Positions 1 through 64,000 of a stretch of DNA of 64,000 bases are shown here, one piece after another. The first letter of the stretch is position 1; each line of letters starts with the position of its first letter. Source of the DNA: a virus. Taxonomy: Duplodnaviria; Heunggongvirae; Uroviricota; Caudoviricetes. The notes below the pieces were generated by a model. The model saw only the letters and a program-made list of their open reading frames with translations, was not told where the DNA came from and did no database searches. The stretch lies in the IMG/VR virus record IMGVR_UViG_3300027710_001241, positions 16,620 through 80,619 of that record. One strand, written 5' to 3'. The translations under genes were made by a program, and so were the position numbers.

Positions 1-420
1 CGACTGCATACTTAATATTAACAGGACTAGAACTTTCAGAAATGCTATACTGCCATCCTACGAATGAATGCAACTTACTATGAATTACTGGGCTATGAAT
101 ATCTTTATCAGTTTCTGCATGGGGATGATGATAACCTCTATGCAATGCTACCCAAAATATACTTGCACCCTGAGCAGCGAATGCCGCAAAAAATAATATA
201 ATGTTTTCTTTCCATGTAGGAATAACGTGTGTTTTATGACTAAAAATTCTATGATATCCTACTGCAATCCCTAGGCCAGACACAAGTATCCACATCATAA
301 ATGTACCTATTAGATATACAGGAGAGATAACTCCTGTTAGTAGTAAACTTATAGTAAGCAGTCCTAGTATAACAGCTGGTACAAATTGAAACCAAAATGA
401 TTTAGATATGGTTTTAAACA
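1..420 (-). CDS. fatty-acid desaturase, N-terminal ~140 aa (gene runs past window start)
   Basis: minus ATG at 420 with GGAG upstream; His boxes HRIFSH and HRGYHH in translation. Confidence 0.55.
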
Positions 421-1011
421 TTATATATCTCCGCCTTTTGGAAGTTGTACTCTATATTCTTTTTTAAGAAAAGTACATCTAACCACCGTTTCAACCGAAA
501 GAAGCCTTCTTCTGTATAATATATCCCAATGATCTGAATAGAAAGTTTTATTTCTAGGATCAACAATGTATTCGTCAAAATAATCGTAACGTTCTGCGGC
601 TTCTTTACTAAATCCTAATTTTCGCATTAGCCTTGCTTGGCGAGAATTCATTACAGTAAAAAATTTTAATCTTCCCTTAGACTCATTGTATTCCATGATG
701 ACATCTAAGATATCTTTTAATAAAAAATTATTTCCAGAACTTCTTCCGGAGGTAAGATACCAACTAGCTTCATTTACACTTTCGTAAAATGATATAAATG
801 CATCTATTTTTTTTGTATCTTTGTTGTAAAAACCAAATGCATGATAATTTTTTAAATCAGTAAGATAGGTATCGCAAAATACATCATACAATTCTTTTTG
901 AAAATCTGGATCTTCAGTTGCAAAGTTAGTCGACCCCATATAGGTCTTCGTTAGAGTAAACAGATGTTTTATAGCATTTTTATGTTTTTTAGTTAGTTTA
1001 ATAATGCTCAT
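421..1011 (-). CDS. putative GNAT-type acetyltransferase
   Basis: ORF 196 aa; C-terminal RLMRKLGF-like acetyl-CoA binding motif; weak. Confidence 0.35.
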   Translation of the reverse strand: MSIIKLTKKHKNAIKHLFTLTKTYMGSTNFATEDPDFQKELYDVFCDTYLTDLKNYHAFGFYNKDTKKIDAFISFYESVNEASWYLTSGRSSGNNFLLKDILDVIMEYNESKGRLKFFTVMNSRQARLMRKLGFSKEAAERYDYFDEYIVDPRNKTFYSDHWDILYRRRLLSVETVVRCTFLKKEYRVQLPKGGDI

Positions 1012-1925
1012 AATTTTTTCCTTAGATGTTTGATTAATTCTTTGACAGGAATTCCATCTAAGGACGACGATTTCCTAGTAATTACATCTCTCTTTAAATT
1101 GTTATATGATTCTAAATTAAATCCTAATAGTCTTTCAAATCCATGTGTTTTAACTTTAACTCTTATAGAAGGGTAAAGTCGTTTTAATATTTCGTTCTTA
1201 CTGCTAACTGATGTAATCTTATAATTAAATCTGTTATTAACTAGGTCTTGAATAGCAGGATCTTCAAGGTAATACAGCATCATCTCAGGAGTATAACTAA
1301 ACCACTCATTAACTAACGGAATTTGAAATTTATTTGAGAATCTCATAGCACTAGCATCTTCATTCTCTCTAAAACAATGGTACCAATAACTGCCTTCTAG
1401 GCCAACATGTCTTCTTAAGAGTTGCTCTCCGCCCATTATAGAAGGCATTCCAAGTTTTTTAATATGATAATAGACAGTTAGATATGTTATTTGAGTACAA
1501 TCGATGTCTTGAGCAAACTCACTAGCCTCCCCTGACCAATAAAAATCTTTAACATCAAACTCGATTATTTCTAAATTCACCCCAAGTTCTTTTGCAATAG
1601 TCTGAGCTTCTAGCACATCGGGTAGATTATAATCGTCTTTGAATTTAATAGTAACACATCTTGGAGTGTGACCAATTTCAAGAAAATTTCTTAATACGAT
1701 TTCACTATCAGTGCCACCGCTGAGAAATATTACTAAATCTTTGCCAAACTCTGATAAAACACAATCGGCAGTTCTAAGTAGCTCGTTGTACCACGAGCTT
1801 TGTTTATATACTACAGGATCAGCCTGTCCGCAAGTTACATTATATTTTTCATGAGGTTCTTGCCTGTAACCAAATTCTCTTCCTCCTATTGTGTAGGATA
1901 GATGATTGTTGTAGGTAAAATTCAT
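1008..1925 (-). CDS. PP-loop ATP pyrophosphatase (asparagine-synthase-like amidotransferase family)
   Basis: LSGGTDSE PP-loop motif; 305 aa. Confidence 0.5.
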   Translation of the reverse strand: MNFTYNNHLSYTIGGREFGYRQEPHEKYNVTCGQADPVVYKQSSWYNELLRTADCVLSEFGKDLVIFLSGGTDSEIVLRNFLEIGHTPRCVTIKFKDDYNLPDVLEAQTIAKELGVNLEIIEFDVKDFYWSGEASEFAQDIDCTQITYLTVYYHIKKLGMPSIMGGEQLLRRHVGLEGSYWYHCFRENEDASAMRFSNKFQIPLVNEWFSYTPEMMLYYLEDPAIQDLVNNRFNYKITSVSSKNEILKRLYPSIRVKVKTHGFERLLGFNLESYNNLKRDVITRKSSSLDGIPVKELIKHLRKKL

Positions 1926-2161
1926 TATAGCATAATATCTAATAAGTCGCCTACTGTCTTTATAGGTTGTGTAGGATTAGAAGTAGTATTCCCAGTTTGT
2001 TCTTCGTATATCATTTGCAGTTCAACAATGTCAAGGCTATCTAATTTAAATGAAAATAGATTATCACTTTCTGATATAGTTAAGTTATTATTTTTGATAT
2101 GTTTTAATTCAGAAATTGCAGTTTTTAGAAATTCTAATTTTTCTGTTCTAGTTAGCATCAA
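1925..2161 (-). CDS. acyl/peptidyl carrier protein-like
   Basis: 78 aa with FKLDSLDIVEL phosphopantetheine-attachment-like motif; directly upstream of the PP-loop enzyme. Confidence 0.45.
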   Translation of the reverse strand: MMLTRTEKLEFLKTAISELKHIKNNNLTISESDNLFSFKLDSLDIVELQMIYEEQTGNTTSNPTQPIKTVGDLLDIML

Positions 2162-2230
2162 TGTTCCTTTTGTATTCGGTTACATATTATAGTGTACTAT
2201 TTATAACCTGGTCTTTAGGGGTTTAAAATT

Positions 2231-2743
2231 TTAAATCTGAGTAACTTCTATACCCGACTTTTCTAAGAATTTAATACCCGAATCGTCTCTATAAGCTGTG
2301 CCAAAATACACACGCTTAATCCCAGCCTGATAAACCAATTTGGCGCAATCCAAACAAGGAGCGTGAGTAATGAATATATCAGCACCGTTGCCACTGTTAA
2401 GGCTTCGGGCGAGTTTTGCAATAGCGTTTGATTCAGCATGTAATACCTCTGGTTTAGTTTTTAGGCGGTAGCGCCCCTGCATGATGTTCCCATCAGAGTC
2501 GAAATATGAACCCTCGTAAGGCCAACCTTTTTCTATCTCTTCCGGACTTAACCATCCACCTGCACTACACCATTCAACGTCTTCACAGTTATTATCCCAT
2601 CCTGCCGGCATACCGTTATAACCGTAACTAATAACTGAATCATCTTTTACAATAACAGCACCTACCTGTAGCCTTCGCGCATGGCTTAACTGAGCAGTAC
2701 GACTTGCCCAGTCCATGTATAATTTTATAAATTTATCTTTCAT
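2231..2743 (-). CDS. dCMP (deoxycytidylate) deaminase
   Basis: HAESNAI and PCLDCAKL zinc-binding motifs. Confidence 0.85.
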   Translation of the reverse strand: MKDKFIKLYMDWASRTAQLSHARRLQVGAVIVKDDSVISYGYNGMPAGWDNNCEDVEWCSAGGWLSPEEIEKGWPYEGSYFDSDGNIMQGRYRLKTKPEVLHAESNAIAKLARSLNSGNGADIFITHAPCLDCAKLVYQAGIKRVYFGTAYRDDSGIKFLEKSGIEVTQI

Positions 2744-3225
2744 TTAACTGCATTCCCATGTTCATCTAATTCCATCCAAGTATGGTCTCCCATATACTTT
2801 ACCTGTGCAACATATTTGTAACTATCTGGCACCCCGGTACTCCAATTAGTAGGACCATTAAAGACTAACAATGTTTTTTCTTTTCTTGTTTCCCAAACTA
2901 ACCAATAACAATGACCTAGTACAGGTTGAAAATTATATTCGGCAGCGTGTACAGCATCAGTGACTTCTAATCTACGTTTAATTTGTTGTGCTTGTTTTTC
3001 TAAAACTGCAACAAGTTCCATGATACGATCATACTCTTGCTGGGCATAAATCCTAGCATGATTAATCATTATATCTTTTTGTTTTGTAACAGGAACTAGA
3101 TCGAAATTAACCCCGCCCGCTTCTGTAGGATACTCACTAACATTTCTATTAAAGAAAGGAATCAACGAACCAGTAGATGTAGAATCATAACTAGTTCTAC
3201 CTTTGGCTGAATTTGATTTATCCAT
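2740..3225 (-). CDS. hypothetical protein
   Basis: ORF trimmed to internal ATG (AAGGA 7 nt upstream) because the listed N-terminus overlaps a tRNA. Confidence 0.4.
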   Translation of the reverse strand: MDKSNSAKGRTSYDSTSTGSLIPFFNRNVSEYPTEAGGVNFDLVPVTKQKDIMINHARIYAQQEYDRIMELVAVLEKQAQQIKRRLEVTDAVHAAEYNFQPVLGHCYWLVWETRKEKTLLVFNGPTNWSTGVPDSYKYVAQVKYMGDHTWMELDEHGNAVK

Positions 3226-3234
3226 TATTATCCT

Positions 3235-3309
3235 TGGCCGGTCCTGCAGGAATCGAACCCACACCGCTTGGTTCGAAGCCAAGCATTCTATCCATTGAAC
3301 TAAGGACCG
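3235..3309 (-). tRNA. tRNA-Arg(UCG)
   Basis: minus-strand cloverleaf: acceptor CGGTCCT/AGGACCG, anticodon loop CUUCGAA, T-arm GGGTTCGATTCC, CCA encoded. Confidence 0.8.
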
Positions 3310-3615
3310 TCATTTAGCAGTATTCATTTTAAGTAGGTACATGGTAACTTCCGGACCTTCTACAACTACTAAATCATTTGGATATTTATTTGTGCCAGTG
3401 TACCATTTACCGTGACTGCCTACTTCCCAAACTTTAACCATTTTAGGATTAAGTTTTTTAACGGTGCCTAATTCTAAACCATTATGATATGGGTAACAAA
3501 CTGCATCTCCCAACTTTAACACTCGCCCGAGTTTATCTTTATGTTCGACTACTTCCTTAGACATATCGTATTTCCTTAAATCCTTCTTCTTCAGAAGGCA
3601 TTTCAAAATTTTCAA
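3310..3615 (-). CDS. hypothetical protein
   Basis: ORF 101 aa; start uncertain (overlaps next gene). Confidence 0.4.
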   Translation of the reverse strand: MKILKCLLKKKDLRKYDMSKEVVEHKDKLGRVLKLGDAVCYPYHNGLELGTVKKLNPKMVKVWEVGSHGKWYTGTNKYPNDLVVVEGPEVTMYLLKMNTAK

Positions 3616-4018
3616 TCATTGCACTGACTACTGTCCATGGAATAGTTTTTCCCGGACGTCTCACTAATCTGTTTCTTAATTCAGCAAATGCCGGAGTCTC
3701 AAACACCACAGCAATATGCTCATAGTCTGGCAACATATTAAACTTTCGAGCACGACTTTTAACAGTGGTACTAGTTTGATCCCAGATAATATCTCGACCC
3801 ATTTCTCGCGCCGCAACTACTTCTTTGGCCATCAGGTCTACAGCAGTAGGCATGAAATCGTTGAACACTTCTGAATAGGTACGACCTACTTCTCTAGCAT
3901 AAAATTCAACCCACTTATCTGTGCTAACTTTTGCACAAGAAAAAGCCCAGGCCTGCTTATCTACCCAAGTAGATTTGCCGGACCCAGGCACTCCAATCAA
4001 TTGATAACACTTTGGCAT
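3557..4018 (-). CDS. P-loop kinase (AAA_33/polynucleotide-kinase-like)
   Basis: N-terminal Walker A GVPGSGKST; 153 aa. Confidence 0.55.
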   Translation of the reverse strand: MPKCYQLIGVPGSGKSTWVDKQAWAFSCAKVSTDKWVEFYAREVGRTYSEVFNDFMPTAVDLMAKEVVAAREMGRDIIWDQTSTTVKSRARKFNMLPDYEHIAVVFETPAFAELRNRLVRRPGKTIPWTVVSAMIENFEMPSEEEGFKEIRYV

Positions 4019-4137
4019 ATTATACCACCTCTACAATATGATATCCTGAATTAGGATAAGTTTCTATTAACCATTCCAACATGCCCGGTTCAACGGGCAG
4101 TCGGATGGAATCGTACTTGTTAGTAATATATATCATA

Positions 4138-4743
4138 TTACATTGTTGGACCGTTGCCATTACGAAAACCTATGCTACCACCTTCAGCTTCGATGTTCTT
4201 AATAACATCTTCGAATAAGATAGGAGCAAAGTCCGGAGTCTGCTCTACGCAAACACAATGGTAACGAACATCGTTCTCATCGCTGTATAAAACTTCTCCA
4301 GTCCTCGCATCTACACCACGAGCCTTCTTCACGCGATTTGCGTGTAAGTGTCCATGAATGTTAACACCAAACCGTCCCATTGAATCACTGTGTAACGGAA
4401 TGTGGCTTAAGATCATTCCGTTCATAACATGGTATGCTCGTAACTCTCTAAAGTACATTCTGTACTCGTCATCACGGAAGATGTCGTGGTTACCGCGGAT
4501 TAAGACCTTGTCGCCGTTTAAGCGACTTATGATGCTTAATGCCTTACGGTTAATAACAACATCGCCTAAGTGATAGACCTTGTCAGTAGGCTTAACTCTT
4601 TCGTTCCAAGCCTTGACCATAGCTTCGTCCATTTCTTCAGGACTATCCCACGGGCGTAACTTTGTAACACCATCGTTACGTGTGAAGCGGCAGACGCCGG
4701 TATGTCCGAAATGCGTGTCGCTTACTAAAAATACACTAGGCAT
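4138..4743 (-). CDS. calcineurin-like metallophosphoesterase
   Basis: DTHFGH ... GNHD motifs. Confidence 0.8.
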   Translation of the reverse strand: MPSVFLVSDTHFGHTGVCRFTRNDGVTKLRPWDSPEEMDEAMVKAWNERVKPTDKVYHLGDVVINRKALSIISRLNGDKVLIRGNHDIFRDDEYRMYFRELRAYHVMNGMILSHIPLHSDSMGRFGVNIHGHLHANRVKKARGVDARTGEVLYSDENDVRYHCVCVEQTPDFAPILFEDVIKNIEAEGGSIGFRNGNGPTM

Positions 4744-4757
4744 CTTGCCCTCCTTTC

Positions 4758-4985
4758 TTAAATTCTTTCTTTTTGTACACGGCCAATACGGCCTGCTTTG
4801 TCCCAGTCATAGGCAACACCATCTGGGCACTTACCATCCACTACAGCGTCAACTCCAAACATACCGCACACTTCGAAGTTTGGACCTTTAATGGTTACAA
4901 ACTCATTCATATGCTTGGCAAGATTCATTGCTTCAGCAAGTGTAAGAACCTTAAACGATTCTTCTTTTCCTATTACATTATACAT
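4758..4985 (-). CDS. hypothetical protein
   Basis: ORF 75 aa in operon context. Confidence 0.4.
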   Translation of the reverse strand: MYNVIGKEESFKVLTLAEAMNLAKHMNEFVTIKGPNFEVCGMFGVDAVVDGKCPDGVAYDWDKAGRIGRVQKERI

Positions 4986-4991
4986 TCTTTC

Positions 4992-5186
4992 CTAACATTC
5001 TAAATCTAAATTCTTACCTTTGTCTGCATCTAGACGACGATTTCTTTCTACTCGTTCTGCTACAACTTGATCAAAGTTTCTTTTCTCAACGACCTTGCGA
5101 TAATCTTCTTCTCGCTTTCTTTGAATATTGGTTTGTTCTAAATTGTAGTCACGAATACGACATTGGTCAGCTTTTGAAATATTCAT
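4992..5186 (-). CDS. hypothetical protein
   Basis: ORF 64 aa. Confidence 0.35.
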   Translation of the reverse strand: MNISKADQCRIRDYNLEQTNIQRKREEDYRKVVEKRNFDQVVAERVERNRRLDADKGKNLDLEC

Positions 5187-5743
5187 ATATCACCTTCGCG
5201 CTCTCTGCGAGCTTTTCTTTCTTTGGCCAGAGTAAAGACTTTCTCATTGTCATTGGCCCACTCAATTTCTTTAGGAAGGATGATCCCAAACTCAGTTGTT
5301 ACACCGTTGATAGTATGGGGCTCATCCGGATCGTAGGTCCAACCTAGTGCCTTCATCATGCGATGCTTGACAAGCAGGTTGGGACTACGAAACGCTTCAG
5401 TGTCATCAAAGCCCAGCATAACGCCGAGCTCACAGACTGCACCACTACGGCATACACCTGCATGACAATGAACAATCACGTTCATGCGATTTGCCAGTGC
5501 ATGTTGCAATAGTCGAACAAGCTCGTTGGCCTGCTCCTGACTGCATTTCATTGTTTCTTCTAGTACTTCATCTTTTTCTTCAACATCAAGAAATTTAAAT
5601 TGATGTACTTCTTTAAAGGTATATAAAGGTGTAGGGTACTGCATGTCTGGATCCACAATCTGAATCAGCATAGCGTTCTCACCGGGATTAATGTGCATCC
5701 CTCTTTTGATGTCGCTGAGCGCAACGTTTTGAATCCATGGCAT
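5183..5743 (-). CDS. protein tyrosine / dual-specificity phosphatase
   Basis: HCHAGVCRSG CX5R active-site loop; start placed at internal ATG with AAGGAA SD. Confidence 0.7.
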   Translation of the reverse strand: MPWIQNVALSDIKRGMHINPGENAMLIQIVDPDMQYPTPLYTFKEVHQFKFLDVEEKDEVLEETMKCSQEQANELVRLLQHALANRMNVIVHCHAGVCRSGAVCELGVMLGFDDTEAFRSPNLLVKHRMMKALGWTYDPDEPHTINGVTTEFGIILPKEIEWANDNEKVFTLAKERKARREREGDI

Positions 5744-5753
5744 ACTATTTCCT

Positions 5754-5978
5754 TTATCTAATTCCGAACAATACATTGCCGGCTTCCCTATCAAAAGGAA
5801 CTCCGTAATCAGCAATGAATTGTGCATCTACCTTTTCGTTTTGGCCTTTGCCCACTCCAATATAATATTTGTAGTTAGCTTCTCCAGTTTGACGATATTC
5901 TTCAATCTCGTGTTCTTGTACAATTTGTACAATGCCGATACATTCGTTACCAGCAAACCAAATGCTTCCTGTAATCAT
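5754..5978 (-). CDS. hypothetical protein
   Basis: internal ATG with AAGGAG SD chosen. Confidence 0.4.
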   Translation of the reverse strand: MITGSIWFAGNECIGIVQIVQEHEIEEYRQTGEANYKYYIGVGKGQNEKVDAQFIADYGVPFDREAGNVLFGIR

Positions 5979-5988
5979 TATTTGCTCC

Positions 5989-6279
5989 TTACCAACGATT
6001 TGCGTTATCAATTTCTTCTTGCGTAAACTGTCCACCACTACGATCTGGGTTGTCACGCCACGATTGTTCTACATCCTTTGCGACACAAGATTCCACATCC
6101 TGCAAGATACGCCGGAGTTCTTCAATGTTGACTTTCAAAAACTCAACAGTAGCAAGAATAGCCATATTCTCGCCGCCACTTGTTCCTGCACTTTGGAGAT
6201 ACTTGGTATGTGAAGCCAGCATTGCTTCCTTGCCGGCGATTGTGTTTTTCAGATTGTCACGGACGGTGTAGATGCTCAT
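5989..6279 (-). CDS. hypothetical protein
   Basis: ORF 96 aa. Confidence 0.4.
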   Translation of the reverse strand: MSIYTVRDNLKNTIAGKEAMLASHTKYLQSAGTSGGENMAILATVEFLKVNIEELRRILQDVESCVAKDVEQSWRDNPDRSGGQFTQEEIDNANRW

Positions 6280-6394
6280 TTCAGCAATCCTTTGTAATAT
6301 TGATACAGGCCCAAGATTTGGTTCCAGTCACGTGGATGACCACAGTTTAGGTTTCGTCTGTAGTATTCCACTTGGCTACGGATAAACTCTTGGC

Positions 6395-6634
6395 TCATTC
6401 TTCAACTCCGAAATGTTCCTTCAATTCTTCAGCAATCTGTGGTCGGGTAGCGTATTCTACACTTGAATCTAATACTGTGTCAATACATTCCTTGACAATC
6501 AACTCGGCGAACTTTTCAATCTTATCATCCCACAACTCTACAGATTCTATATGTTGAACAGGATTACTTGCTAAATTTCGCATAGAAATATGTCCGCCCG
6601 CCTGTTTAACAAGTTCTTTAGTTCGTTCGTTCAT
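6395..6634 (-). CDS. small protein of the MNERxKEL...FAELIVxEC...HFGVEE paralog family
   Basis: start at MNERTKE; paralogs at 47216 and 47915. Confidence 0.5.
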   Translation of the reverse strand: MNERTKELVKQAGGHISMRNLASNPVQHIESVELWDDKIEKFAELIVKECIDTVLDSSVEYATRPQIAEELKEHFGVEE

Positions 6635-6710
6635 AACAAATCCTCCGGGCAAGGCGTTCTTACCATATCAACGATAACATACACCCACAATAAAAAATAC
6701 AAATATTCAA

Positions 6711-7109
6711 TCATTCTACTGCCCTTCTAAAAATAAGTTCTTGTTTTGAAAACGCATCTTGTTCCCACGGCATGTCTAAGTACTTGGTTTTCTTGCTGTA
6801 CTTCTTACCACGCCAGTAATTAATACCATTCTCAACTTTAAGGATACCTTTGGCCATTTGTCGTACATGCACCATTTCGTGTGCAAGTGTTACACCCATG
6901 TCAGCAAACCAACCTGGCTTAACAACTACAACATAGGCATCTAAACCATCTAAGGGCATGGTCATACCATGACCATCACATTCATTAGCTACTCTAACTA
7001 GGAGAACTTTTTTACTGTTCTCCAGTTTGAGTTGTTTAATCATAGAGGGCAAAATCGCCTCTATGAATTTACGTTTTTTGGCACTACGGGTTTCTACAAG
7101 AAATTCCAT
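6711..7109 (-). CDS. putative zinc metallopeptidase (HExxH)
   Basis: HEMVH motif. Confidence 0.4.
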   Translation of the reverse strand: MEFLVETRSAKKRKFIEAILPSMIKQLKLENSKKVLLVRVANECDGHGMTMPLDGLDAYVVVVKPGWFADMGVTLAHEMVHVRQMAKGILKVENGINYWRGKKYSKKTKYLDMPWEQDAFSKQELIFRRAVE

Positions 7110-7297
7110 TATGCAACCTTTCTATAATCTGCACGATAAAAACAATCTGGATCACCGGAGAAGTAGTTTTCGCAGAACTTCTTGGCTTCTTCTTCATTAT
7201 CGAAGAACTTCTCTCCCATTGGGCGCTGTCCATAACCACGCTCATATTCCGTCATTGTAACTTTATACAGGGGACCATTTAGTTTGACTTCAGACAT
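7109..7297 (-). CDS. hypothetical protein
   Basis: ORF 62 aa downstream of consensus promoter. Confidence 0.4.
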   Translation of the reverse strand: MSEVKLNGPLYKVTMTEYERGYGQRPMGEKFFDNEEEAKKFCENYFSGDPDCFYRADYRKVA

Positions 7298-7328
7298 TTT
7301 GTACCACCTTTCTATTTACTATGCTTAC

Positions 7329-7357
7329 AGTATAGCACGGTTTTACCAGTTTGTCAA
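7329..7357 (-). promoter_or_regulatory. sigma70-type promoter (TTGACA-17-TATACT on minus strand)
   Basis: rc reads GGTTGACAAACTGGTAAAACCGTGCTATACT. Confidence 0.6.
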
Positions 7358-7561
7358 CCTATAAATACATATTATGAAGCCAAAAACCCATCAACAGCAG
7401 ATGATTGACAAAATTGATCTACTTTTGGACAGTTATCAGCTTGAAACAAAAGAAAAAACCCTCATTTATCAACGAGGGTTATTAACTGGATGGTTAGCCA
7501 AAATTGCTAGTACTGATTATATAGTTAGGCAAGAATTGGAAGGTCGCCTAGAACAACGTGG

Positions 7562-7632
7562 AGCGGGTACCGAGAATCGAACTCGGAATTAAACTTTGGC
7601 AAAGTTTTAGGTTACCTTTACATCATACCCGC
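7562..7632 (-). tRNA. tRNA-Gly(GCC)
   Basis: acceptor GCGGGTA/TACCCGC, anticodon loop UUGCCAA, T-arm CCGAGTTCGATTCTCGG. Confidence 0.7.
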
Positions 7633-7657
7633 ATTAAAAATATTTATAATTTGATAT

Positions 7658-7735
7658 TGGAGCAACGGGTCAGATTTGAACTGACGGTTTTACGGATTTG
7701 CAATCCGTTGCATTGGGCCTCTCTGCCACCGTTGC
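7658..7735 (-). tRNA. tRNA-Cys(GCA)
   Basis: acceptor GCAACGG/CCGTTGC, anticodon loop UUGCAAA, T-loop TTCAAAT, CCA encoded. Confidence 0.75.
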
Positions 7736-7740
7736 ATTAA

Positions 7741-7971
7741 TTAACGAATTCGTTTGAGATAATCTCGACCAACTCTACCTTCTTGAATATCGAGTAAGGC
7801 AGCTACAGGTGCATTTAACTGGCCTGTATTTTCAGCATGACGATGTTGACGTGCTAGTTCTCTAGCTCTAACAGCCGCGATCAATACTAGATCGAAGCGA
7901 TTACCTCCGGACATTTCTACACATTTCTCAGTGTCAATTGTTGTGCCGCGACTTAGTTTTTTAATAACCAT
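7741..7971 (-). CDS. rpoZ: DNA-directed RNA polymerase omega subunit-like
   Basis: NRFDLVLIAAVRARELARQ signature; AAAGG SD. Confidence 0.65.
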   Translation of the reverse strand: MVIKKLSRGTTIDTEKCVEMSGGNRFDLVLIAAVRARELARQHRHAENTGQLNAPVAALLDIQEGRVGRDYLKRIR

Positions 7972-8020
7972 ATATTACCTTTGAAGTTTAAAATTTAATT
8001 ATAACAGGTTCTCATTTTTT

Positions 8021-8075
8021 GTGCTACCACTACACCAACACAGTTGACCAAACTGTGCCCAGGATTCGAACCTGG
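8021..8075 (-). ncRNA. tRNA-like fragment: T-arm plus 3' acceptor immediately followed by a complementary 5' acceptor/D-arm half (permuted order)
   Basis: minus reads CCAGGTTCGAATCCTGG GCACAGT TTGGTCA ACTGTGT TG GTGTAGTGGTAGCAC; no anticodon arm. Confidence 0.3.
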
Positions 8076-8136
8076 CCCGTCTTTTTTACAGAAAGATTTA
8101 ATAAGATTGCTGAAAAGAACCTAAATAGTCAATTGG

Positions 8137-8212
8137 TTGCGGGGGAAGGATTCGCACCTCCGATCTCCAGCTTATGAGACTGGCGGGGACGACTAGACTC
8201 CCCTACCCCGCG
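8137..8212 (-). tRNA. initiator-type tRNA-fMet(CAU)
   Basis: starts CGCGGGG, ends CCCCGCAA with C1:A72 mismatch as in bacterial tRNAfMet; anticodon loop CUCAUAA. Confidence 0.75.
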
Positions 8213-8525
8213 ATAATTAACTTGGAATAATATGCGGAATGTACGGCACTGCTCTAGGACCACCATACAGTTGTTCGAAAAGTTTTTTAGCCTCTTGCGG
8301 TGTATCCGCATAGATCCTTTTCTTTTCTTCACCGTTAGATGTTCTTACAGTTGTTTCATACATTGGCATATTATATCCTTAAAATGGTGGGATTCGGTTT
8401 TGAGGCCCATCCCGGTGAGTAGATCACTACCGCCTGTTACATTGTTGTACGTACTATTGCTTGCCCAAGGATTTACCGCGGTACCTTGCGACTCATACTG
8501 AATGATGTAACCCATACGCTGCTCT

Positions 8526-8605
8526 TGGTCTCCAGTGTGGGATTCGAACTCACATTATTCCTCGTCCCAAACGAGGTGCCATAACCAGGTTAGGCGAACC
8601 GGAGA
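8526..8605 (-). tRNA. tRNA-Pro(UGG), copy 1 (one T-stem mismatch)
   Basis: anticodon arm CCUCG UUUGGGA CGAGG; T-loop TTCGAAT; CCA encoded. Confidence 0.6.
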
Positions 8606-8639
8606 AATCTCTTAACATACTCGTCTATTGTTTTCTAAT

Positions 8640-9284
8640 TTAATTTTTCCACAAATGGTGAATTTTTTCAGGCATTTTAAATTTATCTTTTTCCTGCAAA
8701 ATCTCTATATCATCACCGTAGTCATCTTTGCCACGCCACGGTGATCCTAATGCTAAAGTTACTTTGGGAGTATTTCCAGTATTAACCATACCATGTGGCC
8801 ATCCACCATTCATAATAAATGCGTGTTCTGTATCAGGTGCGTTAACTGGTCCTTTATCAGTAAGCCAGTACAGCGTATCTGTTTTTCCCTGAAGCACAAT
8901 TCTAAATTTATGTTGTAATGTATCTAATTCATTTGCATTACAATCAAAATGTTCATGATTAGCCTCTCCAGGTTGTGTAACCAGCGCCATGACTCTAGTT
9001 TTCATTCCTATCCAAGGAAATACAAAATTATTACACCATTCTACTATAGTAGGAGTTTGTTCTGTTATTTCAGTCCATTCAAACCCACCATTCTTTTCAT
9101 TAGATGTTCCATCAGCTCCGATATCTCCGCCCTTAGTCATAAGGGGAAACATTTGAGTATATCTGTAATCGTCCCAAAAAGAAAACGACTTATCTAATGA
9201 TAAAATTTCTTTAGTAGCCTTTTGTTTATCTAAAATCGGAATAGATAATACACTGGCAAATAATATATTTTTTACTTCAGACAT
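8640..9284 (-). CDS. hypothetical protein, possible cupin/2OG-oxygenase-like
   Basis: HEHFD ... WPHG spacing; weak. Confidence 0.3.
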   Translation of the reverse strand: MSEVKNILFASVLSIPILDKQKATKEILSLDKSFSFWDDYRYTQMFPLMTKGGDIGADGTSNEKNGGFEWTEITEQTPTIVEWCNNFVFPWIGMKTRVMALVTQPGEANHEHFDCNANELDTLQHKFRIVLQGKTDTLYWLTDKGPVNAPDTEHAFIMNGGWPHGMVNTGNTPKVTLALGSPWRGKDDYGDDIEILQEKDKFKMPEKIHHLWKN

Positions 9285-9303
9285 TTTAGATTTTTATAAA
9301 AAT

Positions 9304-9379
9304 TGGTACATCGTGACGGGCTCGAACCGCCGACAGCCACCGTGTAAGGATGGAGCTCTACCAACTGAGCTAACGATGC
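9304..9379 (-). tRNA. tRNA-Val(UAC)
   Basis: D-arm GCTCAGTTGGTAGAGC, anticodon loop CUUACAC, T-arm GGCGGTTCGAGCCCGTC. Confidence 0.8.
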
Positions 9380-9386
9380 AAAAATA

Positions 9387-9460
9387 TGGAGCGGGGTAAG
9401 AGAATCGAACTCTCCGCATCAGCTTGGAAGGCTGAGGTATTACCACTATACGAACCCCGC
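9387..9460 (-). tRNA. tRNA-Gly(UCC)
   Basis: acceptor GCGGGGT/ACCCCGC, anticodon loop CUUCCAA. Confidence 0.8.
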
Positions 9461-9767
9461 ATACTTTACTAAAACAAACTAAGGTATATTAAAAAGGTAT
9501 GACTATGTCAAAGAGCTTCCCGGGATACCAAACCTGATCTTTTTAGGGATTTAAATTTGTTTTAATAAAGTGTCTAGCTACTCTCACCACAAGAGCCCTA
9601 GACTGAGCAGTTACTCTGTCCACTAGCCTTTCCATTTAGACGGTGCTTAGGTCCGCCTTTGTGATTTCTCAAGTCGCCTTAAATGGGCCTTGCGGTAGAT
9701 CCAATGCACCGTGCTGTTAAGGTGTAGCAATTACCTAACTCTGTTACGCTGAGTTAACGCGGGTTAT

Positions 9768-9841
9768 TGGTGCCCCTACACAGAATCGAACTGCAAATTA
9801 CGGATTACAAAACCGTCGTTATACCATTTAACTATAAGGGC
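9768..9841 (-). tRNA. tRNA-Thr(UGU)
   Basis: acceptor GCCCTTA/TAGGGGC, anticodon loop UUUGUAA, T-loop TTCGATT. Confidence 0.7.
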
Positions 9842-9851
9842 TTTAATCTAT

Positions 9852-10100
9852 TTAACTGCTTTGAGCAGTGAAGGTAGTTCCGGGAGGAGGACTTACCTTA
9901 CCGTCAGCATGCCGAGTCCAACCTGACGGAGTATCCGGTGCTTTTGCTTGATTTGAATTAGCAATTCTTTCAAACTCTTCATCTTCATGTTCAGCATCGT
10001 CTTTTATCCGAGGATCGGGCTTACGAAAAATTGCATCGAAGTTATTGGCAAATTGTTCTTGACTGACGCTATATGGTCTAGGGCTACTACCTTTTGACAT
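9852..10100 (-). CDS. hypothetical protein
   Basis: start at internal ATG with AAAGGA SD. Confidence 0.4.
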   Translation of the reverse strand: MSKGSSPRPYSVSQEQFANNFDAIFRKPDPRIKDDAEHEDEEFERIANSNQAKAPDTPSGWTRHADGKVSPPPGTTFTAQSS

Positions 10101-10110
10101 TTTTATCCTT

Positions 10111-10692
10111 TCATTTAACGAAATGGTACCAACCATTTATAATATATTTCTCTTCGGTCTGCGATGGTATTCCACGATGTGTAAATGTCCAATCGGCAGG
10201 CCAAATCATTGTTAATCCTTTTTCAGGTTTAACTTTTATTCCTTGGTGAAAAAATTCAGTTTCACCTTGATCTTGAATATCGTTTAAGTATGTTAAAAAT
10301 ACTAGATGTCTTGCACCCCTGGGCATTTGACAAGTTACTCGTTCTGTATGCCAAGCATGAAACGCACTACCTTTATTATACTTCTTTATTGTAAAACCTT
10401 CTGCAATAGCCCAAGCACCGTACTCGTTGCACTTTGGATATTTCTTAACATATTCTTTGGTTATCTCAGTTAACCAATTAACATATTTTATGAAAATACC
10501 ACCGGGTGCAGGATCAACATAACAGTCTAAACTATCTTTAATAGATAAGTCAATAACTTTATTGCCATGGCCGCCTTGTACAATGTTATCACTGTCTTGA
10601 TGAAATTTAATTAACTCGTCGCAAAAATCAACATCATCGTGATACCAGCCACTAATAAAATTATTTAAACTATTAATCGAATGTTCACGCAT
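10111..10692 (-). CDS. 2OG-Fe(II) oxygenase (prolyl-4-hydroxylase-like)
   Basis: listed ORF N-terminus is actually tRNA-Asn; real start MREHS; HxD...H-type jelly-roll region. Confidence 0.5.
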   Translation of the reverse strand: MREHSINSLNNFISGWYHDDVDFCDELIKFHQDSDNIVQGGHGNKVIDLSIKDSLDCYVDPAPGGIFIKYVNWLTEITKEYVKKYPKCNEYGAWAIAEGFTIKKYNKGSAFHAWHTERVTCQMPRGARHLVFLTYLNDIQDQGETEFFHQGIKVKPEKGLTMIWPADWTFTHRGIPSQTEEKYIINGWYHFVK

Positions 10693-10716
10693 ACTATTTT
10701 TAAAACTGGCTCCCCA

Positions 10717-10792
10717 GCGTGGGATCGAACCACGGACACCTTGATTAACAGTCAAGTGCAACTACCGCTGTGCTACTGGGGAATAAATTGTT
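10717..10792 (-). tRNA. tRNA-Asn(GUU), copy 1
   Basis: UCCCCAG...CUGGGGA G CCA as in E. coli tRNA-Asn; anticodon loop CUGUUAA. Confidence 0.85.
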
Positions 10793-10845
10793 TGATTGTT
10801 ATCTTGTCCGTCTTGTTACTATTGTAACATCGTTCTAAAAGAATG

Positions 10846-11088
10846 TCAATCTGTTTTGGTAGATAACGTTTCTTCTTCAGAAACTCCGTTGATAGTGAAT
10901 CGACGTTTTGCTTCAATAACGCCACCGCCACCACCTACAACTCCACCACCTACAACTCCACCACCGCCAACTCCACCTACTGGTGAAACTCCTGACAATG
11001 TAAATGGGTTATTTTTTAAATTAGGTTCTTTACTTACGATTAAACCCTCAAGTGTTTTAATTTTTTCATTACAAAAAGTTGCAGTCAT
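10846..11088 (-). CDS. small glycine-rich protein (frame choice uncertain; opposite strand gives a Pro/Thr-rich ORF)
   Basis: sits on a GGTGG/CCACC low-complexity repeat; minus strand chosen to match neighbours. Confidence 0.3.
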   Translation of the reverse strand: MTATFCNEKIKTLEGLIVSKEPNLKNNPFTLSGVSPVGGVGGGGVVGGGVVGGGGGVIEAKRRFTINGVSEEETLSTKTD

Positions 11089-12518
11089 GTTAAATCCTTT
11101 GGAAATATAACGTATTTAGCGCCATCATATTTTAATTTAGTAAAAGCCCATCTTCTTTCATTGCAAGGAAAATTCCAGCAAGGTTCTTCTAGAGAGGAAT
11201 GACCTTCAGAACACGGACTAATAATGTTAAAAATTTCTTCTATTCCTAATTTAAATATAGCATCTACAATATGATATTTTTGCAAATTGAAAAGCGGTTG
11301 TAAAATTTGTTTGTGTTCAGATTTAATTCTTTTCCAATGCAAATTTGTCCATTCATGATTTTCGTTGGGTAATTCGTTGTCACCTAAAAACATGTATCTT
11401 AAATTATATAAATGTTTTATTGTAATTGTTTTACCTGAAGAAACTATATGATTTTCATTAAGTAATTTTTGATCAATCACGTTAACATACGAACTACTGA
11501 AGGATCCGTTTATTATCTTTTCTGAATCAAATACTTTTAAATTTTTTAATGTATAATTGGAACTAGAGTACTTTTTTATAAAGTCAATTAATAGTTCGGC
11601 TCTTCCAACATCTTCCGGTCTTGCCTCATTAAAAAACACGAAGGGTCGTATAATATAGGGTATTTTTTGATGAGAATTTAAAACACATAATAAAAATAAT
11701 AGTAAAGTGCTGTCATAACCACCGGTGAATCCTACAGCTATACAATTTTTAGGGTGATCATTTGCGGGTAAAATTACCTTAAGTTCTCTACGATCGTAAT
11801 CGGGGCCAACTTCTAAAGTAAATTCGGTGTCTTTAAAATTTTCATAGAAGAAGGATTCATTGGTATAATGTTTAAAGTCGAGAACTTTTTTATTAATTTC
11901 ACTTTCTCTAATCCAAATAGTAACAACATATTTGCTGCCTTTTTCTACTGGTAAACCTTCATGTTGAGTATGAAGATTACTCATATAATTTTCATTATCG
12001 TAATTATATTGAAAATAAAGTAACTTACCTTGTTCAGGCCGTATGACAAAATCTATCCAAGGAAAATATGTGTGACCACCTGCACCAACCTCAACTTCGT
12101 TGAGATACAAAAGTACGGTAGCAACTCTATTGCCTCCGTGACCGCATCTTTCTTCATGCAAAGATTGTGCCTTTTCATCTTTATAGTCAATATGGTAATC
12201 TTGATGAAACCCAAACTTTTCACCTTCGTTGTATCTAATGTACGTAGTCTCTTCAAAATGAGATTCGGGCCATCCTGTAAATTCACTGACTCTTTTCCTA
12301 ATTTCTGCATCTATATCGGGATTTTTTTTAAGCATGTCTACGTCAACTGATGCGGACCTGTATTCTGTATCTACAGATAACAGGCCGTCGTCATAGATAA
12401 TATGTCCCTTAGGTGCGTCTTCTGCGAACTCTTGAATAATTTTTTCACAAGTTTCTGCATCTAGAAAATTATTACACTTATATATAAGTGGTTCTTGTAA
12501 TAAAATAACCTTTTCCAT
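11085..12518 (-). CDS. fusion protein: N-terminal prolyl-4-hydroxylase-like 2OG-Fe(II) oxygenase domain plus C-terminal PP-loop ATPase (QueC/asparagine-synthase-like) with Cys cluster
   Basis: FHQDYHIDY HxD motif; later GFTGGYDST PP-loop and CSEGH..PCWNFPC; start at ATG with AAGGA SD. Confidence 0.5.
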   Translation of the reverse strand: MEKVILLQEPLIYKCNNFLDAETCEKIIQEFAEDAPKGHIIYDDGLLSVDTEYRSASVDVDMLKKNPDIDAEIRKRVSEFTGWPESHFEETTYIRYNEGEKFGFHQDYHIDYKDEKAQSLHEERCGHGGNRVATVLLYLNEVEVGAGGHTYFPWIDFVIRPEQGKLLYFQYNYDNENYMSNLHTQHEGLPVEKGSKYVVTIWIRESEINKKVLDFKHYTNESFFYENFKDTEFTLEVGPDYDRRELKVILPANDHPKNCIAVGFTGGYDSTLLLFLLCVLNSHQKIPYIIRPFVFFNEARPEDVGRAELLIDFIKKYSSSNYTLKNLKVFDSEKIINGSFSSSYVNVIDQKLLNENHIVSSGKTITIKHLYNLRYMFLGDNELPNENHEWTNLHWKRIKSEHKQILQPLFNLQKYHIVDAIFKLGIEEIFNIISPCSEGHSSLEEPCWNFPCNERRWAFTKLKYDGAKYVIFPKDLT

Positions 12519-12552
12519 GGAGTCCTTAATGTATGTAGAATTATTTAATCTA

Positions 12553-13224
12553 TTATTTTTTAATGACCATGCAACTCTGAAAACAACTAGGAATATCTGG
12601 AAAGGCATCTACTAGTAAAGGTTGATAATCTTTGAGAAGATTTTGTAGGTAATCTTTTTTATAAAAAGTCAACAAAAATTTTATATTTGATTCTATAGTC
12701 TTGCTACATCTATTATCCGAAAGATACGTGTAGTCTGATGTTTCTATTAAATCACAAGACCCATAATCACGAATTCTCTTTTTATAGAAAAAATTAGTTG
12801 ATGGTTTCGAATCTATGTCTAGCCAGGTAGCCAGTATAGTGCCACCCGGTTTTAAATAACTGTATAACCATTCTATCTTACTGCACATGTCTTCTTGCGA
12901 AGTATGCGTAAAAACACTATAACTAATTATAGTATCGTATTGCTTTTCAAAGTTATAAGTTTCTTCAGTACCATTAGGATTATAAACTGGATTATAGCCA
13001 TCATACCAAATGAATTTGGCCTTAGGAAAAAGTTTTAAACCTTCATCTAATGCTTCTTTGTCTACATCAATTCCAGTATAGTTTTCTTCTGCAAACTGAC
13101 CACGACTGCTGTCTAAAAAGGTTCCGTAGTTGGAACCGTAGTCTAAAACAGATCCTTGTGTAATACTAGGATTTAATCTTTTAAAATATTTGAATGTATC
13201 TTTATAATAATCGAGTTTTGCCAT
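12553..13224 (-). CDS. class I SAM-dependent methyltransferase
   Basis: VLDYGSNYGTF motif I-like. Confidence 0.5.
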   Translation of the reverse strand: MAKLDYYKDTFKYFKRLNPSITQGSVLDYGSNYGTFLDSSRGQFAEENYTGIDVDKEALDEGLKLFPKAKFIWYDGYNPVYNPNGTEETYNFEKQYDTIISYSVFTHTSQEDMCSKIEWLYSYLKPGGTILATWLDIDSKPSTNFFYKKRIRDYGSCDLIETSDYTYLSDNRCSKTIESNIKFLLTFYKKDYLQNLLKDYQPLLVDAFPDIPSCFQSCMVIKK

Positions 13225-13244
13225 CGATACTCTTTATAAATTTA

Positions 13245-13321
13245 TGGTGCCCAGGGCGAGACTCGAACTCGCAAAATTTGGCTTCTAAGACCAACACGTA
13301 TACCAATTCCATCACCTGGGC
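13245..13321 (-). tRNA. tRNA with anticodon UAG (Leu, CUN codons) but short class-I variable loop
   Basis: acceptor GCCCAGG/CCUGGGC; anticodon arm UUGGU CUUAGAA GCCAA; T-arm GCGAGTTCGAGTCTCGC; consensus promoter just upstream. Confidence 0.55.
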
Positions 13322-13329
13322 ATAAAACT

Positions 13330-13358
13330 ATTATAGCAGAATATTTATATTCTGTCAA
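13330..13358 (-). promoter_or_regulatory. sigma70 consensus promoter driving the tRNA array
   Basis: rc reads GGTTGACA GAATATAAATATTCTGC TATAAT. Confidence 0.65.
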
Positions 13359-13593
13359 CCTACATTATTAAATTTGTTAAAGTAGTGCTACCATCGTTAT
13401 AAGCACCATTCACCTGTGTAATAAACTCGAGCAGGACTCGGTACGTTACTTGGGATAGATCCAGATGATACCCACTGTATGCCGATCCCATTCAAGCGAT
13501 CAGCCGGGCAACGAACCCGCATCCTTTTACTATATCGGTAGTTCGAACATACCTTTATAGCGTGACTTCTCTTGCTAACACTCTAACAAAACT

Positions 13594-13683
13594 TGGTCCC
13601 GCAGTGAGGAATCGAACCCCATCCTGGACCTTATCTAGATTAATCGGATATAAGCCGACCTGCTCTCCTTGAGCTACTGCGGG
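13594..13683 (-). tRNA. atypical 90-nt tRNA-like gene (anticodon loop CUUAUAU, i.e. UAU by my fold; long variable region)
   Basis: acceptor CCCGCAG/CUGCGGG A CCA, T-arm UGGGGTTCGATTCCUCA, anticodon stem GUCGG/CCGAU. Confidence 0.4.
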
Positions 13684-13691
13684 AAAAACTT

Positions 13692-13767
13692 TGGCGTCCC
13701 TAGGGGGATTCGAACCCCCGTACTCACCGTGAAAGGGTGATGTCCTAGGCCTCTAGACGATAGGGAC
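13692..13767 (-). tRNA. tRNA-Glu(UUC), copy 1
   Basis: acceptor GUCCCUA/UAGGGAC; anticodon arm UCACC CUUUCAC GGUGA; T-arm GGGGGTTCGAATCCCCC. Confidence 0.85.
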
Positions 13768-13775
13768 ATTTAAAA

Positions 13776-13943
13776 CCATTAATTGATAGCACTCACAGTC
13801 TATGACGACGAGCGAATTTCTGAGTGAGGTGCTTCCTCTCATAAGCCATTGCTGTGGTTGTGTTAGGACTGATCGATGGCCCGACCAGCCCGCCTAGTAT
13901 ATGCGTCCATATACGATACCCACTGAATGCTATCAATTAATGG
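13776..13943 (-). ncRNA. structured ~168-nt RNA candidate closed by a perfect 16-bp terminal helix
   Basis: CCATTAATTGATAGCA at 13776-13791 is the exact reverse complement of 13928-13943; internal hairpins GUAUAUG/CAUAUAC, CUGGUCG/CGAUCAG, GAGG/CCUC; no ORF. Confidence 0.4.
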
Positions 13944-14025
13944 TGCTCGGACCCGGAATCGAACCGGGATGCCTTTCGGCGAGAGATTTTAAGTCTCTTG
14001 TGTCTACCTATTTCACCATCCGAGC
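13941..14025 (-). tRNA. tRNA-Leu(UAA), class II
   Basis: acceptor GCUCGGA/UCCGAGC, anticodon arm AGAGA CUUAAAA UCUCU, long variable arm, T-arm CCGGTTCGATTCCGG. Confidence 0.85.
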
Positions 14026-14107
14026 AAATATCAAATTATTTTTTAAAGAACAATGTTAATTGCTTAACGTATGCTATTATTATAGCGCCTTTTTCTTTGC
14101 TTGTCAA

Positions 14108-14182
14108 GTGGTGCTCAAGGAAAGAATCGAACTTTCTACTCAGTCTTACCAAGACTGTGTTATGCCATTTAACTACAAGAGC
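14108..14182 (-). tRNA. tRNA-Thr(GGU) (two U-U mismatches in acceptor stem)
   Basis: anticodon arm CAGUC UUGGUAA GACUG; T-loop TTCGATT. Confidence 0.6.
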
Positions 14183-14183
14183 A

Positions 14184-14258
14184 TGGCCTCGCCTGCAGGA
14201 ATCGAACCCACATTCGCGAGGTAGAAGCTCGCTGTATTATCCATTATACTAAGGCGAG
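14184..14258 (-). tRNA. tRNA-Arg(UCU), copy 1
   Basis: acceptor CUCGCCU/AGGCGAG, anticodon arm GCGAG CUUCUAC CUCGC. Confidence 0.8.
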
Positions 14259-14263
14259 ATGTC

Positions 14264-14337
14264 TGGCACCCGGAGTAGGAATCGAACCTACAATAGCAGA
14301 GTCAAAGTCTGTTGTGTTACCACTACACTATCCGGGA
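14264..14337 (-). tRNA. tRNA-Gln(UUG)
   Basis: anticodon loop CUUUGAC; U1-U72 mismatch at the acceptor top. Confidence 0.65.
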
Positions 14338-14413
14338 TCAAATAAACAGGATGCTTTTTTACGGTTTTGATTAAAAGTCAAATGTATAAAGTTTGCTGAA
14401 CGCATCCTAAAAC
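14338..14413 (-). repeat. inter-tRNA structured spacer element, copy 1
   Basis: AACAGG-arm-...GTTTGCTG...-arm'-CCTAAAACTGG with outer stem AGGATGC/GCATCCT and inner hairpin TTTGA/TCAAA. Confidence 0.5.
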
Positions 14414-14489
14414 TGGTACCAACTTGAGGGATCGAACCTCATTCCACGGTGCTTCAAACCGTTGCTATGACCACATCAGCTAAGTTGGT
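14414..14489 (-). tRNA. tRNA-Phe(GAA)
   Basis: anticodon arm ACGGU UUGAAGC ACCGU; acceptor ACCAACU/AGUUGGU. Confidence 0.8.
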
Positions 14490-14496
14490 ATTGAAT

Positions 14497-14571
14497 TGGT
14501 AGATGTTAGTGGGATTGAACCACTGACCTTCACGGTGTCGACGTGGTGCTCTACCTCTGAGCTAAACATCT
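14497..14571 (-). tRNA. tRNA-Val(GAC)
   Basis: D-arm GCTCAGAGGTAGAGC; anticodon loop UCGACAC (C33 unusual); T-arm AGTGGTTCAATCCCACT. Confidence 0.65.
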
Positions 14572-14575
14572 ATAT

Positions 14576-14651
14576 TGGTCTCGCATGAAGGACTCGAACC
14601 TTCGAACTCCTCGCCCCAAACGAGGTGGCATAGCCGCTAACCGAATGCGAG
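14576..14651 (-). tRNA. tRNA-Pro(UGG), copy 2
   Basis: anticodon arm CCUCG UUUGGGG CGAGG; T-arm GAAGGTTCGAGTCCTTC. Confidence 0.8.
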
Positions 14652-14657
14652 ATAAAT

Positions 14658-14732
14658 TGGTGGTAAAGGAGGGACTCGAACTCTCACTGGGCACCGTATG
14701 AAGGTGTTGCACTACCATTATGCTACATTACC
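14658..14732 (-). tRNA. elongator tRNA with CAU anticodon (Met or lysidine-Ile2)
   Basis: D-arm GCATAATGGTAGTGC; anticodon loop UUCAUAC; single mismatches in acceptor and T stems. Confidence 0.65.
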
Positions 14733-14740
14733 ATATCAAA

Positions 14741-14823
14741 GTACACTTACCAGAATCGAACTGGTGACCAGAGCACCGCTCCAGCTATACTCCACATAAC
14801 GGCCTAGCCTCAGCCGCAGTGTA
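14741..14823 (-). tRNA. tRNA-Ser(GGA), class II, acceptor helix extended to 16 bp by flanks
   Basis: anticodon arm GUUAU GUGGAGU AUAGC; variable hairpin GGAGC-GGT-GCTCT; T-arm ACCAGTTCGATTCTGGT; 16-bp perfect inverted repeat 14731-14746/14819-14834. Confidence 0.65.
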
Positions 14824-14831
14824 CTTTGATA

Positions 14832-14905
14832 TGGTAGGGGTGCTCGGGAACGATCCGAGTTTTACTGGTTAAAAGCCAGTTACTTCACCTTAAAGTTTCA
14901 CCCCC
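14832..14905 (-). tRNA. tRNA-Lys(UUU)
   Basis: anticodon arm ACUGG CUUUUAA CCAGU; unusual T-loop ATCGTTC. Confidence 0.7.
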
Positions 14906-14909
14906 ATAT

Positions 14910-14985
14910 TGGTCCACCCGGTCGGATTCGAACCGACACCTCATTGATTAAGAGTCAAGTGCGCTACCGTTAACGCTACAAGTGG
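14910..14985 (-). tRNA. tRNA-Lys(CUU)
   Basis: anticodon loop CUCUUAA; T-arm GTCGGTTCGAATCCGAC. Confidence 0.7.
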
Positions 14986-15093
14986 TTAGTCGTAATTAAA
15001 TTGATTTAATGTGCCAACCAGGACCAATACGGGGTCTAGATTGACACTAACGTTTACTACGTTTCATGTCGTTCTCCTTTTGAACATTATTAA

Positions 15094-15166
15094 AATAAAA
15101 CAGGATACTGTTTGCTTTTCACAGCCAAAAGTGAAATATTTTGGTTTGCTGTAAGTATCCTAAAAC
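15094..15166 (-). repeat. inter-tRNA structured spacer element, copy 2
   Basis: same framework; outer stem AGGATACT/AGTATCCT, inner hairpin TTTCAC/GTGAAA. Confidence 0.5.
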
Positions 15167-15241
15167 TGGTGCCCCTGGATGGAATCGAACCACCATTACC
15201 AAGTTCGTAGCCTGGAGTATTATCCATTATACTACAGGGGC
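15167..15241 (-). tRNA. tRNA-Arg(ACG)
   Basis: acceptor GCCCCUG/CAGGGGC; anticodon loop CUACGAA. Confidence 0.8.
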
Positions 15242-15310
15242 AAAATAAAACAGGTTCCGCTTTTTTCATTATGCTTGAAATAATTAAGTTTGCTGAAAGG
15301 AACCTAAAAC
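15242..15310 (-). repeat. inter-tRNA structured spacer element, copy 3
   Basis: outer stem AGGTTCC/GGAACCT, inner hairpin TTTCA/TGAAA. Confidence 0.5.
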
Positions 15311-15385
15311 TGGTAGCCACGGACAATTTCGAAATGTCGACTTCTCGCTTATCAAGCGAGTACTCTGCCTCTGAGTTACGCGGCT
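15311..15385 (-). tRNA. tRNA-Ile(GAU)
   Basis: D-arm ACTCAGAGGCAGAGT; anticodon arm CUCGC UUGAUAA GCGAG. Confidence 0.8.
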
Positions 15386-15390
15386 AAATT

Positions 15391-15467
15391 TGGGGTAACC
15401 AATGGGGAACGATCCCATTCTAGCACTTTCACAGAGTGCGGTGCTAAACCTTTACACTATGGTCACC
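15391..15467 (-). tRNA. tRNA-His(GUG) with G-1:C73
   Basis: anticodon arm GCACU CUGUGAA AGUGC; extra 5' G pairing with discriminator C. Confidence 0.85.
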
Positions 15468-15472
15468 ATTGT

Positions 15473-15546
15473 TGGCATACCCCCAAGGACTCGAACCTTG
15501 ACAAACGGTTTTGGAGACCGTTATGCTGCCATTACATCAGGGATAC
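15473..15546 (-). tRNA. tRNA-Trp(CCA)
   Basis: anticodon arm ACGGU CUCCAAA ACCGU; T-arm CAAGGTTCGAGTCCTTG. Confidence 0.8.
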
Positions 15547-15550
15547 ATAT

Positions 15551-15641
15551 TGGCCGAGAGTCAGGGAGTCGAACCCTGTGACCAGTTTTAAGCTGGTCTA
15601 CTGATTAGCAATCAGCTGCATTACCATCCTGCCCACTCTCG
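15551..15641 (-). tRNA. tRNA-Ser(GCU), class II
   Basis: anticodon loop UUGCUAA; variable arm GACCAG-CTTAAAA-CTGGTC; T-arm CAGGGTTCGACTCCCTG. Confidence 0.75.
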
Positions 15642-15646
15642 ATATG

Positions 15647-15761
15647 TGGTACGACCGGCAGGGCTTGAACCTGCAAAAACGCATTGACTAGGTCCTGCGT
15701 CCCTTCCCCACTTTATGCTATGAGCATAACGGGAGGTCTTCCATATTCCACTCACGGTCGC
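15647..15761 (-). ncRNA. 115-nt tRNA-like RNA: canonical acceptor, T-arm and encoded ACCA but ~40 extra nt in the body
   Basis: 5' GCGACCG pairs with 3' CGGTCGT-A-CCA; T-arm GCAGGTTCAAGCCCTGC; no standard D/anticodon arms by eye. Confidence 0.4.
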
Positions 15762-15802
15762 ATATATAATTATACACGAATTAAGTAGAATGTCAATTAA
15801 CT

Positions 15803-15897
15803 TGGAGGAAAGAGGAGGAGTCGAACCCCACCCGGCTCTTCACCAGGACCCAGTTTTCAAGGCTGGTCGGGGAACCATCTCCCCTGCATCACTTTCC
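15803..15897 (-). tRNA. tRNA-Ser(UGA), class II, unusual D region
   Basis: anticodon loop CUUGAAA; variable arm CCTGG-TGAAGAG-CCGGG; T-loop TTCGACT. Confidence 0.6.
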
Positions 15898-15903
15898 ATA
15901 ACT

Positions 15904-15978
15904 TGGCGACTCGACGGGGAATCGAACCCCGATAATCGGATAGACAATCCGAAGTAATGACCTTTATACGATCGAGCC
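15904..15978 (-). tRNA. tRNA-Asp(GUC), copy 1
   Basis: anticodon arm UCGGA UUGUCUA UCCGA; T-arm CGGGGTTCGATTCCCCG. Confidence 0.8.
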
Positions 15979-15984
15979 TAAAAT

Positions 15985-16059
15985 TGGTGGAGGCCGAGGG
16001 AATCGAACCCTTCTAGACATCTTCCTTGCAAGGGAAGACCGTAGCCCACTACTGCCCCC
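15985..16059 (-). tRNA. tRNA-Ala(UGC), short D-loop
   Basis: anticodon arm CUUCC CUUGCAA GGAAG; acceptor GGGGGCA/GGCCUCC. Confidence 0.6.
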
Positions 16060-16073
16060 AATAAAATCTTTGC

Positions 16074-16147
16074 TGTACATCTAGGGATCGAACCTAGCTC
16101 ATTCTTCGTTAACAGCGAAGCGCCTACACCATGCTTGCTCATGTACA
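16074..16147 (-). tRNA. tRNA-Asn-like (GUU), copy 2, poor D-stem, acceptor extended to 13 bp by flanks
   Basis: anticodon arm CUUCG CUGUUAA CGAAG; T-arm CTAGGTTCGATCCCTAG; inverted repeat CTTTGCTGTACAT/ATGTACAGCAAAG at 16068-16080/16141-16153. Confidence 0.45.
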
Positions 16148-16369
16148 GCAAAGATCTCAATGATAAAAGGAATACACGGCGCCCTAAGACGAACTACTGT
16201 CCCCACGAGCTTCTGTCCTTCAACAGCATCACCGCCAACAACACTTTTCTTACCCCTACTGGACCGACTTACTCTCGCATCGTCACCCACCTCATATGTA
16301 GTGAAGCCCACGCAGTCGCACATGGGTCGGTTTCCGTCTACTCATCTTACTAAGTGTTGTCTTAGTATT

Positions 16370-16445
16370 TGGCGCCGCTGACGGGAATCGAACCCGCCTA
16401 AATCTGATAGACAATCAGGTGCCCTACCCAGAGGACTACAACGGC
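16370..16445 (-). tRNA. tRNA-Asp(GUC)-like, copy 2 (anticodon loop UUGUCUA)
   Basis: acceptor GCCGUUG/CAGCGGC; T-arm GCGGGTTCGATTCCCGT; paralog of the next gene. Confidence 0.55.
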
Positions 16446-16449
16446 ATGT

Positions 16450-16525
16450 TGGTATCGCGTACGGGAATCGAACCCGCCTACGTAAGTTGAAAGCCTACTG
16501 ACCTAACCCAGAAGTCCAACGCGAT
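16450..16525 (-). tRNA. tRNA-Glu(UUC), copy 2
   Basis: anticodon arm GUAGG CUUUCAA CUUAC; acceptor AUCGCGU/ACGCGAU. Confidence 0.7.
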
Positions 16526-16531
16526 ATAATT

Positions 16532-16621
16532 TGGTGGTCCTTGAAGGAATTGAACCTAACTGCCAGCCACCCTACAATATTATGGCAACGGATTTACAGT
16601 CCGCCGTAGGGAACAAAGACC
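16532..16621 (-). tRNA. tRNA-Tyr(GUA), class II, weak T-stem
   Basis: anticodon arm GCGGA CUGUAAA UCCGU; long variable region; T-loop TTCAATT. Confidence 0.5.
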
Positions 16622-16858
16622 AAATTTGTAACACACTCTCCGCTATGCGTTTTTGAAACCGTCAAAAGGTAAAAGAGAATGTGTGTATCAAAGAGCACAG
16701 TCTGCGACATTGCAGTCCACATCAGCTCTATGCTCTTTAATACGCTGTAATTTTTCCCTCTACAAGAAGAGTTTCATCCTACAGGCCGCCCGTTTGCCGG
16801 ATGTTTATACTGCCCAGCGAGGTCCTCGTTACCTCATTTCACAGTTTGCGGTCTACAA

Positions 16859-17014
16859 TCACTCGTGAGCAATCTCGCGCTTTCTAACGGCTTTGCTGTA
16901 CACCTTAGCACGTTCCATCTTTTCTAAGATCATCTTACGAAAATCCTGTGGAGATAGTGTGTACTTTTGTGTAAACTCAGCTTCTCGTTGTTTCTTATTA
17001 TCTGTTTCTGTCAT
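16859..17014 (-). CDS. hypothetical small protein (52 aa)
   Basis: unlisted minus ORF MTETDNKKQREAEF...; weak SD. Confidence 0.25.
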   Translation of the reverse strand: MTETDNKKQREAEFTQKYTLSPQDFRKMILEKMERAKVYSKAVRKREIAHE

Positions 17015-17025
17015 TTTTCCGATCT

Positions 17026-17060
17026 AAAAACAAAAAACCCCAGGAGTGTTAGTCCTAGGG
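17026..17060 (-). terminator. rho-independent terminator (minus strand)
   Basis: minus reads CCCUAGGA-CUAACAC-UCCUGGGG then UUUUUUGUUUUU. Confidence 0.6.
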
Positions 17061-17296
17061 TCCTTGGAGTTTAAGTGTAAACTTGTGTTTACATTAAGTC
17101 CTCCCGGACCCTGGTAATCTCTGGTGTGCGATCATATGACAAACTACCACACTCAATCGATAACCAATTGGAGGCTATTACACCTGCCTGTTTGGGCATC
17201 GTATTAAATTGTTGATGTCTGTTAAACGATTGCATTTTGTTTCTCTTTAAAAACCTTTTGTTTTACAAGGACAGCACCATTGCTGTCTATGTGTTA

Positions 17297-17325
17297 ATTA
17301 TACAGTTATTTAGTTCTCTTGTCAA
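17297..17325 (-). promoter_or_regulatory. sigma70 consensus promoter P1
   Basis: rc reads GGTTGACA AGAGAACTAAATAACTG TATAAT. Confidence 0.6.
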
Positions 17326-17384
17326 CCTCTTTTTGTTCTTTTGAGCAAAAAGTTTTTAACAACTTTCCTATCTAACTAGTCTCT

Positions 17385-17413
17385 ATTGTACATTTATTTA
17401 GTCTCTTTGTCAA
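17385..17413 (-). promoter_or_regulatory. sigma70 consensus promoter P2 (tandem with P1)
   Basis: rc reads GGTTGACA AAGAGACTAAATAAATG TACAAT. Confidence 0.55.
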
Positions 17414-17450
17414 CCACTATTTTTATATGTTGTATTTTTACAACAAAAGT

Positions 17451-17524
17451 GGTCCGGCCTACAGGAATCGAACCTGTATTGATAGCTTAGAAGGCTACTG
17501 TTCTATCCATTGAACTAAGGCCAG
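17451..17524 (-). tRNA. tRNA-Arg(UCU), copy 2
   Basis: paralog of the 3235 and 14184 tRNAs; anticodon loop CUUCUAA; D-arm GTTCAATGGATAGAAC. Confidence 0.75.
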
Positions 17525-17531
17525 TTGTCTT

Positions 17532-17560
17532 ATTATACTAGAAAATTATCAGTCTGTCAA
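17532..17560 (-). promoter_or_regulatory. sigma70 consensus promoter immediately upstream of tRNA-Arg
   Basis: rc reads GTTGACA GACTGATAATTTTCTAG TATAAT; predicted start coincides with tRNA 5' end. Confidence 0.6.
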
Positions 17561-17758
17561 CTCTACGAATGTCCTGCCCTTGAGATCTAGGTCAATGGGC
17601 TTCTTGAAGCGTTGTACTATTTTAGAACCTGCTGGTATGTAGGCAATGGCCTTAGCACTACGCCCCGTGGGTTTCTCTTTGAATATGTAAGTATGGTTAC
17701 ACCCGCCATCCGACCACTCTGTGGTCTCCTGCATAATCTTAATCAATTTGGATGTCAT
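17549..17758 (-). CDS. hypothetical protein
   Basis: ORF 69 aa. Confidence 0.35.
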   Translation of the reverse strand: MTSKLIKIMQETTEWSDGGCNHTYIFKEKPTGRSAKAIAYIPAGSKIVQRFKKPIDLDLKGRTFVELTD

Positions 17759-17924
17759 GAATACGCCCTTCTTTGAAAATGTAGTATAAGTTCATAAAAC
17801 TATAGTAGACCCAGATACAGTTGTTGCCCTGTGTCATGGTATAGTGTGTTATCCCTTTTTCAGCCATATCTTGTTCAACAAGGATGACTTCTAAAGGATT
17901 AAGTGCTGGATGTATATTAATCAT
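17739..17924 (-). CDS. hypothetical protein
   Basis: ORF 61 aa downstream of consensus promoter at 17934-17962. Confidence 0.35.
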   Translation of the reverse strand: MINIHPALNPLEVILVEQDMAEKGITHYTMTQGNNCIWVYYSFMNLYYIFKEGRIHDIQID

Positions 17925-17933
17925 GTTACATAT

Positions 17934-17962
17934 ATTATAACATGGTTTTACCGCACTGTCAA
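17934..17962 (-). promoter_or_regulatory. sigma70 consensus promoter
   Basis: rc reads GGTTGACA GTGCGGTAAAACCATGT TATAAT. Confidence 0.6.
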
Positions 17963-17972
17963 CCTCTTTTGG

Positions 17973-18455
17973 TTAATTTTCAACTATACCGACAAGGTGC
18001 AATCTAGACTCTTCTGAACAATTTAAAAACGTATGTTTTAATTTGGTATTTACCCACCATACATTACCAATACTCAGGTGATATAAAAAACCCGGTTTAA
18101 AAAGAAAATAACATTCTGGATTAGTAATTAATGGTATATGCAATCTAGGAGTTTCGTCCTTGTGAAAACTATAACATGATTTTGGATAAACCCACATTAG
18201 TCGAGTTCTTTTTAACTTATATCGATTAATAATAGTTTCAAATATTGTATCTTTGAAAAACGGATTAAGTTCAGTATATTGTAATTCTTCGCCTTGACTT
18301 TTTCCAACTGCACTAGTCCATGGATTTTCACCTAATTTATATTGAAGACCAGTTTGTTTACCTTGGTTAGATTCGTACCAAACGATTTCCTTATTAATTT
18401 TTTCAAAATTAATTAGTATAGGACTAACATCAATAGGTTCTATTACATGATACAT
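17973..18455 (-). CDS. hypothetical, possible cupin/Asp-beta-hydroxylase-like oxygenase
   Basis: FHKDETPRLH ... KHTF spacing; weak. Confidence 0.3.
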   Translation of the reverse strand: MYHVIEPIDVSPILINFEKINKEIVWYESNQGKQTGLQYKLGENPWTSAVGKSQGEELQYTELNPFFKDTIFETIINRYKLKRTRLMWVYPKSCYSFHKDETPRLHIPLITNPECYFLFKPGFLYHLSIGNVWWVNTKLKHTFLNCSEESRLHLVGIVEN

Positions 18456-18467
18456 TACGATATAATA

Positions 18468-19169
18468 TTAAGCTATGACTTCGATAGTATTAAATGTCCA
18501 GCCATATCCTAGGTTAGCAAAGTAGTGACCGTCATCATCAGGATTAATACCCATAGCATGATACTGTGCCGGACCTGTAACATTTTTAGTATGCTTGACT
18601 GGATATAGATCAATAACAGCTACTCGACCGCCAAACTTAGTTGTACCTGATTTACTATCAAGAACACCTGCCCAGTAACCTTCGAGACCATACCCTACGC
18701 CTGCCGGCATCTTGCCAAAGTGTTCAGAGCATACCGGCCAAGCTGCCTTACTAAAGATAGGACACATAATTTCTACAGTATCAGTGATATGCATCTTGAC
18801 GCCCGGAATCAAAAAGGTACTAGGGTGCGTTCTAAAACTATCTGGAGTCAGTGCAGGTTGCGCCATATCTAAATTATGTTCTTTACAGAAGTTAAATGTA
18901 GCTTCAACACCTTCTGGAGTAGTTAGGCAGTCATCATCTAAAATCCAAATGTATTCATAACGGCTTAGGTCTTGCTTGCTGGCAAAATCCGCAACAATTT
19001 TCCATTTCTGCCCAGGAGTAGTTTCTACATAGGCAGCGTGTTCTAAATTACTTAATGGAGCAGAAGTCCAATTGAGAACTACTAGATCAAAATTGCAGTT
19101 AGAATAGTCACTCCACTGTTGAAACAGTGCATTAGGGCCTGCGGGGATAATTAAAAGATTCGTTTTCAT
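18468..19169 (-). CDS. putative glycosyltransferase-like protein (DUF707-like)
   Basis: DDD-containing GT-A-like core; first gene of the sugar island. Confidence 0.3.
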   Translation of the reverse strand: MKTNLLIIPAGPNALFQQWSDYSNCNFDLVVLNWTSAPLSNLEHAAYVETTPGQKWKIVADFASKQDLSRYEYIWILDDDCLTTPEGVEATFNFCKEHNLDMAQPALTPDSFRTHPSTFLIPGVKMHITDTVEIMCPIFSKAAWPVCSEHFGKMPAGVGYGLEGYWAGVLDSKSGTTKFGGRVAVIDLYPVKHTKNVTGPAQYHAMGINPDDDGHYFANLGYGWTFNTIEVIA

Positions 19170-19172
19170 ATT

Positions 19173-20111
19173 TTACCAAACAAAGTTATTTTTATAATAG
19201 TCTACAATTTTAGCCAGTTCTTCATCGAAGTTAGCTTCAGCTTTCCAACCTAGTGTCTGTAACTTACTGTCATCAATACTGTAACGAACATCCTGTCCTT
19301 TACGTCCCCAACTAAAGTCAATGTACTCATTGTAGTTTTCAGTACCAGTAACCTGCTTAATGATCTTCTTAGCAATGTTAATATTGCTGTCTTCACTGTT
19401 GCCGCTGATGTTAAAGATTTCTCCAGTTACTCCACTTTCTACAATATGTATAATAGCGTTGGCAGTATCGCTGACATGTAACCATGTGCGTCTGGGAGTG
19501 CCGTTTTCGTGCAAAGGGATTTTACGACCAATGCTCAAGTACTTAACAGCCTTGGGGATTAACTTCTCAACATACTGTCCAATGCCATAGTTGTTGGTAG
19601 GACGAACAATAACCCAAGGAATATTATGTGTACGAGCCCAAGCACTGATCAACATGTCAGCGGCAGCTTTGGTAGCACTATATGGATTACTTGGCTTTAG
19701 GATATCTGTTTCAGTGTGGCTACCTTCTACAATATCCCCGTAGACTTCATCAGTGGAAAAGTGTAGTAGTGTAGGAACCTTGAACTTATTCTTTTGTAAG
19801 TTTTGTAGTAAGTTATGAACACCATAGATGTTACTGTTTAAAAATACTTCACTGCCTACAATTGAATTGTCTACGTGACTTTCGGCAGCAGTATTAATAA
19901 CATAGTCACAGTCTAACAAGTAAGTGATATCACGAATGTCTTGTTTGATGTATTTAAATTTTGGATATGCCTGTAGTTCCGGTAAGAACTGTAAATTGGC
20001 AGCATAAGTTTCTTTGTCAACACCTATAACATACCAACCTTTGTCTAAACATTTTTTAGTTACGTGGTAACCAATAAAACCTAAACAACCGGTAACGTAA
20101 ACAACTTTCAT
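19173..20111 (-). CDS. rfbB: dTDP-glucose 4,6-dehydratase
   Basis: TGCLGFIGYH Rossmann motif, YSATKAAAD catalytic YxxxK. Confidence 0.8.
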   Translation of the reverse strand: MKVVYVTGCLGFIGYHVTKKCLDKGWYVIGVDKETYAANLQFLPELQAYPKFKYIKQDIRDITYLLDCDYVINTAAESHVDNSIVGSEVFLNSNIYGVHNLLQNLQKNKFKVPTLLHFSTDEVYGDIVEGSHTETDILKPSNPYSATKAAADMLISAWARTHNIPWVIVRPTNNYGIGQYVEKLIPKAVKYLSIGRKIPLHENGTPRRTWLHVSDTANAIIHIVESGVTGEIFNISGNSEDSNINIAKKIIKQVTGTENYNEYIDFSWGRKGQDVRYSIDDSKLQTLGWKAEANFDEELAKIVDYYKNNFVW

Positions 20112-20908
20112 TTATAATTCCTTAGTCCTTGTTCTAATCCAATTAGGTTAAAATTATAACTAGACAATGCCTCGCTGTCTCCTGTTAAATTATTACCTGT
20201 TGGGTTTTTAATTTTAATCTTTGATGTTGGCAGACCTAAATGATTACACAACATTTCTGCCATCTCACTTAGTCGATATTTATGGGGGTATACCATGTTA
20301 ACATCGGAATGCTGGCTACGGCCTTCTACCATGCGTTCAAGCATGGGCAAGATGTCTGGAAGGTAAATGTAATCTAAATAGATGTCGTTGTTAATTACAA
20401 CTTCATCTTGCTGTTTTACTCTTTGGAAGAATCTATTAGCACTTTCACTTTCATGGAACACTCCAAATAACTTTAAGTTATAAAAGCCTGGAGTATCTCT
20501 AATAATTCTAGCGGCAATATTTTTAGCATAGCCATAACTTGTTCTTGGTAAGTGATGTACAAATTGATGTTCTAAGACACGTTCGTTATTCTTGGTTAGA
20601 TCAAATTCATAGGCTGTACCTAAATGTACAAATCTTTCATACTTGTGTTTTTGCAACCAAAGATTGCGGAACATCAATAAGCCATCACTGAGATACTGTG
20701 GTTCTGTACTGGCTAGTACTTCACGGCCGCTTAAAGCACAATGTACAACTACATCAACTTCGTTGCTGTTAAACCAACTCTCAACCTGTTCTAAGTTTGT
20801 AAGATCTAACTCTTGTCTTGTAGGAGTTAGTAGTGTATGTTTTTCTGCTAGGTGTTTGGCAATAAAGCTACCAACAAATCCTCTTGCACCTGTTATCAGT
20901 ATTTTCAT
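20108..20908 (-). CDS. NAD(P)-dependent sugar epimerase/reductase (dTDP-4-dehydrorhamnose reductase-like)
   Basis: ITGARGFVGS Rossmann fold. Confidence 0.55.
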   Translation of the reverse strand: MKILITGARGFVGSFIAKHLAEKHTLLTPTRQELDLTNLEQVESWFNSNEVDVVVHCALSGREVLASTEPQYLSDGLLMFRNLWLQKHKYERFVHLGTAYEFDLTKNNERVLEHQFVHHLPRTSYGYAKNIAARIIRDTPGFYNLKLFGVFHESESANRFFQRVKQQDEVVINNDIYLDYIYLPDILPMLERMVEGRSQHSDVNMVYPHKYRLSEMAEMLCNHLGLPTSKIKIKNPTGNNLTGDSEALSSYNFNLIGLEQGLRNYK

Positions 20909-21777
20909 TTGTATATTTCATCTAAGTTTAAAGAAGGTACATAGTTCTTAATACTAACATTAGCATCTGAGATAATATAATCTTTCCAACGTTCCGGATT
21001 ATTAATTACAGTGTTTGGAAAGTAACTGTCTAATTCAATGTACTCGAAGCGTTCAGGAGAATTTGGATCAATGCCTCCCTTACGTGTCATAATTTCGTTA
21101 ACATCAATCTTACTGGCCCAATGCTGAGATTCAGTGTGTGCAAAGTTAAGTAGTTTAGTTGCGGCATGAGCAGTATCACCTAGATAGGTAAAATGCCAAC
21201 CGCTGTGTTGAATAGTACGTACTTCGTCAGTATTGTAATCGTCTGGTTGACGGTATGCCCAACCTACCATATGGTTGCGTAAATTTTGAAAGCTAGATAA
21301 ATTCTTTTTAAGTACAGCCATTGGATTAACATGATAAGACCTGGGCTGTATCATCAAGTAGTTTAACTTAAAGTAAAACATAGGGTGACGACAAATCCAC
21401 ATTGAATGTTCTGTATCATTGCGTAGGATATTTAAAGTTCTAGGGCGTAGCACTTCATCGCAGTCTGTTAAAGCTACTACATCATTATCACTAGCACTAC
21501 CTAGTCCACGAATTAATGCATTACGTTGATAATATTCTCTTGTCCAAGCATCAGGACCTTCAGGCATATCATCAACTTTGACGTAAATGATTTTATCGTG
21601 AAACGCTTTATAACGATCCCAGTTATCTTCTAAGATGAATCGTTTGTCGTTACCTGAGAATGTTTTGTTAGCTTCTGCAATTACAAAATAATCTGCACTA
21701 TCGTAACATTCACTTAGTCGAAGTTCTAAAAGATCTAGTTCATTAAAGAATGTAAAACAATCATAGACTTTTCTCAT
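20905..21777 (-). CDS. glycosyltransferase family 17-like (beta-1,4-GlcNAc-transferase fold)
   Basis: N-terminal CFTFFNELDLLELRL hallmark. Confidence 0.55.
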   Translation of the reverse strand: MRKVYDCFTFFNELDLLELRLSECYDSADYFVIAEANKTFSGNDKRFILEDNWDRYKAFHDKIIYVKVDDMPEGPDAWTREYYQRNALIRGLGSASDNDVVALTDCDEVLRPRTLNILRNDTEHSMWICRHPMFYFKLNYLMIQPRSYHVNPMAVLKKNLSSFQNLRNHMVGWAYRQPDDYNTDEVRTIQHSGWHFTYLGDTAHAATKLLNFAHTESQHWASKIDVNEIMTRKGGIDPNSPERFEYIELDSYFPNTVINNPERWKDYIISDANVSIKNYVPSLNLDEIYK

Positions 21778-22436
21778 TTAATCACCTTAGGCATATAGTA
21801 AGGGATCTGTCTTCCTAGTCTTGTTTGTAAACTCGAACCTGGCCAATGCACAACTGTGTCGCCCGGCTCCCACCAAGCACGTTCACCTAACTTGTCTACA
21901 CCAAATCCAGGTTGCCACTGATTAGGCCAACAGTCGTGTGCGTTGAACTTATACTGCGGTTCAACTTTAATTATAGGCTTCCACTCTGGCATACTTGTAC
22001 TGTCAATCATAGCCTGCTGTTCATAGAAGTGATGATTTTGATATTGAGGCCATACTGATAATAACCAATTAAGGTATGCATTACCTTCTGGACTATTACG
22101 CAAGAAGAAGCTGCCTGCGTTCAGACCATTACCATCTGTACCTATAACAAAGTGATAATTGTTGTCGATTAAATCTTCAATCTTGGTATTAAAGTTTGTA
22201 ATCAGTGTATCAGTCTCTAACCACCAAATCCATTCTACGCTAGGATTGGCATCGAAGTACTCACGGAATAGTCGCAACTTTTCTCCACCTACTTGATTCT
22301 TAGGTAATCTAAAATCATCAGTTTTGCAGTGCGCGGCATAGCCATGACGTTGTGTGTATTCTAATTTGTTCTTAGTCCAGGTGTAATCAGCAAGTGGCTG
22401 ATAGTCTGGTGTATGCATGGATATAACAGCGTACAT
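21774..22436 (-). CDS. GT34/Mnn10-type glycosyltransferase-like, paralog A
   Basis: paralog of 26394..27053 (WLETDTLITNF / WAGADTLITNF). Confidence 0.4.
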   Translation of the reverse strand: MYAVISMHTPDYQPLADYTWTKNKLEYTQRHGYAAHCKTDDFRLPKNQVGGEKLRLFREYFDANPSVEWIWWLETDTLITNFNTKIEDLIDNNYHFVIGTDGNGLNAGSFFLRNSPEGNAYLNWLLSVWPQYQNHHFYEQQAMIDSTSMPEWKPIIKVEPQYKFNAHDCWPNQWQPGFGVDKLGERAWWEPGDTVVHWPGSSLQTRLGRQIPYYMPKVIK

Positions 22437-22437
22437 A

Positions 22438-22920
22438 TTAAATCTTTCTTGTTAGGTTTAAGTAAGCAGGTTCTGCACCATTGATAAAGTCTGGCCAGAT
22501 ACGTTCTAGCTCTTCGATACTTTCTGGTTTATAAATCTTAATGTTTGGCAAGGCTGCTAATACTTGTTCATCATCGTGAGCCCAATGGCTTAGTCCATCG
22601 TGACTATAGTCTTTATCCCTGCCACTGCCAATTAGTTTAACAGGCACATTTTCTGCATTAACATAGTTACGCAGGAATTCAAATGGACGATACAGTAAGA
22701 ATGAACTCATACTATAGCATACAGGAATCTTACCTGCTTCTGCAAGTCCGACACCTGCGCCAATCATAAGTTGTTCAGCGGCACCTACATTATGAAAGCG
22801 TTCTGGAAAGGCGTTCTGTATTTGATCCAATAGTCCAAATCCTAGATCGGCAGTTAATACAACGATGTCAACATTGTCTACCATTTCTGCTAGGAGCAGA
22901 TTCATACATTCTTTTCTCAT
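22438..22920 (-). CDS. transketolase C-terminal (pyrimidine-binding) subunit
   Basis: split-transketolase organisation with the adjacent gene. Confidence 0.65.
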   Translation of the reverse strand: MRKECMNLLLAEMVDNVDIVVLTADLGFGLLDQIQNAFPERFHNVGAAEQLMIGAGVGLAEAGKIPVCYSMSSFLLYRPFEFLRNYVNAENVPVKLIGSGRDKDYSHDGLSHWAHDDEQVLAALPNIKIYKPESIEELERIWPDFINGAEPAYLNLTRKI

Positions 22921-23522
22921 GGTGTATAGTCCCCGCCCTTCATAACATAGTAGTGAGTTAACAACCCTTTGGCAAATGTAAATTCAGCAGGTTTAGATAC
23001 TCTTAAATTAATACTAGGTAAGAATGTTTTTAATCGTTCTACCAAATAAGGTACATCTAAGTATTCGTAAGCGCTCATTCCGTTAATGTTAGCATAGACA
23101 TGTAAGTTGTCTAACTTGGCAGTATGAATAAAACGTAGACTTTCCCAAATACTACCTTCCGCACATTCGCCATCACTGATCATACAGTAAACGTTCTTTG
23201 TTCTATCTGCTAGAGCATGTCCAACAGCAATAGGTAGACCACTACCCAAACTACCTGTACTACAGTATAGTTTATTTTCTAAATCTTTGCCAGGATGAAT
23301 ACCGTGTTTATGTAGTAGCATTACAGGATCAATTCCGTACTTACTTTCAAGTACAACATACAGGGCTAGGCCTGCGTGTCCGTTGCTAAGAATAAACACT
23401 TCATCTTCTTTTTTCTTTTCGTATATTTCTTCTACAATAGGCAGAGCAGAAAGGCAAGAGCTTAGATGGCTCAGCTTTTCTTGATAGCTTATGTCGAGAA
23501 TACGTTTAACTAAATTACTCAT
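22917..23522 (-). CDS. transketolase N-terminal (TPP-binding) subunit
   Basis: GSLGSGLPIAVG ... ISDGECAEG TPP motif. Confidence 0.65.
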   Translation of the reverse strand: MSNLVKRILDISYQEKLSHLSSCLSALPIVEEIYEKKKEDEVFILSNGHAGLALYVVLESKYGIDPVMLLHKHGIHPGKDLENKLYCSTGSLGSGLPIAVGHALADRTKNVYCMISDGECAEGSIWESLRFIHTAKLDNLHVYANINGMSAYEYLDVPYLVERLKTFLPSINLRVSKPAEFTFAKGLLTHYYVMKGGDYTP

Positions 23523-24234
23523 CTTTGTAAATGTACAGTGAATCTTCTCTTAAGATTTGAGTGGAGTAACCTTGTCTTTCAAAGATTTCAATTAGCTGTC
23601 CTCTGTTGTGACGTAGACTATCGATGCCTTTTAGTGTTTCGTTGTCTGTAGCGTGTACTTCAATAAACCAAGCATCAACAATATCTTTAACTGCACCTAC
23701 AGTCTCATCAGTTAGTGCTGCCATTTCACTGCCTTCGATATCGCACTTGACAAAGTCTACATGTTCTAAATCAAGTTCTTTGATCAATGTTGCCAGTGTA
23801 CGAGCCTGTACTTCTACCTTGGTACCATACTTGTTAACACTACTGTTCATTGTAGAGTTTTCTTCGCTGATATAAAAGTCAATGGTTGTATCTTCGTTGT
23901 GTAGGGCAATATTAATAGGATGAATGTTAGGATAATTTTTAGTTAGGTCTTTGAGAATATGGAAGTGACCTGGTGTTGGTTCAACTGGATAAATTGCCTT
24001 AGATTTATCATGTGCATATAAACTAAACAGTCCAATGTTGCCACCGACATCTAAAATTGTAAGATCATCTTCTCCATCGAGGATATCATCATAGAATCGA
24101 TCAGTGTTGATTTGATTTAATACAATGTCAGCAAAGTTTGCACGGTTATCAAAATGTGCCTGAGCATGTTCGTCTTCACTGACGATATCTATTGTATTGT
24201 GTTTACTAGTTAATAGTTGTCTTTGTAATGTCAT
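23515..24234 (-). CDS. FkbM-family methyltransferase
   Basis: LDVGGNIGLFS motif. Confidence 0.6.
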   Translation of the reverse strand: MTLQRQLLTSKHNTIDIVSEDEHAQAHFDNRANFADIVLNQINTDRFYDDILDGEDDLTILDVGGNIGLFSLYAHDKSKAIYPVEPTPGHFHILKDLTKNYPNIHPINIALHNEDTTIDFYISEENSTMNSSVNKYGTKVEVQARTLATLIKELDLEHVDFVKCDIEGSEMAALTDETVGAVKDIVDAWFIEVHATDNETLKGIDSLRHNRGQLIEIFERQGYSTQILREDSLYIYKDE

Positions 24235-24241
24235 ATTATTC

Positions 24242-25072
24242 CTATTTGTAATCTGCTGTCTTTAAAAATTCTTTGATACCTTGTTCTAAAGTATAAACTG
24301 TTTCAAAATCATATTGTTCTTTAGCATAGGTTGTATTGCACAACCAAACTTCACTTTCAAATTCTTTAGCCATTGATGGAACAACTTCAACAGCACCTTT
24401 TTTCTTAGTAATCTTTTCAAATAAATCTAATACTTCTTGATTACTATATTGTATTCCAGATCCTAGATTTACAATATCACCTAATGGTTTATCTTCTGCG
24501 TTAAGGATAGTATCTATACCTCTAACAAAGTCGTCGATGTAAATGAAGTCATGATACCCGTGAAACAATTTCATAGGTTGATCAAGCTGGAAAGCTCTCC
24601 ATAATCTTGGAAATAGTCTATGAGGTTTTTCATACTTACCATATACACTATAAGCTCTTGCAACTGTGATGTCAAGTTTATATTGTCTAGCATAACCCTG
24701 ACATAACAATGTACCTGCACCTTTGGTTGCCTGATACATGTCTATAGGATTAATTCTGTCCGTTTCTGAGGCTGCTCTCGGAACAGGCCCGTATTCAGAA
24801 CTTGATCCAATGTGTATTAGTTTGGTGCTAGGATTAGTTTTAACGTAGTCTAAAATATCATAGATCATAACCATATTAGATTTCCACATCTCGTCTGGCT
24901 TATATATTTCTGCGGCACAGTGTATAATTAGATCTGGTTTGAAATAATCTAACTTAGCACCAATGTCCATATATCTACGATGTTCAAATATTTCATGACC
25001 GTGATAAAACTCTAATAGGTTACGACCTATAAAGCCTTGTGTTCCGGTTAAAAATATTTTCATATTAGACAA
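24242..25072 (-). CDS. NAD-dependent epimerase/dehydratase
   Basis: LTGTQGFIGRNL Rossmann motif. Confidence 0.6.
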   Translation of the reverse strand: MSNMKIFLTGTQGFIGRNLLEFYHGHEIFEHRRYMDIGAKLDYFKPDLIIHCAAEIYKPDEMWKSNMVMIYDILDYVKTNPSTKLIHIGSSSEYGPVPRAASETDRINPIDMYQATKGAGTLLCQGYARQYKLDITVARAYSVYGKYEKPHRLFPRLWRAFQLDQPMKLFHGYHDFIYIDDFVRGIDTILNAEDKPLGDIVNLGSGIQYSNQEVLDLFEKITKKKGAVEVVPSMAKEFESEVWLCNTTYAKEQYDFETVYTLEQGIKEFLKTADYK

Positions 25073-26384
25073 ATAAACTCATAAAGCCGTCTACCTTCTC
25101 ACCGATGTAGGCAATCTGTTCTGGAGTAATAACAGGACTGCATCCGTGGAAGAATGTGTTCTTCATTGTATATGTTGATACTGGGAAGTTATCTCTTGCA
25201 TCTGCAGGATTCATCAAATGACTGTATGCAGGTTGCAACATGATGTTACCAGCAAAGTAAGGACGAGTTTGAATTAAATTTTCTTCCAAGTAGTCAACAA
25301 TGTCAGCACGAGTAAACGGAGCACCTTCTTTGATAGTCAAAGGAAATGCAAACCAACTTACATCTGCTTTATCGCAGGGTCTAGGAATATGGAAGAACTG
25401 CTCGTACTTCTCATAGATCTTAAACAGCAATTCATAGTTGCGTTGACGTAGTTCATGTATCTGCGGCAACTTCTTAATTTGCTCTAGACCCATAGCAGCC
25501 TGCAACTCGATGGGCTTTAGATTATAACCGATCTCATCATAGACATATTTGTGGTCAAAGATTTCTCCTGGCAGTTCTGGAATCCATTCTTTAAAGCGAC
25601 TACCACAAGTACCGCATTTAAGTTTGTTAGCCTCTGGACCTACACAGTAGCAACCACGTCCCCACTCACGGAAACTACGAACAATAACTTCTTGACTAGG
25701 ACTATTTGTAGCAACAAAGCCACCTTCACCCATGGTCATATGATGAGCAGGATAGAAACTGCATGATGCCATAAAGCCAAAACTACCTAACGGCTTGCCA
25801 TCATAAGTAGTTCCTAGTCCGTCACAGCAGTCTTCTAACAATACTAGATCATACTTCTTAACCATGGCCATGACACGATCCATGTTAGGTGGATTACCTA
25901 ATACGTGGGCAAATGTAATAACTTTGATCTCTGGATCAGCTTCTAGGATACGTTCTGCATGATCTAGGTCAATGTTTAATGTATCGATTTCAATGTCGCA
26001 GAATACAGGAGTAAAGCCAACCTGTAGCGTAGGATTAAGTGTTGTAGGAAAGCCTGCAATAGGCATTAATACTTTAGTACCCTTAGGAAAATTGTATCCA
26101 CGTTTACTAGTCAATGACGCCATCATTAACAAGTTAGCACTAGATCCGGAGTTAGTTAATACTCCTAGGTTCTTACCAAATTGTACAGGAAATTCTTTTT
26201 CAAATCGTGTACCGCAATCACCTAGGGCTAACCAACCTTTAAGCAAACTTTCTACACCTGCCATATATTCCGAAGAATCATATAAGGCACCTGCATAGTT
26301 AACAAAGTCTTTGCCTGCTACCCAGGTCTTCTTTGCGTCTCTTTCTTCGATATATTTTTTTACTAGATCTAAAATTTCTTTCAT
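25065..26384 (-). CDS. DegT/DnrJ/EryC1/StrS-family PLP-dependent sugar aminotransferase/dehydratase
   Basis: 439 aa, family-typical length and motifs. Confidence 0.75.
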   Translation of the reverse strand: MKEILDLVKKYIEERDAKKTWVAGKDFVNYAGALYDSSEYMAGVESLLKGWLALGDCGTRFEKEFPVQFGKNLGVLTNSGSSANLLMMASLTSKRGYNFPKGTKVLMPIAGFPTTLNPTLQVGFTPVFCDIEIDTLNIDLDHAERILEADPEIKVITFAHVLGNPPNMDRVMAMVKKYDLVLLEDCCDGLGTTYDGKPLGSFGFMASCSFYPAHHMTMGEGGFVATNSPSQEVIVRSFREWGRGCYCVGPEANKLKCGTCGSRFKEWIPELPGEIFDHKYVYDEIGYNLKPIELQAAMGLEQIKKLPQIHELRQRNYELLFKIYEKYEQFFHIPRPCDKADVSWFAFPLTIKEGAPFTRADIVDYLEENLIQTRPYFAGNIMLQPAYSHLMNPADARDNFPVSTYTMKNTFFHGCSPVITPEQIAYIGEKVDGFMSLFV

Positions 26385-26393
26385 GTTTCTCTC

Positions 26394-27053
26394 TTAGGGT
26401 GTAATGTGTCTAACTAATCCAAGGAACTGTTGGCATAATTCTTTCTTGGGCAAGCCGCTGCCTGCAAAGTGAATTAAGAAATCACCAGGAGTCCATTGTC
26501 CACTGTTGCCAGTTTTATCAATATCACTGCGATAGATGTTCCAATACAGTTGCTTGTATAAGAAACTGTTAAATGTTTTTTGTGGAACAAACTTAAACAA
26601 GTGACCATATGTTGGCATACTGTCAATCATAGCCTGTTGTTCCCACCACATGTGTGTTTGATACTTTTCAACCTGTGTCCACAAGTAGGCAAAGTAAGCT
26701 CTGCTTTCTGGACTGTTCTTTAACATAAAACTATCTGCATTGATATCGTTGATGTCCTTGGCCATGACAATATGATAATCTTCGTCAATAAAACTTTCTA
26801 GTTTAATGTAGAAGTTGGTAATCAATGTATCGGCACCTGCCCAATACAACCAATCGTATTCAGGATGTTCATTCATAATGTCTAGCATGAACTTGATCTT
26901 TTCATAGCTTGGGCAATAGGTAAAGCCTTCTGTCTTAACGTGGTATGGATAACCCCAGTGATCACAGTATAGTTTTTTATTCTGTGTCCAGCTTACATCG
27001 GCTAGAGCCTGATAGTTATGATCCCATAACTGGCATACTGCAATTTTTGTCAT
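26394..27053 (-). CDS. GT34/Mnn10-type glycosyltransferase-like, paralog B
   Basis: paralog of 21774..22436. Confidence 0.4.
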   Translation of the reverse strand: MTKIAVCQLWDHNYQALADVSWTQNKKLYCDHWGYPYHVKTEGFTYCPSYEKIKFMLDIMNEHPEYDWLYWAGADTLITNFYIKLESFIDEDYHIVMAKDINDINADSFMLKNSPESRAYFAYLWTQVEKYQTHMWWEQQAMIDSMPTYGHLFKFVPQKTFNSFLYKQLYWNIYRSDIDKTGNSGQWTPGDFLIHFAGSGLPKKELCQQFLGLVRHITP

Positions 27054-27610
27054 AGTGTTCCTTGAAATTTATAACAGTCATTCCAACTCGGATGACTTTG
27101 GTCTCTCTGACTAATAGTTAGTTCATCATTTAGAGGCCATTTAATTTTTAACTGTGGGTCATTCCACATAACGCCACATTCTTCTGAGCCGTTGTGATAT
27201 CCGTCTACTCTGTATCCAACATAGGTGTTAGGGTCTAGTGTAATAAATCCGTGATAGAATCCACGAGGTATGTAAACAAGACTAGGCTCGTCTTTGGATA
27301 TAGTAACTCCACAGCTCTGTCCGTAGGTAGGGCTGTCTAATCTAGCGTCAACTAAAACATCATAGATACTGCCGTTGAGTACACTAACTAGTTTAGCCTG
27401 CGGTGCATTAGCAGTCTGTCCATGCATACCTCTTACTGTACCAGCTTTCCAACTATAACTGTAAAAGTCAAATATAAAATTAGATGTAATACCTGCTTGG
27501 TCCAACCATTCTTGTCTAAATGTTTCAGTGAACCAACCACGGTTATCAGTATGTCGTTCTAATTTTATAACCTTTGCATCTTTCAAAGGTAGGTCTTGTA
27601 TTTCAATCAT
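27050..27610 (-). CDS. rfbC: dTDP-4-dehydrorhamnose 3,5-epimerase
   Basis: cupin with RGMHGQ motif. Confidence 0.75.
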   Translation of the reverse strand: MIEIQDLPLKDAKVIKLERHTDNRGWFTETFRQEWLDQAGITSNFIFDFYSYSWKAGTVRGMHGQTANAPQAKLVSVLNGSIYDVLVDARLDSPTYGQSCGVTISKDEPSLVYIPRGFYHGFITLDPNTYVGYRVDGYHNGSEECGVMWNDPQLKIKWPLNDELTISQRDQSHPSWNDCYKFQGTL

Positions 27611-28410
27611 TAGAAATAGAATCCGTTAACACGAGGAAACCATACATCGCCCCAGCCTCTAGGACTGCGATAGTTGTCATAGTCTTTTCTAGTTTCGCAC
27701 CAAAATGTCTTACCTAGGCCAATAGCCAAGGCCATAACAATACTTTGATTAGCCATTACTTGCTCTGCACCTTGAATGATACGTGCCATCTCTAGCATGT
27801 CTTCAACCTTGTGATAAGGTACGTTACAACCGAACTGACGATTAAAGGCAGCGTGTTCTTCTTCTGTACCTAAGAATACAGCAACATCATCTAAACCATC
27901 TTCAACCCACTTGCGCCAAGTAGGAGCATTAGGATCACCACCTTGTAGGTAGCGCGGTGTTCTGTTAATAACAATAGGACGATTGTCAATGCGAATAGGT
28001 TCAATTGCATCTAACCACGGATCAATTAATAATGCTTTGCGGTGTTCGTCGAGATCTAATCCGCATACCAAGGCAGCACATTCAGTTTGATTGCCCTGCC
28101 ACCCTTTAGGTCCTGTGGTAAATTTATAATGATCAGCTAGATCGTGATCTACTGTTTCATTGCGCCACAAGTCTAGTTTGTGAATGTAACTTTGTTTTTC
28201 TAAAAGTGGAAATAAAAAGTCTATGTCTTTTTGTGTGTATCTACCTGCATGTGGTCCTGCGTTCGGTGCTCCAAAGGCGTTCCACGATACTTCGTTCATT
28301 CCGTTGAGTTTGATATATACATCGCCACCTCCTAATATTTTAACTGGGCACATACTATAGATAGTATCGCCAAATGTTCCTGAATGGCTGAATGTTAATT
28401 GTTTGGTCAT
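27610..28410 (-). CDS. hypothetical protein (sugar-island member)
   Basis: start trimmed to ATG with GAGGA SD; served by minus promoter TTGACA-17-TATCAT at 28465-28493. Confidence 0.4.
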   Translation of the reverse strand: MTKQLTFSHSGTFGDTIYSMCPVKILGGGDVYIKLNGMNEVSWNAFGAPNAGPHAGRYTQKDIDFLFPLLEKQSYIHKLDLWRNETVDHDLADHYKFTTGPKGWQGNQTECAALVCGLDLDEHRKALLIDPWLDAIEPIRIDNRPIVINRTPRYLQGGDPNAPTWRKWVEDGLDDVAVFLGTEEEHAAFNRQFGCNVPYHKVEDMLEMARIIQGAEQVMANQSIVMALAIGLGKTFWCETRKDYDNYRSPRGWGDVWFPRVNGFYF

Positions 28411-28516
28411 TGGTTCCTCGTTTCGTGCAGTATTTAAATTATTTTTATCTGCGCTATAACAAATATGATACAGCCTTGATTTGCTCTTGTCAAGTCTTTT
28501 GTGTATAATTAATGTT

Positions 28517-29230
28517 ATGAAAACATTAGTATTTTGCACCTCTTACTCAAACGATCAAGCACGTTGGGATGGACTATTTGGGCGTTGGATCAATGCCTTA
28601 GAGAATAGTAAACTTGAATATGATCAACTATTATTAATTGATGATGGTAGCGCCATTATGCCCGGATGGGAAGGCGTAGAAGTTATTCAAGAAAATCAAC
28701 TACCGGACGAATGTCCTGAAAGCCGCGGAGTGATTTATCACTTTGAAAAGAACATGGGTTACAGTGGACATGCTGTATATCCAGGTTGGTATAGAAGTTA
28801 TATGTTTGCCGCCGCCTATGCAGAAAAATACGGATTTGAAAAGATCATCCATGTTGAATCTGATGCATTTATTATCTCTGAGCGTATGCAAGACTACGTG
28901 AATAGTTTAGAATCTGGATGGACCACATTCTGGTGCCCAAGACATAAGTTCCCTGAAAACAATATTCAAATTATTGCAGGTGACGCTGTTAAACGTTTCA
29001 TTGCTTGGAACAATGAAAAAGTTCCTTACTCTACATATCAAAACATCTGTGCAGAGTTTTGGACACCTTATACTCATGTAAACAAAGACTTCAAGGGCGA
29101 TCGTTGGGGCGAATTTGCTCCAGGTATGGCCGCCGTACCCGATCCAAGTTGCCCGCCAGGCGTACCACGTGACGCTGATTTTGTATGCCAAGTACGACAA
29201 GAAAGTCCAGCTTGGTGGCTTGAAGAATAA
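28517..29230 (+). CDS. putative GT-A-fold glycosyltransferase
   Basis: LLIDDGS DxD-like motif; plus-strand promoter TTGCTC-17-TATAAT at 28481-28509 puts the start at or next to the ATG (leaderless). Confidence 0.4.
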   Translation: MKTLVFCTSYSNDQARWDGLFGRWINALENSKLEYDQLLLIDDGSAIMPGWEGVEVIQENQLPDECPESRGVIYHFEKNMGYSGHAVYPGWYRSYMFAAAYAEKYGFEKIIHVESDAFIISERMQDYVNSLESGWTTFWCPRHKFPENNIQIIAGDAVKRFIAWNNEKVPYSTYQNICAEFWTPYTHVNKDFKGDRWGEFAPGMAAVPDPSCPPGVPRDADFVCQVRQESPAWWLEE

Positions 29231-29290
29231 TTAACTACCCATATTTTCCCCAAATCATTATATGTAAATATAATACACTGGGAGCAAAAT

Positions 29291-29569
29291 ATGGGAGATT
29301 TCTTTAAACTAGTAGCAGAGCTAGGCTTTCCTATTGCAGGAGCCATGGCTGCTGGTTACTTTGTTTTCCTAACACTAAAATTCATCCTAGCTGGTGTAAC
29401 ATCCAGCGTCAACGGAATGGGCGGTATCATTAAAGGACTTGATAGTCGTGTTGATACTATGACCAACCAACTTCAAAGAATCGATGTTAAAGTAAGTCAT
29501 GCACTGGGCTTACAACCTGACTACGACCGTATTAGCAGGGCAGAGCAAGCAGACCAAAGGAAAGACTAA
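29291..29569 (+). CDS. small membrane protein, paralog 1 (holin-like?)
   Basis: ELGFPIAGAMAAGYFVF hydrophobic N-term then coiled region; paralog at 30753. Confidence 0.35.
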   Translation: MGDFFKLVAELGFPIAGAMAAGYFVFLTLKFILAGVTSSVNGMGGIIKGLDSRVDTMTNQLQRIDVKVSHALGLQPDYDRISRAEQADQRKD

Positions 29570-29570
29570 C

Positions 29571-30563
29571 ATGGTCGTATCTGTATGGAATGGTAGAGAA
29601 TATACTAGTGACTTTACTTGGGTAAGAAATTCAGAAGGTCGATTAGTATCGACACCTATAAATGATTACCGTGATATTGTTGTTGAACCAGAGGAAGAAA
29701 TTGTGAATCAAGAAACCATATTAAACTATTATGACACGTTAAGTATCAGTGATCGAGCAACATTAACTGCTTCACTGCGTACAACTGAGTTGGCCATCTT
29801 AGCACGTGAAAAAGCAGAACTTATAGCACGTAACAAGGCATTAGGTGTACCTAACGGCAAGACCAGAGAAGAATACAGCACTAGTGCTTGGCAAATCAAA
29901 CAAGACTATCCAGATTCAGAGGATGGAGTATACTGGATTCGCAATGATGACATCAACAATGGTGATCCGTTCCAAGTCTACTGTGACATGACTACACTAG
30001 GTGGTGGTTGGACATTGATTGTACAAAATTCTATTAGTAGCTGGACAGAAGAACAAGTGTTTAGTCGCAACGCTACCACTTGCCCTACTCAACTGGCCGC
30101 ATACAACAATCGTTCAGTTGAACAAAACTACAGCATCCTATCATGGGCTGACAAGATTAAACGAGCAGACTCAGGATTTGATTTTATGATCACTGCTCGT
30201 GAACATGCTTCACTAGGTGGTGCTTGGACCGCCAACGAAGCATACTCATTTACTCAAACTAACGAAAGTGCTGACATGGGTGATGAACAGTTAGGCACCC
30301 CAGGCTGGCGCAAGAACATTACAGAACTAGCACGTTTCGGCAACAATGACACTGGTCAAACGTGGGATTATCATTACGATGCTATGGAAGCACGTATGCC
30401 TTGGGTAGGTATTGGTATTAATCATGGTTGGTTGACCACAGATGGATTCCGTGGCGGTTGGTGGGGAACATTGATCACTCAAGGCGGTTGGGAACCAGCA
30501 CCGTGGTTAGCTACGGTCCAAGATGGTGCTCATCCAGGTGTTATTTGGTATTGGGTAAGATAA
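29571..30563 (+). CDS. fibrinogen-related-domain protein (possible fibre/adhesin)
   Basis: VYCDMTTLGGGWTLIQN hallmark; start at ATG after AAGGAAAG. Confidence 0.5.
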   Translation: MVVSVWNGREYTSDFTWVRNSEGRLVSTPINDYRDIVVEPEEEIVNQETILNYYDTLSISDRATLTASLRTTELAILAREKAELIARNKALGVPNGKTREEYSTSAWQIKQDYPDSEDGVYWIRNDDINNGDPFQVYCDMTTLGGGWTLIVQNSISSWTEEQVFSRNATTCPTQLAAYNNRSVEQNYSILSWADKIKRADSGFDFMITAREHASLGGAWTANEAYSFTQTNESADMGDEQLGTPGWRKNITELARFGNNDTGQTWDYHYDAMEARMPWVGIGINHGWLTTDGFRGGWWGTLITQGGWEPAPWLATVQDGAHPGVIWYWVR

Positions 30564-30573
30564 GGAGAGACTA

Positions 30574-30753
30574 ATGAAATACATAGGCTATGACTTAGTT
30601 ATTTCCGAAGAGAAACTTGTTCTTGACAAGGAAATAACACTTAAAAAACTTGAATGGAACAAGGGCGATTACCTTCAAATTACGGAAAACGATGGCCAAA
30701 TTGAATTAGTTCGAATTGACCCGTTGATAAAATTTTTAAGAGGATACAAGTAA
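30574..30753 (+). CDS. hypothetical small protein (59 aa)
   Basis: strong SD TAAGGAGAG; unlisted ORF. Confidence 0.4.
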   Translation: MKYIGYDLVISEEKLVLDKEITLKKLEWNKGDYLQITENDGQIELVRIDPLIKFLRGYK

Positions 30754-31103
30754 TGGATCCGGTAGAACTAGTAAACAAATATGGTTTCCCTATTGTTGCT
30801 GCAGGCGGCATGGGTTACTTCATATATTATGTGTGGACCTGGGTAACCACAGAAATCAAACCCGTTATAGGACAAGCCAATGGAACTCTTATTGCTCTTA
30901 TTGATCGTATTCGTATGTTGGACAATGACCTTATAAGATTAAATCAAAAGGTTGAAACTGTTATGGAACTGCGTGGTAAGACCATCGAACGTGAACGTGT
31001 TAGGGCAGAAGCTGAAATTAATAAAACAGCAGATGATGATCTGCCAATAGGTAAACGGAAAGCGACTAAAGAAGAAATAAAAGGTGCTGCCGGAGATGAT
31101 TAA
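30753..31103 (+). CDS. small membrane protein, paralog 2
   Basis: KYGFPIVAAGGMGYFIY; paralog of 29291. Confidence 0.35.
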   Translation: MDPVELVNKYGFPIVAAGGMGYFIYYVWTWVTTEIKPVIGQANGTLIALIDRIRMLDNDLIRLNQKVETVMELRGKTIERERVRAEAEINKTADDDLPIGKRKATKEEIKGAAGDD

Positions 31104-31110
31104 ATAGTAG

Positions 31111-31815
31111 ATGCTATTAATACTTTATACTCTAATAGTGACGCATATTACCATAGTATGCGTCACTTTGTTTTTACACCGTGGACAAGCTCATCGAGGA
31201 ATTGAATTCCATCCCATATTAGGACACTTTATGCGTTTCTGGTTATGGATGACAACAGGTATGGTTACCAAGCAATGGGTAGCAATACACAGAAAACATC
31301 ATAGATTTACAGATGAATCTGAAGATCCCCATAGTCCTATACATTATGGTATATGGCGTGTATTATTCAAAGGCGCCGGATTGTATCACAGTGCTAGTAA
31401 AGACACAGCCATGGTCCAACAGTATGGTGTAGGTACACCCAGTGATTGGATTGAACAGAATTTGTACACTCCACATAGTCGTCTGGGCATAGCTTTAATG
31501 CTGGTCATAGACCTTGTTCTTTTTGGTCCATGGGGACTATTAGTTTGGGGTGTACAAATGCTATGGATCCCTTTTTGGGCCGCAGGAGTAATCAATGGAA
31601 TCGGACACTGGACAGGATACACTAATGGTAGTACAAAGGATAATAGTCGTAATATTAGTCCTTGGGGTATTATTATTGGTGGTGAAGAACTTCATAACAA
31701 CCACCACCTAGAACCTGCTAATCCTAAACTAAGTCGCAAGTGGTTTGAGTTTGATGCAGGATGGATGTGGCTAACGCTGTTTAGAACAGTAGGGTTGGCA
31801 AAGATTAGATCTTAA
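31111..31815 (+). CDS. fatty-acid desaturase (delta-9-type His boxes)
   Basis: HRKHHRF and HNNHH motifs. Confidence 0.65.
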   Translation: MLLILYTLIVTHITIVCVTLFLHRGQAHRGIEFHPILGHFMRFWLWMTTGMVTKQWVAIHRKHHRFTDESEDPHSPIHYGIWRVLFKGAGLYHSASKDTAMVQQYGVGTPSDWIEQNLYTPHSRLGIALMLVIDLVLFGPWGLLVWGVQMLWIPFWAAGVINGIGHWTGYTNGSTKDNSRNISPWGIIIGGEELHNNHHLEPANPKLSRKWFEFDAGWMWLTLFRTVGLAKIRS

Positions 31816-31907
31816 CTCTTTCCAGCTATCAGCATTACCGGCAACAAAGAACGGCCAGTAATAAAGCATTATCCAGCCTCTTGTCATTTCATCTAAGATA
31901 TCTGCTA

Positions 31908-33971
31908 TCACTTTGATGTAGCTCTGTAAGTACCATCCCAATCTGCAGGTAGATTTCTAGTTCTCATATCAGCAATGCGCTCAATCCACAATTCGTAGTA
32001 ATGATCCATCTTGCCGTCAAACTCGCCGGTAAGTTCCTGACATAGTGTAACGGCCTTGTCCCACTCTTGTTTGCGATAGTATTCTAACATTAGTTCATGA
32101 TGTTCTCTAGCTGAGAACCAATCTGCTGCCACAGTGACATCTGGATTGTAGAACACTGTAAAGATGTTAACACCAACATCCTTACCTTTAACTGCAATAC
32201 AATCTAACGGAATAGTAAAGTAGTTGTCACCTACACGGGCTTGTGTAAATTCACTGATAATGATCAATACGCCATAGTTCTTAGTCTGTCCTTCTAAGCG
32301 AGCTGTTAAACTAACCGAGTCACCTAGAACGTCATAACCAAAGCGGTCTTTACTACCAATGTTACCAATCAGTGTAGGACCAGTGTTGATACCAAGTCCG
32401 CAACCTACTAAGGGCTTGCCTTCTTTGGTAAGTTCAATGTTAAACAGTTCAACAGCGTGTAACATTTCTAGTCCAGTGCGAACAGCAGCTAACACATGAT
32501 CTGGATCTTGTTCTTCTTGAATAGGAGCACCGTGGACGTGCAATGACGCATCTCCGATGAACTTGATCAAACAACCATTGTTGCGTAAAATAGGTTCTGC
32601 AATAGCAGTCATGTAACGATTCATTATTGCTGTGAACGCTACAACGTCATCGCCGTAAGTTTCACCTAGACCTGTAAAGTTACGCATGTCACTCATAATA
32701 ACTGTAAGGTCTTTCTTCTCACCACCTAGTTTAATAAAGCTAGGATCTTTCTGTAAGCGTTCGACAATAACAGGATTAACATAGCTACCGAACTGTTTCT
32801 TAATCTGTGACTTTTGGAAAAACTCATCTAAGAATTTTACTGTGTAAGCATGAAGAGCAACGAGGATAATTCCAAGGGTGAAAACAGTAGTATCAAATAA
32901 CATATGAAACCCACTATAAGCGTACATACTAGCGAATACGCTACTAACAGCCAATACAACCATTGTCGCAATTCCGACATACATCCACCTTGTTAAAAAT
33001 AATAATAGTGCGCCTGCAATAACAAGAGCCAATATCTCAGCCTGATCAGCCCACTCAGGGCGCTGAATAGTTGTACCACTTAGCATTGTTCCCATAGCGG
33101 CAGCTTGTAGATCCTGCGGCCATATTTCTCCCTTGCTAGTAGCAATAGGCTGTACTAGACCTGCGGCACTAACGCCTACAATAACTATCTCGCCTTTAAA
33201 AGATTCTGGTAGTTCGACTAGACTATGTTGTTGCGGTGTTGCACTCCAATCGATCCAAACACGACTTATTCCGTCTGTAGGTATCTTACCAAACTTAGGA
33301 ATACGTAGAGCCTCTACGCCCATTTCTCCAATCTTAATTTGGAAGTTCTTATCCTTGGCAGCTACACGTAGAGTTTCTAATGCCAGACTGGGATACAAAT
33401 GCTCTTGACTGTAAATGACTAGAGGTGTTCGGCGAACAACACCATCAATCTCTGGAAAGGTATTAACAATACCTACACCTGCTGCTCGTTCTCCTAGCAT
33501 ATCTACGTTACTAATCAATCCAGGATATTCAACAACCATACCTTCGGGATCTAATCCAATGATAGCTGCAGGACTTCCGTGTGCTGTATTCTTAGAAGTC
33601 ATACTACCTAGACTAGGCAGGATTACTGGATATTGTTCTAAAGTACGTGCTAGTACAGGGTCTTGTTTAAACCTGTCTTTTTCAGGCATTAATATATTAA
33701 AAACGACTAATCCAGCTTCTCTTTTGTAGAGTTCTTTAATAATATCTGCATAAATGTCACGACTAAAAGGGTATTGGCCGTACTTGTCTAATGCCGCTTC
33801 ATCTATGTTAACTGTATGTACAGGGATATCTTTGGCAGGTTGGCCGGTAACCAATTGATCAAAATAACGTAGTCTCACAGACTCTACAAAACTTGGATCA
33901 GCGAATCGAACACCTACTATTAAGGCAAGTGTTACTATAGCCAGCCAGGGGCTTAATAATATTTTTTTCAT
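31908..33971 (-). CDS. CHASE2 sensor domain – class III adenylate/guanylate cyclase
   Basis: N-terminal signal/TM, periplasmic domain, TM cluster, C-terminal cyclase domain (KFIGDA...). Confidence 0.7.
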   Translation of the reverse strand: MKKILLSPWLAIVTLALIVGVRFADPSFVESVRLRYFDQLVTGQPAKDIPVHTVNIDEAALDKYGQYPFSRDIYADIIKELYKREAGLVVFNILMPEKDRFKQDPVLARTLEQYPVILPSLGSMTSKNTAHGSPAAIIGLDPEGMVVEYPGLISNVDMLGERAAGVGIVNTFPEIDGVVRRTPLVIYSQEHLYPSLALETLRVAAKDKNFQIKIGEMGVEALRIPKFGKIPTDGISRVWIDWSATPQQHSLVELPESFKGEIVIVGVSAAGLVQPIATSKGEIWPQDLQAAAMGTMLSGTTIQRPEWADQAEILALVIAGALLLFLTRWMYVGIATMVVLAVSSVFASMYAYSGFHMLFDTTVFTLGIILVALHAYTVKFLDEFFQKSQIKKQFGSYVNPVIVERLQKDPSFIKLGGEKKDLTVIMSDMRNFTGLGETYGDDVVAFTAIMNRYMTAIAEPILRNNGCLIKFIGDASLHVHGAPIQEEQDPDHVLAAVRTGLEMLHAVELFNIELTKEGKPLVGCGLGINTGPTLIGNIGSKDRFGYDVLGDSVSLTARLEGQTKNYGVLIIISEFTQARVGDNYFTIPLDCIAVKGKDVGVNIFTVFYNPDVTVAADWFSAREHHELMLEYYRKQEWDKAVTLCQELTGEFDGKMDHYYELWIERIADMRTRNLPADWDGTYRATSK

Positions 33972-33972
33972 A

Positions 33973-34392
33973 TCAGCAATTCCATTTTCTTAATGCTAGG
34001 GCTTTTCTAGTAGGTTTACCGTTGGGCTTCTTCATAGGACCTTTAACGCCGCCCATTCTAGCACAGAATGATTTACGGCGCTTGGCTGCTTTGCTGCCTT
34101 TTTTAAGTTTACTAGGTTTAGTTGTAACTGCTGTTTGTAGTTTACTACCTGGATTCTCTCTGCGATAGCTGGCAACACCTTTGGCGTTTAAGCCACCTGA
34201 CTTACTCTTACCTTCTTTCCTGCGCCAAGCTGCTGTTTCTAGCAATTCGTAATCATCAACTGATTCAAAATCTTCCCAGATAACTTCTGCATCAACTCCG
34301 TGCTCTTCGGCTAATTCTTCAACCATTTCTTCAATTAGATCAAATTGTTGATCTACATCTAATTCTTCTGTTATAAATTCATTTGCTCTCAT
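33973..34392 (-). CDS. hypothetical protein (acidic N-terminus, basic C-terminus)
   Basis: ORF 139 aa. Confidence 0.4.
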   Translation of the reverse strand: MRANEFITEELDVDQQFDLIEEMVEELAEEHGVDAEVIWEDFESVDDYELLETAAWRRKEGKSKSGGLNAKGVASYRRENPGSKLQTAVTTKPSKLKKGSKAAKRRKSFCARMGGVKGPMKKPNGKPTRKALALRKWNC

Positions 34393-34868
34393 TTTTTCTT
34401 AGCCCTTCCTGCTTTCATATTAGCTAACCAGTGTGCTAGTTGTCCTTTACGTCCACCTTGTTTAGCAGTTTTACGTAGACTACTTACTGATGCTTTAGTG
34501 TTAATGCCGTGACGCTTGCTGTCACCTTTATCTTGCGGATTGCGACCGTCGGCAAAGTTTTCATTTTCAATGCTTTCACCTGTCATATAAGGAAGACCAA
34601 ACCACAACTTAAACCATTCTGCATCGCCAGGTTTAATATCGTGTTTACGCATTATGTTAGTTTTTTCTTGACTTGCTTGCCCAAACGTTTCACCGTAGCT
34701 TTCTTCTAAACTGTGGCCACCTTCCATCATAGCATACTCTAAAGCAGTGAATTTAGGAGAAGGTTTAACAGCCATTTCTGCATCTAGTTTAGCCTGTAGA
34801 CTTTCCGTATAAGTTTTAGGCTTCTGAGGTTTGGCAGGTTGTTTAATAAGGTCGTCGAATCGCATCAA
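34389..34868 (-). CDS. hypothetical protein
   Basis: ORF 159 aa. Confidence 0.4.
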   Translation of the reverse strand: MMRFDDLIKQPAKPQKPKTYTESLQAKLDAEMAVKPSPKFTALEYAMMEGGHSLEESYGETFGQASQEKTNIMRKHDIKPGDAEWFKLWFGLPYMTGESIENENFADGRNPQDKGDSKRHGINTKASVSSLRKTAKQGGRKGQLAHWLANMKAGRAKKK

Positions 34869-34878
34869 CTATTTATAG

Positions 34879-36972
34879 TCAATTGCCCTGGGTAACGCTA
34901 ACTGAGCAACCTGATAATGTAGCACATTGCTGTGTAATGTTGATGTTTTGTGCTGTAGCACCTTGTTGAACTAGTGTAACATTACTGGCTCCGCCTGCGT
35001 TAGTTAGGTTAATAGTAGCTTTATGACTACCAGCATCCTTTTGGTTAGCAGTAACATTGTGTCCGTTACCTGTTAGACTAAGATCTAGGTAACTACCACT
35101 TCCGTGTTGTGTAATATCAAATATGTTAGTATTACCATTTAAGATACCAAAGAATGTTTTCTCACCATTACCTGTTTGCGTTAGCGTTCCATTATTGCCG
35201 TTACCGGTAATGTCAACATAGGCAAAATGTCCGCTGGTACCACCGCCATCATTGCTTTGTTTTAAACTTAATGTGTTTGTGCTTCCATTAATGTTTAGGC
35301 CCATATAGTGCCCGCCACTCTCGCTAGCATCCTGTAGTCCTGTTGTGTGATTACGTGCTTGCCATATAGATACATTGTTAGTGTTACCTGTGATGCTAAA
35401 CTCAATTAAGTTTTTGCCCAATGTATCACCTTGTTTAATATTAATTGTATTGTTGTCACCATCTATGATAGAATAGGTACCGCCTCCTATTCCCGCTACC
35501 TTGTTATAGTTGCCAGTTTGTTCAACAGTAACTGAGTTACCACTGCTACCAATCTTTTGATCAAGGTAAAAATAATTACCTAGAACAATATTGGCTACAC
35601 GAGTTTTAGCTGCGTTCTTCTGTGCAGTCTGACTTAAACTAATATCACTGGTGGCTGGCCAGCTAGGAGCACAGTCGGCACATACGCTGCCTGGTTGTCC
35701 AGGGTTACTAGGTGTACCACCTGTGCCTGTGTCGGTACTGGTAATGCCATCATCTAAGTCGTAGTAATATGTTACTTCGGAGACCTGTACGCTATTGCCA
35801 CTGTTGTTCTTAATACTTGGGAATTTTATAAAGTAATAGATATAAGCATTAGTGTTGGCCACTGTGATTTCACCGCTAACTGTAAATCTATTATCAGACA
35901 GACTTAATGGTCCTTCTGATAGTAACACCCAATTAACGCCATCGTTTGATCCGTATAGTTTATAACTGGCAGGATCGCGCTCAACTGCGTCATTGGCTGT
36001 GGTAATTGTAAATTTCTTAACCACACGTCCTTGGTTTAGTTTAACAGTAACACCTGCGTTCTGTTTATCAAAGTTTAGATATTTGGTGTTAGGATTACCG
36101 TCGAAGGCATTGACAGCAGTTTCGTTGCTAGGGCTGTTATTACTAGTAGGGTAGATGTTGTTGATTACTACAGGACTGCTAGTTGTTTTAATTGTCTGCC
36201 AGTTCGGTGCCGCAGGCGTAGGTGTAGTTGCTGAAGGAGCAGTTGATCCAGGGTTAGGAGCAATTGGAGCAAATGCTGTACCGTTTAATAATGTTGTACC
36301 CTGAATCTCATCAACAAATAGTATAGGACTCAGTGCTGTGTCACCTAAATTGAATGTAGCAAATCCCAATTCATAATTACCTGTTACCGGAACAGTGAAT
36401 ACAACCTTTTGCCATCCGGTACTTCCATAACTGTCAGTAGCATAGTTACCTGTACCTGGGTTGGTAAATCCTAGTAGACCGTAACGCTGTTGACTGTTAT
36501 TCAGCGTAGGTGTAATACTTGCATCAGTAGAATGAACTAGCGTGACCATAGATCCGTCATTGAACGGGGTATAGTCTGTGCTTACATAGTTCCAGGCAAA
36601 AGAATATGTAACTCCTGCTGTTAAGGTCATTGACCTTTTCATCCAACTTGCGTCAGTCGGTGTTGGATTTCCGCCCCCTGCATTTGCAGTCATAAACTGT
36701 CTAATGGCATTATTTTCTGCTGTGGTTAGGCCTAGACTTGTTGTGGCAGCGTTGAATTGAACAACACTTGTCGGATACAATTTACCCATCCATGAACCAT
36801 AGGGATTGATAGTCCAACATTTACTGTTACCTGTACAAAGGTTTACCACTGATTGACTGGCAGTAGCATCGCCGCCGGATGTTGTCCATCCATTTAAATT
36901 ACCTGTTTCAAATCCTGCCTGACCAAAGGCATTAGAGCATAACAACAATAAGGCTAAGAATATCTTTTTCAT
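34879..36972 (-). CDS. secreted multidomain protein: central F5/8 type C (discoidin) domain plus C-terminal curlin-like repeats
   Basis: signal peptide MKKIFLALLLLCSNAFG; FDGNPNTKY...YGSNDGVNW; C-terminal G-N-x-N-x5-Q-x-G repeats. Confidence 0.5.
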   Translation of the reverse strand: MKKIFLALLLLCSNAFGQAGFETGNLNGWTTSGGDATASQSVVNLCTGNSKCWTINPYGSWMGKLYPTSVVQFNAATTSLGLTTAENNAIRQFMTANAGGGNPTPTDASWMKRSMTLTAGVTYSFAWNYVSTDYTPFNDGSMVTLVHSTDASITPTLNNSQQRYGLLGFTNPGTGNYATDSYGSTGWQKVVFTVPVTGNYELGFATFNLGDTALSPILFVDEIQGTTLLNGTAFAPIAPNPGSTAPSATTPTPAAPNWQTIKTTSSPVVINNIYPTSNNSPSNETAVNAFDGNPNTKYLNFDKQNAGVTVKLNQGRVVKKFTITTANDAVERDPASYKLYGSNDGVNWVLLSEGPLSLSDNRFTVSGEITVANTNAYIYYFIKFPSIKNNSGNSVQVSEVTYYYDLDDGITSTDTGTGGTPSNPGQPGSVCADCAPSWPATSDISLSQTAQKNAAKTRVANIVLGNYFYLDQKIGSSGNSVTVEQTGNYNKVAGIGGGTYSIIDGDNNTINIKQGDTLGKNLIEFSITGNTNNVSIWQARNHTTGLQDASESGGHYMGLNINGSTNTLSLKQSNDGGGTSGHFAYVDITGNGNNGTLTQTGNGEKTFFGILNGNTNIFDITQHGSGSYLDLSLTGNGHNVTANQKDAGSHKATINLTNAGGASNVTLVQQGATAQNINITQQCATLSGCSVSVTQGN

Positions 36973-38150
36973 CTAAAGTTCTGATTGATAACAATCTGTC
37001 CTTGTGGCTTACCTGGAGCAAAATTCCACTGGTTGGTCTGCATGTCTTGTGTTACAGTAACTTGAACCTGCGTATTCATTGGCATGACAACATTGGCATA
37101 GTTACGACTATTGGGACTCAAACTTTCGTACAACCAGCCAACTTGTTGTGTTTCACTTTTATCTTTAAATAATTTTTTAACATAGGGATTGTCTGTATCG
37201 CCTACTGCGGCTACTTCATTAGATAGAGAATCTTTATTAGAGGCAGTATCAACTCCTACCTTTGTAGCAGTTTCTAAATTTTCATCACCTTCATTGGCGC
37301 TACGACCTTGCTTGTAAGATTTGCTGCCGGTGCCGCCTTCTTGTTTACCTGCCACATGTTGCTTCTCTTGATCTTTAGAGTCATCCTTGTCGTCTTTTTC
37401 GTCTTTCTTGTCTTTGTTGTCACCCTTTTTAGCATCGCCTGTTTTTTCAGCGGCAGCACGAGCAGCCTGGATGACATTCATACCTGTGGTTGTTTTAGGA
37501 GGATTAACCATTAAGTTGTTGCCAATGGCCATGCCATTCAGGGCCACAATAACCGCAGGACTAGGCATGCCATTTAGTGTTTCAACAAGGGTGGCTTGAT
37601 AAGGACGATTTAGTTTAACTATGCCTGCCGGAGTTTCCACATCAATAGCTCCGCTGCCACAGCTAAGACCTTTTAAGTTTACGTTCTGTTCTATTTCACA
37701 AGTTGGCATCAACATAATCATACTGGCACCTGTTTCGCTGACAGCCATAACAAAGTCTGTTCCGCGAACGGCAATGGCCGCTGTGGGTGTGTTGATTTTT
37801 ACGTTTTTAGGATCTTTAGCTATGCTACCTGATACATAACGCACAGTACCTGCGGCTGCTTTAAGTCCTAGCTTACCTGCACCGCTCTTAGGATCATATA
37901 CGAAGTCATCAATAACAAGGCTACTCGACTCAGTAACAGTAACGTTTGTATCGTCTTTAAAAACAATCTTAACCTTACCATTCTTAGTCTCTACCTTGTC
38001 ATTGGTTTTGATTTCTGTGCCTTTAACAATTTGAATTGTATCTTTACCACGCTTAATGATGGCGGTACCCGATGCCTCAGTGACAGAACCAATGTCCGCC
38101 CAGGCAGCGCCAGCCATCATTAAGCTAATGATAAAGAGGGCAATTTTCAT
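36969..38150 (-). CDS. secreted FecR-domain protein with KD-rich low-complexity linker
   Basis: signal peptide; FecR-like region ending RGTDF; DKKDEKDDKDDSKD tract. Confidence 0.45.
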   Translation of the reverse strand: MKIALFIISLMMAGAAWADIGSVTEASGTAIIKRGKDTIQIVKGTEIKTNDKVETKNGKVKIVFKDDTNVTVTESSSLVIDDFVYDPKSGAGKLGLKAAAGTVRYVSGSIAKDPKNVKINTPTAAIAVRGTDFVMAVSETGASMIMLMPTCEIEQNVNLKGLSCGSGAIDVETPAGIVKLNRPYQATLVETLNGMPSPAVIVALNGMAIGNNLMVNPPKTTTGMNVIQAARAAAEKTGDAKKGDNKDKKDEKDDKDDSKDQEKQHVAGKQEGGTGSKSYKQGRSANEGDENLETATKVGVDTASNKDSLSNEVAAVGDTDNPYVKKLFKDKSETQQVGWLYESLSPNSRNYANVVMPMNTQVQVTVTQDMQTNQWNFAPGKPQGQIVINQNFR

Positions 38151-38159
38151 TGCCAGTCC

Positions 38160-38948
38160 TTAGTTCTTCTGGGTAATGTTGAACATGCCGTTGTTAGACA
38201 CACTCTTAATATTGATAACACTATCAATAGTACCAGTTTGACTCAACGTAAATGTGTTACTGTTACCTGCTAGATCAACCCAAATACTAGATCCAGCTGC
38301 ACCAGTTGAACGTTGGTTAATATCAAAAGTGTTAGTGTCGCCGACTACTTTGATAGTTTGGCTGTGTTTGTCACCAATCGCATCAATTCGGAAAATGTTG
38401 CTGTTACCAGTTACATCAACAGCACTCTTTAGATCGGCGCCTGTACCACGGAATTGGAAGTCGTTGCTGTCGCCAGTGAACTTCCAGTTTAGGTCAGCGG
38501 CATTACAACCTGTTAATGCTGTACCACCTGTTGAAGCTGTGCCATAACCGCAGGCTGCGTCAACTCGGTTACTATCGCCAATTTGTTGTATTGTAATGTT
38601 AACACCTTTGCCTGAGCCAGTAGTATCGTTAACAGCTTCTAAACTGATATCGTTGTTAACGCCAACTTGTTTTGTAACAATAATTTGATCAATACCACGT
38701 AGATATATAGGTCTGCCACCGGATCCGGCTTTGTTACCTGTACCATCTTGTGTCATATTGACATTTGGATTGTCACCGCTTTGGTCGATAAAGATACGGT
38801 TAGTTGTAGCAATGGCCAATGCGGCTGTTGCGTTAGGGCTAACTGTAGCCATTGTAGGTATTGTTGGGGCTGTTGGAGCCGTTACAGCAGTCTGGGCCAT
38901 GGCCGGGAACGCTGTTAATATTGCTAATGCTAATAATATTTGTTTCAT
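38160..38948 (-). CDS. secreted curlin-repeat (CsgA-like) protein
   Basis: signal peptide MKQILLALAILTAFPAMA; at least 7 repeats matching G-(N/D)-(S/T)-N-x-F-x-(I/L)-x-Q-x-G. Confidence 0.5.
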   Translation of the reverse strand: MKQILLALAILTAFPAMAQTAVTAPTAPTIPTMATVSPNATAALAIATTNRIFIDQSGDNPNVNMTQDGTGNKAGSGGRPIYLRGIDQIIVTKQVGVNNDISLEAVNDTTGSGKGVNITIQQIGDSNRVDAACGYGTASTGGTALTGCNAADLNWKFTGDSNDFQFRGTGADLKSAVDVTGNSNIFRIDAIGDKHSQTIKVVGDTNTFDINQRSTGAAGSSIWVDLAGNSNTFTLSQTGTIDSVINIKSVSNNGMFNITQKN

Positions 38949-39084
38949 ATTGTTTCCTTTGGACTTAAATGGTGTCCTTCCCGTTAATATTTAAATGTAT
39001 TATCCTACAAGTTAAACACCGATGTTAATTTTTTTACACTGTAAATTTTTTTACTGTAAAAATTTTAACACCTATCCTTTTTTC

Positions 39085-40023
39085 TTATCTCCAGAATGGG
39101 AGTCCTGTTTGGACACCCTTTTCTTCGCTTCCTTCATCACGCTTTCTGATATTGGACTGCTGTGGTGCGGATGAAGTTTTGGCGGTTCCTTCACGTGGGG
39201 TTTCCTTTTGAACCAACTCATTGGGTTTCTCCTTGAATTGCCACAAGCCGTTACGCTCACCTTTCTTAATCAATTCAATGACCGCTGTTTCAATTGCTGA
39301 ACGTAGGGCGTAGTTACCTGGCTCGTTAAATGTTTGGCTTGAGTCGAACTCAAAAGCCTGTGTTGCCTGGTTGAAAAACTTCAACGCAGTAGCGCCATCG
39401 GCAGTACTGAGCAAGTTCTTTTCCACTGTTACAGTAGTTAAAACTTCGCCAGTTTGCACACTCACTAAACGTAAGCTGATAACAACTACGTCTTGAGTGT
39501 AAGCTGTTTGTGTGCCAATACCCAACCAACGTGCTCCTGTGCCGCCCGTTAGTGTATTGCTGTTATAGTCGATAATGCCACCTTCTAAGATAACACCTGC
39601 CATCTGTAGTGGAGGTAGCATCTTAGCATTTGCGCCTTCATAGATCTCACGTGTCTGCTTGATCATCTGACGCTCTTTCAATAAGTTGTCTAGGCCAACA
39701 CGTTCAACAACTGTGAACCATTGACGATTGCCAACTTCTTGTAGGCTCTTCATTAAGTATGCTTCGGCACCCTGTGTAACTGCTGTGCTGAATAAACTCA
39801 ATGTATTGCTAGGTTTACGTTGTCCTGTTAGGTCTTTAAAACCATATACTGCCACTGTTACTGCCGGACCTGCTGGCGCAGGAACAACTGCAAAACTCTT
39901 GTTGATTGTTTCGCTTACTCGAGCTTCTTCTTTGATCTGTGTACTGCCAAATGGACGAATAGTCGAACATCCAGTTAGGGCTACTACGGCTAGCGTGATT
40001 AAGGATAATTTAATTGCTTTCAT
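39085..40023 (-). CDS. csgG: curli production assembly/transport lipoprotein CsgG
   Basis: lipobox LTGC; FSTAV, GLDNLLKER, GGTGARWLGIG, SAIETAVIELI as in E. coli CsgG. Confidence 0.85.
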   Translation of the reverse strand: MKAIKLSLITLAVVALTGCSTIRPFGSTQIKEEARVSETINKSFAVVPAPAGPAVTVAVYGFKDLTGQRKPSNTLSLFSTAVTQGAEAYLMKSLQEVGNRQWFTVVERVGLDNLLKERQMIKQTREIYEGANAKMLPPLQMAGVILEGGIIDYNSNTLTGGTGARWLGIGTQTAYTQDVVVISLRLVSVQTGEVLTTVTVEKNLLSTADGATALKFFNQATQAFEFDSSQTFNEPGNYALRSAIETAVIELIKKGERNGLWQFKEKPNELVQKETPREGTAKTSSAPQQSNIRKRDEGSEEKGVQTGLPFWR

Positions 40024-40033
40024 TCTTTACTCC

Positions 40034-40540
40034 TTAAAAACTAAAACTAGCAATTGGAACTATAACAGTGGTTACATTACCCTTGGCATCTACTACTGTT
40101 AATGTAACTTTGTCATTGGCCTTGGACCATGTAACTGTATTGCCGTCTAGCAAGAAGTTACCTGTTGTTGGATTCACGCAACCTGGGATCGCTGTACCAT
40201 CTGCGGCAGCGCATTTGTTGGTGAATAAATTATTGCTTAACTGTGTAGCAAGTTGAGCGTAAACCTGACTTTGGAACAGACTCATAAATCTATTCAAAGG
40301 AGTGTTTAGTAATTCTGCTTCTGCTTTGGCAATTGCTGCTTTTTTGTCTGCTTCAATTGCATCACGTCTTGACTTTTCAATACTGTCAATTGTTAAAACG
40401 TGACTACTAAATCCAATGCCGCTGAAGGCTGGATTCTTAAACTGTTGTACTAATTCTGCGCTAACTGTAGAGACTGCTAGTGTTAGCACTACTCCTATAA
40501 TCGCACTGGTCTTTTTCATAGACTGCTCCCATGTTATCAA
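40034..40540 (-). CDS. csgF: curli assembly protein CsgF-like
   Basis: signal peptide then QQFKNPAFSGIG (cf. CsgF FQFRNPNFGG) and LFQSQVYAQLATQLSNN; GGGAG SD. Confidence 0.6.
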   Translation of the reverse strand: MITWEQSMKKTSAIIGVVLTLAVSTVSAELVQQFKNPAFSGIGFSSHVLTIDSIEKSRRDAIEADKKAAIAKAEAELLNTPLNRFMSLFQSQVYAQLATQLSNNLFTNKCAAADGTAIPGCVNPTTGNFLLDGNTVTWSKANDKVTLTVVDAKGNVTTVIVPIASFSF

Positions 40541-40592
40541 TATTTACTGGTAACATATAGCGAGTTATCTATGCTGATAACTTTAATCTAGA

Positions 40593-40964
40593 TTAAGGAA
40601 TGAGCAGATACCATACCATCCATATGTAGGTGGCTTGGTGAGCGAATTGGTCTAGGCCAAATTGTGTCCAGAAGATGGGTTTAGTTTGATCTTTGCTACC
40701 GTATTTTACTTTGGTATAGTCTACTAGATAATGTATAATACCTTCGATAACAGACACAGCTATTATACCAATGGCACTTATTGGAACGTAGAGGGAAAAA
40801 ATAAAGATCGCTATCAGCGAACAGTAGACATGATCTAATGTATGGCTGATGCCAATAGGATCCATCCACACGCCCTTTTTGACTGTTTGCATGTAGGTCT
40901 GCAAATAGAAGTCGGCGTAGCAGTGCTTGATCTGCAGGAGCAATAGTAATATTAGAATTTCCAT
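40593..40964 (-). CDS. hypothetical integral membrane protein
   Basis: 123 aa, 3-4 predicted TM segments. Confidence 0.35.
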   Translation of the reverse strand: MEILILLLLLQIKHCYADFYLQTYMQTVKKGVWMDPIGISHTLDHVYCSLIAIFIFSLYVPISAIGIIAVSVIEGIIHYLVDYTKVKYGSKDQTKPIFWTQFGLDQFAHQATYIWMVWYLLIP

Positions 40965-41029
40965 GTCTTCTCTATATAAGAGTATTTAACTCTGTAGACT
41001 TATTTAAGTCTACAAAAAGATCATGGAGA

Positions 41030-42619
41030 TTATTGTGGCGGAACTTCTGCAGGCTCTTTGCCAATCATTTGTTGGCTAGCACCCAGCGGTTTTTGCATAT
41101 TTTGGATGCTTTTTGGAGTTGTAGATATTGGAGTTTTTGGAGCAGTCATTCCAGGTGTTGTAACCTGTGGTTCTGTATCTGTAGTAGGCTTTTCCGGCAC
41201 AGCGGCTGCTGGCGGCGCGGCCTTAGCATCTCTGATTAAATCTAGCAAATAATCTAATTCAAACGTATGTGTCATTCTACCAGATTTAAGAATAGCCAAT
41301 CTAACGTGCATAATAGGTTTACCACTGTTTCTATCCATGATGTAAATGTAAGGAGTTGCTTTTGATGCTAGGTCTACTTCAACATCTAAATTGATATTCT
41401 TAGCAAGTGTGGTAATTAATTGTGGATTTAATTTATTGTATGTACCTTTGGTGTCAAAGTTTACATATACTAGTTTATCATTTCCTTGAATAGAACTTCT
41501 TAATTTACCTAAAAACTCGTGTACATACTCGGCTTCGCCCTGGTCATTTAATTGGCCAATTCGCTGTTTTAACTGCATTCCGGCTATTTCATAAATTTGT
41601 TTAGCTGCCTCTACACGGGCCTTGGCCTCTTGGGGAGTATCTTCTTTACGATCTACTTTACTTTTAAATCCTGTGTTGTACATTGCATCGGCGGCATCTA
41701 GCGGATTAAGTCCAAGAATTTCGTAGAATTTTTCCATGCCTTCTGTGTTCATACCACTGGCTTGGTCGTACATAGAACTACCTGCCTTGATACTCATGCT
41801 CAAGTGGCTTAAAGGACGTTCCGTCCCATCTGGTTGTGTATAAGTGGTTGCAATATCAGCCTTTGCTCCACTAATCCCCACAACCCCGATATTCACAGGA
41901 TCGCGCTTGTTATTAGAAGAAAAGAATCTATTGTACTTTGCAATATCACTCTCGGTATTAACGTAGTTAATGATACCTTGTAAGGTTCCCCATGCTTGTT
42001 TATCAGTTGGGCTAACGTCTACTGCACGTTGGAATGGTGGAGAGCTTAATCGAATATCTAGTGAGATAGTATCTTGTACCTGTTTCGATGTATCATAGAC
42101 ACGTCTGCTGTACAAACTAGATGTAGTAGCAACGTTCTTGCCTTTTTCTTTAACCATTTGAGCACGTTCTTTCATGATGGCAGCAACTTTTAGAACATCA
42201 TCTACTCCAATTGCAGATTTACCTCTTGTAATTAACTTGGCAAAAATAGCCATAGATTTGAGAGCTTCTACAGTAGGTCCAATATTTGCTTTACCTACTG
42301 TTTCTCCTGCTGCCCCAACACCTGCTTTGCCGCCAAAGTCTGAGGTTTTCATTAGCTGAGATAATGGAACCCCTCCGATTTTGTTAAGCATTCTAGAATT
42401 GCTAATAATAGTACCTTGAGCATCGTAGTTAGTTTTTAGCAAGTTGATAAGATATTTGATTTCGTCCGGTGATGCTTTAACTGGTATAGAATCTCCATCA
42501 ACTGTAAGAAACTTTTCACCCGGCTTTTTAAGACGGTTAATTAAATTCTGTAGGCGATCTCTGACATAAAATGTCTTAGGTGCCAGTGCGGCTTCTGGTA
42601 AAAATTCACGTGATCTCAT
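41030..42619 (-). CDS. hypothetical protein (529 aa)
   Basis: long ORF, Pro/Thr-rich C-terminus. Confidence 0.4.
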   Translation of the reverse strand: MRSREFLPEAALAPKTFYVRDRLQNLINRLKKPGEKFLTVDGDSIPVKASPDEIKYLINLLKTNYDAQGTIISNSRMLNKIGGVPLSQLMKTSDFGGKAGVGAAGETVGKANIGPTVEALKSMAIFAKLITRGKSAIGVDDVLKVAAIMKERAQMVKEKGKNVATTSSLYSRRVYDTSKQVQDTISLDIRLSSPPFQRAVDVSPTDKQAWGTLQGIINYVNTESDIAKYNRFFSSNNKRDPVNIGVVGISGAKADIATTYTQPDGTERPLSHLSMSIKAGSSMYDQASGMNTEGMEKFYEILGLNPLDAADAMYNTGFKSKVDRKEDTPQEAKARVEAAKQIYEIAGMQLKQRIGQLNDQGEAEYVHEFLGKLRSSIQGNDKLVYVNFDTKGTYNKLNPQLITTLAKNINLDVEVDLASKATPYIYIMDRNSGKPIMHVRLAILKSGRMTHTFELDYLLDLIRDAKAAPPAAAVPEKPTTDTEPQVTTPGMTAPKTPISTTPKSIQNMQKPLGASQQMIGKEPAEVPPQ

Positions 42620-42629
42620 AGTTCAGTAT

Positions 42630-43301
42630 TTAGTGAAATTCAGGAAATAGAATTTCTTGTACAAACTGCTTCATTTTAGGTTCAGGAACGCCCATGCTGA
42701 TCATACTCTTGATTACATGTGGATTCTGCTTTTGATAGTGGCAATAACGATTTTGAGCCATATGATAGTCGGCTCCGCTTTGCTGATCTATGCCTATATT
42801 GTTTAAATAGAAATCTAAGGTAGTTAATGCTGTAGAGCATAGCTGGTCAATTTCAGCTTCATCTTGTAGATTACCTGCGGCAACCATAGCAGGACTAAAG
42901 ATCTGCTGAGCCCACTCGGGTAATTGTCTAGGTTTATTCCACTCTAATCCGTTGACCTTGGCTTTAAACCACAAGTACATAAAACTACGAGGATCGCCTG
43001 CTTCACTGAAATCATGGAAGGCGCCGGTTATTTTGTTAGGACCGCATACAGCATCAAAACCATAGATAGGACTAGGGTCGTTGAAGTGTGGAAATACTGT
43101 AACGTGTAAAATATAGATATTATAAGTTTCTCTAAAATCTACTATTTCAACGTGAGCTCTACGATACCTATTGCTAGTCCAAAGGGTATTATGCCAGCCG
43201 TATTGATCTTCTGACGATCCGTTGATTACTTCGCCGGTGGCATTGAATTTTTCTGTGATGTCTGCGGCTAGCTTGCTGACTTTATCCCAAACTACTGTCA
43301 T
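42630..43301 (-). CDS. ferredoxin-dependent bilin reductase-like (PebS/PcyA family?)
   Basis: 223 aa; 3' overlaps heme oxygenase gene as in ho1-bilin reductase cassettes; homology by memory only. Confidence 0.4.
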   Translation of the reverse strand: MTVVWDKVSKLAADITEKFNATGEVINGSSEDQYGWHNTLWTSNRYRRAHVEIVDFRETYNIYILHVTVFPHFNDPSPIYGFDAVCGPNKITGAFHDFSEAGDPRSFMYLWFKAKVNGLEWNKPRQLPEWAQQIFSPAMVAAGNLQDEAEIDQLCSTALTTLDFYLNNIGIDQQSGADYHMAQNRYCHYQKQNPHVIKSMISMGVPEPKMKQFVQEILFPEFH

Positions 43302-43818
43302 AGTCCCTCATCATGCGTATGGCCCAGTCAAAGGCTACATTGGCTTCATCGCCCATACTGTCGTCTAACTTAGCACGAATGTTGGTCATTAGTGTGCGTG
43401 GGTCTGTAAACTCTAAGTTACGATGTGCGCCCGGGACAATCTTCTTAATCATCTGTCCGCCAAACATGTCGCCCATGTGCCAAGTGTAAAGGTGTGCCAT
43501 TACTTTGTTAGGATCATTGGCAATAGAAATTAGATAACGATAGTAGTCAATAACAACCGGACGGAAATCATGTTTTTTACGTTCAGTATTCATTTCATTA
43601 TAATCCATGAACAGATAAAATGCTCTACGTAAATCAGGTAAATCGCCTAGTAAACGATTAGCACCTGCGGCGCCTTCAATGGCTCCGTAGAACAACCACT
43701 TTTGATATGTCCAATCTACCCACAAATCAAAAGGCAGAGTTTTTGCAAACACTGCCTTCATGAACGGAGTAGATTCAGCCTCTGCATGTTTAGCACTGGT
43801 TAAATCTTTTAAACTCAT
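43282..43818 (-). CDS. ho1: heme oxygenase
   Basis: TSAKHAEAE proximal His region; HLYTWHMGDMFGGQMIKKI matches HO-1 HAYTRYLGDLSGGQVLKKI. Confidence 0.85.
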   Translation of the reverse strand: MSLKDLTSAKHAEAESTPFMKAVFAKTLPFDLWVDWTYQKWLFYGAIEGAAGANRLLGDLPDLRRAFYLFMDYNEMNTERKKHDFRPVVIDYYRYLISIANDPNKVMAHLYTWHMGDMFGGQMIKKIVPGAHRNLEFTDPRTLMTNIRAKLDDSMGDEANVAFDWAIRMMRDYDSSLG

Positions 43819-43826
43819 TTAGTTCC

Positions 43827-44132
43827 TCATTCTGGTTCTACTTTAATTATCAGAGGATAACCGTTAGCCCTAGCAAGATTGGTTGCGTCGAGTGCTTTTT
43901 GCTCTGCAACTTCGTAGCTAAAAACACCGGCAACAGCACTACCGCTATTGTGTATCTTTAGTGTTAGCTCTAGAGCGGATTTTTCATTGTGTCGGAATAC
44001 CATGACCAGCATGGATATTACAAATTCAACAGGAGTTACATCGTCATTGCAGACGACTACTTTAAATTTACCTGGCGCTTTAATAGTGTCGGTAACTTTG
44101 GATTTCTTTTCAACGATTGTATCTGTTGCCAT
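43827..44132 (-). CDS. clpS: ATP-dependent Clp protease adaptor ClpS
   Basis: VVVCNDDVTPVEFV ... ClpS core. Confidence 0.8.
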   Translation of the reverse strand: MATDTIVEKKSKVTDTIKAPGKFKVVVCNDDVTPVEFVISMLVMVFRHNEKSALELTLKIHNSGSAVAGVFSYEVAEQKALDATNLARANGYPLIIKVEPE

Positions 44133-44182
44133 GATTGTATTTAATAACGGGTTTAGTAAAGGGGGCCGAAGCCCCTGAAAGA

Positions 44183-44617
44183 TTACTCAGCCTTGATCTT
44201 TAAAACTCTTGGCTTAAGAGCTTCAGGAACAACACGAGTTAGAGCAATAGTAAGAACACCGTTTTTAATGCGGCCTTCTCCTACTTCCATGTGTTCAGCT
44301 AGAGTCCAACTGCGTGTAAAATCACGAGTCGCTAGTCCACGATGTAGATACTGTGTTTCAGCGTCTTCATTGCGACTACGTTTACCTGTGACTACAAGTT
44401 GGTTTTGATCAAGCTCAACTACAACTTCATCTGGAGTAAAACCAGTAACAGCAATTTCCAACTCATAAGAGTTGTCATCGTGTTTTAGAATGTTGTATGG
44501 TGGATATGAGTTATTGATTTGACTTGCAAGACGCTGTTCGAAGTTATCAAACATTGTGTCAAATCCTACTAGAGCTCTGTTTAGAGCATTGGTGTCGAAA
44601 CGTACTAATTGATTCAT
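44183..44617 (-). CDS. Hsp20/alpha-crystallin small heat-shock protein
   Basis: alpha-crystallin domain; AAAGGAG SD. Confidence 0.85.
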   Translation of the reverse strand: MNQLVRFDTNALNRALVGFDTMFDNFEQRLASQINNSYPPYNILKHDDNSYELEIAVTGFTPDEVVVELDQNQLVVTGKRSRNEDAETQYLHRGLATRDFTRSWTLAEHMEVGEGRIKNGVLTIALTRVVPEALKPRVLKIKAE

Positions 44618-44630
44618 AATTTTCTCCTTT

Positions 44631-44662
44631 AATAAGTAAGAATCATTTGGGCTCTATGCCCA
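44631..44662 (-). promoter_or_regulatory. conserved leader motif upstream of hsp20 (shared with dnaK)
   Basis: minus reads GGGCATAGAGCCC AAATGATTCTTACTTATT AAAGGAG; hairpin GGGC/GCCC. Confidence 0.4.
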
Positions 44663-44706
44663 ATTGTAGGACCCATTTAGGTGTCCTACAATTTTATTTA
44701 TAACAA

Positions 44707-54668: not shown

Positions 54669-55175
54669 TTAGCTGTTCAAAACTTTAGCAACACTATTCA
54701 TAACACTGGCAATTCGACCAATGTCACGAAGTTGTTCTACAGTATAGCCTTCTGTTTTTAAAGTATCATAATGTGCTTTTACACAGAAGTGACATTTACC
54801 AACAATGCTAGCGGCTAGACTGAACGCTTCAAAGTTTGCTTTAGTAGTTCCGCCATGATTTGCAATAGCGTTCATACGTAACTGTGCCGGCAATCCTTTT
54901 AGTGCTGGATCATCTGCCATTTCAACATATGGATACCATACATTGTTCTGTGCCATAATGCTGGCAGCAGTCATTGCGGCATCTGCGTGAACAGGTGCAT
55001 CTGCTAGCATAACACTCAATACCTTACCATTACCAGTTGCAGCCAACGCCGCAACAGCACAACCCATAGCAACATCTGCGTCTAATGTACTGCGAAGTAA
55101 CACAGCGTCCAGATTTAATTTTGTATCTTTGGCGTAGTCTGGTAACACGCCTTTTACTGATTCAATAAAACTCAT
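54669..55175 (-). CDS. AhpD-like carboxymuconolactone decarboxylase family protein
   Basis: CHFCVKAH CxxC/His motif. Confidence 0.65.
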   Translation of the reverse strand: MSFIESVKGVLPDYAKDTKLNLDAVLLRSTLDADVAMGCAVAALAATGNGKVLSVMLADAPVHADAAMTAASIMAQNNVWYPYVEMADDPALKGLPAQLRMNAIANHGGTTKANFEAFSLAASIVGKCHFCVKAHYDTLKTEGYTVEQLRDIGRIASVMNSVAKVLNS

Positions 55176-55804
55176 TTTCTTTCCTCTATATTATAAAACC
55201 AATCATCCCCTGCGGTCCACTTGCGTGTACCATCTACAGTGAATATAGTCTGTGCGGCTTTGAAGTCTGGGAATTTAACATTACCAGAAATCAAACTCTG
55301 ATCGTACCATAAGCATCGATTATTAGGTTGACAAGCAAACTGTCCGTTTTCCAATCGAATAAAGTTAAACGATTTGTGTTCTTCAGCAACCTCAGTAAAT
55401 CCTGTATCTACATCCATACCATCGGCACAGAAATCTACAGTAAACAAGTATGTTCCATGATGCCATTCCTTGTCTTTGCCCAGGAACTTGACACCTAGAT
55501 TACGTAGACCTATTTTTTCAATAATGGTAAAACGATATCCCATACAATCCCAAAGCTGTAAAATATCTATGGGTAGATTTCCTGTATGATTTTCTTGCCA
55601 AACATAAGCATGAATAGGTAGCTTATCGTAGAGGGCACCGTAGTTAGGCAACAAGGACTCGATACGAAACACCTGTCCTCTTAGTGCTTTAAGACTGACC
55701 CATATTGCAGGTTCAAGTTCTCCATGACCTTTTTCAAAGTTGTAAAGGAACTCTCGTTTCACCCAACATTTAATTGGAGGTAGCGACCCTACAATGTAAC
55801 TCAT
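55172..55804 (-). CDS. hypothetical protein
   Basis: ORF 210 aa. Confidence 0.4.
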   Translation of the reverse strand: MSYIVGSLPPIKCWVKREFLYNFEKGHGELEPAIWVSLKALRGQVFRIESLLPNYGALYDKLPIHAYVWQENHTGNLPIDILQLWDCMGYRFTIIEKIGLRNLGVKFLGKDKEWHHGTYLFTVDFCADGMDVDTGFTEVAEEHKSFNFIRLENGQFACQPNNRCLWYDQSLISGNVKFPDFKAAQTIFTVDGTRKWTAGDDWFYNIEERK

Positions 55805-55805
55805 C

Positions 55806-56426
55806 TTAATATTTCCCTGATGCTAATACGATTTGACAAATATGTTCTAATCGTTCAATGTGTTCAAAAGCACGCCACGGACTTGTGTCAATGGCAACTA
55901 CACCGTGACCTTTAATGCCTACAATGTCATAAGCAATATTACCATAATCATCTAACTGTAAATTTTCGTGACAACGGTCAGCAAGTTCTTGACTGATAGG
56001 TGCTACATCTCCTACGTTAGGCGCCACACTTGTATAACGACTGAGTTCTGGAAAGCTATCAGCAAGGCTGCTTAACTCAATACCACGATGCATAGCCGCT
56101 ACACAATATGTAGGATGAAAGTGAACTACAACTCTAACATCATTACTGTGCTGACCCATTGCTCTTTGTAATCCAAAGTGCAAGGGAATCTCCCCACTGG
56201 GCTTTAGTTTAGCACTGATGTCTGAATAGTGTTGTTCTTGCCATAACAAACCGTGAATGCCAATCTTCTTAAACTGGTCAGGTTGCATTGTTTGCTTACG
56301 GACGCCACTTGGTGTGATATAAAAGTGATCACGGTCGTGATGACGAATGCTAACATTGCCATCACGACTGGTAATCCAGTTGCGTCTATATGCTTCGACC
56401 AATGTATCGCAGATAGTTTCAAGCAT
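55806..56426 (-). CDS. class II aldolase/adducin-family protein
   Basis: HFHPTYCVAAMH metal-binding region. Confidence 0.55.
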   Translation of the reverse strand: MLETICDTLVEAYRRNWITSRDGNVSIRHHDRDHFYITPSGVRKQTMQPDQFKKIGIHGLLWQEQHYSDISAKLKPSGEIPLHFGLQRAMGQHSNDVRVVVHFHPTYCVAAMHRGIELSSLADSFPELSRYTSVAPNVGDVAPISQELADRCHENLQLDDYGNIAYDIVGIKGHGVVAIDTSPWRAFEHIERLEHICQIVLASGKY

Positions 56427-56997
56427 ATTTTAAAAACGCCTCTTTAACAAATGGTTCGTTTACCATCATCTGAATAGCAACAATAACTAACACACCTGCG
56501 CCAATCCAAATAGTCTTGGGCCAACGCAACATGATCTTAGATACTAGTGTACTACCAAACAAGATGATTGGCACACTAACTAGTAATCCGAAGATAATTA
56601 GCAACCAGTTACCGCCCGCGGCTCCGGCAATAGCAAGAGCATTGTCTAATCCCATTACAGCATCTGCCCAGACAATGGTACCCATAGCACCCCAGAATGT
56701 AGCAGAAGATTTTACATCTCCATGGCCGTCACCGTCGTCTGTGACTAGTTTATAGGCAATGTATAACAATGCAATGCCGCCTACAAGTCTAAGTCCGGGA
56801 ATCATTAGCAAGTAAGTCAATGCCGCTACACTTAGGAAACGAACTGCCACAGCACCAAATGTTCCCCAGAGCATGGCCTTGCGGCGCAACTCTGGTGGTA
56901 GCTTGTTAGCCGCCATAGCAATGACTAGGGCGTTTTCGCCGCCAAGCACCACATCAATTAAAATGATAGCTCCAAGAGCCCAGAGTAGTTCTAACAT
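56419..56997 (-). CDS. TerC-family integral membrane protein
   Basis: GGENALVIAMAA and GLDNALAIAGAA duplicated motifs. Confidence 0.7.
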   Translation of the reverse strand: MLELLWALGAIILIDVVLGGENALVIAMAANKLPPELRRKAMLWGTFGAVAVRFLSVAALTYLLMIPGLRLVGGIALLYIAYKLVTDDGDGHGDVKSSATFWGAMGTIVWADAVMGLDNALAIAGAAGGNWLLIIFGLLVSVPIILFGSTLVSKIMLRWPKTIWIGAGVLVIVAIQMMVNEPFVKEAFLKYA

Positions 56998-57536
56998 TAT
57001 AGAGTCTCGCCGCCGACTGTACGGTTACAAGCACATAGTTCGCCAGTTTGTAATGCGTCTAATACACGCAATGTTTCTTCTGGGCTACGGCCTACATTTA
57101 GATTGTTCACAGTAACGTGTTGGATTTCGTTGTTTGGATCAACAATGAATGTTGCACGAAGTGCGGCACCTGCTGGTGCATAGAATACCCCAAGTTGTTC
57201 AATTAGGCTCAACTCACCACGCTGTGTATCAGCGAACTGATGGTGTGTGATTTTCTTCAAATCAGCGTGAGCATTTTGCCATGCTACTTTGCAGAACTCA
57301 TTGTCTGTTGAACCTGTTAGCAATACTGCATCACGATCGGCAAAGTCTTGAGCCAACTTATCATATGCTACGATTTCTGTAGGGCATACGAATGTAAAGT
57401 CCTTTGGATAGTAAACAATTACTTTCCACTTTCCCTCGAAGCTCTCGTCTGTGATCGTATAGAAAGCATCTTCTGGTTGTCCTGGCTTAACGCCTGTGAC
57501 TGCGAATGGTGCTAATTTTTGTCCCACTGTTTTCAT
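56997..57536 (-). CDS. ahpC: 2-Cys peroxiredoxin (AhpC/Prx1 family)
   Basis: FTFVCPTEI peroxidatic Cys motif; resolving Cys near C-terminus. Confidence 0.85.
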   Translation of the reverse strand: MKTVGQKLAPFAVTGVKPGQPEDAFYTITDESFEGKWKVIVYYPKDFTFVCPTEIVAYDKLAQDFADRDAVLLTGSTDNEFCKVAWQNAHADLKKITHHQFADTQRGELSLIEQLGVFYAPAGAALRATFIVDPNNEIQHVTVNNLNVGRSPEETLRVLDALQTGELCACNRTVGGETL

Positions 57537-57617
57537 AATATCTCCTTTGTGTGTGAAATGAAAATTTTACAGAACTATTCTGTATATGTTTATTGTACAA
57601 TTATTTAATATAGAAAT

Positions 57618-57645
57618 CAATGGAAAACCATGAGTTTTCCATTGT
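57618..57645. promoter_or_regulatory. perfect 11-bp palindrome (operator or bidirectional hairpin) upstream of peroxiredoxin gene
   Basis: CAATGGAAAAC catgag GTTTTCCATTG. Confidence 0.35.
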
Positions 57646-57689
57646 ATTTTCCTATGACGTTAATAGGGTAACCATGAACATTATTATAG

Positions 57690-58256
57690 TTAGATTAGTA
57701 CTTCACCAAACAACTTTTTTTGTTGGGCTTCTTTTTTCTTTTTGATTTCTTCTTGTTTGGCTAGTTTTTCTTGTTTGGCTTTTAATCTTTGTTGTTTTGC
57801 TCTAGCTTTTTCTTCGGTGTTTCTTCGAGCCTTACCCATTGGAGCAAAGTTGTAACCAAATTTAAGACCGTCACGGCATTGTATATTTTTTTCTACAACA
57901 TGCCGTAAATGTTCTTGCCCACATAATATCCTTTCACGACATAAGTCTACGTTATCGATCATTAAGTCAACGCCGTATGTAGTAGATAAGGCTTGTTCAA
58001 AGGTTGAACCATTCTCCATCTTACGAATGATAACCTCACCTAGGAATTGCCCATCACCACAACTTGGATCTAGAAAAGTTTTAGTTGGGTCCGTAAACTG
58101 CCCCAATGGTAACTTCTCTAAAATTTCCTGCACTAATGGAGTTGGGGTAAAGACCTCACCCGTCACCTTTACTCTTAATTGGTCCCGCTCTACTCCACCC
58201 ATATAGGTGCGATTACGAATGTGGTCAACTACTTCACTTAACGTTGGCTTCAACAT
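57690..58256 (-). CDS. N6-adenine DNA methyltransferase-like protein (motifs X and I only)
   Basis: VFTPTPLV and LDPSCGDGQFL; no NPPY; start uncertain. Confidence 0.4.
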   Translation of the reverse strand: MLKPTLSEVVDHIRNRTYMGGVERDQLRVKVTGEVFTPTPLVQEILEKLPLGQFTDPTKTFLDPSCGDGQFLGEVIIRKMENGSTFEQALSTTYGVDLMIDNVDLCRERILCGQEHLRHVVEKNIQCRDGLKFGYNFAPMGKARRNTEEKARAKQQRLKAKQEKLAKQEEIKKKKEAQQKKLFGEVLI

Positions 58257-61200
58257 AATCAATTTCTTCTTGGGTAAGACCAAAATGTTGGTAAAGTTCT
58301 TGGTCTGTCCAAATTTTACTAGCAAGTTTAGGCAATGATGATAGAACTTTTCCATTAAGGAATCCGCTCCACTTACCAGTATTAACAATAAATTTATAAA
58401 GTTTACTATCGAGATAACTTAAAATATTTTGTGCCTCTGCAGAGTCTGCTAGTATGTATTGACACACTTCTGAGGTGCCAAGATTACCTGCACTAAAAAA
58501 AGGTTTAAAATATCCACTAGTAGTCCAAACAATTTTAGACTTTAAAAAATCCTTTGATTGTTTTTTGCAAAACTTTGTCTGTGCATTTGTGTGGAATGTT
58601 ACATATTTGTAAGTTGTATCTTGAGTGTCAGAGAAATTATTGTGCTTGTGGTCACTGTGGCAAGATGTATCGCAAAGTATATCCAACTTAGGATGAGTTG
58701 AATTAATAACTTTGTCGTGCATAGGAAATGTCTTTGCAAAATTTCTTGGCAAATACTGAAGTTTAGTAATGTCTACTGTAAGACCGTCAATCACAGCAGT
58801 TTGCGTGTTTTTATTTTTTTGTACACACCAGGCTGTAAAACTGCTACCAACGGTAAAATATTTTCCTACTTCGGTGTCGACCCAAATAAGAGAATTATCT
58901 TTAAACATCTTCAGAAGTTGACTGTTCGGACTCATCCAACTGTCAGGAGTTACAAACGCAATAAACCCATTTGGATTTAACAACTCAATACCCTTTTCTG
59001 CAAATTTGCTCCACAGGTTATGGCTTTTTGGTTGTTTTGTTCCTTTATCGTTATTACCTTGATAAGGGGGGTTACCTACTATCACATCAAATTTCATATC
59101 AAATTCCATTTCTGTAAAGTCCCCTTGCATCACTACAATGCCAGGGTATTTCCGTTTAATCTGATTACAGAGAAAACTATACTTGTCATTATACACAATC
59201 TTGTCTATAATATCAATTCCAAACATATCTACTAGTACATCTACTTCTGACCCGTGGCCGCCAGCTACTACAAGAATATGTTTACAATGCTTACTCTTAA
59301 TAAATCTTTTTAGTTCTCGATTGCCAAAAATTTCAAACCAAAGTTTTGCGTCATCCTTAAGAATAGCCAGTGCGTTATTTTCAATATGTTTCTGTGTTGT
59401 GTTATATTTACTCATACGCACAATCATGTCTAACGTAGAAATTTCTAACCGATGTGCAAGACGTTTAATTGTATCTGGACCAACACCGTATAATTCTACG
59501 AATTCCTTGTACATTTCTGTATTGTTTTCAATGAGATCTACACATTCTAAAAAACTTTCACCTTGATAATTACTCAATGCTAGAACCGTCGTAGCACTTC
59601 CGTTAATCATACGTACAGCTTTTTCAACCACTGCCTTAAGAGGATCTTTTTTTACTTTGCCTGTAGCAGATTTTCCAGAATCAAATGTTTTACCGGTAGC
59701 AACAATTTTGTCAATTTTAGACTTTTCTGCTTTACTACCAGAAGAGCGTTTAGCCAATTCACCAAAAGCTTCGATTTCTTCAGAAGTAAGATCTTCAATA
59801 GTAATACGAGTATGAGCATTGGCAATTTCTAATAGCTTGTTGTTATCCTCGAACTCTTTAATAATTGTGTCGGCATCCATCCATTGACCAGAAATCATGT
59901 CCTTAATGTTAACACTGTTCATTACCTCACGAACAGCTTCAGGATAAGTCTTGCCCTTCTGGCGGATTAACAATGCCGCTTCTACTGCCACACTCATTAC
60001 AGAATTGCGAGTCTTACTTTGGTCAAAGGCAAAGTCAAAGATGTGACCGAATTTCTTACCGTATCCAGGAGTAAGGCAACGGCTATACTTTTGCATGTAA
60101 GGATAAACATCGCCTCCTTCTTGCATAAACAGGCATGCCTGGATCTCAGGAATACTATAACTGCGAGTACCCATCATATTAGTGATCACTAACAGTTTAT
60201 CACGACCTGGATAGTAACCGTTTTGCAATCGGACCAATTCTTCTTTGGTAAGGCCTTCTGCTTCTTTATTATCAGTATAATCTCCGTTGAGAATTAGCAC
60301 TTTGTGTTCTTCGCAATATTTCTCAATAATTTCTGCCAATGATTCCATTGACTTCTTAGAGATATTAACAAACAACATAAGATGATTGATAATCTCACCT
60401 GCGGCTTGGCTCAAGTTCATTCCGTAGATAGGTTGATATCCTAACAAGTCTTGGAATACTGCGGCAATAAACTTTTCCTGCGAACGAGCCTTTTCAAGGA
60501 TCTTATTAATGTTAGGCAATACATCATTGTCAAAGTCTTCCAATAGTTTGTTCATTTTAGGATTAAACAACATATTGTAGAATCGACGCACTACTACATT
60601 AGGAATACTAGGGTCCTGTTCTACCATGCAGTATGGAACACTAATAATCTCGTCAATGGCGTTCTTGCCGAATGCTTTAGCCAGGCGACCAATATTAGTG
60701 CCGCTGGCATTGATACGAGTAATTGTTTTACCGTTAAGGATATATTCAACTTTGTCAACTTGACTATCAGTATGGGTACCAAAGTCGGTTTCTTCTAGCA
60801 AGGCAATGTGTGTGCCTGCTAGTTGATTAATCCACTCATACTTTTCTTCTGCTTCTGGATTAAGGCTAATAAACACAACGGGCATTTTGCCGTCTGACAG
60901 GGCCTTTTTGTATTGCTCTTCTGAGTCAGCATCTGCGGCATCAATAAACTGCATACTTGCAAAATCAATGTACTTGCCAATCTCATCCTTATAGGAAGTC
61001 TTAACACTTAGGCCAACACCATAGGCCATAATAAACATAGACTCATGGCCAAATTCTTCTCGCATGGTTTTTGCAAGAGATAGGAACAAGATAGTCTTGC
61101 CAATACGAGCCGCTAGTTCGCAGACAAAGTTTGTTACAATGCCATTCTGGCGAAGGGCTGACAGAACTTTCTTGATTACAAGAATCTGAACATCACGCAG

Positions 61201-61656
61201 ATTAACAGCCTGCTTCTCATGATTAGGATTGAGCTTTGCCGCACACTTGCGAATTTTCTCATTGAGCCAAAGTCTAATAGGTTCAAAATCTTTAGTCTTA
61301 ATAAACTGTTCAATAAGCATTTTTTCGACTGCAATTTTAAACAGTTCCGAATACCTATTAGAGTCAGGCCGAGGCAATTGTGCGGCAACAGATTGCCTTA
61401 CAATTTTATGCAGAGCATGATCTCGATAACCCGGCTCGGGGATAGTATCTAGCAAATACTTTTGCCAAGAAACGTTTTTAGAACTAGATAGACTTAACTG
61501 GCGATCGGCGATTGTTCCTTCGGGAGCATCACCTAGACCAAATTGGAGGAACCCAGTTGATGCCATTGCGTCAATCCAAGTTTCTTCGGTCATGATGTAG
61601 ATACCGGTAGTATCTGTTTTAAGGCCAAGTTCTTCAGGGGACTTTACATAAGTCAT
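58234..61656 (-). CDS. giant helicase/ATPase – N6-adenine DNA methyltransferase fusion protein (DarB-like?)
   Basis: 1140 aa; Walker A AARIGKT; C-terminal VVAGGHGSE motif I and VIVGNPPYQG motif IV. Confidence 0.5.
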   Translation of the reverse strand: MTYVKSPEELGLKTDTTGIYIMTEETWIDAMASTGFLQFGLGDAPEGTIADRQLSLSSSKNVSWQKYLLDTIPEPGYRDHALHKIVRQSVAAQLPRPDSNRYSELFKIAVEKMLIEQFIKTKDFEPIRLWLNEKIRKCAAKLNPNHEKQAVNLRDVQILVIKKVLSALRQNGIVTNFVCELAARIGKTILFLSLAKTMREEFGHESMFIMAYGVGLSVKTSYKDEIGKYIDFASMQFIDAADADSEEQYKKALSDGKMPVVFISLNPEAEEKYEWINQLAGTHIALLEETDFGTHTDSQVDKVEYILNGKTITRINASGTNIGRLAKAFGKNAIDEIISVPYCMVEQDPSIPNVVVRRFYNMLFNPKMNKLLEDFDNDVLPNINKILEKARSQEKFIAAVFQDLLGYQPIYGMNLSQAAGEIINHLMLFVNISKKSMESLAEIIEKYCEEHKVLILNGDYTDNKEAEGLTKEELVRLQNGYYPGRDKLLVITNMMGTRSYSIPEIQACLFMQEGGDVYPYMQKYSRCLTPGYGKKFGHIFDFAFDQSKTRNSVMSVAVEAALLIRQKGKTYPEAVREVMNSVNIKDMISGQWMDADTIIKEFEDNNKLLEIANAHTRITIEDLTSEEIEAFGELAKRSSGSKAEKSKIDKIVATGKTFDSGKSATGKVKKDPLKAVVEKAVRMINGSATTVLALSNYQGESFLECVDLIENNTEMYKEFVELYGVGPDTIKRLAHRLEISTLDMIVRMSKYNTTQKHIENNALAILKDDAKLWFEIFGNRELKRFIKSKHCKHILVVAGGHGSEVDVLVDMFGIDIIDKIVYNDKYSFLCNQIKRKYPGIVVMQGDFTEMEFDMKFDVIVGNPPYQGNNDKGTKQPKSHNLWSKFAEKGIELLNPNGFIAFVTPDSWMSPNSQLLKMFKDNSLIWVDTEVGKYFTVGSSFTAWCVQKNKNTQTAVIDGLTVDITKLQYLPRNFAKTFPMHDKVINSTHPKLDILCDTSCHSDHKHNNFSDTQDTTYKYVTFHTNAQTKFCKKQSKDFLKSKIVWTTSGYFKPFFSAGNLGTSEVCQYILADSAEAQNILSYLDSKLYKFIVNTGKWSGFLNGKVLSSLPKLASKIWTDQELYQHFGLTQEEIDYVEANVK

Positions 61657-61823
61657 TCTTCATCTCCAAAATCTGCGGAATCTTCTTGATCTTGCTTAAA
61701 CGCTTCTGCTTCGAAGAGTGTATCAAACGGATCACTTTGATAAGCGCAGGATCCAAAAGGACCGTTGAAGTACACATAGTACTTGTTCTCTTCTTCATCG
61801 AAACGGATCTTAAGTTCGTCCAT
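61653..61823 (-). CDS. small acidic protein (56 aa), first gene of the MTase operon
   Basis: unlisted ORF MDELKIRFDEEENKYY...; AAAGGAAC SD; ATGA overlap with giant gene. Confidence 0.4.
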   Translation of the reverse strand: MDELKIRFDEEENKYYVYFNGPFGSCAYQSDPFDTLFEAEAFKQDQEDSADFGDEE

Positions 61824-61848
61824 TTTGGTTCCTTTCTAATATGTATTA

Positions 61849-61877
61849 ATTATACAGGAAAAACCTAATATTGTCAA
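61849..61877 (-). promoter_or_regulatory. sigma70 consensus promoter of the MTase operon
   Basis: rc reads CTTGACA ATATTAGGTTTTTCCTG TATAAT. Confidence 0.6.
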
Positions 61878-61894
61878 GTGTAGGTTTTACCAAA

Positions 61895-62425
61895 TTATCT
61901 AGGACGGATTTTCATTTTAGCGTAGATGTTTTGGACACCTACGGCTTGCCGAATGGCATCCTGCAGAGCATCGTGTTTACTACCCTGCGGCATGTCTGGA
62001 TCGTAGCCCAAATCAAACAATGTACGGGTGTCGCGTAACTGCCAATAATTCCACGGCAAAGGTTTGCCAAGTTGGCGATAGATATTTTCAATGATAACCA
62101 AGTCAAAGGTAGCACCGTGACTCCAAAATGCCGAGCAACCCCAAGCGAATTTGTGGAACTGGTCCATGGCATCCGCAAGTGGAATACGACCTTCTTCACT
62201 GAATGCTTCTTCCATAATAGCAGGGTCTTGACGCCCCCACCACTCAAGTGTGGCGGGGTCAATTTCACGGCCTAACTTATCTTGGTCGTCGAGATCAATT
62301 TTAAAATAAATTTTCTCACCATAGCCCTGCGCATAGGGATTAAAGTGGACTGCGCCTAGACTGAGGACTACAGCGTTTGGGGAGACTGCCATAGTCTCCA
62401 TATCGATCATAAGATGTTTTGTCAT
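61895..62425 (-). CDS. DEDDh 3'-5' exonuclease (DnaQ/KapD-like)
   Basis: IDMETMA (exo I) and HDALQDA (exo III). Confidence 0.65.
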   Translation of the reverse strand: MTKHLMIDMETMAVSPNAVVLSLGAVHFNPYAQGYGEKIYFKIDLDDQDKLGREIDPATLEWWGRQDPAIMEEAFSEEGRIPLADAMDQFHKFAWGCSAFWSHGATFDLVIIENIYRQLGKPLPWNYWQLRDTRTLFDLGYDPDMPQGSKHDALQDAIRQAVGVQNIYAKMKIRPR

Positions 62426-62456
62426 ACATCAAGTATAACACATCTTATGGTATTTG

Positions 62457-62693
62457 TCAATACATTTTTTTAGGTAGGCTTTGGTCTCTGAGTTTCTTTT
62501 GCCAACGACTTTTGGCTGCTCCTGCTCTACGCTTTCGGACAGTAGTTGGCTTTTCGTAGAACATTTTGGCTCTCAGTGTTTCCAAAATTCCAGAATCATC
62601 TACTTTTTGTTTAAATTTTCTCAGTGCTACGTTCAACGGCAGGTCGCCTACGATAACCTTATTACCCATTAGTGCTTTGTTGTTTTTGCTCAT
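62457..62693 (-). CDS. rpsU: ribosomal protein S21
   Basis: VALRKFKQ ... [12 protein letters not shown] matches bS21; listed ORF uses TTG, ATG at 62693 preferred (start could be further in). Confidence 0.7.
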
Positions 62694-63909
62694 TTTTCTT
62701 TTTATCAAAAATCATAATGGCTGGTTTGCCATCAACGGTATCTTTACTTATGCGAATTGACTTCAAACCGCGTTCGACGAGATCTACAGCATCAAACTGA
62801 TAGGGCATTAAGATCTTTTCGATAATGTTTTTAAGTCCGCGAGCATTGGTTTTGAGATCTTTGGCTCGTTTTGCAATTTCATGTAAGGCATCTTGATCAA
62901 AACTTAGATTAATGCCATCTAACTCAAACATATATTGATACTGCTTGATCGTGCTGTTTTTAGTATCTACGAGAATTTTTACAAGTTGATCTTCACTGAG
63001 TTCATCTACGTTAGTAATCAATCCAAAGCGACCCACGAATTCAGGAATAAGTCCAAACTTGATAAGATCCTTGGTTGTCACTTCTTGTAGCAAAGCTGGA
63101 TTATCTTCTACGTTGTCTACATTAGCATGGAAGCCTACACTTCTAGCACCTGTACGTTGTTTGATAAGTTTGTCAATGCCTACAAAGGCGCCGCCGCAGA
63201 TAAACAAGATACTACGAGTATCAATCTCCTGCATATCACTGCCCGGGTGTTTGCGTTTACTAGTAGACGGCACTCTCATAATGCTGCCTTCGATCATCTT
63301 TAGCAGGGCTTGTTGCACACCTTCTCCGCTGACATCTCGGGTGATACTAGCACTTTCGCCCTTACGGCTGATCTTGTCGATTTCATCAATGTAGACAATA
63401 CCTCGAGCTGCTTTTTCCATATCTCCGTCTGCTTCATTGATCAAACGAGTAAGAATACTTTCTACATCATCACCGACGTAGCCTGCCTCTGTAATACCAG
63501 TAGCATCACATATAGCAAAGGGTAGATCTAGGTATTCGGCAATCTTACGTGCCATCATTGTTTTGCCACAGCCAGTAGGACCTAACAATAATACATTGGT
63601 TTTTTCTAGCTCAATGTCTTTACTGGGATTATTAATGCGTTTAAAATGCTGGCTAACTGCCACACTTAGTGCAATCTTAGCATCATCTTGACCTATAACA
63701 TAATCGTCTAGGTACTCTTTTATTTTAACGGGGTTTAGTAGTTTAAGTGTATTAGGAAAAGTTTTTACTTTTTCATCTTTGAGTATATCAATACAAAGCT
63801 CTACACAATCATTACAAATGGCAGCGTGATCGCCGACAATTAACTTTTCCACATCCTCTTTGCTTTTGTTGCAAAAATCACACTTGTGGTCTGTTTCCGA
63901 TTTTGTCAT
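62662..63909 (-). CDS. clpX: ATP-dependent Clp protease ATP-binding subunit ClpX
   Basis: N-terminal C4 zinc finger (CDFCNKSK ... CNDCVE), Walker A GPTGCGKT, full AAA+ domain. Confidence 0.95.
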
Positions 63910-64000
63910 TAAATGCTCTTTCTAAAAATGCTTCTACTTTAGTTATCCTATTCTGATTAATGAAGTGACAAACTGCGGATGTGTTTTCATTATCAGTTTT

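Follow-up and report, generated by a model that had tools for sequence, protein, structure and literature searches.

Within the window, i.e., the whole 64-kb stretch of DNA that was analyzed, the 168-nt RNA examined here runs from 13943 to 13776 on the minus strand and sits between the genes for tRNA-Leu(UAA) and tRNA-Glu. The surrounding tRNA island also encodes an AAA_33 kinase (PNK-like), a metallophosphoesterase, a DSP phosphatase, and a PP-loop enzyme. A Ro60 gene reported by an earlier, sequence-only reading of this DNA was recovered as ORF 51632-53029 (minus strand), which has DUF2828 and DUF7788 domains and matches phrog_850, "RNA-binding protein"; the best PDB matches of its AlphaFold model are the TROVE/Ro60 structure of phage phiLo and D. 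radiodurans Rsr. The features at the locus itself are as follows.

13776..13943, minus strand: whole RNA, 168 nt, one member among about 90 distinct sequences.
13941..14025, minus strand: tRNA-Leu(UAA), directly upstream, its CCA end lying within the closing helix P1.
13692..13767, minus strand: tRNA-Glu(UUC), 8 nt downstream of the RNA.
14079..14107, minus strand: sigma-70-type promoter candidate, TTGACA-17-TATAAT, with a 12/12 consensus match, upstream of tRNA-Leu(UAA).

Going by its consensus match alone, the promoter candidate at 14107-14079 is likely the start of the RNA-bearing transcript. The first three bases of the closing helix (CCA, 13943-13941) are at the same time the 3′ CCA of tRNA-Leu(UAA), an overlap that the sequence-only reading had overlooked. 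Its statement that the interior holds no canonical tRNA agrees with ARAGORN and Rfam, neither of which finds one within 13776-13940. It had also described the interior as free of ORFs; an 18-codon ORF (AUG GCU UAU…) is in fact present, although it is noncoding, its third codon being UAG in many relatives, and these stop codons rule out the short ORF as a gene. A covariance model of the family (R1) matched the 64-kb window only at 13776-13943 (163.9 bits, E 1.8e-32). The motif CAGUGGGUAUC occurs again at 13467-13477, yet the fold there is weak (z = -1.6) and the R1 model gives no match.

The perfect 16-bp closing helix noted from the letters was found inside a longer inverted repeat, 13775-13795/13924-13944 (21 nt, 95% complementary). 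A search of the window for inverted repeats of ≥16 nt within 300 nt returned just three, all inside the tRNA array, and the other two long stems surround tRNA-like bodies; by our own arithmetic, about 0.002 perfect 16-bp repeats at such spacing would be expected per window by chance. Folding of the minus strand, the one on which a structured RNA had been proposed, gave a minimum free energy (MFE) of -67.4 kcal/mol (z = -6.9), against -55.1 kcal/mol (z = -3.7) for the plus strand, z being measured relative to shuffled sequences; the minus strand is the functional one. The closing helix P1 reaches 20 bp (RNA positions 1-20 with 149-168), and a nearly perfect duplex of 18 to 21 bp is found in this place across all full-length members of the family.

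These members were gathered by exact-pattern scans, a procedure that misses divergent subfamilies. Viral contigs yielded first 8 and then 71 loci, 67 of them with true members, and metagenomes 58 loci and then 11 further matches. About 40% of the matches to the loose metagenome pattern were chance occurrences in coding DNA, as judged by eye and with the model, whereas true members always span 40 to 42 nt. Three pattern matches in bacterial genomes included one true member, located in a Crocinitomicaceae metagenome-assembled genome (MAG) on a contig of 7.5 kb, which is probably phage DNA that was binned along. Using the methyltransferase neighbor as an anchor for related loci returned no relatives. 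Altogether the family comprises about 90 distinct sequences of about 150 to 170 nt, with one copy per locus; the contigs are those of IMG/VR and of metagenomes, lakes being the predominant source, and include IMGVR_UViG_3300017917_002434 (270 kb) and 3300021963_004854 (172 kb). Every member comes from uncultured phages.

The alignments bear out the modeled helices. Among the 90 distinct sequences, 93.2% of cells are paired, compared to at most 43% with the partners slid, and 44 of the 53 modeled pairs show changes on both sides, supporting P1, P2, P3, P4, P5, and P6; the covariation score is 0.49 versus 0.15 for shuffles, and the observed values were reached by none of 500 shuffles. A 38-sequence alignment gave similar figures (92% of cells paired versus at most 45% slid; both-sided changes in 30/53 pairs). 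Homologous elements with compensatory changes in the terminal helix, the check that the sequence-only reading had suggested in related genomes, are thus present in both alignments. P1 is rich in G-U pairs (one pair, for example, is GC in 42 sequences and GU in 25), and because these would be A-C mismatches on the opposite strand, the fold is strand specific. Beyond P1, the interior has about 60 invariant or near-invariant nucleotides and five covarying helices. All three hairpins named beforehand are real, GUAUAUG/CAUAUAC corresponding to P3, CUGGUCG/CGAUCAG to part of P4, and UGAGAGG/CCUC-AC-UCA to P5, the last with a conserved AC bulge, and each is maintained through compensatory changes in relatives.

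The resulting architecture is a 20-bp P1 stacked on a 4-bp P2, which opens to a three-way junction with P3 and P4, while a domain on the 3′ side bears P5 and P6; the junction strands are invariant. Its parts are listed below.

13924..13943, minus strand: P1, 5′ strand, RNA positions 1-20; 19/20 pairs change on both sides (90 sequences), 95.7% of cells paired.
13776..13795, minus strand: P1, 3′ strand, RNA positions 149-168, ending 8 nt before tRNA-Glu.
13920..13923, minus strand: P2, 5′ strand (GUGG), following P1 without unpaired bases on the 5′ side; 4/4 pairs covary, 95% of cells paired.
13854..13857, minus strand: P2, 3′ strand (CCAC).
13915..13919, minus strand: J2/3 (GUAUC), conserved junction strand; alignment A1 shows no variation at G25 and A27 and at least 90% conservation of C29.
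13897..13914, minus strand: P3 hairpin (GUAUAUG-GACG-CAUAUAC); 6/7 pairs covary, 97 to 100% of cells paired.
13866..13891, minus strand: P4 hairpin, 10-bp stem of subfamily-specific sequence with loop GGCCAU.
13876..13880, minus strand: putative pseudoknot, 5′ strand (GCCAU), in the P4 loop; invariant.
13845..13849, minus strand: putative pseudoknot, 3′ strand (AUGGC), part of the invariant GCAAUGGCUUA.
13858..13865, minus strand: J4/2 (UAACACAA), conserved junction strand; family consensus UGAnAnAA (alignment A1).
13821..13841, minus strand: P5 hairpin (UGA-GAGG-AAGCA-CCUC-AC-UCA), its loop variable and its 2-nt AC bulge conserved; 5/7 pairs covary.
13811..13820, minus strand: J5/6 (GAAAUUCGCU), conserved single strand; the AAAU inside it is invariant (alignments A4 and A1).
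13798..13806, minus strand: P6 hairpin (GUC-AUA-GAC), small and variable, absent from one subclass.

P1 is partly conserved in sequence (U4, U5, A11, G14, A16, and U18), and the GACG loop of P3 is nearly invariant, with G37, A38, C39, and G40 invariant in alignment A1. In P4, all 10 modeled pairs change on both sides between subfamilies; 73 to 90% of cells are paired because the register differs between classes. At the base of P5, 41 sequences have a U-A pair and 47 a G-C pair. At the position of P6, a hairpin of at least 3 bp folds in 70/90 distinct sequences with differing stem sequences, and the segment is missing in 16. The complementarity between GCCAU in the P4 loop and AUGGC just 3′ of P2, kept in 88 to 89 of the 90 sequences, suggests a pseudoknot that would lock a compact core; the two strands are invariant, so that covariation, which they do not show, cannot support this pairing.

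The genomic setting of the family is consistently that of the tRNA genes. In all 67 viral loci the RNA and every tRNA are on the same strand, and most copies adjoin tRNAs on one or both sides. The upstream tRNA overlaps the RNA by 3 to 4 nt in 24 viral loci, the start of the RNA being the 3′ end of the tRNA, and the downstream tRNA is no more than 15 nt away in 37, many copies ending 3 to 15 nt before it. Upstream flanks vary, some copies lying about 200 nt past a protein gene or about 60 nt past a promoter, with many loci cut off upstream; the link to a CCA end is therefore not universal. Distribution is patchy even among close relatives, with the RNA present in 4 of 79 tRNA-island loci and in 3 of the 17 that have the full upstream flank. 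In close relatives without it, tRNA-Leu(UAG) is followed directly by another tRNA, and tRNAs are spaced 5 to 9 nt apart. Absence of the element with the flanking tRNAs simply juxtaposed, which the sequence-only reading had named as evidence against its proposal, is hence what most related arrays show; an RNA gene is not thereby refuted, since individual tRNA genes likewise come and go in these arrays. Enrichment near the RNA was seen for one gene only, which encodes an unannotated 191-aa protein (39/134 RNA-positive versus 4/75 RNA-negative loci). This protein has no Pfam or PHROG match and may just be a lineage marker; being absent from the 64-kb window, it offers no clue to the function of the RNA.

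No Rfam 15 family overlaps 13776-13943 at E ≤ 10, and none overlaps the RNA in 13 other loci at E ≤ 5; the window was screened at gathering thresholds, the region at E ≤ 10, and the 13 further loci at E ≤ 5, and these runs returned tRNAs and, elsewhere, GOLLD. BLAST against 50,697 deposited phage genomes gave only tRNA matches for the region and none for a consensus-like member. Taken together, the data indicate that this is almost certainly a real structured RNA gene of a previously undescribed family.

What such a gene does admits several explanations. Its 16- to 21-bp terminal inverted repeats, and its presence in some closely related arrays and absence from others, could also be those of a DNA-level element, either a MITE-like insertion or a recombination site beside a tRNA. 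However, no locus has more than one copy, in all 67 viral loci this copy is on the tRNA strand, the G-U pairs are strand specific, the interior hairpins show compensatory changes, and no target-site duplication was seen in the flanks; covariation and strand bias effectively refute the DNA reading, to which we assign a negligible probability. The near-perfect duplex of all full-length members might alternatively serve only in cis, as an RNase III site that splits tRNA-Leu from the downstream tRNAs in analogy to the stems flanking 16S and 23S rRNA, without any role in trans. Paddock et al. are reported to have found in 1976 that RNase III cleaves T4 species 1 RNA in vitro. With the duplex starting on the CCA end of its upstream neighbor, RNase E has no single-stranded spacer, and two further long stems in the array enclose tRNA-like bodies. 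For a mere processing stem, however, about 60 near-invariant interior nucleotides, five covarying helices, and a loop-strand complementarity would be superfluous, and most related arrays manage without the RNA with tRNAs 5 to 9 nt apart, which makes an exclusively cis-acting element quite unlikely. We regard as very unlikely that the RNA is a ribozyme maturing its neighboring tRNA, by self-cleavage at CCA|U or in an RNase P-like manner. It begins exactly at the tRNA 3′ end in 24 loci, has the conserved junction nucleotides and (putatively) the pseudoknot typical of small ribozymes, and lies near healing-type enzymes (kinase, phosphoesterases), and there is a precedent in the HDV-like theta ribozymes found beside phage tRNAs (PMC10879173). 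Those enzymes, however, occur just as frequently where the RNA is missing from the array, an upstream tRNA is lacking for many members, and none of the Rfam ribozyme families gives a match; nor is the topology HDV-like, since the 5′-terminal 20 nt pair with the 3′-terminal 20 nt and not with an internal strand. Moreover, 95% of the tRNAs beside theta ribozymes lack CCA (PMC10879173), whereas the tRNAs here encode it, and a 2′,3′-cyclic phosphate on A76 would block charging. Two specific likenesses were rejected: a hammerhead core, the sequence being CUUAUGA instead of CUGAUGA, and RNase P RNA, whose CR-V the ACAG..GGCUUA stretch resembles, by the order of helices, as the 3′ strand of the pseudoknot comes after P2 here and before P2 in RNase P.

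The Ro60 gene in the window, together with the long terminal helix, had led the sequence-only reading to liken the RNA to Y RNAs. As a Y RNA, it would bind the Ro60-like protein on its terminal stem and tether that protein to an effector, e.g., PNPase; its long 5′/3′ stem is partly conserved in sequence, it does lie 2 to 10 kb from a same-strand Ro-like gene in 8 loci, and phage-encoded Y-like RNAs are bound by phage Ro60 proteins (PMC12135203). The data nevertheless speak against it. The Ro/Rsr binding site is a conserved GNCGAA(N0-1)G or CGAA that lies in the long stem or adjoins it, close to the 5′ end (PMC4201824, PMC12135203), and this motif is missing from the 5′ stem of all members, CGAA being seen only in the variable P5 loop or in J5/6 of some members. 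There is no bulge in the stem, no T-/D-loop consensus or T-/D-arm mimic, and no tRNA-clan match inside the element, nor does 13776-13943 match RF00019 (Y_RNA) or RF02553 (YrlA) at E ≤ 10; the 13 further loci show only weak YrlA matches (21 to 25 bits, gathering score 69), none overlapping the RNA. The likeness of GGCUGGUC...GAUCAGUC in P4 to the human Y1 stem was ruled out because the stem covaries freely in relatives, e.g., GAGGAAUAGG/CUUACUCCUC. The genes of known Y RNAs are no more than 4 kb from that of Ro (PMC4201824), while the Ro-like gene of the window is almost 38 kb away (37.7 kb). Elsewhere Ro-like genes often occur without the RNA and are not enriched near it relative to tRNA islands in general: a Ro-like gene is found in 5/26 RNA-positive versus 18/33 RNA-poor tRNA-island loci of at least 12 kb, at least 26 of 29 Ro-positive related tRNA-island loci have no RNA within about 10 kb, and four Ro-positive contigs of 207 to 353 kb are wholly devoid of it. 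The Ro-like gene has tightly linked RNA modules of its own that differ from the RNA, of the form "AGG…CAGCAA…CCUG," with 49 in 29 Ro-positive versus 4 in 50 Ro-negative loci, and these CAGCAA modules are at fixed distances upstream of its start codon. The Y RNA reading thus falls away as very improbable, and separating the RNA from the Ro60-like system has exposed, as a second lead, the modules truly linked to the Ro-like protein. A further candidate reading is a small functional relative of GOLLD and ROOL, phage RNAs near tRNA islands that form cages (PMC12286853); the RNA would build a higher-order RNA particle, either from copies of itself or jointly with GOLLD. At no fewer than 8 loci GOLLD shares the array with the RNA, in three of them 240 to 540 nt downstream with no intervening tRNA, and contacts might be provided by the P4 loop, whose GGCC is self-complementary, or by a pseudoknot formed in trans, as the invariant GCCAU/AUGGC could equally pair between molecules. 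Against this, the window has the RNA and no GOLLD, tRNAs lie between the two in several loci, and the GOLLD model (RF02032) does not match the RNA, so that such an assembly appears highly improbable. Where both occur they are 0.24 to 2.6 kb apart, in either order and often with tRNAs between; intervening tRNAs, varying order, and the occurrence of the RNA without GOLLD also rule out that it is part of the variable 5′ region of GOLLD.

The reading we prefer, drawn from sequence comparison, is that the element is probably the gene for a stable, highly structured noncoding RNA of an undescribed family, carried as a mobile cassette in tRNA arrays, mostly of freshwater phages. The consensus promoter at 14107-14079 would drive transcription of the RNA together with tRNA-Leu, tRNA-Glu, and tRNA-Ile. 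The 3′ end of the RNA would be defined when RNase P cuts at the start of the tRNA that follows, and its 5′ end when the CCA end of the preceding tRNA matures. RNase III cutting of the long duplex may assist, a help that we propose because no single-stranded spacer is available; cleavage of the P1 stem by this enzyme is plausible. P1 would then shield both ends of the RNA from exonucleases. We consider this maturation route reasonably likely.

Once released, the conserved core would act in trans, most likely as a protein-binding platform or decoy. Phage tRNA arrays are now viewed as islands of counter-defense and translation takeover. The setting here would be an island of tRNA supply and RNA repair, with a PNK-like kinase, phosphoesterases, a Ro-like protein, and sometimes GOLLD, and such hypervariable islands would be where counter-defense functions accumulate. 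A trans-acting protein-binding or counter-defense role is a tentative proposal of rather low probability, which for counter-defense is based on the neighborhood and the patchy distribution. A bolder and rather unlikely possibility is that the RNA founds a new class of noncoding phage RNAs with a biochemical activity of its own, perhaps as a ribozyme that matures or regulates the CCA end of the tRNA to which it is fused, or as a compact decoy that would disable a host RNA-targeting defense or RNA quality control protein, on a cassette that would be traded together with tRNAs and GOLLD. The RNA measures about 165 nt, has clear boundaries, covaries richly, probably forms a pseudoknot, and exists in about 90 natural variants; its size suits chemical probing, crystallography or cryo-electron microscopy (cryo-EM), pulldowns, and in vitro cleavage, and so compact a family could make the role of array-embedded RNAs directly testable.

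To our knowledge, T4 species 1 and 2, GOLLD, and ROOL are without an assigned function after decades. The likeness to stable RNAs of phage tRNA clusters, also raised by the sequence-only reading, fits by context: T4 species 1 (rnaC) and species 2 (rnaD) are non-tRNA stable RNAs of 119 to 139 nt that adjoin tRNA-Arg in a similar way, head to tail with tRNAs and spaced 1 and 6 nt from their neighbors. Homology to rnaC/rnaD is nevertheless ruled out, there being no likeness in sequence or structure; the R1 model found nothing in the T4 region (best score, 10 bits), and T4 rnaC has a tRNA-like T-arm (CCGGGUUCGAAUCCCGG), whereas the 168-nt RNA is without one and has a 20-bp closing helix and a putatively pseudoknotted core.

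Minimal HDV-like ribozymes are far smaller than the 168-nt RNA. Like the theta (HDV-like) ribozymes, the RNA is encoded directly 3′ of a phage tRNA gene (PMC10879173), and it differs from them in its helix topology, its CCA-encoding tRNAs, its occurrence in lake rather than gut phages, and the lack of an Rfam HDV-like match. With the Y RNAs (YrlA, Yrn1, phiLo Yrl1/2) it has in common the long stem formed by its two ends, the structured body that this stem encloses, and a Ro60-fold gene in the genome, while it is without their motif, tRNA-like domain, and Ro linkage and measures 168 nt versus 80 to 130 nt. In comparison with GOLLD and ROOL, the RNA is much shorter (150 to 170 nt versus 600 to >800 nt) and has no RF02032 or ROOL match; it shares with them the same genomic niche and a complex, strongly covarying fold with a pseudoknot, the latter putative in the 168-nt RNA only.

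The inverted repeat from which the sequence-only reading proposed a 168-nt structured RNA was recovered by a repeat search as arms at 13775-13795 and 13924-13944 (21 nt, 95% complementary, with the perfect 16-mer inside). It is one of only three inverted repeats of such size and spacing in the 64-kb window, all within the tRNA array. ARAGORN called 33 tRNA genes in the window, every one on the minus strand, including the two that flank the RNA:

13941-14025, minus strand: tRNA-Leu(UAA), flanking tRNA
13776-13943, minus strand: the RNA
13692-13767, minus strand: tRNA-Glu(UUC), flanking tRNA on the other side

The relevant strand is therefore the minus strand, read from 13943 to 13776. Its predicted fold (-67.4 kcal/mol, z = -6.9) was equaled by none of 200 shuffles and contains all three of the hairpins originally named; the plus strand of the same interval gave -55.1 (z = -3.7). 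The closing helix extends to 20 bp and takes in, as its first three bases, the CCA end of tRNA-Leu, a feature missed at first.

The RNA is a family member, not a one-off. An exact interior 26-mer used as the query identified eight IMG/VR contigs, and compensatory changes in relatives, which the sequence-only reading had suggested looking for, were visible at once on aligning them. A second pattern, from another conserved stretch (GCAATGGCTTANGA…TCNRAAAT), returned 71 viral loci, 67 of them true members, and a third, applied to metagenomes, returned 120 loci with 69 true members, the remainder being chance matches in coding DNA. One bacterial MAG yielded a match, but its 7.5-kb contig probably represents phage DNA; nothing similar was found in deposited phage genomes. 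In total, about 90 distinct family sequences were aligned.

A covariance model was built from 38 sequences with a hand-assigned structure, and 91 matches were then aligned to it. In this alignment, which favors the structure because it is fitted to that model, 93.2% of pair cells were standard versus 36 to 43% with the 3′ partners slid by 1 to 3 columns, double-sided changes occurred in 44 of the 53 modeled pairs, and the covariation score was 0.49 versus 0.15 in shuffles (0/500 reaching 0.49). An independent MAFFT alignment agreed (92.3% paired versus ≤45% when slid; double changes at 30 pairs). The helices are as follows:

P1: 20 bp, covariation at 19 pairs
P2: 4 bp, covariation at all four, the 5′ strand running on from P1
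P3: 7 bp, capped by a GACG loop that is nearly invariant
P4: ~10 bp, wholly different in sequence among subfamilies (GGCGGGCUGGUC… versus GAGGAAUAGG…)
P5: 3 + 4 bp, the AC bulge being conserved and the basal pair either U-A (n = 41) or G-C (n = 47)
P6: small variable hairpin, present with differing stems in 70 of 90 sequences and absent in 16

G-U pairs are common (one P1 pair, for example, is GC:42, GU:25), which confines the fold to the tRNA-sense strand and therefore indicates an RNA and not a DNA cruciform. The junction strands J2/3 (GUAUC), J4/2 (UGAnAnAA), and J5/6 (RAAAUYCGC) are highly conserved. GCCAU in the P4 loop is complementary to AUGGC, part of the invariant GCAAUGGCUUA directly 3′ of P2, and RNAalifold prefers this pairing; because both strands are invariant, we only infer the pseudoknot.

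In all 67 viral loci the tRNAs share the strand of the RNA without exception. In 24 of the 67, the overlap between the RNA and an upstream tRNA (mostly Leu(UAG) or Leu(UAA), at times Glu or Tyr) is exactly the CCA of that tRNA, and the downstream tRNA begins ≤15 nt away in 37 of them; the RNA therefore fills a tRNA slot in the array. Perfect TTGACA-17-TATAAT promoters at 14107-14079, ahead of tRNA-Leu, and next at 13358-13330 suggest that the likely transcript comprises tRNA-Leu, the RNA, tRNA-Glu, and tRNA-Ile. The last of these, tRNA-Ile(UAU) (13594-13683, minus strand), measures 90 nt and has a ~19-nt variable arm, unusual for an Ile tRNA, and the same type recurs in related arrays. The 230 nt that follow (13360-13593, minus strand) contain T-arm-like fragments (GGUAUGUUCGAACUACC, CGGGUUCGUUGCCCG) and have CAGUGGGUAUC in common with the RNA; they are not significantly structured (z = -1.6) and may be decayed tRNA genes. 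Long stems also occur elsewhere in the array:

14729-14836, minus strand: second long-stem cassette, with a perfect 19-bp closing helix from the ACCA end of tRNA-Lys(UUU), around a 70-nt tRNA-like body that includes a T-arm (ACCAGUUCGAUUCUGGU); z = -5.0 for the fold; no tRNA called by ARAGORN or Rfam
16059-16162, minus strand: third long stem, enclosing an ARAGORN "tRNA-Asn(GUU)" (16072-16147) with its acceptor stem lengthened to ~19-22 bp by complementary flanks; no call by the Rfam tRNA model at gathering score

Related arrays anchored on the neighboring metallophosphoesterase (90-97% identical; 79 loci) are heavily shuffled. The RNA is present in 4 of the 79, and in 3 of the 17 with the full 10-kb upstream flank; tRNA-Leu(UAG) is often followed by another tRNA 5-9 nt on. 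Absence with the tRNAs simply juxtaposed, which the sequence-only reading had named as a refutation suggesting a MITE-like insertion, is thus seen in many arrays. Nothing more follows from it than accessory, cassette-like status for the RNA, because single tRNA genes come and go likewise. A MITE is ruled out: each locus has a single copy, the strand is fixed, and the pairs covary.

The tRNA-island genes, at 421-7109 of the window and in related loci, encode an AAA_33 (PNK-like) kinase, a metallophosphoesterase, a DSP-type phosphatase, a dCMP deaminase, a PP-loop ATPase, and several 2OG-Fe(II) oxygenases. The islands of relatives additionally encode an RNA polymerase omega-like protein, and many relatives have the Ro-like gene no more than a few kb from this set. 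The neighborhood is rich in RNA-end-healing and tRNA-related genes, and includes the Ro-like protein and sometimes GOLLD. The sole gene enriched beside the RNA, about 10-fold, encodes an unannotated 191-aa protein, probably a coiled-coil:

Related locus L025: 440-1015
Related locus L026: 1292-1864
Related locus L046: 2146-2724
35 other loci

In 17 loci this gene lies ~200 nt upstream of the RNA on the same strand, and the 200-nt GC-rich spacer appears conserved and structured; the gene is absent from the window. The window also carries unusual cargo (31908-33971, 44707-46620, and 62662-63909, minus strand), namely, a CHASE2-adenylate/guanylate cyclase, a full-length DnaK/Hsp70, and a ClpX-like ATPase, in keeping with a phage genome of very large size; relatives lie on 200-375 kb contigs.

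A Ro60 gene had been claimed for the window, and modeling bears this out. The ORF at 51632-53029 (minus strand; DUF2828 plus DUF7788) matches phrog_850 "RNA-binding protein"; searches gave no sequence-level PDB match and no TROVE Pfam match. The three best PDB matches of its AlphaFold model, of moderate quality (pLDDT 72, pTM 0.67), are the Thermus phage phiLo TROVE/Ro60 (9kop, 9l5y) and Deinococcus radiodurans Rsr (2nvo), all full-length, pointing to a Ro60-like protein. The family is very abundant (>7,900 relatives, contigs up to 375 kb). The accompanying proposal that the RNA is a Y RNA, prompted by its long terminal helix and this gene, did not hold. Y RNAs have a GNCGAA/CGAA motif by the stem and T- and D-arm mimics, and are encoded on the strand of the Ro gene, ≤4 kb from it (PMC4201824, PMC12135203). 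The RNA lacks the stem motif, the arm mimics, and the Ro-gene location: the Ro-like gene is 38 kb away in the window, the RNA is absent from at least 26 of 29 Ro-positive tRNA-island loci and from four Ro-positive contigs of 207-353 kb, and Ro-like genes are no commoner near it than near tRNA islands generally. Examination of the Ro link turned up a repeated RNA module, UUUUAGG-N4…YUNCAGCAA…N4'-CCUGUUUUAUUU:

53042-53506, minus strand: three copies, filling the conserved 490-nt non-coding leader of the Ro-like gene
15252-15305, minus strand: one copy, after a tRNA CCA end in the array
15102-15161, minus strand: one copy, likewise
14348-14408, minus strand: one copy, likewise
8006-8122, minus strand: one copy, likewise

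Sense modules number 49 in 29 Ro-positive versus 4 in 50 Ro-negative related loci, on an antisense background of 3 and 3, and their distances upstream of the Ro-like start codon are fixed; Rfam gave only weak matches, to Dicty_Class_I_RNA. They are better Y-like candidates than the RNA, and probably represent either the true Y-like partners of the Ro-like protein or its cis-regulator.

With the fold, family, and context of the RNA established, a mode of action can be proposed. The RNA would be co-transcribed with the tRNAs. Its 5′ end would be defined by maturation of the upstream tRNA's CCA end; at the 3′ end, RNase P would act on the next tRNA and an exonuclease would then trim back to P1. 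Because the CCA is paired inside P1, with no single-stranded spacer after it, cleavage of the 20-bp duplex by RNase III would be an attractive first step toward the 5′ end, and P1 would afterwards shield both ends. The ~60 core positions that vary little or not at all, together with the pseudoknot, favor a specific function in trans, by binding or catalysis, over a mere processing stem. Our best guess, a doubtful one drawn from the neighborhood and the patchy distribution, is that it serves as a protein-binding RNA or a decoy within the phage's tRNA/RNA-repair counter-defense island.

No Rfam 15 family matched the window copy at E ≤ 10, and none overlapped the RNA at E ≤ 5 in 13 further loci. 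An HDV-like ribozyme was rejected, as the 5′ end of the RNA pairs with its own 3′ end. GOLLD, of which Rfam found none in the window, shares arrays with the family in at least eight loci (RF02032, 187-216 bits), often with an embedded tRNA:

L051: 539-1004
L164: 75-540
L039: 4861-5326
L058: 3511-3974
L040: 9676-10136
L332: 3723-4187
L024: 2405-2867
L041: 9799-10261

The RNA is not part of GOLLD, as the two lie 0.24-2.6 kb apart in varying order, often with tRNAs between. Its fold and sequence had no match among the curated or deposited entries searched, and the literature searches turned up no analogues beyond Y RNAs, theta ribozymes, T4 rnaC/rnaD, and GOLLD. Theta ribozymes, a useful precedent, likewise adjoin phage tRNAs but differ in fold, and T4 rnaC and rnaD have no homology to the RNA, with genomic context alone in common. 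We rate this small, sharply defined, and experimentally tractable family as a new RNA class in a known niche.

What the first reader, a model, noticed from the sequence alone, without database searches (positions are those of the whole stretch)
14338..15310. Three copies of a ~75-nt inter-tRNA element with covarying two-hairpin structure
The spacers 14338-14413, 15094-15166 and 15242-15310 share the frame (A)AATAAAACAGG-[arm]-...-GTTTGCTG(A/T)A-[arm']-CCTAAAACTGG. The outer stem differs but stays complementary in each copy (AGGATGC/GCATCCT; AGGATACT/AGTATCCT; AGGTTCC/GGAACCT). An inner hairpin covaries likewise (TTTGA/TCAAA; TTTCAC/GTGAAA; TTTCA/TGAAA). Compensatory substitutions point to selection on RNA structure, so these are not random spacers. 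On the transcribed minus strand each begins right after a tRNA CCA end (CCA-GUUUUAGG...).
Basis: seen in the sequence. Interest (0 to 1): 0.65.

Follow-up and report, generated by a model that had tools for sequence, protein, structure and literature searches.

The report
Ro-linked Y-like RNAs between phage tRNAs
The three spacers are real, conserved, structured RNAs that belong to a large and apparently undescribed phage RNA family, which sits in tRNA arrays and directly upstream of a phage Ro60-like RNA-binding protein gene, so they are most likely that protein's partner "Y-like" RNAs rather than plain spacers.

Summary
Observation confirmed. Three 69-76 nt copies lie on the minus strand. 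Each starts at the base after a tRNA CCA, and two end 10 nt before the next tRNA. Frame: GUUUU-AGG[stem]-NN-CAGCAAAC-variable hairpin-A-rich-[stem]CCU-GUUUUAUU.

The frame recurs in more than 100 uncultured-phage contigs (343 unique copies held; 0 in a reversed-sequence control). The closing stem covaries strongly. Short forms (50-80 nt) coexist with 81-135 nt forms that fold as a circularly permuted tRNA cloverleaf; the window has one at 8006-8127.

The same module closes three tandem RNAs directly upstream of window ORF 51632-53029. That ORF is a DUF2828 protein whose predicted fold best matches Ro60/TROVE structures. 71 of 80 homologous gene loci carry the module on the gene's strand. A stem+ACAGCAA element abuts the ribosome-binding site of this gene in Vibrio and Sinorhizobium phages and lies upstream of it in Campylobacter, Listeria and Bacillus phages.

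Best reading (0.6): Y-RNA-like ligands of the phage Ro60-like protein, released by tRNA processing. Protein binding is inferred, not shown. They are not terminators, not known ribozymes, and not in Rfam. They fail the YrlA and Dictyostelium Class I thresholds, although the Class I resemblance is striking. Verdict: new variant of a known kind.

The parts
14338..14413 (-). Short copy 1, between tRNA-Phe and tRNA-Gln. 5' arm 14402-14408; CAGCAAAC 14391-14398; inner hairpin UUUGA/CUUUUAA/UCAAA 14366-14382; 3' arm 14348-14354; tail GUUUAUUUGA.
   Evidence: model R1 76.3 bits; Rfam RF01414 22.5 bits, below threshold
15092..15166 (-). Short copy 2, directly after tRNA-Arg(acg). 5' arm 15154-15161; CAGCAAAC 15144-15151; inner hairpin UUUCAC/8-nt loop/GUGAAA 15117-15136; 3' arm 15102-15109. 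It is followed by 116 nt before tRNA-Lys(ctt).
   Evidence: R1 73.5 bits; RF01414 29.4 bits
15242..15310 (-). Short copy 3, between tRNA-Ile(gat) and tRNA-Arg(acg). 5' arm 15299-15305; CAGCAAAC 15288-15295; inner hairpin UUUCA/AGCAUAA/UGAAA 15264-15280; 3' arm 15252-15258.
   Evidence: R1 66.3 bits; RF01414 30.6 bits
8006..8127 (-). Long, tRNA-like copy, 6 nt after tRNA-Met (8134-8212). Order of parts: UAUUU, AGGUUCUU, UUCAGCAAUC, anticodon-like hairpin (loop CUGUAAA), T arm CCAGG-UUCGAAU-CCUGG, acceptor hairpin CACAGUU/AACUGUG, D arm, A-rich stretch, AGAACCU, GUUAUAAU.
   Evidence: The minimum-energy fold is a permuted cloverleaf closed by the outer stem.
53343..53506 (-). Type A RNA (164 nt) with the same closing module: AGGUUAG-GU-ACAGCAAU ... 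CUAACCU-GUUAAAU. It is the first of three tandem RNAs between a promoter and the Ro60-like gene.
   Evidence: Consensus fold of 15 homologues: 14 of 24 pairs keep pairing through changes on both sides.
53086..53332 (-). Type B RNA (247 nt): AGGAUGG-AU-CCAGCAAUUU ... CCAUCCU-GUUGUAU. It is homologous to the 237-nt hit in L030.
53042..53078 (-). Type C mini-element in the 5' UTR of the Ro60-like gene: AGGUUAU-AU-ACAGCAAUUUAAUAAUAAAAC-GUAACCU, then G, the ribosome-binding site AAGGA, and ATG at 53029. Putative translational operator.
   Evidence: R1 11.7 bits; RF01414 21.6 bits; 42 of 58 unique homologous leaders carry CAGCAA at -75..-15
51632..53029 (-). Ro60-like protein gene, 465 aa. Pfam DUF2828 + DUF7788; phrog_850 'RNA-binding protein'; invariant D270/S272/S274 (DxSxS, the metal-site pattern of a vWA domain).
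   Evidence: AlphaFold model pLDDT 72.8. Foldseek top 3: TROVE domain 9kop E 3.5e-7, Thermus phage phiLo Ro60 9l5y E 1e-5, human Ro60 9nen E 3e-3.
15769..15796 (-). Perfect sigma70-type promoter (TTGACA-N16-TATAAT) that heads the transcription unit holding all three short copies. The next perfect promoter is at 14079-14107.
53532..53560 (-). TTGACA-N17-TATAAT promoter upstream of RNAs A, B, C and the Ro60-like gene.
   Evidence: read directly from the sequence

Best explanation
The three spacers are short members of a phage RNA family that works like bacterial Y RNAs. They are non-coding RNAs whose 5' and 3' ends pair into a closing stem, with a single-stranded (A/U)CAGCAA motif beside the stem's 5' arm. 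This module is the likely recognition site for the phage's own Ro60-like protein (DUF2828, TROVE-type ring plus vWA domain).

Proposed steps:
1. The elements are transcribed inside a multi-tRNA operon. This step is shown: one promoter, with no promoter between the copies.
2. They are cut out by the normal tRNA processing enzymes. 3' maturation of the upstream tRNA would create the GUUUU 5' end, and RNase P at the downstream tRNA would create the GUUUUAUUNN 3' end. This step is inferred from the fixed 0-2 nt and about 10 nt distances.
3. The closing stem plus ACAGCAA binds the Ro60-like protein. This step is inferred from gene linkage and from the same module sitting on the protein's own ribosome-binding site.
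4. The variable interior is an effector or mimic domain. It is an anticodon-arm-shaped hairpin in short forms and a whole permuted tRNA cloverleaf in long forms. It may tether the protein to tRNA-handling enzymes or nucleases, or titrate them, as YrlA and the Ro60-Y RNA-PNPase complex do in bacteria. This step is speculative.
For: 1. Real, selected structure. The closing stem covaries in 43 distinct copies. U-G pairs fix the strand. 3' G100/U92/U92 after CCU is conserved even though the search did not require it.

2. Family size. There are 343 unique frames in the held phage loci and 0 in the reversed-sequence control. 101 of 148 short forms start 4-8 nt after a tRNA end, and 91 of 148 end 5-14 nt before the next tRNA.

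3. Long forms are permuted cloverleaves with the topology of YrlA. Their best non-tRNA Rfam hit is YrlA at 36-42 bits, E 1e-4 to 7e-6.

4. The window encodes a Ro60-like protein.

5. Three tandem RNAs with the same module lie between a promoter and that gene.

6. 71 of 80 loci holding homologues of the gene (55-95% identity) carry the module on the gene's strand, mostly directly upstream. 32 of 119 element loci encode the protein within about 10 kb. In contig 3300032331_001946 the gene lies 1.8 and 3.6 kb from two elements.

7. 42 of 58 unique leaders place CAGCAA inside a covarying stem whose 3' arm abuts the ribosome-binding site. A stem+ACAGCAA element that abuts or encloses the ribosome-binding site is found in Vibrio phi-pp2 and Sinorhizobium phiM7. 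Stem+ACAGCAA elements also lie further upstream of the gene in Campylobacter F356, Listeria LMSP-25 and Bacillus Thrax1, all with unrelated stem sequences.

8. E. coli phage fjerdesal has a long form in its tRNA array 1 kb from the gene.

9. Precedent. Thermus phage phiLo Ro60 binds two Y-like RNAs encoded upstream of its gene (PMC12135203). Abundant ncRNAs upstream of the Rsr-like gene of Listeria phage CKA15 have been proposed to be Y RNAs (PMC12282133).

10. In the window the frame occurs only in the tRNA region and upstream of the Ro-like gene, apart from one probable chance hit.
Against: No binding or expression data exist for this phage.

The Ro60 assignment rests on a medium-confidence model (pLDDT 72.8, TM 0.47-0.49). 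A sequence profile finds no Ro60 in the PDB.

The Ro-binding motif reported for bacterial and phiLo Y RNAs (GNCGAAN0-1G / CGAA) is absent.

In this window the three short copies are 36 kb from the gene.

The short copies lack the tRNA-like domain, and their inner hairpin is thermodynamically weak.

Part of the co-occurrence reflects shared ancestry of related phages.

The module could be read by another factor, for example a host RNase, and merely be co-regulated with the gene.
Confidence: 0.6

Rival explanations
1. Cis-acting punctuation of the tRNA precursor. The hairpin and its U-rich flanks only guide host RNases (RNase E, RNase P, 3' exonucleases) or keep neighbouring tRNAs from misfolding. 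They have no life as free RNAs and no link to the Ro-like protein.
For: Distances to the flanking tRNAs are fixed at 0-2 nt and about 10 nt. The GUUUUA and GUUUUAUU flanks are AU-rich and single-stranded, the kind of sequence RNase E prefers (own knowledge). The inner hairpin is weak.
Against: Only 3 or 4 of about 30 tRNA junctions in the window carry the element. The same module closes 164-nt and 247-nt RNAs and a 37-nt leader that are not next to tRNAs. It also occurs upstream of the Ro-like gene in phages of Firmicutes and Campylobacterota. Long forms carry a complete tRNA-like fold, which a spacer has no need for.
Confidence: 0.15
2. Decoys for tRNA-targeting host defences. The anticodon-arm-shaped hairpin (in copy 1 identical over 15 nt to the E. 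coli tRNA-Lys(UUU) anticodon arm; in long forms carrying GUA, GAA, UCU, UAA or UGA loops) would soak up anticodon nucleases or modification enzymes. The conserved frame would only provide stability. This overlaps the best explanation if the Ro-like protein is part of the decoy particle.
For: The 5-bp/7-nt-loop geometry is found in 28 of 61 copies against 1.2 expected, and 23 loops have U at position 2 and a purine at position 6. Long forms carry canonical CUNNNAA loops. In a Yersinia phage the Ro-like gene sits next to an RNA ligase gene.
Against: Many short forms have other interiors, such as the GCUAAAC...UUGUCUAGCGACAA type or A/U-only interiors with no predicted hairpin. No anticodon nuclease is known for the unidentified host. 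The most conserved parts are the frame and ACAGCAA, not the loop.
Confidence: 0.1
3. Selfish or decaying DNA. The elements would be remnants of permuted or duplicated tRNA genes, or a miniature mobile element that inserts at GTTTT(A) between tRNA genes, with no function for the phage.
For: GTTTT flanks both sides, like a target-site duplication. Nearly identical copies sit between different tRNA pairs in different contigs, for example L009, L090 and L091. The short forms look like reduced long forms.
Against: Compensatory changes keep the stem, and G-U pairs occur on one strand only, which points to selection at the RNA level. Copies upstream of the Ro-like gene have other 5' flanks but keep the 3' GUU, so the flanks are not a target duplication. 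No transposase or integrase is associated. The module is conserved across very distant phages.
Confidence: 0.08
4. Intrinsic terminators or attenuators inside the tRNA operon: a stem followed by GUUUUAUUUU.
For: A U-rich tract follows the closing stem in all three copies.
Against: The terminator scan does not call them; the enclosed 'loop' is 40-50 nt. All three lie in one unit between the promoters at 15796 and 14107. tRNA-Arg, two tRNA-Lys, Met, Pro, Val, Phe, Gln, Arg and Thr lie downstream of them with no promoter of their own. The type C copy is followed by a ribosome-binding site and a gene.
Confidence: 0.03

Closest known systems
Bacterial and phage Y RNAs (YrlA, Rfam RF02553; YrlB; Yrl1 and Yrl2 of Thermus phage phiLo)
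   Same: The 5' and 3' ends pair into a stem, with a conserved single-stranded motif on the 5' side. They are encoded next to a Ro60-type gene, several per genome, in both longer tRNA-like and shorter forms. The tRNA-like module has the same permuted order: T arm, then a closed acceptor hairpin, then the D arm. YrlA is the best non-tRNA Rfam hit for the long forms (PMC4201824; PMC12135203).
   Different: The motif is (A/U)CAGCAA, not GNCGAAN0-1G / CGAA. The protein is the DUF2828 branch, which sequence search does not recognise as TROVE. Scores reach 36-42 bits against a threshold of 69. Long forms keep an anticodon-like arm. Many copies are embedded in tRNA operons immediately after a CCA. 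A mini-copy sits on the gene's ribosome-binding site.
Dictyostelium Class I RNAs (Rfam RF01414)
   Same: Length is about 60 nt and GC about 35%. A short covarying stem joins the ends. An 11-nt motif CCUUACAGCAA lies next to the 5' arm, and all five near-invariant positions (U3, C6, C9, A10, A11) are present here. The 3' half is A-rich. The 5' G pairs with the C of a terminal CUGU, which here reads ...AG-G...C-CUGU. All three window copies, the leader copy and two relatives hit this model at 21.6-33.1 bits (PMC7919456).
   Different: No hit reaches the Rfam threshold of 41.5 bits. Class I genes are nuclear, each with its own DUSE promoter, and are reported only in Dictyostelia. Their known partner is the RRM protein Rnp1A. 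The phage RNAs are parts of bacterial-type operons. Common descent is untested, so this may be convergence or chance.
Circularly permuted tRNA genes (the red alga Cyanidioschyzon merolae) and two-piece permuted tmRNA
   Same: In the long forms the 3' part of a tRNA (anticodon arm, T arm, 3' acceptor strand, often NCCA) precedes the 5' part (5' acceptor strand, D arm).
   Different: The break lies between the D and anticodon stems, and it is bridged by the conserved closing stem + ACAGCAA. No bulge-helix-bulge splice motif is apparent. There is no evidence that a functional tRNA is produced. The three copies of the finding lack this module altogether.
Stable RNAs of unknown function in the phage T4 tRNA cluster (species 1 and 2, rnaC and rnaD)
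   Same: Non-tRNA stable RNAs that are co-transcribed with, and processed from, a phage tRNA cluster (own knowledge, not tested here).
   Different: No sequence comparison was made here.

Membership tests
Y RNA / YrlA (RF02553) | Encoded close to a Ro60 (TROVE) gene; Chen et al. 2014 used a limit of 4 kb | tested here: met
   Met for the family. Types A, B and C lie 13-480 nt upstream of the Ro60-like gene in the window. 71 of 80 homologous loci carry the module. Elements lie 1.8-3.6 kb from the gene in L063. The three short window copies themselves are 36 kb away.
Y RNA / YrlA (RF02553) | 5' and 3' ends form a stem around a large internal region | tested here: met
   Covarying closing stem of 7-10 bp
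Y RNA / YrlA (RF02553) | Ro-binding motif GNCGAAN0-1G (the CGAA motif) on the 5' strand | tested here: not met
   The conserved motif is (A/U)CAGCAA(A/U)C. No CGAA motif is conserved.
Y RNA / YrlA (RF02553) | tRNA-like domain: T arm, closed acceptor-like hairpin, D arm | tested here: inconclusive
   Present in the long forms, including window 8006-8127 (75 of 94 mid-size forms have a T-loop motif). Absent from the three short copies, as it is from YrlB.
Y RNA / YrlA (RF02553) | Rfam gathering score of 69 bits | tested here: not met
   Best scores are 42.0, 40.7, 39.9, 36.8 and 36.3 bits on long forms. There was no YrlA hit at all on the three short copies or on the E. coli phage long form.
Y RNA / YrlA (RF02553) | Physically bound by the Ro60 protein | not testable with these tools
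   Needs gel-shift, RIP or CLIP experiments
Dictyostelium Class I RNA (RF01414) | Short covarying stem joining the 5' and 3' ends; the 5' G pairs with the C of a terminal CUGU | tested here: met
   ...AG-G[stem]...[stem]C-CUGU(U) in all three copies. G, U, U after CCU are conserved at 100, 92 and 92%.
Dictyostelium Class I RNA (RF01414) | 11-nt motif CCUUACAGCAA next to the 5' arm | tested here: met
   CUUACAGCAA in copy 2, CCUUUCAGCAA in copy 3, GCGUUCAGCAA in copy 1. All five near-invariant positions are kept (PMC7919456).
Dictyostelium Class I RNA (RF01414) | Rfam gathering score of 41.5 bits | tested here: not met
   Scores are 30.6, 29.4, 22.5, 21.6, 33.1 and 26.1 bits
Dictyostelium Class I RNA (RF01414) | Own DUSE promoter about 60 nt upstream; nuclear gene of Dictyostelia | tested here: not met
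   The elements lie inside a sigma70-promoted tRNA operon of a phage
Intrinsic terminator | GC-rich hairpin with a short loop followed by a U tract, ending the transcription unit | tested here: not met
   Not called by the scan. Downstream tRNAs lack their own promoter.
Self-cleaving ribozymes that cut at their own 5' end (HDV-like, hatchet) | Match to the family covariance model | tested here: not met
   No ribozyme family appears even at E <= 10 in the permissive Rfam scans
tRNA (RF00005) | Cloverleaf in the standard order, scoring at least 29 bits | tested here: not met
   ARAGORN and Rfam call neither the short nor the long window copies. The E. coli phage long form gives only a partial 22-bit match.

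The most novel reading that the evidence does not exclude
The closing stem + ACAGCAA + ...C-UGU module may be an ancient, cross-kingdom recognition element for DUF2828/TROVE-type proteins. Under this reading the Dictyostelium Class I RNAs, about 60 nt long, of unknown mechanism and thought unique to dictyostelids, would be homologues or functional equivalents of these phage Y-like RNAs. DUF2828 proteins do occur in eukaryotes: the Aeh1 record notes similarity to an Arabidopsis protein. A second, separate novel reading is that the long forms are processed by RNase P and 3' trimming into two-piece (split) tRNAs that function in translation or as repair templates.
Probability: 0.2. Interest if true: 0.85.

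Novelty: new variant of a known kind. Interest (0 to 1): 0.75.

Why it matters
The 'Ro-like RNA-binding protein' (DUF2828) is encoded by at least 709 cultured-phage records. These include Felixounavirus, KVP40-like, Aeh1, A511/P100-like, staphylococcal, enterococcal, campylobacter, Bacillus and mycobacterial phages. Its RNA partners and its role are unknown.

A defined, searchable RNA module tied to this gene gives concrete ligands and a putative autoregulatory operator. Both can be tested in E. coli and Listeria phages. This makes the function of phage Ro60-type particles experimentally approachable, whether that function is tRNA quality control, hijacking of host PNPase, or defence against tRNA-cleaving immunity.

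It also shows that phage tRNA arrays hold other RNA genes in what are annotated as spacers. It adds a class of circularly permuted tRNA-like RNAs. It raises a testable link to the unexplained Class I RNAs of social amoebae.

Tried and rejected
- Close relatives among cultured phages. Megablast of the array found only tRNA-sized matches.
- Rfam at gathering thresholds. Only tRNAs were found in the window.
- Ribozyme, riboswitch and CRISPR-repeat readings. No family matched at E <= 10. The GTTTTAG start is not part of a repeat-spacer array.
- Sigma70 promoter inside the element. Not called on the minus strand.
- Terminator. Rejected.
- Ro60 gene next to the array. The neighbouring ORFs are 2OG-Fe(II) oxygenases and a methyltransferase. 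The Ro-like gene was found 36 kb away.
- Sequence-profile link of DUF2828 to Ro60 in the PDB. Negative. NCBIfam gave nothing useful. The link appeared only through the predicted fold.
- The afdb50 fold library was unavailable, so the eukaryotic (Dictyostelium) DUF2828 question could not be addressed.
- Literature searches for DUF2828, PF11443 and DdR-21 partners gave nothing usable. Avesson 2011 and the Wolin reviews are not held. No supplements are held for Chen 2014.
- One Rfam search was wasted by a wrong E-value limit.
- Scan of cellular genomes with a 21-base pattern gave 18 hits, mostly metagenome bins and short contigs, likely phage or prophage DNA. No host could be inferred.
Full report
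**Setting.** The window carries 33 tRNA genes, all on the minus strand, most of them in an array at 13245-17524. It also encodes Hsp70, a ClpX-like ATPase, sugar-modifying enzymes and many 2OG-Fe(II) oxygenases. It has no close cultured relative. The nearest protein matches are to Pelagibacter and Methylophilales myophages. It is therefore a large uncultured phage, probably aquatic. Perfect TTGACA-N16/17-TATAAT promoters on the minus strand split the array into units.

**The observation.** Read on the minus strand, the three spacers align as follows:
- CCA|GUUUU
- AGG + 4-5 variable nt (5' arm)
- 2-3 nt
- CAGCAAAC
- 7-8 nt
- a small hairpin
- an A-rich stretch
- the 3' arm ending in CCU
- GUUU(U)AUUU

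Each begins at the base after an encoded CCA: tRNA-Phe, tRNA-Arg(acg) and tRNA-Ile(gat). Copies 1 and 3 end exactly 10 nt before tRNA-Gln and tRNA-Arg. The 16-base frame occurs three times exactly. With three mismatches allowed, shuffles average only 0.71 matches. Copy 2 extends to 15092.

**Relatives.** Nearly all of them show the whole frame, a complementary closing arm and ...CCUGUU, and they sit in tRNA arrays. The element starts 0-2 nt after the upstream tRNA, and the closing CCU lies 9-12 nt before the next tRNA.

A motif-and-pairing scanner was then run. It requires an AGG arm, CAGCAA 8-11 nt after the arm's start, and a 7/7 complementary arm ending in CCT. It found 446 frames (343 unique) in the held loci and none in reversed sequences.

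On 43 distinct short copies the closing stem pairs in 90.4% of cells, against 75.2% in shuffles and 38-49% in slid registers. Two positions show four Watson-Crick pair types with no mismatch. Frequent U-G pairs would be C-A mismatches on the other strand, so the functional strand is the tRNA strand. The G-U-U after CCU is 100, 92 and 92% conserved although the scanner did not require it.

**The inner hairpin.** It is weak in energy (mean z -0.35). Even so, 28 of 61 unique short copies have an exact 5-bp stem with a 7-nt loop, against 1.2 expected. Many loops read CUNNNAA like an anticodon loop. The 15 nt UUGACUUUUAAUCAA in copy 1 equal the anticodon arm of E. coli tRNA-Lys(UUU) (my own knowledge).

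**Long forms.** About a quarter of the copies are 81-135 nt long. Inside the same frame they carry, in this order:
- an anticodon-like arm
- a variable stretch
- a T arm (GGUUCGAAUCC)
- a 3' acceptor strand, often followed by NCCA
- a short loop
- the complementary 5' acceptor strand
- UA
- a D arm (GCUCAAUGGUAGAGC)

This is a circularly permuted cloverleaf. The window has one at 8006-8127, 6 nt after tRNA-Met, with a GUA loop. This is the topology of the tRNA-like domain of bacterial YrlA Y RNAs (PMC4201824). YrlA is the best non-tRNA Rfam match for these forms, at 36-42 bits with E down to 7e-6, but always below the threshold of 69.

**The protein link.** ORF 51632-53029 (465 aa) matches Pfam DUF2828 + DUF7788 and phrog_850 'RNA-binding protein'. 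Sequence searches do not reach Ro60. An AlphaFold2 model (pLDDT 72.8) has as its three best PDB matches, over about 500 aligned columns, the TROVE domain and Ro60 dimer of Thermus phage phiLo and human Ro60 (E 3.5e-7, 1e-5 and 3e-3). Ku and other vWA domains follow. The family keeps an invariant D270/S272/S274, the DxSxS metal-site pattern of vWA domains.

**RNAs upstream of that gene.** A permissive search with a model built from the short copies gave a weak hit immediately upstream of the gene. Reading the sequence shows a TTGACA-N17-TATAAT promoter followed by three tandem RNAs, all closed by the same module:
- A: 164 nt, AGGUUAG-GU-ACAGCAAU...CUAACCU-GUU
- B: 247 nt, AGGAUGG-AU-CCAGCAAU...CCAUCCU-GUU
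- C: 37 nt, AGGUUAU-AU-ACAGCAAUUUAAU...GUAACCU-G

C is followed at once by AAGGA and the ATG. RNA A is itself a conserved structure: 14 of 24 predicted pairs show compensatory changes among 15 homologues.

**Generality of the link.**
- Among 80 IMG/VR loci holding homologues of the protein (55-95% identity), 71 carry the module on the gene's strand, mostly directly upstream.
- 42 of 58 unique leaders have CAGCAA at -75 to -15, inside stems of unrelated sequence whose 3' arm is followed by G and the ribosome-binding site. Examples are AGGUUAU/GUAACCU, AGAAUGU/ACAUUCU, UGAAUGC/GCAUUCA and AGUUUAG/CUAAACU.
- Conversely, 32 of 119 element loci encode the protein within the fetched flanks.
- The protein occurs in 709 cultured-phage records.
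- Stem+ACAGCAA elements lie upstream of the gene in Vibrio phage phi-pp2 (the stem there encloses the ribosome-binding site and includes the AUG), Sinorhizobium phiM7, Campylobacter F356 (two copies), Listeria LMSP-25 (two copies, both ending CCU/CUCU-GU) and Bacillus Thrax1.
- E. coli phage fjerdesal (Felixounavirus) has a long tRNA-like form in its tRNA array 1 kb downstream of the gene. Rfam does not recognise it.
- In the window the frame occurs nowhere else, except for one likely chance match.

**Interpretation.** The arrangement parallels Ro60 and its Y RNAs. There are several RNAs per genome, encoded beside the protein gene. Their paired ends flank a conserved single-stranded motif, and the forms come with and without a tRNA-like domain. 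There is phage precedent: phiLo Ro60 binds two upstream Y-like RNAs and host PNPase (PMC12135203), and abundant ncRNAs upstream of the Rsr-like gene of Listeria phage CKA15 were proposed to be Y RNAs (PMC12282133).

I therefore read the three spacers as short Y-like RNAs of a DUF2828-type Ro60 protein. They would be produced as by-products of tRNA operon processing. The leader copy would act as an autoregulatory operator.

What is shown: the structure is under selection, the family exists, the position relative to tRNAs is fixed, the module is linked to the gene, and the protein has a Ro60-like predicted fold. What is inferred: protein binding, release as free RNAs, and the role of the interior.

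**Rivals.** A terminator is excluded because ten tRNAs lie downstream of the copies in the same unit without a promoter of their own. Known ribozymes and other Rfam families do not match. A pure processing spacer does not explain the tRNA-free copies or the cloverleaf. A mobile or decaying element does not explain strand-specific covariation, and the flanks are not target duplications. A decoy role for the anticodon-like hairpin remains possible, and it is compatible with the main reading.

**An unexpected resemblance.** All three copies, the leader copy and two relatives hit Rfam's Dictyostelium Class I RNA model at 21.6-33.1 bits, against a threshold of 41.5. The shared features are:
- length near 60 nt
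- GC near 35%
- a short covarying stem joining the ends
- the motif CCUUACAGCAA beside the 5' arm, with all five near-invariant positions kept
- an A-rich 3' half
- a terminal C-UGU whose C pairs with the 5' G (PMC7919456)

Class I RNAs are reported to be unique to dictyostelids and their mechanism is unknown. Membership is not met: the scores fall short, and the promoter and the taxon differ. The parallel is still too detailed to ignore and it can be tested.

**Verdict.** The element is not in Rfam and, as far as the searchable literature shows, has not been described. It is best filed as a new variant of the Y-RNA kind, tied to a widespread phage Ro60-like protein.

Noticed in passing
window 14729-14836 (minus strand): A perfect 19-bp inverted repeat closes a 70-nt core that contains a T-arm-like CCAGUUCGAUUCUGG. 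The repeat borrows the last bases of tRNA-Lys(ttt) and the first bases of tRNA-Met. Folding energy is -50.9 kcal/mol, z -6.2. Neither ARAGORN nor Rfam calls it. It is another structured, tRNA-like RNA between tRNAs and lacks the ACAGCAA frame.
   Followed up: partly
window 13768-13944 (minus strand): A 21-nt inverted repeat (95% complementary) encloses 128 nt between tRNA-Leu(taa) and tRNA-Glu. The interior folds with z -2.4 and contains CACAGCAAUGG, but not in the family's frame.
   Followed up: partly
window 15047-15079 (minus strand): Just after short copy 2 there is a ribosome-binding site (AAGGAGAA) and a 6-codon mini-ORF (ATG AAA CGT AGT AAA CGT TAG, MKRSKR) inside the tRNA operon.
   Followed up: no
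window 15807-15897 and 16532-16622 (minus strand): Two class-II-like tRNA genes missed by ARAGORN. The first has a UGA (Ser-like) anticodon loop and scores 37.5 bits against the tRNA-Sec model. The second has a GUA (Tyr) loop and an odd D arm.
   Followed up: partly
window 13330-17560 (minus strand): Five perfect 12/12 sigma70-type promoters (ending at 13330, 14079, 15769, 17297 and 17532) drive the tRNA units, so the phage relies on host sigma70 for its tRNAs.
   Followed up: partly
L132:4885-5030: A Polynucleobacter-1 RNA (Rfam RF01718, 96.7 bits, above threshold) lies about 500 nt downstream of the Ro60-like gene in a 353-kb phage contig. This is a possible further partner RNA or a clue to the host.
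   Followed up: no
L164:1291-1617 and L164:2739-2809; L060:947-1011: In relatives, a phage-encoded two-piece (alpha-type, permuted) tmRNA lies 1.4 kb upstream of the Ro60-like gene. YrlA-like domains (39.9 and 42 bits) lie directly upstream of the gene.
   Followed up: no
L218 (Yersinia phage fHe-Yen9-04), L225 (Listeria phage LMSP-25), L219 (E. coli phage fjerdesal): In cultured phages the Ro60-like gene sits next to an RNA ligase gene and near a ribosome hibernation factor gene (Yersinia), next to a 'ribosome associated inhibitor A' gene (Listeria), or directly upstream of the tRNA array (Felixounavirus). This suggests an RNA-repair or translation module.
   Followed up: partly
window 31908-33971, 44707-46620, 58234-61656, 62662-63909: Unusual cargo for a phage: a CHASE2-nucleotide cyclase sensor protein, a full-length Hsp70 (852 bits), a 1140-aa Eco57I-like methylase and a ClpX-like ATPase.
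   Followed up: no
L200-L217 (genome-contig hits): The 21-base version of the frame occurs in 18 stretches assigned to bacterial genomes or metagenome bins (Cyanobium, Oligoflexus, Chlorobiaceae, Pseudomonas sp. C1C7, Marinomonas and others). About half show the full frame, and some are probably binned phage DNA.
   Followed up: partly

What the first reader, a model, noticed from the sequence alone, without database searches (positions are those of the whole stretch)
15647..15761. 115-nt tRNA-like gene with canonical acceptor/T-arm but an expanded body
5' GCGACCG pairs with 3' CGGTCGT, followed by discriminator A and encoded CCA. The T-arm GCAGGTTCAAGCCCTGC is canonical. However ~88 nt separate the acceptor strands and I cannot place normal D and anticodon arms; internal hairpins such as UAUGC-UCAUA-GCAUA and ACGCA...UGCGU occur instead. 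It could be an intron-containing tRNA, a tRNA-like regulatory RNA, or a decoy.
Basis: seen in the sequence. Interest (0 to 1): 0.55.

Follow-up and report, generated by a model that had tools for sequence, protein, structure and literature searches.

The report
Anticodon-less tRNA-Leu-like phage RNA family
The 115-nt sequence is a real, conserved gene for a tRNA-shaped small RNA found in at least 87 sequence variants in uncultured aquatic phages; it keeps the upper half of a leucine tRNA but has no anticodon, so it cannot decode and probably acts as a tRNA mimic whose function is still unknown.

Summary
Window 15647-15761 (minus strand) has a 7-bp acceptor stem, discriminator A, encoded CCA and a canonical T-arm, but ARAGORN and Rfam do not call it a tRNA. 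It is not an intron-containing tRNA or a pseudogene. I found 87 distinct homologs (96-119 nt) in viral and metagenome contigs. None is in cultured phages, and cellular genomes give only two short MAG contigs. On the family alignment, 96.8% of cells pair (34-47% when partners are slid) and 19 of 29 pairs show compensatory changes. The 5' third is a tRNA-Leu-type D-arm. The published E. coli LeuRS determinants (A73, A15-U48, G18G19, A20a, elbow contacts) are invariant or nearly so. The anticodon-position arm is a hypervariable spacer, from an 11-nt stub to about 33 nt, capped by CAUAG, GNRA or UUCG loops. The extra arm is a long hairpin with a near-invariant N-U-A triloop. Most copies have their own sigma70-type promoter ending 6-8 nt before G1. 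Best reading: a non-decoding, tRNA-Leu-derived mimic, matured like a tRNA and possibly leucylated. A link to the phage's Ro60-like protein is only weakly supported. It is a new family of a known kind.

The parts
15791..15796 (-). -35 hexamer TTGACA of the element's own sigma70-type promoter
   Evidence: 12/12 consensus match, 16-nt spacer. The same arrangement occurs upstream of most family members (spacer 17 nt in 33 of 38, mean 10.4 of 12 hexamer matches).
15769..15774 (-). -10 hexamer TATAAT; 7 nt separate it from G1 of the RNA
   Evidence: The -10 hexamer ends 6 nt (24/38), 7 nt (8/38) or 8 nt (3/38) before G1, so transcription is inferred to start at or within 1-2 nt of the mature 5' end.
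15647..15761 (-). Whole tRNA-like RNA gene, 115 nt including the encoded CCA
   Evidence: Covariance model R1 scores 124.5 bits. It belongs to a family of 87 unique sequences.
15755..15761 (-). Acceptor stem, 5' strand (RNA positions 1-7, GCGACCG)
   Evidence: Pairs with 15651-15657. Six of the 7 pairs covary across the family and 99.7% of cells are paired.
15734..15752 (-). D-arm (RNA positions 10-28): A10-U28, G11-C27, G13-C26 with U12 bulged; loop GAAUAUGGAAGA holds the invariant As and the GG dinucleotide
   Evidence: A-U in 83/83, G-C in 86/87; the third pair is C12-G26 in 12 sequences or G13-C26 in 74; same layout as the tRNA-Leu D-arm; invariant A15, A16, G20, G21, A23, A25.
15706..15733 (-). 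Central arm in the anticodon-arm position (RNA positions 29-56): conserved CCC/GGG base, 2-3-nt bulge, 5-bp distal stem, loop CUCAUAG
   Evidence: The distal stem covaries at all 5 pairs. The loop and the arm length are not conserved in the family, ranging from an 11-nt stub to about 33 nt with GNRA, UUCG or CAUAG caps. The CC/GG base never covaries.
15675..15704 (-). Second arm in the variable-arm position (RNA positions 58-87): long hairpin starting with GGG, with an internal loop and a 3-bp tip
   Evidence: Base and tip helices covary (helix 4 has 3 of 5 pairs and helix 5 has 3 of 3 pairs with double changes). The final U87 is the invariant U48-like residue (column 134, 87/87).
15689..15691 (-). 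Apical triloop C-U-A of the second arm (family consensus N-U-A)
   Evidence: U 87/87, A 84/87, with N = A34/U30/G14/C9. The closing pair is Watson-Crick in all but one member (C-G 62, U-A 22, A-U 2).
15658..15674 (-). T-arm GCAGG-UUCAAGC-CCUGC
   Evidence: 100% of cells are paired. T-loop U, U and C are 87/87, position 57 is a purine in 87/87, and A58 is 84/87.
15651..15657 (-). Acceptor stem, 3' strand (CGGUCGU)
15647..15650 (-). Discriminator A followed by the encoded CCA
   Evidence: The discriminator is A in 87/87. The complete ACCA end is encoded in 31 of the first 40 unique members; over all 87 members the three 3'-terminal columns read C78, C77 and A79.

Best explanation
This is a functional gene for a small, stable, tRNA-shaped RNA of about 112 nt that derives from a class II tRNA-Leu but can no longer decode. 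SHOWN: it is conserved in 87 sequence variants, with covariation supporting five helices. Most copies have their own sigma70-type promoter placed so that transcription would begin at or next to G1. It keeps a 7-bp acceptor stem, a 3-bp D-arm with a tRNA-Leu-type loop, a canonical T-arm, the U8, A14/A15, G18G19 and U48-like residues, and discriminator A. The arm in the anticodon position is a spacer helix of variable length and sequence, with no conserved loop. The extra arm is enlarged into a long hairpin with a near-invariant N-U-A triloop. INFERRED: it folds into the tRNA L-shape and is therefore handled by host tRNA enzymes. These would include RNase P where a leader exists, 3' trimming, and CCA addition in the copies that lack an encoded CCA. 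Every determinant that E. coli-type LeuRS needs is invariant or nearly so, and the two arms LeuRS does not need are exactly the ones that were remodelled, so the RNA is probably charged with leucine. Having no anticodon, it would act in trans as a tRNA mimic: it would offer a tRNA(-Leu) upper half to some tRNA-binding protein, and the conserved triloop arm would give specificity for a partner that is not yet identified.
For: Family and structure: (96.8% of cells paired against 34-47% with slid partners; 429 doubly compensated cells against about 122 in shuffles; 19 of 29 pairs with double changes). Unconstrained single-sequence folds recover the same architecture. No anticodon: the central loop varies among CAUAG, GNRA, UUCG and others, or the arm is a stub, and the triloop closing pair covaries with no U33. 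tRNA-Leu origin: the best non-family hits to model R1 are tRNA-Leu genes, the D-arm layout is identical, and the type-2 D region matches mycobacteriophage tRNA-Leu genes. Leucine identity rules come from PMC9976931, and the matching positions are invariant or nearly so. Independent transcription. It is not tied to tRNA arrays: it is the only tRNA-like gene in the held locus in L034, L038, L049 and L051. It is phage-restricted.
Against: There are no expression, processing or charging data. Most of the 'Leu determinants' are also general tRNA-core residues, so they would be conserved for folding alone; A73 is the commonest discriminator base. The type-1 D-stem needs a bulged U. No partner has been identified, and the triloop and the invariant CC/GG helix remain unexplained. 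The hosts are unknown, and LeuRS rules were established in E. coli and a few other species.
Confidence: 0.55

Rival explanations
1. It is a Y-RNA-like partner of the phage's Ro60-like protein. The tRNA-like RNA would bind the TROVE+vWA protein encoded at window 51632-53029, with the central arm in the position that the Ro-binding helix occupies in YrlA, forming an RNP for RNA quality control or repair, or for capturing a host nuclease.
For: The DUF2828/DUF7788 protein matches the Thermus phage phiLo Ro60 structures over its full length (Foldseek E=1e-8 and 4e-7, probability 1.0). Bacterial and phage Ro60 proteins bind tRNA-like Y RNAs encoded nearby (PMC4201824, PMC12135203). The Ro60-like gene lies within 5.4 kb, always on the same strand, for 15 of 87 members, and less than 1 kb away in several. 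RNA end-healing-type genes sit inside the array.
Against: In the window the two genes are 36 kb apart. The element is present in 14 of 80 Ro60-anchored loci against 3 of 32 for a control anchor next to the tRNA array, which is no clear excess, and none of the closest relatives of the window's Ro60-like gene has it within 10 kb. In L089 a terminator, a promoter, a tRNA and an ORF lie between the two genes. The Ro-binding GNCGAA motif is absent, and the topology is unpermuted, unlike YrlA. The Ro60-like protein is found in 709 cultured phage records, none of which has the element. The structural model is only moderate (pLDDT 70.6, TM 0.39).
Confidence: 0.2
2. It is a decoy or sponge against host tRNA-targeting immunity or toxins. 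The mimic would soak up enzymes that attack tRNA acceptor ends or tRNA-Leu, protecting real tRNAs. This is a special case of the tRNA-mimic reading.
For: The upper half of the tRNA is intact and is expressed from a consensus early-type promoter. The phage carries 33 or more tRNAs plus kinase and phosphoesterase genes within the array and a Ro60-like gene, which fits an RNA-damage conflict.
Against: Most known anti-phage tRNases cut anticodon loops, which this RNA lacks. No defence system or toxin is implicated by any data here. The conserved triloop arm has no obvious role in a simple decoy.
Confidence: 0.12
3. It is a cis-acting leader or processing signal. The tRNA-like fold would serve only as an RNase P/RNase Z punctuation mark or stabiliser for downstream genes (tRNA-Ser(GCU), or the Hc1 histone-like ORF).
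For: It is always first in its transcription unit, or sits between genes. An Hc1-like ORF starts 20-40 nt downstream in 17 of 40 loci. tRNA-Ser(GCU) follows it in arrays.
Against: The downstream genes differ between lineages (tRNA, Hc1, others). The discriminator A, the CCA, the LeuRS-type core and a sequence-specific triloop are conserved well beyond what a processing signal needs. Ordinary tRNAs already provide punctuation in arrays.
Confidence: 0.08
4. It is a decoding tRNA after all: an intron-containing or otherwise expanded tRNA(CAU), or a tRNA reading UAN through the NUA loop.
For: The window copy can be drawn with a 5-bp stem and a 7-nt loop C-U-CAU-A-G. The NUA loop sequences resemble Tyr or suppressor anticodons.
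Against: The CAU loop is absent from most of the family. That stem sits on top of a further 3-4 bp and a bulge, which makes the arm too long. The NUA loop is a 3-nt loop whose closing pair covaries, and position '33' is C, U or A. ARAGORN and Rfam reject it. ORFs in the window are intact under the standard code.
Confidence: 0.02
5. It is a decaying tRNA pseudogene or a sequencing or assembly artefact.
For: It lies in a tRNA array and is not called by tRNA finders.
Against: There are 87 variants from independent assemblies, with compensatory substitutions, conserved promoters and stand-alone occurrences.
Confidence: 0.01

Closest known systems
Class II tRNA-Leu (bacterial and phage)
   Same: 7-bp acceptor stem, U8, 3-bp D-stem with an 11-13-nt AAUAGG-type loop, long extra arm, canonical T-arm, U48-like residue, A73, CCA. 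tRNA-Leu genes are the best non-family hits to the covariance model.
   Different: There is no 5-bp anticodon stem with a 7-nt loop. The arm in that position varies from 11 to about 33 nt. The extra arm is roughly twice the normal length and carries a conserved N-U-A triloop. The Rfam tRNA model does not report it.
YrlA / bacterial and phage Y RNAs (Rfam RF02553), partners of Ro60/Rsr
   Same: Non-coding tRNA mimics with T-arm, D-arm and acceptor-like stem. The M. smegmatis YrlA is cut by RNase P and receives CCA. They are found in phages that encode Ro60 (PMC4201824), and this phage encodes a Ro60-like protein.
   Different: In YrlA the RNA ends form the Ro-binding helix (with GNCGAA) and the acceptor-like stem is an internal hairpin. 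Here the ends form the acceptor stem, no GNCGAA motif is present, and the gene is not consistently adjacent to the Ro60-like gene. The only RF02553 match near it is a 14.7-bit hit at 15605-15691 that overlaps just the 3' part of the element, against a gathering score of 69.
Phage T4 species 1 and 2 RNAs (rnaC, rnaD)
   Same: Stable non-tRNA RNAs of about 120-140 nt encoded inside a T4-type phage tRNA cluster, annotated only as small stable RNAs. rnaC has a T-arm and an acceptor-like pairing.
   Different: They are not homologous: rnaC scores 18 bits, through the T-arm and acceptor only, and rnaD gives no hit. Their architecture and ends differ.
tmRNA tRNA-like domain
   Same: A tRNA-like acceptor/T-arm module, aminoacylated and without an anticodon. 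Related phages such as Melnitz encode tmRNA (PMC9004378).
   Different: There is no G3.U70 alanine identity pair (position 3:70 is G-C in 74 and A-U in 13), no coding module and no pseudoknots. A D-stem is present. ARAGORN's tmRNA search reports nothing.

Membership tests
Canonical decoding tRNA (Rfam RF00005) | 7-bp acceptor stem, discriminator base, CCA end | tested here: met
   (99.7% of cells paired; six of the 7 pairs covary).
Canonical decoding tRNA (Rfam RF00005) | T-arm with the UUCRA loop and a D-loop GG for the elbow | tested here: met
   the three T-loop positions U, U and C and the D-loop GG are 87/87.
Canonical decoding tRNA (Rfam RF00005) | 5-bp anticodon stem with a 7-nt loop carrying U33 and a purine at 37 | tested here: not met
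   the loop and the arm length are not conserved. The second arm has a 3-nt loop.
Canonical decoding tRNA (Rfam RF00005) | Detected by ARAGORN, or scores at or above the Rfam gathering score (29 bits) | tested here: not met
   no tRNA hit is reported on 15647-15761, even at E<=10.
Intron-containing tRNA | A recognisable intron (bacterial group I of 200 nt or more, or an archaeal bulge-helix-bulge) whose removal leaves a conserved anticodon loop | tested here: not met
   The extra sequence is about 40 nt, split over two arms. No Rfam intron hit. No conserved anticodon in any frame. A bulge-helix-bulge motif was not searched for formally.
YrlA / Y RNA (RF02553) | A helix formed by the RNA's 5' and 3' ends that carries the Ro60-binding motif GNCGAA(N0-1)G | tested here: not met
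   the motif is absent in 38 of 40 members, and in the other two it lies in the second arm. The ends form the acceptor stem.
YrlA / Y RNA (RF02553) | A tRNA-like module (T-arm, D-arm, acceptor-like stem) | tested here: met
YrlA / Y RNA (RF02553) | Encoded next to a Ro60/TROVE gene and bound by that protein | tested here: inconclusive
   A Ro60-like gene is present in the window but 36 kb away. It lies within 5.4 kb for 15 of 87 members. The element is in 14 of 80 Ro60-anchored loci against 3 of 32 control loci. Binding cannot be tested here.
tmRNA | G3.U70 alanine identity pair, a tag reading frame, pseudoknots | tested here: not met
   (position 3:70 is G-C or A-U). (no tmRNA call). The RNA is 96-119 nt with no room for a reading frame.
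tRNA-Sec | 8/5 or 9/4 acceptor/T-stem geometry, a 6-bp D-stem, a UCA anticodon | tested here: not met
   The element has 7/5 geometry and no RF01852 hit on it. The neighbouring gene at 15807-15897 gives the 37.5-bit sub-threshold hit.
T4 species 1/2 RNA | Sequence and structure homology to rnaC or rnaD | tested here: not met
   rnaC scores 18.3 bits, through the T-arm and acceptor only; rnaD gives no hit.
Substrates of bacterial LeuRS (leucine identity set, PMC9976931) | Discriminator A73 | tested here: met
   A in 87/87.
Substrates of bacterial LeuRS (leucine identity set, PMC9976931) | A15-U48 Levitt pair, G18G19 and A20a in the D-loop, U8:A14 | tested here: met
   U8, the two loop As, the GG, the A two positions after the GG, and the U before the T-stem are all 87/87. 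Canonical numbering was assigned by alignment to tRNA-Leu, which is an inference.
Substrates of bacterial LeuRS (leucine identity set, PMC9976931) | Intact D-loop/T-loop contacts (G18:U55, G19-C56, U54:A58) | tested here: met
   the residues are present (U54, U55, C56 in 87/87; A58 in 84/87). The contacts themselves are inferred.
Substrates of bacterial LeuRS (leucine identity set, PMC9976931) | Actual aminoacylation with leucine | not testable with these tools
   This needs an in vitro charging assay or an acid-gel/periodate assay.

The most novel reading that the evidence does not exclude
The RNA is charged with leucine by the host LeuRS and used outside decoding. It could be a dedicated aminoacyl donor for a phage or host transferase. 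It could be an acceptor-end or LeuRS-directed mimic that rewires host translation or blunts tRNA-directed immunity. The invariant U-A(R) triloop arm would recruit the specific partner. That would be the first phage-encoded, aminoacylated, anticodon-less tRNA mimic other than tmRNA.
Probability: 0.25. Interest if true: 0.85.

Novelty: new variant of a known kind. Interest (0 to 1): 0.6.

Why it matters
Phage tRNA clusters have been known since T4 to hold stable non-tRNA RNAs; the T4 record still annotates rnaC and rnaD only as small stable RNAs. This family is a well-defined example: it is abundant in lake metagenomes, restricted to phages, strongly supported by covariation, and separated cleanly into a conserved tRNA-Leu upper half and two remodelled arms. 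That split gives direct, cheap experiments: LeuRS charging, RNase P and CCA assays, pull-downs with triloop mutants, and binding to the phage Ro60-like protein. If the RNA is charged or is part of a Ro60-type RNP, it would show a new way for phages to exploit or protect the host tRNA machinery. It also shows that standard tRNA finders and Rfam miss a recurrent gene in T4-like aquatic phages.

Tried and rejected
- **Spliced or expanded tRNA:** ARAGORN and Rfam at gathering and at E<=10 report no tRNA, tRNA-Sec or tmRNA match on the element and no intron family in the region; the only YrlA match is a 14.7-bit partial overlap (GA 69).
- **'Anticodon CAU' reading:** dropped once relatives showed GNRA, UUCG or stub versions of that arm.
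- **'NUA anticodon (Tyr/suppressor)' reading:** dropped because the loop is 3 nt and its closing pair covaries.
- **Loop-loop kissing between the two hairpins:** considered by eye. CUA/UAG complementarity exists in the window copy but not in AUA-type members, so I dropped it.
- **Homology to T4 rnaC/rnaD:** tested and rejected.
- **Cultured-phage homologs:** five BLAST searches, including the 30-nt conserved cores at E<=10, found none. The initial 4.6-kb megablast found only tRNA matches.
- **Literature:** no description of the family was found. The supplement of the IMG/VR structured-RNA survey is not held, so I could not check whether the family is among its unnamed candidates.
- **Ro60 link:** a sequence profile against the PDB was only marginal. 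The structure route worked, but the controlled linkage test was not convincing.

Full report
**1. What is there**

The finding lies on the minus strand inside an array of 33 ARAGORN-called tRNA genes (window 3235-17524, all on the minus strand). It sits between a Ser(UGA)-like gene and tRNA-Ser(GCU). Read 5' to 3', it has these parts:
- a 7-bp acceptor stem (G1.U plus six Watson-Crick pairs)
- U8 and G9
- a purine-rich stretch, AGUGGAAUAUGGAAGACCU
- a long hairpin (CCCG / UUAUG-CUCAUAG-CAUAA / GGGG)
- a second long hairpin ending in GAC-CUA-GUC
- a canonical T-arm
- the 3' acceptor strand, discriminator A and CCA

ARAGORN, Rfam at gathering score and Rfam at E<=10 do not report it as a tRNA, tRNA-Sec or tmRNA and find no intron family there; the only YrlA match is a 14.7-bit partial overlap far below the gathering score of 69. 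The single-sequence fold is only mildly better than shuffles (z = -2.1), so the case rests on comparison with relatives.

**2. It is a conserved family, not an accident**

- An exact-match scan with the T-arm and 3' end found a syntenic homolog on a different 73-kb viral contig. It already showed a compensatory change and a completely different second-hairpin sequence.
- Scans with the conserved 5' core and two relaxed patterns, followed by a covariance model (R1), gave 41 unique sequences in IMG/VR, one of which (L127) was set aside as a probable ordinary class II tRNA.
- A further 47 came from JGI/ENA metagenome contigs and one MAG contig.
- In total there are 87 distinct members of 96-119 nt.
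- The type-1 core is absent from 185,579 representative bacterial and archaeal genomes. The type-2 core occurs only on two short MAG contigs.
- No cultured phage in the 50,697-record collection has it, even when searching the 30-nt cores at E<=10.
- By protein similarity, the nearest cultured relatives of the window are the T4-like myophages Melnitz and Pelagibacter phage HTVC008M.

**3. Structure**

On the 87-sequence alignment, 96.8% of cells form standard pairs, against 34-47% when 3' partners are slid by 1-3 columns. 19 of 29 pairs show changes on both sides. There are 429 doubly compensated cells, against about 122 in column shuffles, with 0 of 500 shuffles reaching the observed value. 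The alignment was fitted to the model, which biases these counts. However, a MAFFT/RNAalifold analysis of the first 12 sequences gave the same helices, and unconstrained MFE folds of 40 members recover the same architecture.

The helices are:
- **Acceptor stem:** six of the 7 pairs covary.
- **D-stem:** A10-U28 in 83/83 and G11-C27 in 86/87. The third pair is C12-G26 in one subtype and G13-C26 with a bulged U in the other.
- **Central arm:** the CC(C)/GGG base never varies, but the distal part covaries at every pair.
- **Second arm:** base and tip helices both covary.
- **T-stem.**

**4. What is and is not conserved**

Invariant in 87/87: G7, U8, A10, two adjacent D-loop As, the D-loop GG, the A two positions after it, the A closing the D-loop, the U immediately 5' of the T-stem, the three T-loop positions U, U and C, and discriminator A.

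A complete ACCA 3' end is encoded in 31 of the first 40 unique members. Across all 87, each of the three CCA positions is conserved in 77-79 members. The remaining copies end in, for example, AUAG, AAUA or AACA.

The central arm is the opposite of conserved. Its forms include:
- CCC-AAAAU-GGG in L197
- a UUCG-capped 5-bp stem in L186, L190 and L181
- GNRA-capped (GCGA, GAGA, GUGA, GGGA) in a large subgroup
- CAUAG-looped in the window's subgroup

The 'CAU anticodon' of the window copy is therefore incidental. The second arm always ends in a 3-nt loop N-U-A (U 87/87, A 84/87, N any base). Its closing pair is Watson-Crick in all but one member and switches among C-G, U-A and A-U. That excludes an anticodon loop, because there is no U33 and positions '33' and '37' are paired.

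**5. Origin from tRNA-Leu**

- The best non-family hits to model R1 are tRNA-Leu genes: 28-36 bits in related phages and 29.5 bits for T4 tRNA-Leu.
- The type-2 D region matches mycobacteriophage tRNA-Leu genes.
- A direct alignment shows the same layout: 7-nt acceptor strand, U8, R9, a 3-bp D-stem and an 11-nt AAAUAGGNARA loop.

**6. Transcription and context**

In the window, a 12/12 sigma70 consensus (TTGACA-16-TATAAT, 15796-15769 minus strand) ends 7 nt before G1. Across the family the spacer is 17 nt in 33 of 38 copies, and the -10 hexamer ends 6-8 nt before G1 in 35 of 38. From this I infer that most copies are transcribed essentially without a leader. A few copies (the L089 type) lack the promoter and lie between ORFs, so there the 5' end must be produced by processing.

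Context falls into two classes:
- **Inside tRNA arrays**, usually followed by tRNA-Ser(GCU): the window, L001, L005, L008, L041 and L043.
- **Stand-alone**, with no tRNA in the held locus (L034, L038, L049, L051). Here the element lies 20-40 nt upstream of an Hc1 histone-like ORF in 17 of 40 loci, with ThyX and radical-SAM genes nearby.

A gene kept with its own promoter in phages that show no other tRNA nearby is not a by-product of tRNA arrays.

**7. How it most likely works**

Shown: it is a conserved, independently transcribed RNA that keeps all sequence features of the tRNA upper half and core but has no decoding arm.

Inferred: it adopts the L-shape and is recognised by RNase P, 3'-end trimming enzymes and the CCA-adding enzyme. 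The copies without an encoded CCA would require CCA addition.

The published identity rules for E. coli tRNA-Leu (PMC9976931) say that charging depends on:
- A73
- the A15-U48 Levitt pair
- G18G19 and A20a
- the D/T-loop contacts

[quoted passage not shown] These determinants are invariant or nearly so across the family, and the two dispensable arms are the ones evolution has rebuilt. I therefore consider leucylation plausible, at roughly one in three. The caution is that most of these residues are also needed simply to fold a tRNA core.

What the mimic then does is unknown. The never-covarying CC/GG helix, the G.U-rich start of the second arm and the U-A triloop all point to a sequence-specific partner or to tertiary packing.

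**8. The Ro60 lead**

The window encodes a DUF2828/DUF7788 protein at 51632-53029. A moderate AlphaFold model (pLDDT 70.6) matches the crystal and cryo-EM structures of the Ro60 homolog of Thermus phage phiLo over its full length (E = 1e-8 and 4e-7, but TM only 0.39). Cellular and phage Ro60 proteins bind tRNA-like Y RNAs encoded nearby (PMC4201824, PMC12135203).

In favour: the Ro60-like gene lies within 5.4 kb of the element, always on the same strand, for 15 of 87 members, and less than 1 kb away in several.

Against:
- The two genes are 36 kb apart in the window.
- Only 1 of the 12 loci with at least 5 kb held on both sides has the gene within 5 kb.
- The element occurs in 14 of 80 Ro60-anchored loci against 3 of 32 loci anchored on a control gene next to the tRNA array.
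- The Ro-binding GNCGAA motif is absent.
- The topology is unpermuted, unlike YrlA.

I keep this as the main rival, at about 0.2. It may simply reflect both genes living in the tRNA and RNA-repair region, which in the window also holds an AAA_33 kinase, a metallophosphoesterase and a DSP-type phosphatase.

**9. Comparison with known systems, and novelty**

It works like other tRNA mimics (YrlA, the tmRNA tRNA-like domain, T4 species 1 RNA) but fails the membership tests for each:
- The Rfam tRNA model does not report it, and it has no anticodon arm.
- It has no Ro-binding helix or motif.
- It has no G3.U70 pair and no tag reading frame.
- It has no homology to rnaC or rnaD.

I found no description of it in Rfam 15 or in the searchable literature. 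I could not check the unnamed candidates of the 2023 IMG/VR structured-RNA survey, because its supplement is not held. I rate it a new variant of a known kind: a new family of phage tRNA-like RNAs. Interest is moderate to high because the structure is unusually well supported, the family is widespread in aquatic phages, and its architecture makes specific, testable predictions.

Noticed in passing
window 15804-15897 (minus strand): A second class II tRNA-like gene that ARAGORN does not call. It scores 37.5 bits on the Rfam tRNA-Sec model (gathering score 47), but its anticodon loop reads CUUGAAA, so it looks like tRNA-Ser(UGA). It is syntenic with ARAGORN-called tRNA-Ser(tga) genes in L001, L041 and L043.
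   Followed up: partly
window 13594-13683 (minus strand); also L005 8677-8768, L008 13636-13725, L025 12539-12630, L029 917-1017, L007 17217-17308, L048 6431-6522, L020 13966-14059: A recurrent 'tRNA-Ile(UAU)' of 87-101 nt with an extra arm of about 21 nt, a class II shape that is unusual for isoleucine tRNAs.
   Followed up: partly
window 51632-53029 (minus strand): A DUF2828/DUF7788 protein (PHROG 850, labelled 'RNA-binding protein'). Its predicted fold matches the Ro60/TROVE+vWA protein of Thermus phage phiLo. Homologs occur in 709 cultured phage records, mostly annotated as hypothetical.
   Followed up: yes
window 3557-4018, 4138-4743, 5183-5827 (all minus strand): An AAA_33 P-loop kinase, a metallophosphoesterase and a DSP-type phosphatase-like gene are interspersed in the tRNA array. 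This could be an RNA end-healing (tRNA repair) module. No ligase was looked for.
   Followed up: no
window 44707-46620, 39085-40023, 31908-33971 (all minus strand): Phage-encoded Hsp70, a CsgG curli-pore homolog and a CHASE2-adenylate/guanylate cyclase. The cyclase matches Melnitz and HTVC008M proteins; Melnitz and SAR11 myophages are also reported to carry curli-pore genes (PMC9004378), which fits a freshwater relative of that group.
   Followed up: partly
L034 10337-10528, L049 3283-3474 and 15 other loci: A 64-aa histone-H1-like (Hc1, PF07432) ORF begins 20-40 nt after the element in 17 of 40 unique member loci. Radical-SAM genes lie divergently upstream and ThyX lies downstream.
   Followed up: partly
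Downstream of stand-alone copies, e.g. L073, L076, L115, L049, L167: An AT-rich palindrome, TTCTAnTATAAGTAGAA, follows the CCA end by about 5-10 nt. It contains TATAAGTA, which is close to the T4-type late promoter TATAAATA.
   Followed up: no
L052 1409-1547 (phage T4 rnaC): The 3' half of T4 species 1 RNA has an acceptor-like pairing (CGGAACG/CGUUUCG), a canonical T-arm and a GGAUAUGG D-loop-like stretch. It is therefore itself a tRNA-like module with a 5' extension.
   Followed up: partly

Follow-up and report, generated by a model that had tools for sequence, protein, structure and literature searches.

The window, a 64,000-nucleotide stretch of DNA from a virus of the class Caudoviricetes, carries a compact transcription unit on its minus strand at 17026-17413. 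An earlier, sequence-only reading had delimited a promoter-to-terminator unit at this place, and that delimitation is correct, with every feature it described present. Its two tandem consensus promoters (17297-17325 and 17385-17413) match the consensus at 12 of 12 and 11 of 12 positions. The long hairpin that it placed around the stop codon at 17050-17110 is found here at 17112..17057, and the strong GC-stem/U-run terminator assigned to 17026-17060 extends over 17065..17026. The ORF of 49 codons is also real, but has 48 sense codons, the forty-ninth being the stop. Two aspects of the context went unremarked in that reading, namely that the unit heads a tRNA array and that the hairpin competes with the terminator. 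The features of the unit and of the genes behind it, in the order of transcription, are as follows.

17385..17413, minus strand: upstream promoter P2 (TTGACA-17-TACAAT)
17297..17325, minus strand: proximal promoter P1 (GGTTGACA-17-TATAAT; TTGACA-17-TATAAT)
17270..17287, minus strand: 5' hairpin opening the transcript (GACAGCA-AUGG-UGCUGUC), the covarying helix 1
17236..17248, minus strand: purine-rich ribosome-binding leader (AAAGAGAAACAAA) ahead of the AUG, SD-like across the family
17089..17235, minus strand: leader ORF of 48 codons plus UAA, encoding MQSFNRHQQFNTMPKQAGVIASNWLSIECGSLSYDRTPEITRVREDLM, with all 20 amino acids; marked by frame conservation and composition
17127..17234, minus strand: long irregular hairpin within the ORF, its closing helix joining the start-codon region (UGCAAUCG) to an invariant GAUCGCA
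17119..17133, minus strand: near-invariant block GAUCGCACACCAGAG (codons DRTPE), invariant at all three codon positions
17057..17112, minus strand: antiterminator hairpin with base AGGGUCC:GGACCCU and variable interior, the stop codon (17091-17089) at its apex
17026..17065, minus strand: intrinsic terminator AAGGACCCUAGGA-loop-UCCUGGGGUUUUUUGUUUUU and U-run (arms AAGGACCCUAGGA/UCCUGGGGUUUUU), the left arm overlapping the antiterminator (ACCCU)
16859..17014, minus strand: first read-through gene, a 51-aa ORF (MTETDNKKQREAEF...ERAKVY...), marked by its family position and periodicity
13245..16622, minus strand: tRNA array, the putative regulated target, from a tRNA-Tyr-like gene (16622-16535) onward

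Transcription from P1 probably begins near 17290. The window has nine perfect TTGACA-N16-18-TATAAT promoters, every one of them on the minus strand, where shuffles give an expectation of 0.09. The sequence-only reading had proposed a structure prediction, and the transcript 17290..17026 indeed folds at -87.2 kcal/mol, compared with -57.8 +/- 5.0 for dinucleotide shuffles (z = -5.9; none of 200 shuffles as stable). The global minimum-energy fold of the window's transcript, in which the A-rich leader pairs with the terminator U-run, is regarded as an artefact.

The unit belongs to a widespread family with more than 100 distinct copies on uncultivated, apparently freshwater viral contigs, and the recurrence of the same architecture in more than 100 independent contigs lies far beyond chance. 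A contig from a Polynucleobacter MAG offers a lead to a possible host. The underlying loci were collected by a protein-profile scan and a terminator-only scan, and the 104 members analyzed were retrieved by promoter and terminator patterns only. P1 is kept across the family alignments, and at least two promoters precede the ORF in 84 of 105 members, mostly spaced 83-101 nt apart. Helix 1 shows compensatory changes on both sides in all six of its pairs, with 84.6% of cells paired. Among 50,697 phage records, BLAST in near, distant and tblastn modes returned no relative of the unit; through a cyclase gene, the window itself is distantly related at the protein level to Melnitz and HTVC008M. Rfam at gathering threshold reports only tRNAs, both for the whole window and for seven other family loci, and ARAGORN finds no tmRNA in the window. 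With E relaxed to 10, no non-tRNA model matches the unit better than freshwater-2, whose 22.7 bits fall far short of its gathering score (49.9); this and the other weak matches (PyrR, NsiR1, miRNA models) are taken as noise or as the RBS hairpin alone. Identity as a T-box, tmRNA, 6S or freshwater-2 RNA was rejected, as none has a covariance-model match at gathering score.

A leader frame kept open, its product not selected as a protein

The leader ORF is 42-53 codons long across the family and is open in 104 of 104 members, with no in-frame stop against 130 and 266 stops in the other two frames. The distance from its ATG to the invariant block falls into five length classes, every one a multiple of three (60/60), unlike the lengths of the leader and the hairpin, which are not so confined. 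Ribosome entry also appears to be provided for. The window's start codon is preceded by the purine-rich stretch AAAGAGAAAC, and an SD-like purine 4-mer lies at -5 to -18 in 83 of the 88 members that have a leader. In a further type (17/105) the ATG stands 6-10 nt past the -10 hexamer, so that the AUG is at the 5' end of the message, and these leaderless members are without the 5' hairpin. Together, these signs suggest that the ORF is translated.

Despite this open frame, the hallmarks of a selected protein are absent. Major-allele frequencies at codon positions 1, 2 and 3 are 0.84, 0.86 and 0.82, without periodicity, and the in-frame pN/pS of the broad set (0.89) lies between those of the two wrong frames (0.85 and 0.98). 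A closely related subset gives 0.55 in frame against 0.91 and 0.93, a difference only 1.5 sd from shuffles, and the ORF core gives 0.80 in frame and 0.79 out of it. AlphaFold predicts no fold for the peptide (pLDDT 57, pTM 0.11, no secondary structure), and neither it nor the neighbouring small ORFs match Pfam or PHROGs. In profile searches the peptide occurs only as stand-alone ORFs of 43-73 aa, never within a larger protein, and about 70 homolog clusters have been called as proteins. A core motif, [IL]AKQxGxMPxYWxAI...DRTPE, is still recognisable at 30-59% identity, in which W24 is invariant, D35, R36 and E39 are nearly so, and P38 is invariant in a closer set (A1); the first ~12 and the last 7-9 residues vary freely. 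The sequence-only reading had held that an ORF conserved in homologs with codon-level constraint would indicate a protein gene and not an sRNA. The frame is conserved, but the codon-level constraint is absent. That test assumed two outcomes, and the data lead to a third, a frame that apparently has to be translated although its product escapes selection at the protein level.

The ORF is also the seat of RNA structure. Its core folds with z = -3.19 (88% of members below -2), and helices 2-7 of the core are 75-83% paired with modest covariation, the invariant UGG of the Trp codon pairing with a CCA of the same hairpin. RNAalifold on MAFFT alignments recovers as consensus the terminator and the base of the antiterminator hairpin but not the ORF-core hairpin, for which support is weaker because per-sequence folding and voting were required; any function of this hairpin is putative.

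A hairpin that shares a strand with the terminator

Downstream of the conserved block, the 3' end of the ORF enters a second hairpin, closed by GGGUCC:GGACCC in 104 of 104 members (mean -21.9 kcal/mol; interior z = -3.75). Its stop codon is UAA in 101 of 104 and occupies the apex in 103 of 104, lying 20-24 nt past the start of GGGUCC and 26-30 nt ahead of GGACCC, a position from which a terminating ribosome would occlude one antiterminator strand. The base of this hairpin, RGGGUCC:GGACCCY, shares nucleotides with the left arm of the terminator stem. The overlap also covaries, the nucleotide just before GGGUCC changing in step with the one just after GGACCC, which lies inside the terminator arm (Fisher P = 4e-20, phylogeny being only partly corrected for here and in the composition statistics below). 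The pair is A-U in 55 members, G-C in 40, G-U in 4 and mismatched in 5, while another count gives A-U 45, G-C 28, G-U 5 and other 3; at least 11 independent switches are seen. The inner stem shows compensatory changes in all four of its pairs.

The two structures are nearly equal in stability. E(antiterminator) - E(terminator) averages -1.1 +/- 1.6 kcal/mol and lies within +/-3 in 97% of members, and the antiterminator is the minimum-energy form of the nascent RNA in 99 of 102. The family thus maintains a covarying, nearly isoenergetic antiterminator/terminator pair.

Leader composition and the tRNA array

The leader peptides, averaging ~47 aa, contain all 20 amino acids in 96 of 104 members and 19 in the other eight; the null probability of a leader with all 20 is 0.023. 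Column shuffling of the alignment yields all 20 in 23 +/- 4% of sequences, against 93% observed. The rare residues are never lost but shift position, the single Cys occupying 17 alignment columns, the single His nine and the single Tyr seven. As a control, in 76 downstream ORFs of 40-70 aa the number of distinct amino acids averages 15.7 and never reaches 20. In the window's own leader, 36 different codons occur (P = 0.006), and these query 25 of the 28 phage anticodons (P = 0.007). Runs of identical codons, the clustered regulatory codons of classical amino-acid attenuators, are absent from the peptide. In a stricter "sensing window", comprising those codons whose A-site occupancy leaves RGGGUCC free, all 20 amino acids occur in only 22-46 of 104 members and at least 19 in 83-90, as the Glu of DRTPE, and sometimes Val, falls at or past the boundary.

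What follows the unit is equally constant. Among the 90 informative loci, defined by at least 1.5 kb of downstream sequence, a same-strand tRNA array lies downstream in all 90, with no opposite-strand tRNAs. The 4 kb downstream hold a mean of 15.5 tRNAs, the first at a median of 450 nt, and distant members share the arrangement; same-strand tRNAs lie upstream at only 15 of 101 loci. The unit places a short ORF between promoter and intrinsic terminator, with the putatively regulated genes downstream on the same strand. At 79 of 113 loci the terminator is followed within 45 nt by the start of an ORF of 35 aa or more, examples of which resemble that of the window. The 35 unique copies with an ER[AT][KR] motif have the codon periodicity normal for genes (0.71/0.75/0.63 at positions 1, 2 and 3), unlike the leader ORF. 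A second conserved RNA motif downstream was also considered, but its strict pattern occurs in only 10 of 113 loci. Of the loci with a tRNA within 1 kb, 73 of 88 have no consensus promoter between the element and the first tRNA, and 15 of 88 have one. The window, whose array covers all 20 amino acids, has no consensus promoter between the unit and 15796, the first of three promoters internal to the array (15796, 14107 and 13358). Owing to the intervening and internal promoters, read-through would be needed for no more than part of the array.

Proposed ribosome-mediated attenuation and its alternatives

The unit is best read neither as a plain sRNA nor as a micro-protein gene of the ordinary kind. 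Judged from comparative sequence evidence, it is probably a ribosome-mediated transcription attenuator heading the phage tRNA operon, with a pangram leader that would sample every class of aminoacyl-tRNA; "leader peptide" was in fact among the possibilities listed by the sequence-only reading. The tandem strong promoters would launch a transcript bearing the ~48-codon leader ORF, whose 3' end and UAA would form the 5' arm and apex of the hairpin, while the hairpin base, RGGGUCC:GGACCCY, would borrow the left arm of the terminator. A ribosome that keeps abreast of RNA polymerase and reaches the stop codon would melt or occlude the 5' arm, leaving GGACCCY free to form the terminator, and transcription would stop at an RNA of ~230-265 nt. 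Were the ribosome absent, slow or stalled before about codons 36-39, the hairpin would form first as the antiterminator, and polymerase would continue into the small ORF and the tRNA array. Translation is thus predicted to favour termination. As the leader draws on unusually diverse codons to represent all 20 amino acids, the ribosome could be slowed by a shortage in any class of aminoacyl-tRNA. Such shortage is the presumed physiological signal, and by yielding more phage tRNA it would make supply follow demand.

The product could instead be the peptide or the RNA itself, and both were weighed. A stand-alone gene for a ~48-aa peptide with a trans-acting role, such as one directed at the translation or tRNA machinery, is unlikely. 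It would draw on the universally open ORF, on the ribosome-binding signals or leaderless AUG, on the recognisable core motif and on the homolog clusters called as proteins, and would have the hairpin and terminator merely end an abundant, stable mRNA, the tRNAs being reached by leaky read-through. An ordinary gene of this kind is contradicted by the absence of codon periodicity, with no third-position relaxation and, in the broad set, no synonymous excess over the wrong frames, and by the lack of a predicted fold. A composition of all 20 amino acids in which the single Cys, His and Tyr relocate is unexpected for a folded or binding peptide, and neither the stop-at-apex geometry nor the covarying terminator overlap is given a role. 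The missing fold is in keeping with a nascent-peptide arrest sensor, in which the core (residues ~13-39, ending in DRTPE) would stall the ribosome from within the exit tunnel, in the manner of TnaC, SecM or SpeFL, in answer to a ligand or factor and would then set the choice between antiterminator and terminator. In length the conserved stretch roughly matches the exit tunnel, and its end coincides with the point at which a ribosome would start to cover RGGGUCC; the residues on either side vary freely, and the conservation of W24, D35, R36, P38 and E39 recalls known arrest motifs. We nevertheless consider arrest quite improbable, as the core is conserved as nucleotides at all codon positions with pN/pS no lower in frame than out of it, the invariant UGG is accounted for by its CCA partner in the ORF-core hairpin, and the pangram property is left unexplained.

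The main proposal of the sequence-only reading, a non-coding sRNA for which the structured ~230-nt transcript is the product, either as a trans-acting RNA or as a stable species encoded alongside the tRNAs, and the ORF is incidental, now appears very unlikely. A self-contained unit with a z of -5.9 in the window, z-scores of -3.2 and -3.75 for its two halves across the family, and conservation at the nucleotide level without periodicity would all suit it, and the stable RNAs of the T4 tRNA region offer a precedent. A second precedent is the attenuator-derived rnTrpL (PMC6614838). An incidental ORF, however, would not remain open in every one of 104 diverged members with in-frame indels only, nor would it keep an AUG at the very 5' end of leaderless members or retain all 20 amino acids through relocation. 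The terminated RNA could still have a trans-acting role on top of attenuation. Least probable, to the point of being barely tenable, is a processive antitermination leader resembling put RNA or the rrn boxA, in which the ORF-core RNA would render polymerase termination-resistant through the tRNA array. The promoter-proximal place, heading a long operon of stable RNAs, the tandem promoters as in rrn operons, the conserved structured RNA domain and a boxA-like UCGUUUAACA in the window are in keeping with it. That boxA-like segment, however, was rejected as a conserved signal because it falls where the alignment varies most (codons 3-5), no Rfam family is matched, and the conserved ORF, its pangram and the immediate strong terminator with its competing hairpin go unexplained.

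Within the favoured attenuator reading, a further and more tentative proposal is that the element is a pan-aminoacyl-tRNA sensor, such that depletion or cleavage of any single tRNA would de-repress the phage's complete tRNA set as a demand-driven counter-measure. Starvation could be a trigger, as could host shut-off or defence nucleases directed at tRNAs. Arrays of tRNA genes are carried by many large phages, and both their purpose and the way in which they are expressed are debated, the candidates being codon-usage matching, compensation for host tRNA loss and evasion of anticodon nucleases. This debate would become concretely testable with a conserved switch at the array head that reads global translation capacity. 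If the proposal holds, phage tRNA synthesis would rise whenever any aminoacyl-tRNA runs short, and attenuation would extend from one amino acid and one pathway to all amino acids and the tRNA pool. The pangram leader ORF would then be a new design principle for attenuators, searchable at other tRNA arrays and translation-machinery operons by a genome-mining signature, a short all-20 ORF ending in a hairpin that overlaps a terminator, and the compact ~260-nt element could serve as a translation-stress reporter.

A search of the open-access literature found no account of a leader ORF or an attenuator associated with tRNA arrays in phages, and within that literature the design of an all-20 leader ORF, a hairpin competing with the terminator and a position at the head of a tRNA array is undescribed. 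Partial likenesses are nonetheless found in several systems. Rfam RF02980 (freshwater-2) weakly resembles the 5' hairpin, purine-rich RBS and AUG of the window's unit, but the match covers the leader alone, with large deletions relative to the model, and does not recur in seven other members. The tRNA cluster of phage T4 encodes small stable RNAs (species 1/2, rnaC/rnaD), which, like the unit, are non-tRNA transcripts linked to a phage tRNA cluster; to our knowledge, no conserved ORF or attenuator geometry is known for them. In Sinorhizobium meliloti, the attenuator RNA rnTrpL and its leader peptide peTrpL have extra functions in trans (PMC6614838, PMC7968998). That system has a Trp-specific short ORF upstream of trpE(G) and no sequence relationship to the unit. 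Nucleotide conservation inside the unit's ORF, as in GAUCGCACACCAGAG and CAAUUUAAUACGAUGCCCAAACAGGCAGG, is far above what a simple attenuator needs, and trans functions of this kind could account for the excess. T-box riboswitches likewise report tRNA status to genes of the translation system through an antiterminator/terminator switch, but do so by binding uncharged tRNA directly and without an ORF, and the unit has no T-box or other Rfam match.

Among attenuators that depend on the ribosome, that of Escherichia coli pheST (leader pheM) ties phenylalanyl-tRNA synthetase to aminoacyl-tRNA availability. There, one tRNA species is sensed and a synthetase is controlled, whereas the unit is predicted to sample all 20 classes and has tRNA genes downstream. 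The pyrBI leader, with its 44-codon ORF, attenuates through the coupling of transcription and translation, and shares with the unit a long leader ORF without amino-acid codon runs and an outcome that would be set by the distance between ribosome and polymerase. The pyrBI ORF crosses its terminator and translation suppresses termination; the ORF of the unit ends ~26-30 nt before the terminator arm, and its translation is predicted to have the opposite effect. The closest architecture is that of the amino-acid-operon attenuators trpL, hisL, pheL, leuL, thrL and ilvL, where a short ORF also lies between promoter and intrinsic terminator, the terminator has a strand in common with an alternative hairpin, ribosome position chooses between hairpins (as is predicted for the unit), and the stop codon is placed to block the antiterminator. 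Unlike these leaders, which have 14-32 codons and a run of codons for a single amino acid, the unit represents every amino acid in 42-53 codons, and its ORF shows strong nucleotide-level conservation and forms a long hairpin of its own. It is further set apart in being phage-encoded, in having leaderless members, and in putatively controlling tRNAs instead of biosynthetic enzymes. Since clustered codons define the amino-acid-operon subclass, pyrBI being without them, the element is better described as a variant than as a classical attenuator.

The unit, its family and its genomic setting

On the minus strand at 17026-17413, every feature named by the sequence-only reading, from the tandem promoters and short open reading frame (ORF) to the stop codon within a hairpin and the terminator, was found.

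Features of the unit and its surroundings
17413..17385, minus strand: promoter P2, TTGACA-17-TACAAT, consensus match 11/12
17325..17297, minus strand: promoter P1, TTGACA-17-TATAAT, consensus match 12/12
17235..17089, minus strand: leader ORF, 48 codons plus UAA
17112..17057, minus strand: hairpin with the stop codon at its apex
17065..17026, minus strand: terminator with U-run
16859-17014, minus strand: 51-aa ORF (MTETDNKKQREAEF...ERAKVY...), starting ~12 nt past the terminator
16535-16622, minus strand: tRNA-like gene with a GUA (Tyr) anticodon arm; Rfam tRNA-Sec match of only 24.4 bits, no ARAGORN call
13330-13358, 14079-14107, 15769-15796, 17532-17560, 17934-17962, 53532-53560, 54543-54571, 61849-61877, minus strand: the eight perfect promoters besides P1

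In structure prediction of the transcript, which that reading had named as a check, 17290..17026 folds at -87.2 kcal/mol against -57.8 +/- 5.0 for dinucleotide shuffles (z = -5.9). Perfect TTGACA-N16-18-TATAAT promoters number nine in the window, 9/9 on the minus strand, where 0.09 would be expected; three of the eight further ones lie inside the tRNA array. An inverted repeat between P2 and P1 (CUUUUUG...CAAAAAG, 17329-17352), terminator-like when read on the plus strand, is a possible UP-element region or barrier against incoming transcription, and some family members retain a comparable A/T-rich repeat ahead of P1.

The 48-aa translation has ~70 metagenomic homolog clusters. Viral contigs scanned with a protein profile gave 80 loci, and scanned with the sequence of the terminator only, which lies outside the ORF, 113; pooled, these loci comprise 104-105 distinct copies. 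Bacterial and archaeal genomes, one for each of 185,579 species, gave a single match (L194, on the 6.2-kb contig JBBAKF010000113.1 of a Polynucleobacter sp. MAG), which probably comes from a phage and was placed in the MAG of its host, offering this freshwater genus as a tentative host lead. Neither DNA- nor peptide-level relatives of the unit were found among 50,697 deposited phage records, nor was any match in Rfam. All members share a layout of consensus promoter(s), an optional 5' hairpin, a purine-rich leader or none, an ORF of 42-53 codons, a stop-bearing hairpin of variable sequence and a nearly invariant terminator. Consensus promoters range from one to three per member, with at least two in 84/105, mostly spaced by 83-101 nt.

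The window's 33 tRNA genes lie at 3235-17524, all of them on the minus strand. Across the family, a same-strand tRNA array follows the element in 90/90 loci with enough sequence (mean 15.5 tRNAs in 4 kb, 0 on the opposite strand, the first at a median of 450 nt), and upstream tRNAs are rare (same strand in 15/101 related loci). Where a tRNA lies no more than 1 kb away (88 loci), the stretch leading to it is free of consensus promoters in 73; promoters do occur within or ahead of the array in some loci. In the window, no consensus promoter was found between P1 and 15796, and therefore the 51-aa ORF, the tRNA-Tyr-like gene and the tRNAs Glu, Asp, Asn, Ala and Asp would depend on read-through. 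The 51-aa ORF would be the first product of read-through; in 79/113 related loci the terminator is followed, no more than 45 nt on, by the start of an ORF of 35 aa or longer, and motif-bearing copies of this small ORF evolve like an ordinary protein. The tRNA-like gene combines the anticodon arm of the tRNA-Tyr that heads arrays at other loci with a truncated-looking D-arm and a long variable arm.

Several neighbours of the unit were observed alongside. An RNA-like conserved block at ~16630-16860 (minus strand; e.g. GGUAACGAGGACCUCGCUGGGCAG...GGGCGGCCUGUAGGAUGAA) lies between the 51-aa ORF and the first tRNA and recurs at loci L194, L197, L031, L039, L041 and L055, with its strict core pattern in 10/113 loci; a 250-nt stretch here folds at a raw energy of -75.7 kcal/mol, and the block has no Rfam match. 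Directly upstream of the unit, and outside the gated array, is a lone tRNA-Arg(UCU) (17450-17524) with its own perfect promoter (17532-17560, minus strand). On its upstream side the tRNA region directly borders a series of genes of sugar and hydroxylase type (17973-21777, minus strand), which includes Pfam matches to an Asp/Asn beta-hydroxylase-like and a DUF707/GT2-like protein, and three more ORFs that by the look of their sequences are two NAD-dependent epimerase/dehydratase types and one glycosyltransferase-like protein; similar genes sit beside the element in the distant loci L197 and L198. Farther away, 31908-33971 (minus strand) encodes a 687-aa CHASE2 plus adenylate/guanylate cyclase protein, a full-length match to phrog_35576; this nucleotide cyclase encoded by a phage has a sensor domain. 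At 35-41% identity it gives the window its only, and distant, link by protein similarity, with Methylophilales phage Melnitz and Pelagibacter phage HTVC008M. The 1140-aa protein at 58234-61656 (minus strand) carries a C-terminal Eco57I-type DNA methyltransferase domain (residues ~840-920) and no Pfam match in its N-terminal 800 residues.

Two RNA folds predicted to compete

The hairpin is closed by GGGUCC:GGACCC in 104/104 members (mean -21.9 kcal/mol), and its interior is variable in sequence yet far exceeds shuffles in stability (z = -3.75). The stop codon, UAA in 101/104, lies 20-24 nt past GGGUCC and 26-30 nt ahead of GGACCC, at the apex in 103/104. The same GGACCC strand forms the left arm of the terminator, for which compensatory variants are seen in distant members. 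Covariation links the nucleotide just 5' of GGGUCC to the one just 3' of GGACCC, the latter a position that pairs with G in the terminator: among 104 members the pair is A-U in 55, G-C in 40, G-U in 4 and mismatched in 5 (Fisher P = 4e-20, shared ancestry only partly corrected), and in the registered alignment A-U in 45, G-C in 28, G-U in 5 and other in 3. A tree made from other columns shows 11 or more independent A-U/G-C switches. As comparative evidence, this single base pair is what decides for a putative RNA switch. Compensatory changes also occur at 4/4 pairs of the inner stem GGAG/CUYC, and the antiterminator base is 94% paired overall versus 15-63% when the partners are slid. The mutually exclusive antiterminator and terminator are nearly isoenergetic (difference -1.1 +/- 1.6 kcal/mol, within +/-3 in 97%), and for nascent RNA that stops at GGACCCY, 99/102 members have the antiterminator as their lowest-energy structure.

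The leader ORF and its amino acid composition

An ORF is present in 104/104 members picked by promoter and terminator patterns only, the underlying loci having been fetched partly via the protein profile and partly via the terminator alone. Its frame contains 0 stops, versus 130 and 266 in the other two, and the distance from the ATG to the invariant block (...CACCAGAG) falls into five length classes, all multiples of three (60/60), in contrast to the lengths of the leader and 3' hairpin, which vary freely. The ATG lies 6-10 nt past the -10 hexamer, a leaderless-mRNA layout, in 17/105 members; an SD-like purine motif is found in 83/88 of the others. Conservation is equal at codon positions 1/2/3 (0.84/0.86/0.82), whereas the small ORF family directly downstream has the normal pattern (0.71/0.75/0.63). 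The pN/pS ratio is 0.89 in frame versus 0.85 and 0.98 out of frame in the broad set, and 0.55 versus 0.91 and 0.93 in a close subset, merely 1.5 sd from column shuffles. AlphaFold predicted no structure for the peptide, and an exhaustive profile search returned only stand-alone ORFs of 43-73 aa. With the frame kept and the product not protein-like, translation appears to matter, and the peptide does not behave like a protein under selection, a combination expected of a cis-acting leader ORF. Of the sequence-only proposals, the leader peptide is the one retained; a plain sRNA is opposed by the conserved frame, and an ordinary micro-protein gene by the absent codon-level constraint.

The window's leader peptide is a pangram, containing all 20 amino acids, as do 96/104 family peptides (mean 47.5 aa), the remaining eight having 19. 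Random 48-aa windows of the same phage's proteins do so with P = 0.023 (mean 16.9 distinct residues), the two remaining frames of this RNA average 16.7, and the neighbouring small-ORF family averages 15.7, with all 20 in 0/76. Shuffling residues within columns lowers the all-20 share from 93% to 23 +/- 4% (maximum 35%, 1000 trials), these statistics, like those of covariation, being corrected for shared ancestry in part only. The pangram is, by this test, not passively inherited from a conserved core, and the rare residues relocate. Cys occurs exactly once in 90% of peptides, spread over 17 alignment columns, the single His over 9 and the single Tyr over 7; the most divergent leaders (L082, L083, L094), hardly alignable to others, still have 19/20 amino acids in 42-44 residues. 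The phage's tRNAs have 28 anticodons covering all 20 amino acids, and the window leader queries 25 of these (null 20.1 +/- 1.9, P = 0.007) through 36 distinct codons (null 28.6 +/- 2.6, P = 0.006; family mean 36.2). Within a strict sensing window, limited to codons that can occupy the A site with RGGGUCC still uncovered, 19 or more amino acids occur in 83-90/104 members (null P = 0.02) and all 20 in only 22-46/104; the Glu of the near-invariant DRTPE residues, and at times Val, lies at or past its boundary.

Proposed mechanism and comparison with known attenuators

The element is probably, though by no means certainly, a ribosome-mediated transcription attenuator of the tRNA array. The tandem strong promoters would fire continuously, with a ribosome loading onto the nascent leader. 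A ribosome keeping pace to the apex UAA would unwind the 5' arm and cover ~12-14 nt past the stop, leaving GGACCCY, 26-30 nt downstream, free to form the terminator, and transcription would stop. Were the ribosome missing, slow or stalled before ~codon 36-39, RGGGUCC:GGACCCY would pair once GGACCCY emerges, the terminator would not form, and polymerase would run on into the tRNA genes. Because the leader has every amino acid, running short of any one aminoacyl-tRNA class could cause read-through, and the circuit would fit phage tRNA output to need.

Nucleotide conservation within the ORF is extreme, and the attenuator reading accounts for part of it only. The ORF core folds as a long hairpin (z = -3.2; 75-83% paired), closed by a helix between the start codon and an invariant GAUCGCA block. 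Speculatively, this hairpin may limit initiation to nascent transcripts and prevent ribosomes from being titrated by the abundant terminated RNA; other conceivable roles are to set pausing or to make the released RNA functional in trans.

Neither Rfam nor the searchable literature yielded a description of an element of this kind. It has the structural features of leader-peptide attenuators (trpL/hisL type, pheST and pyrBI leaders) and would resemble them in its way of working, as read here from sequence alone. Unlike the classical subclass it is without clustered regulatory codons, and it is much longer, nucleotide-conserved, at times leaderless, phage-borne and placed ahead of tRNA genes. As a design feature, the pangram leader is new within a known kind of regulator.
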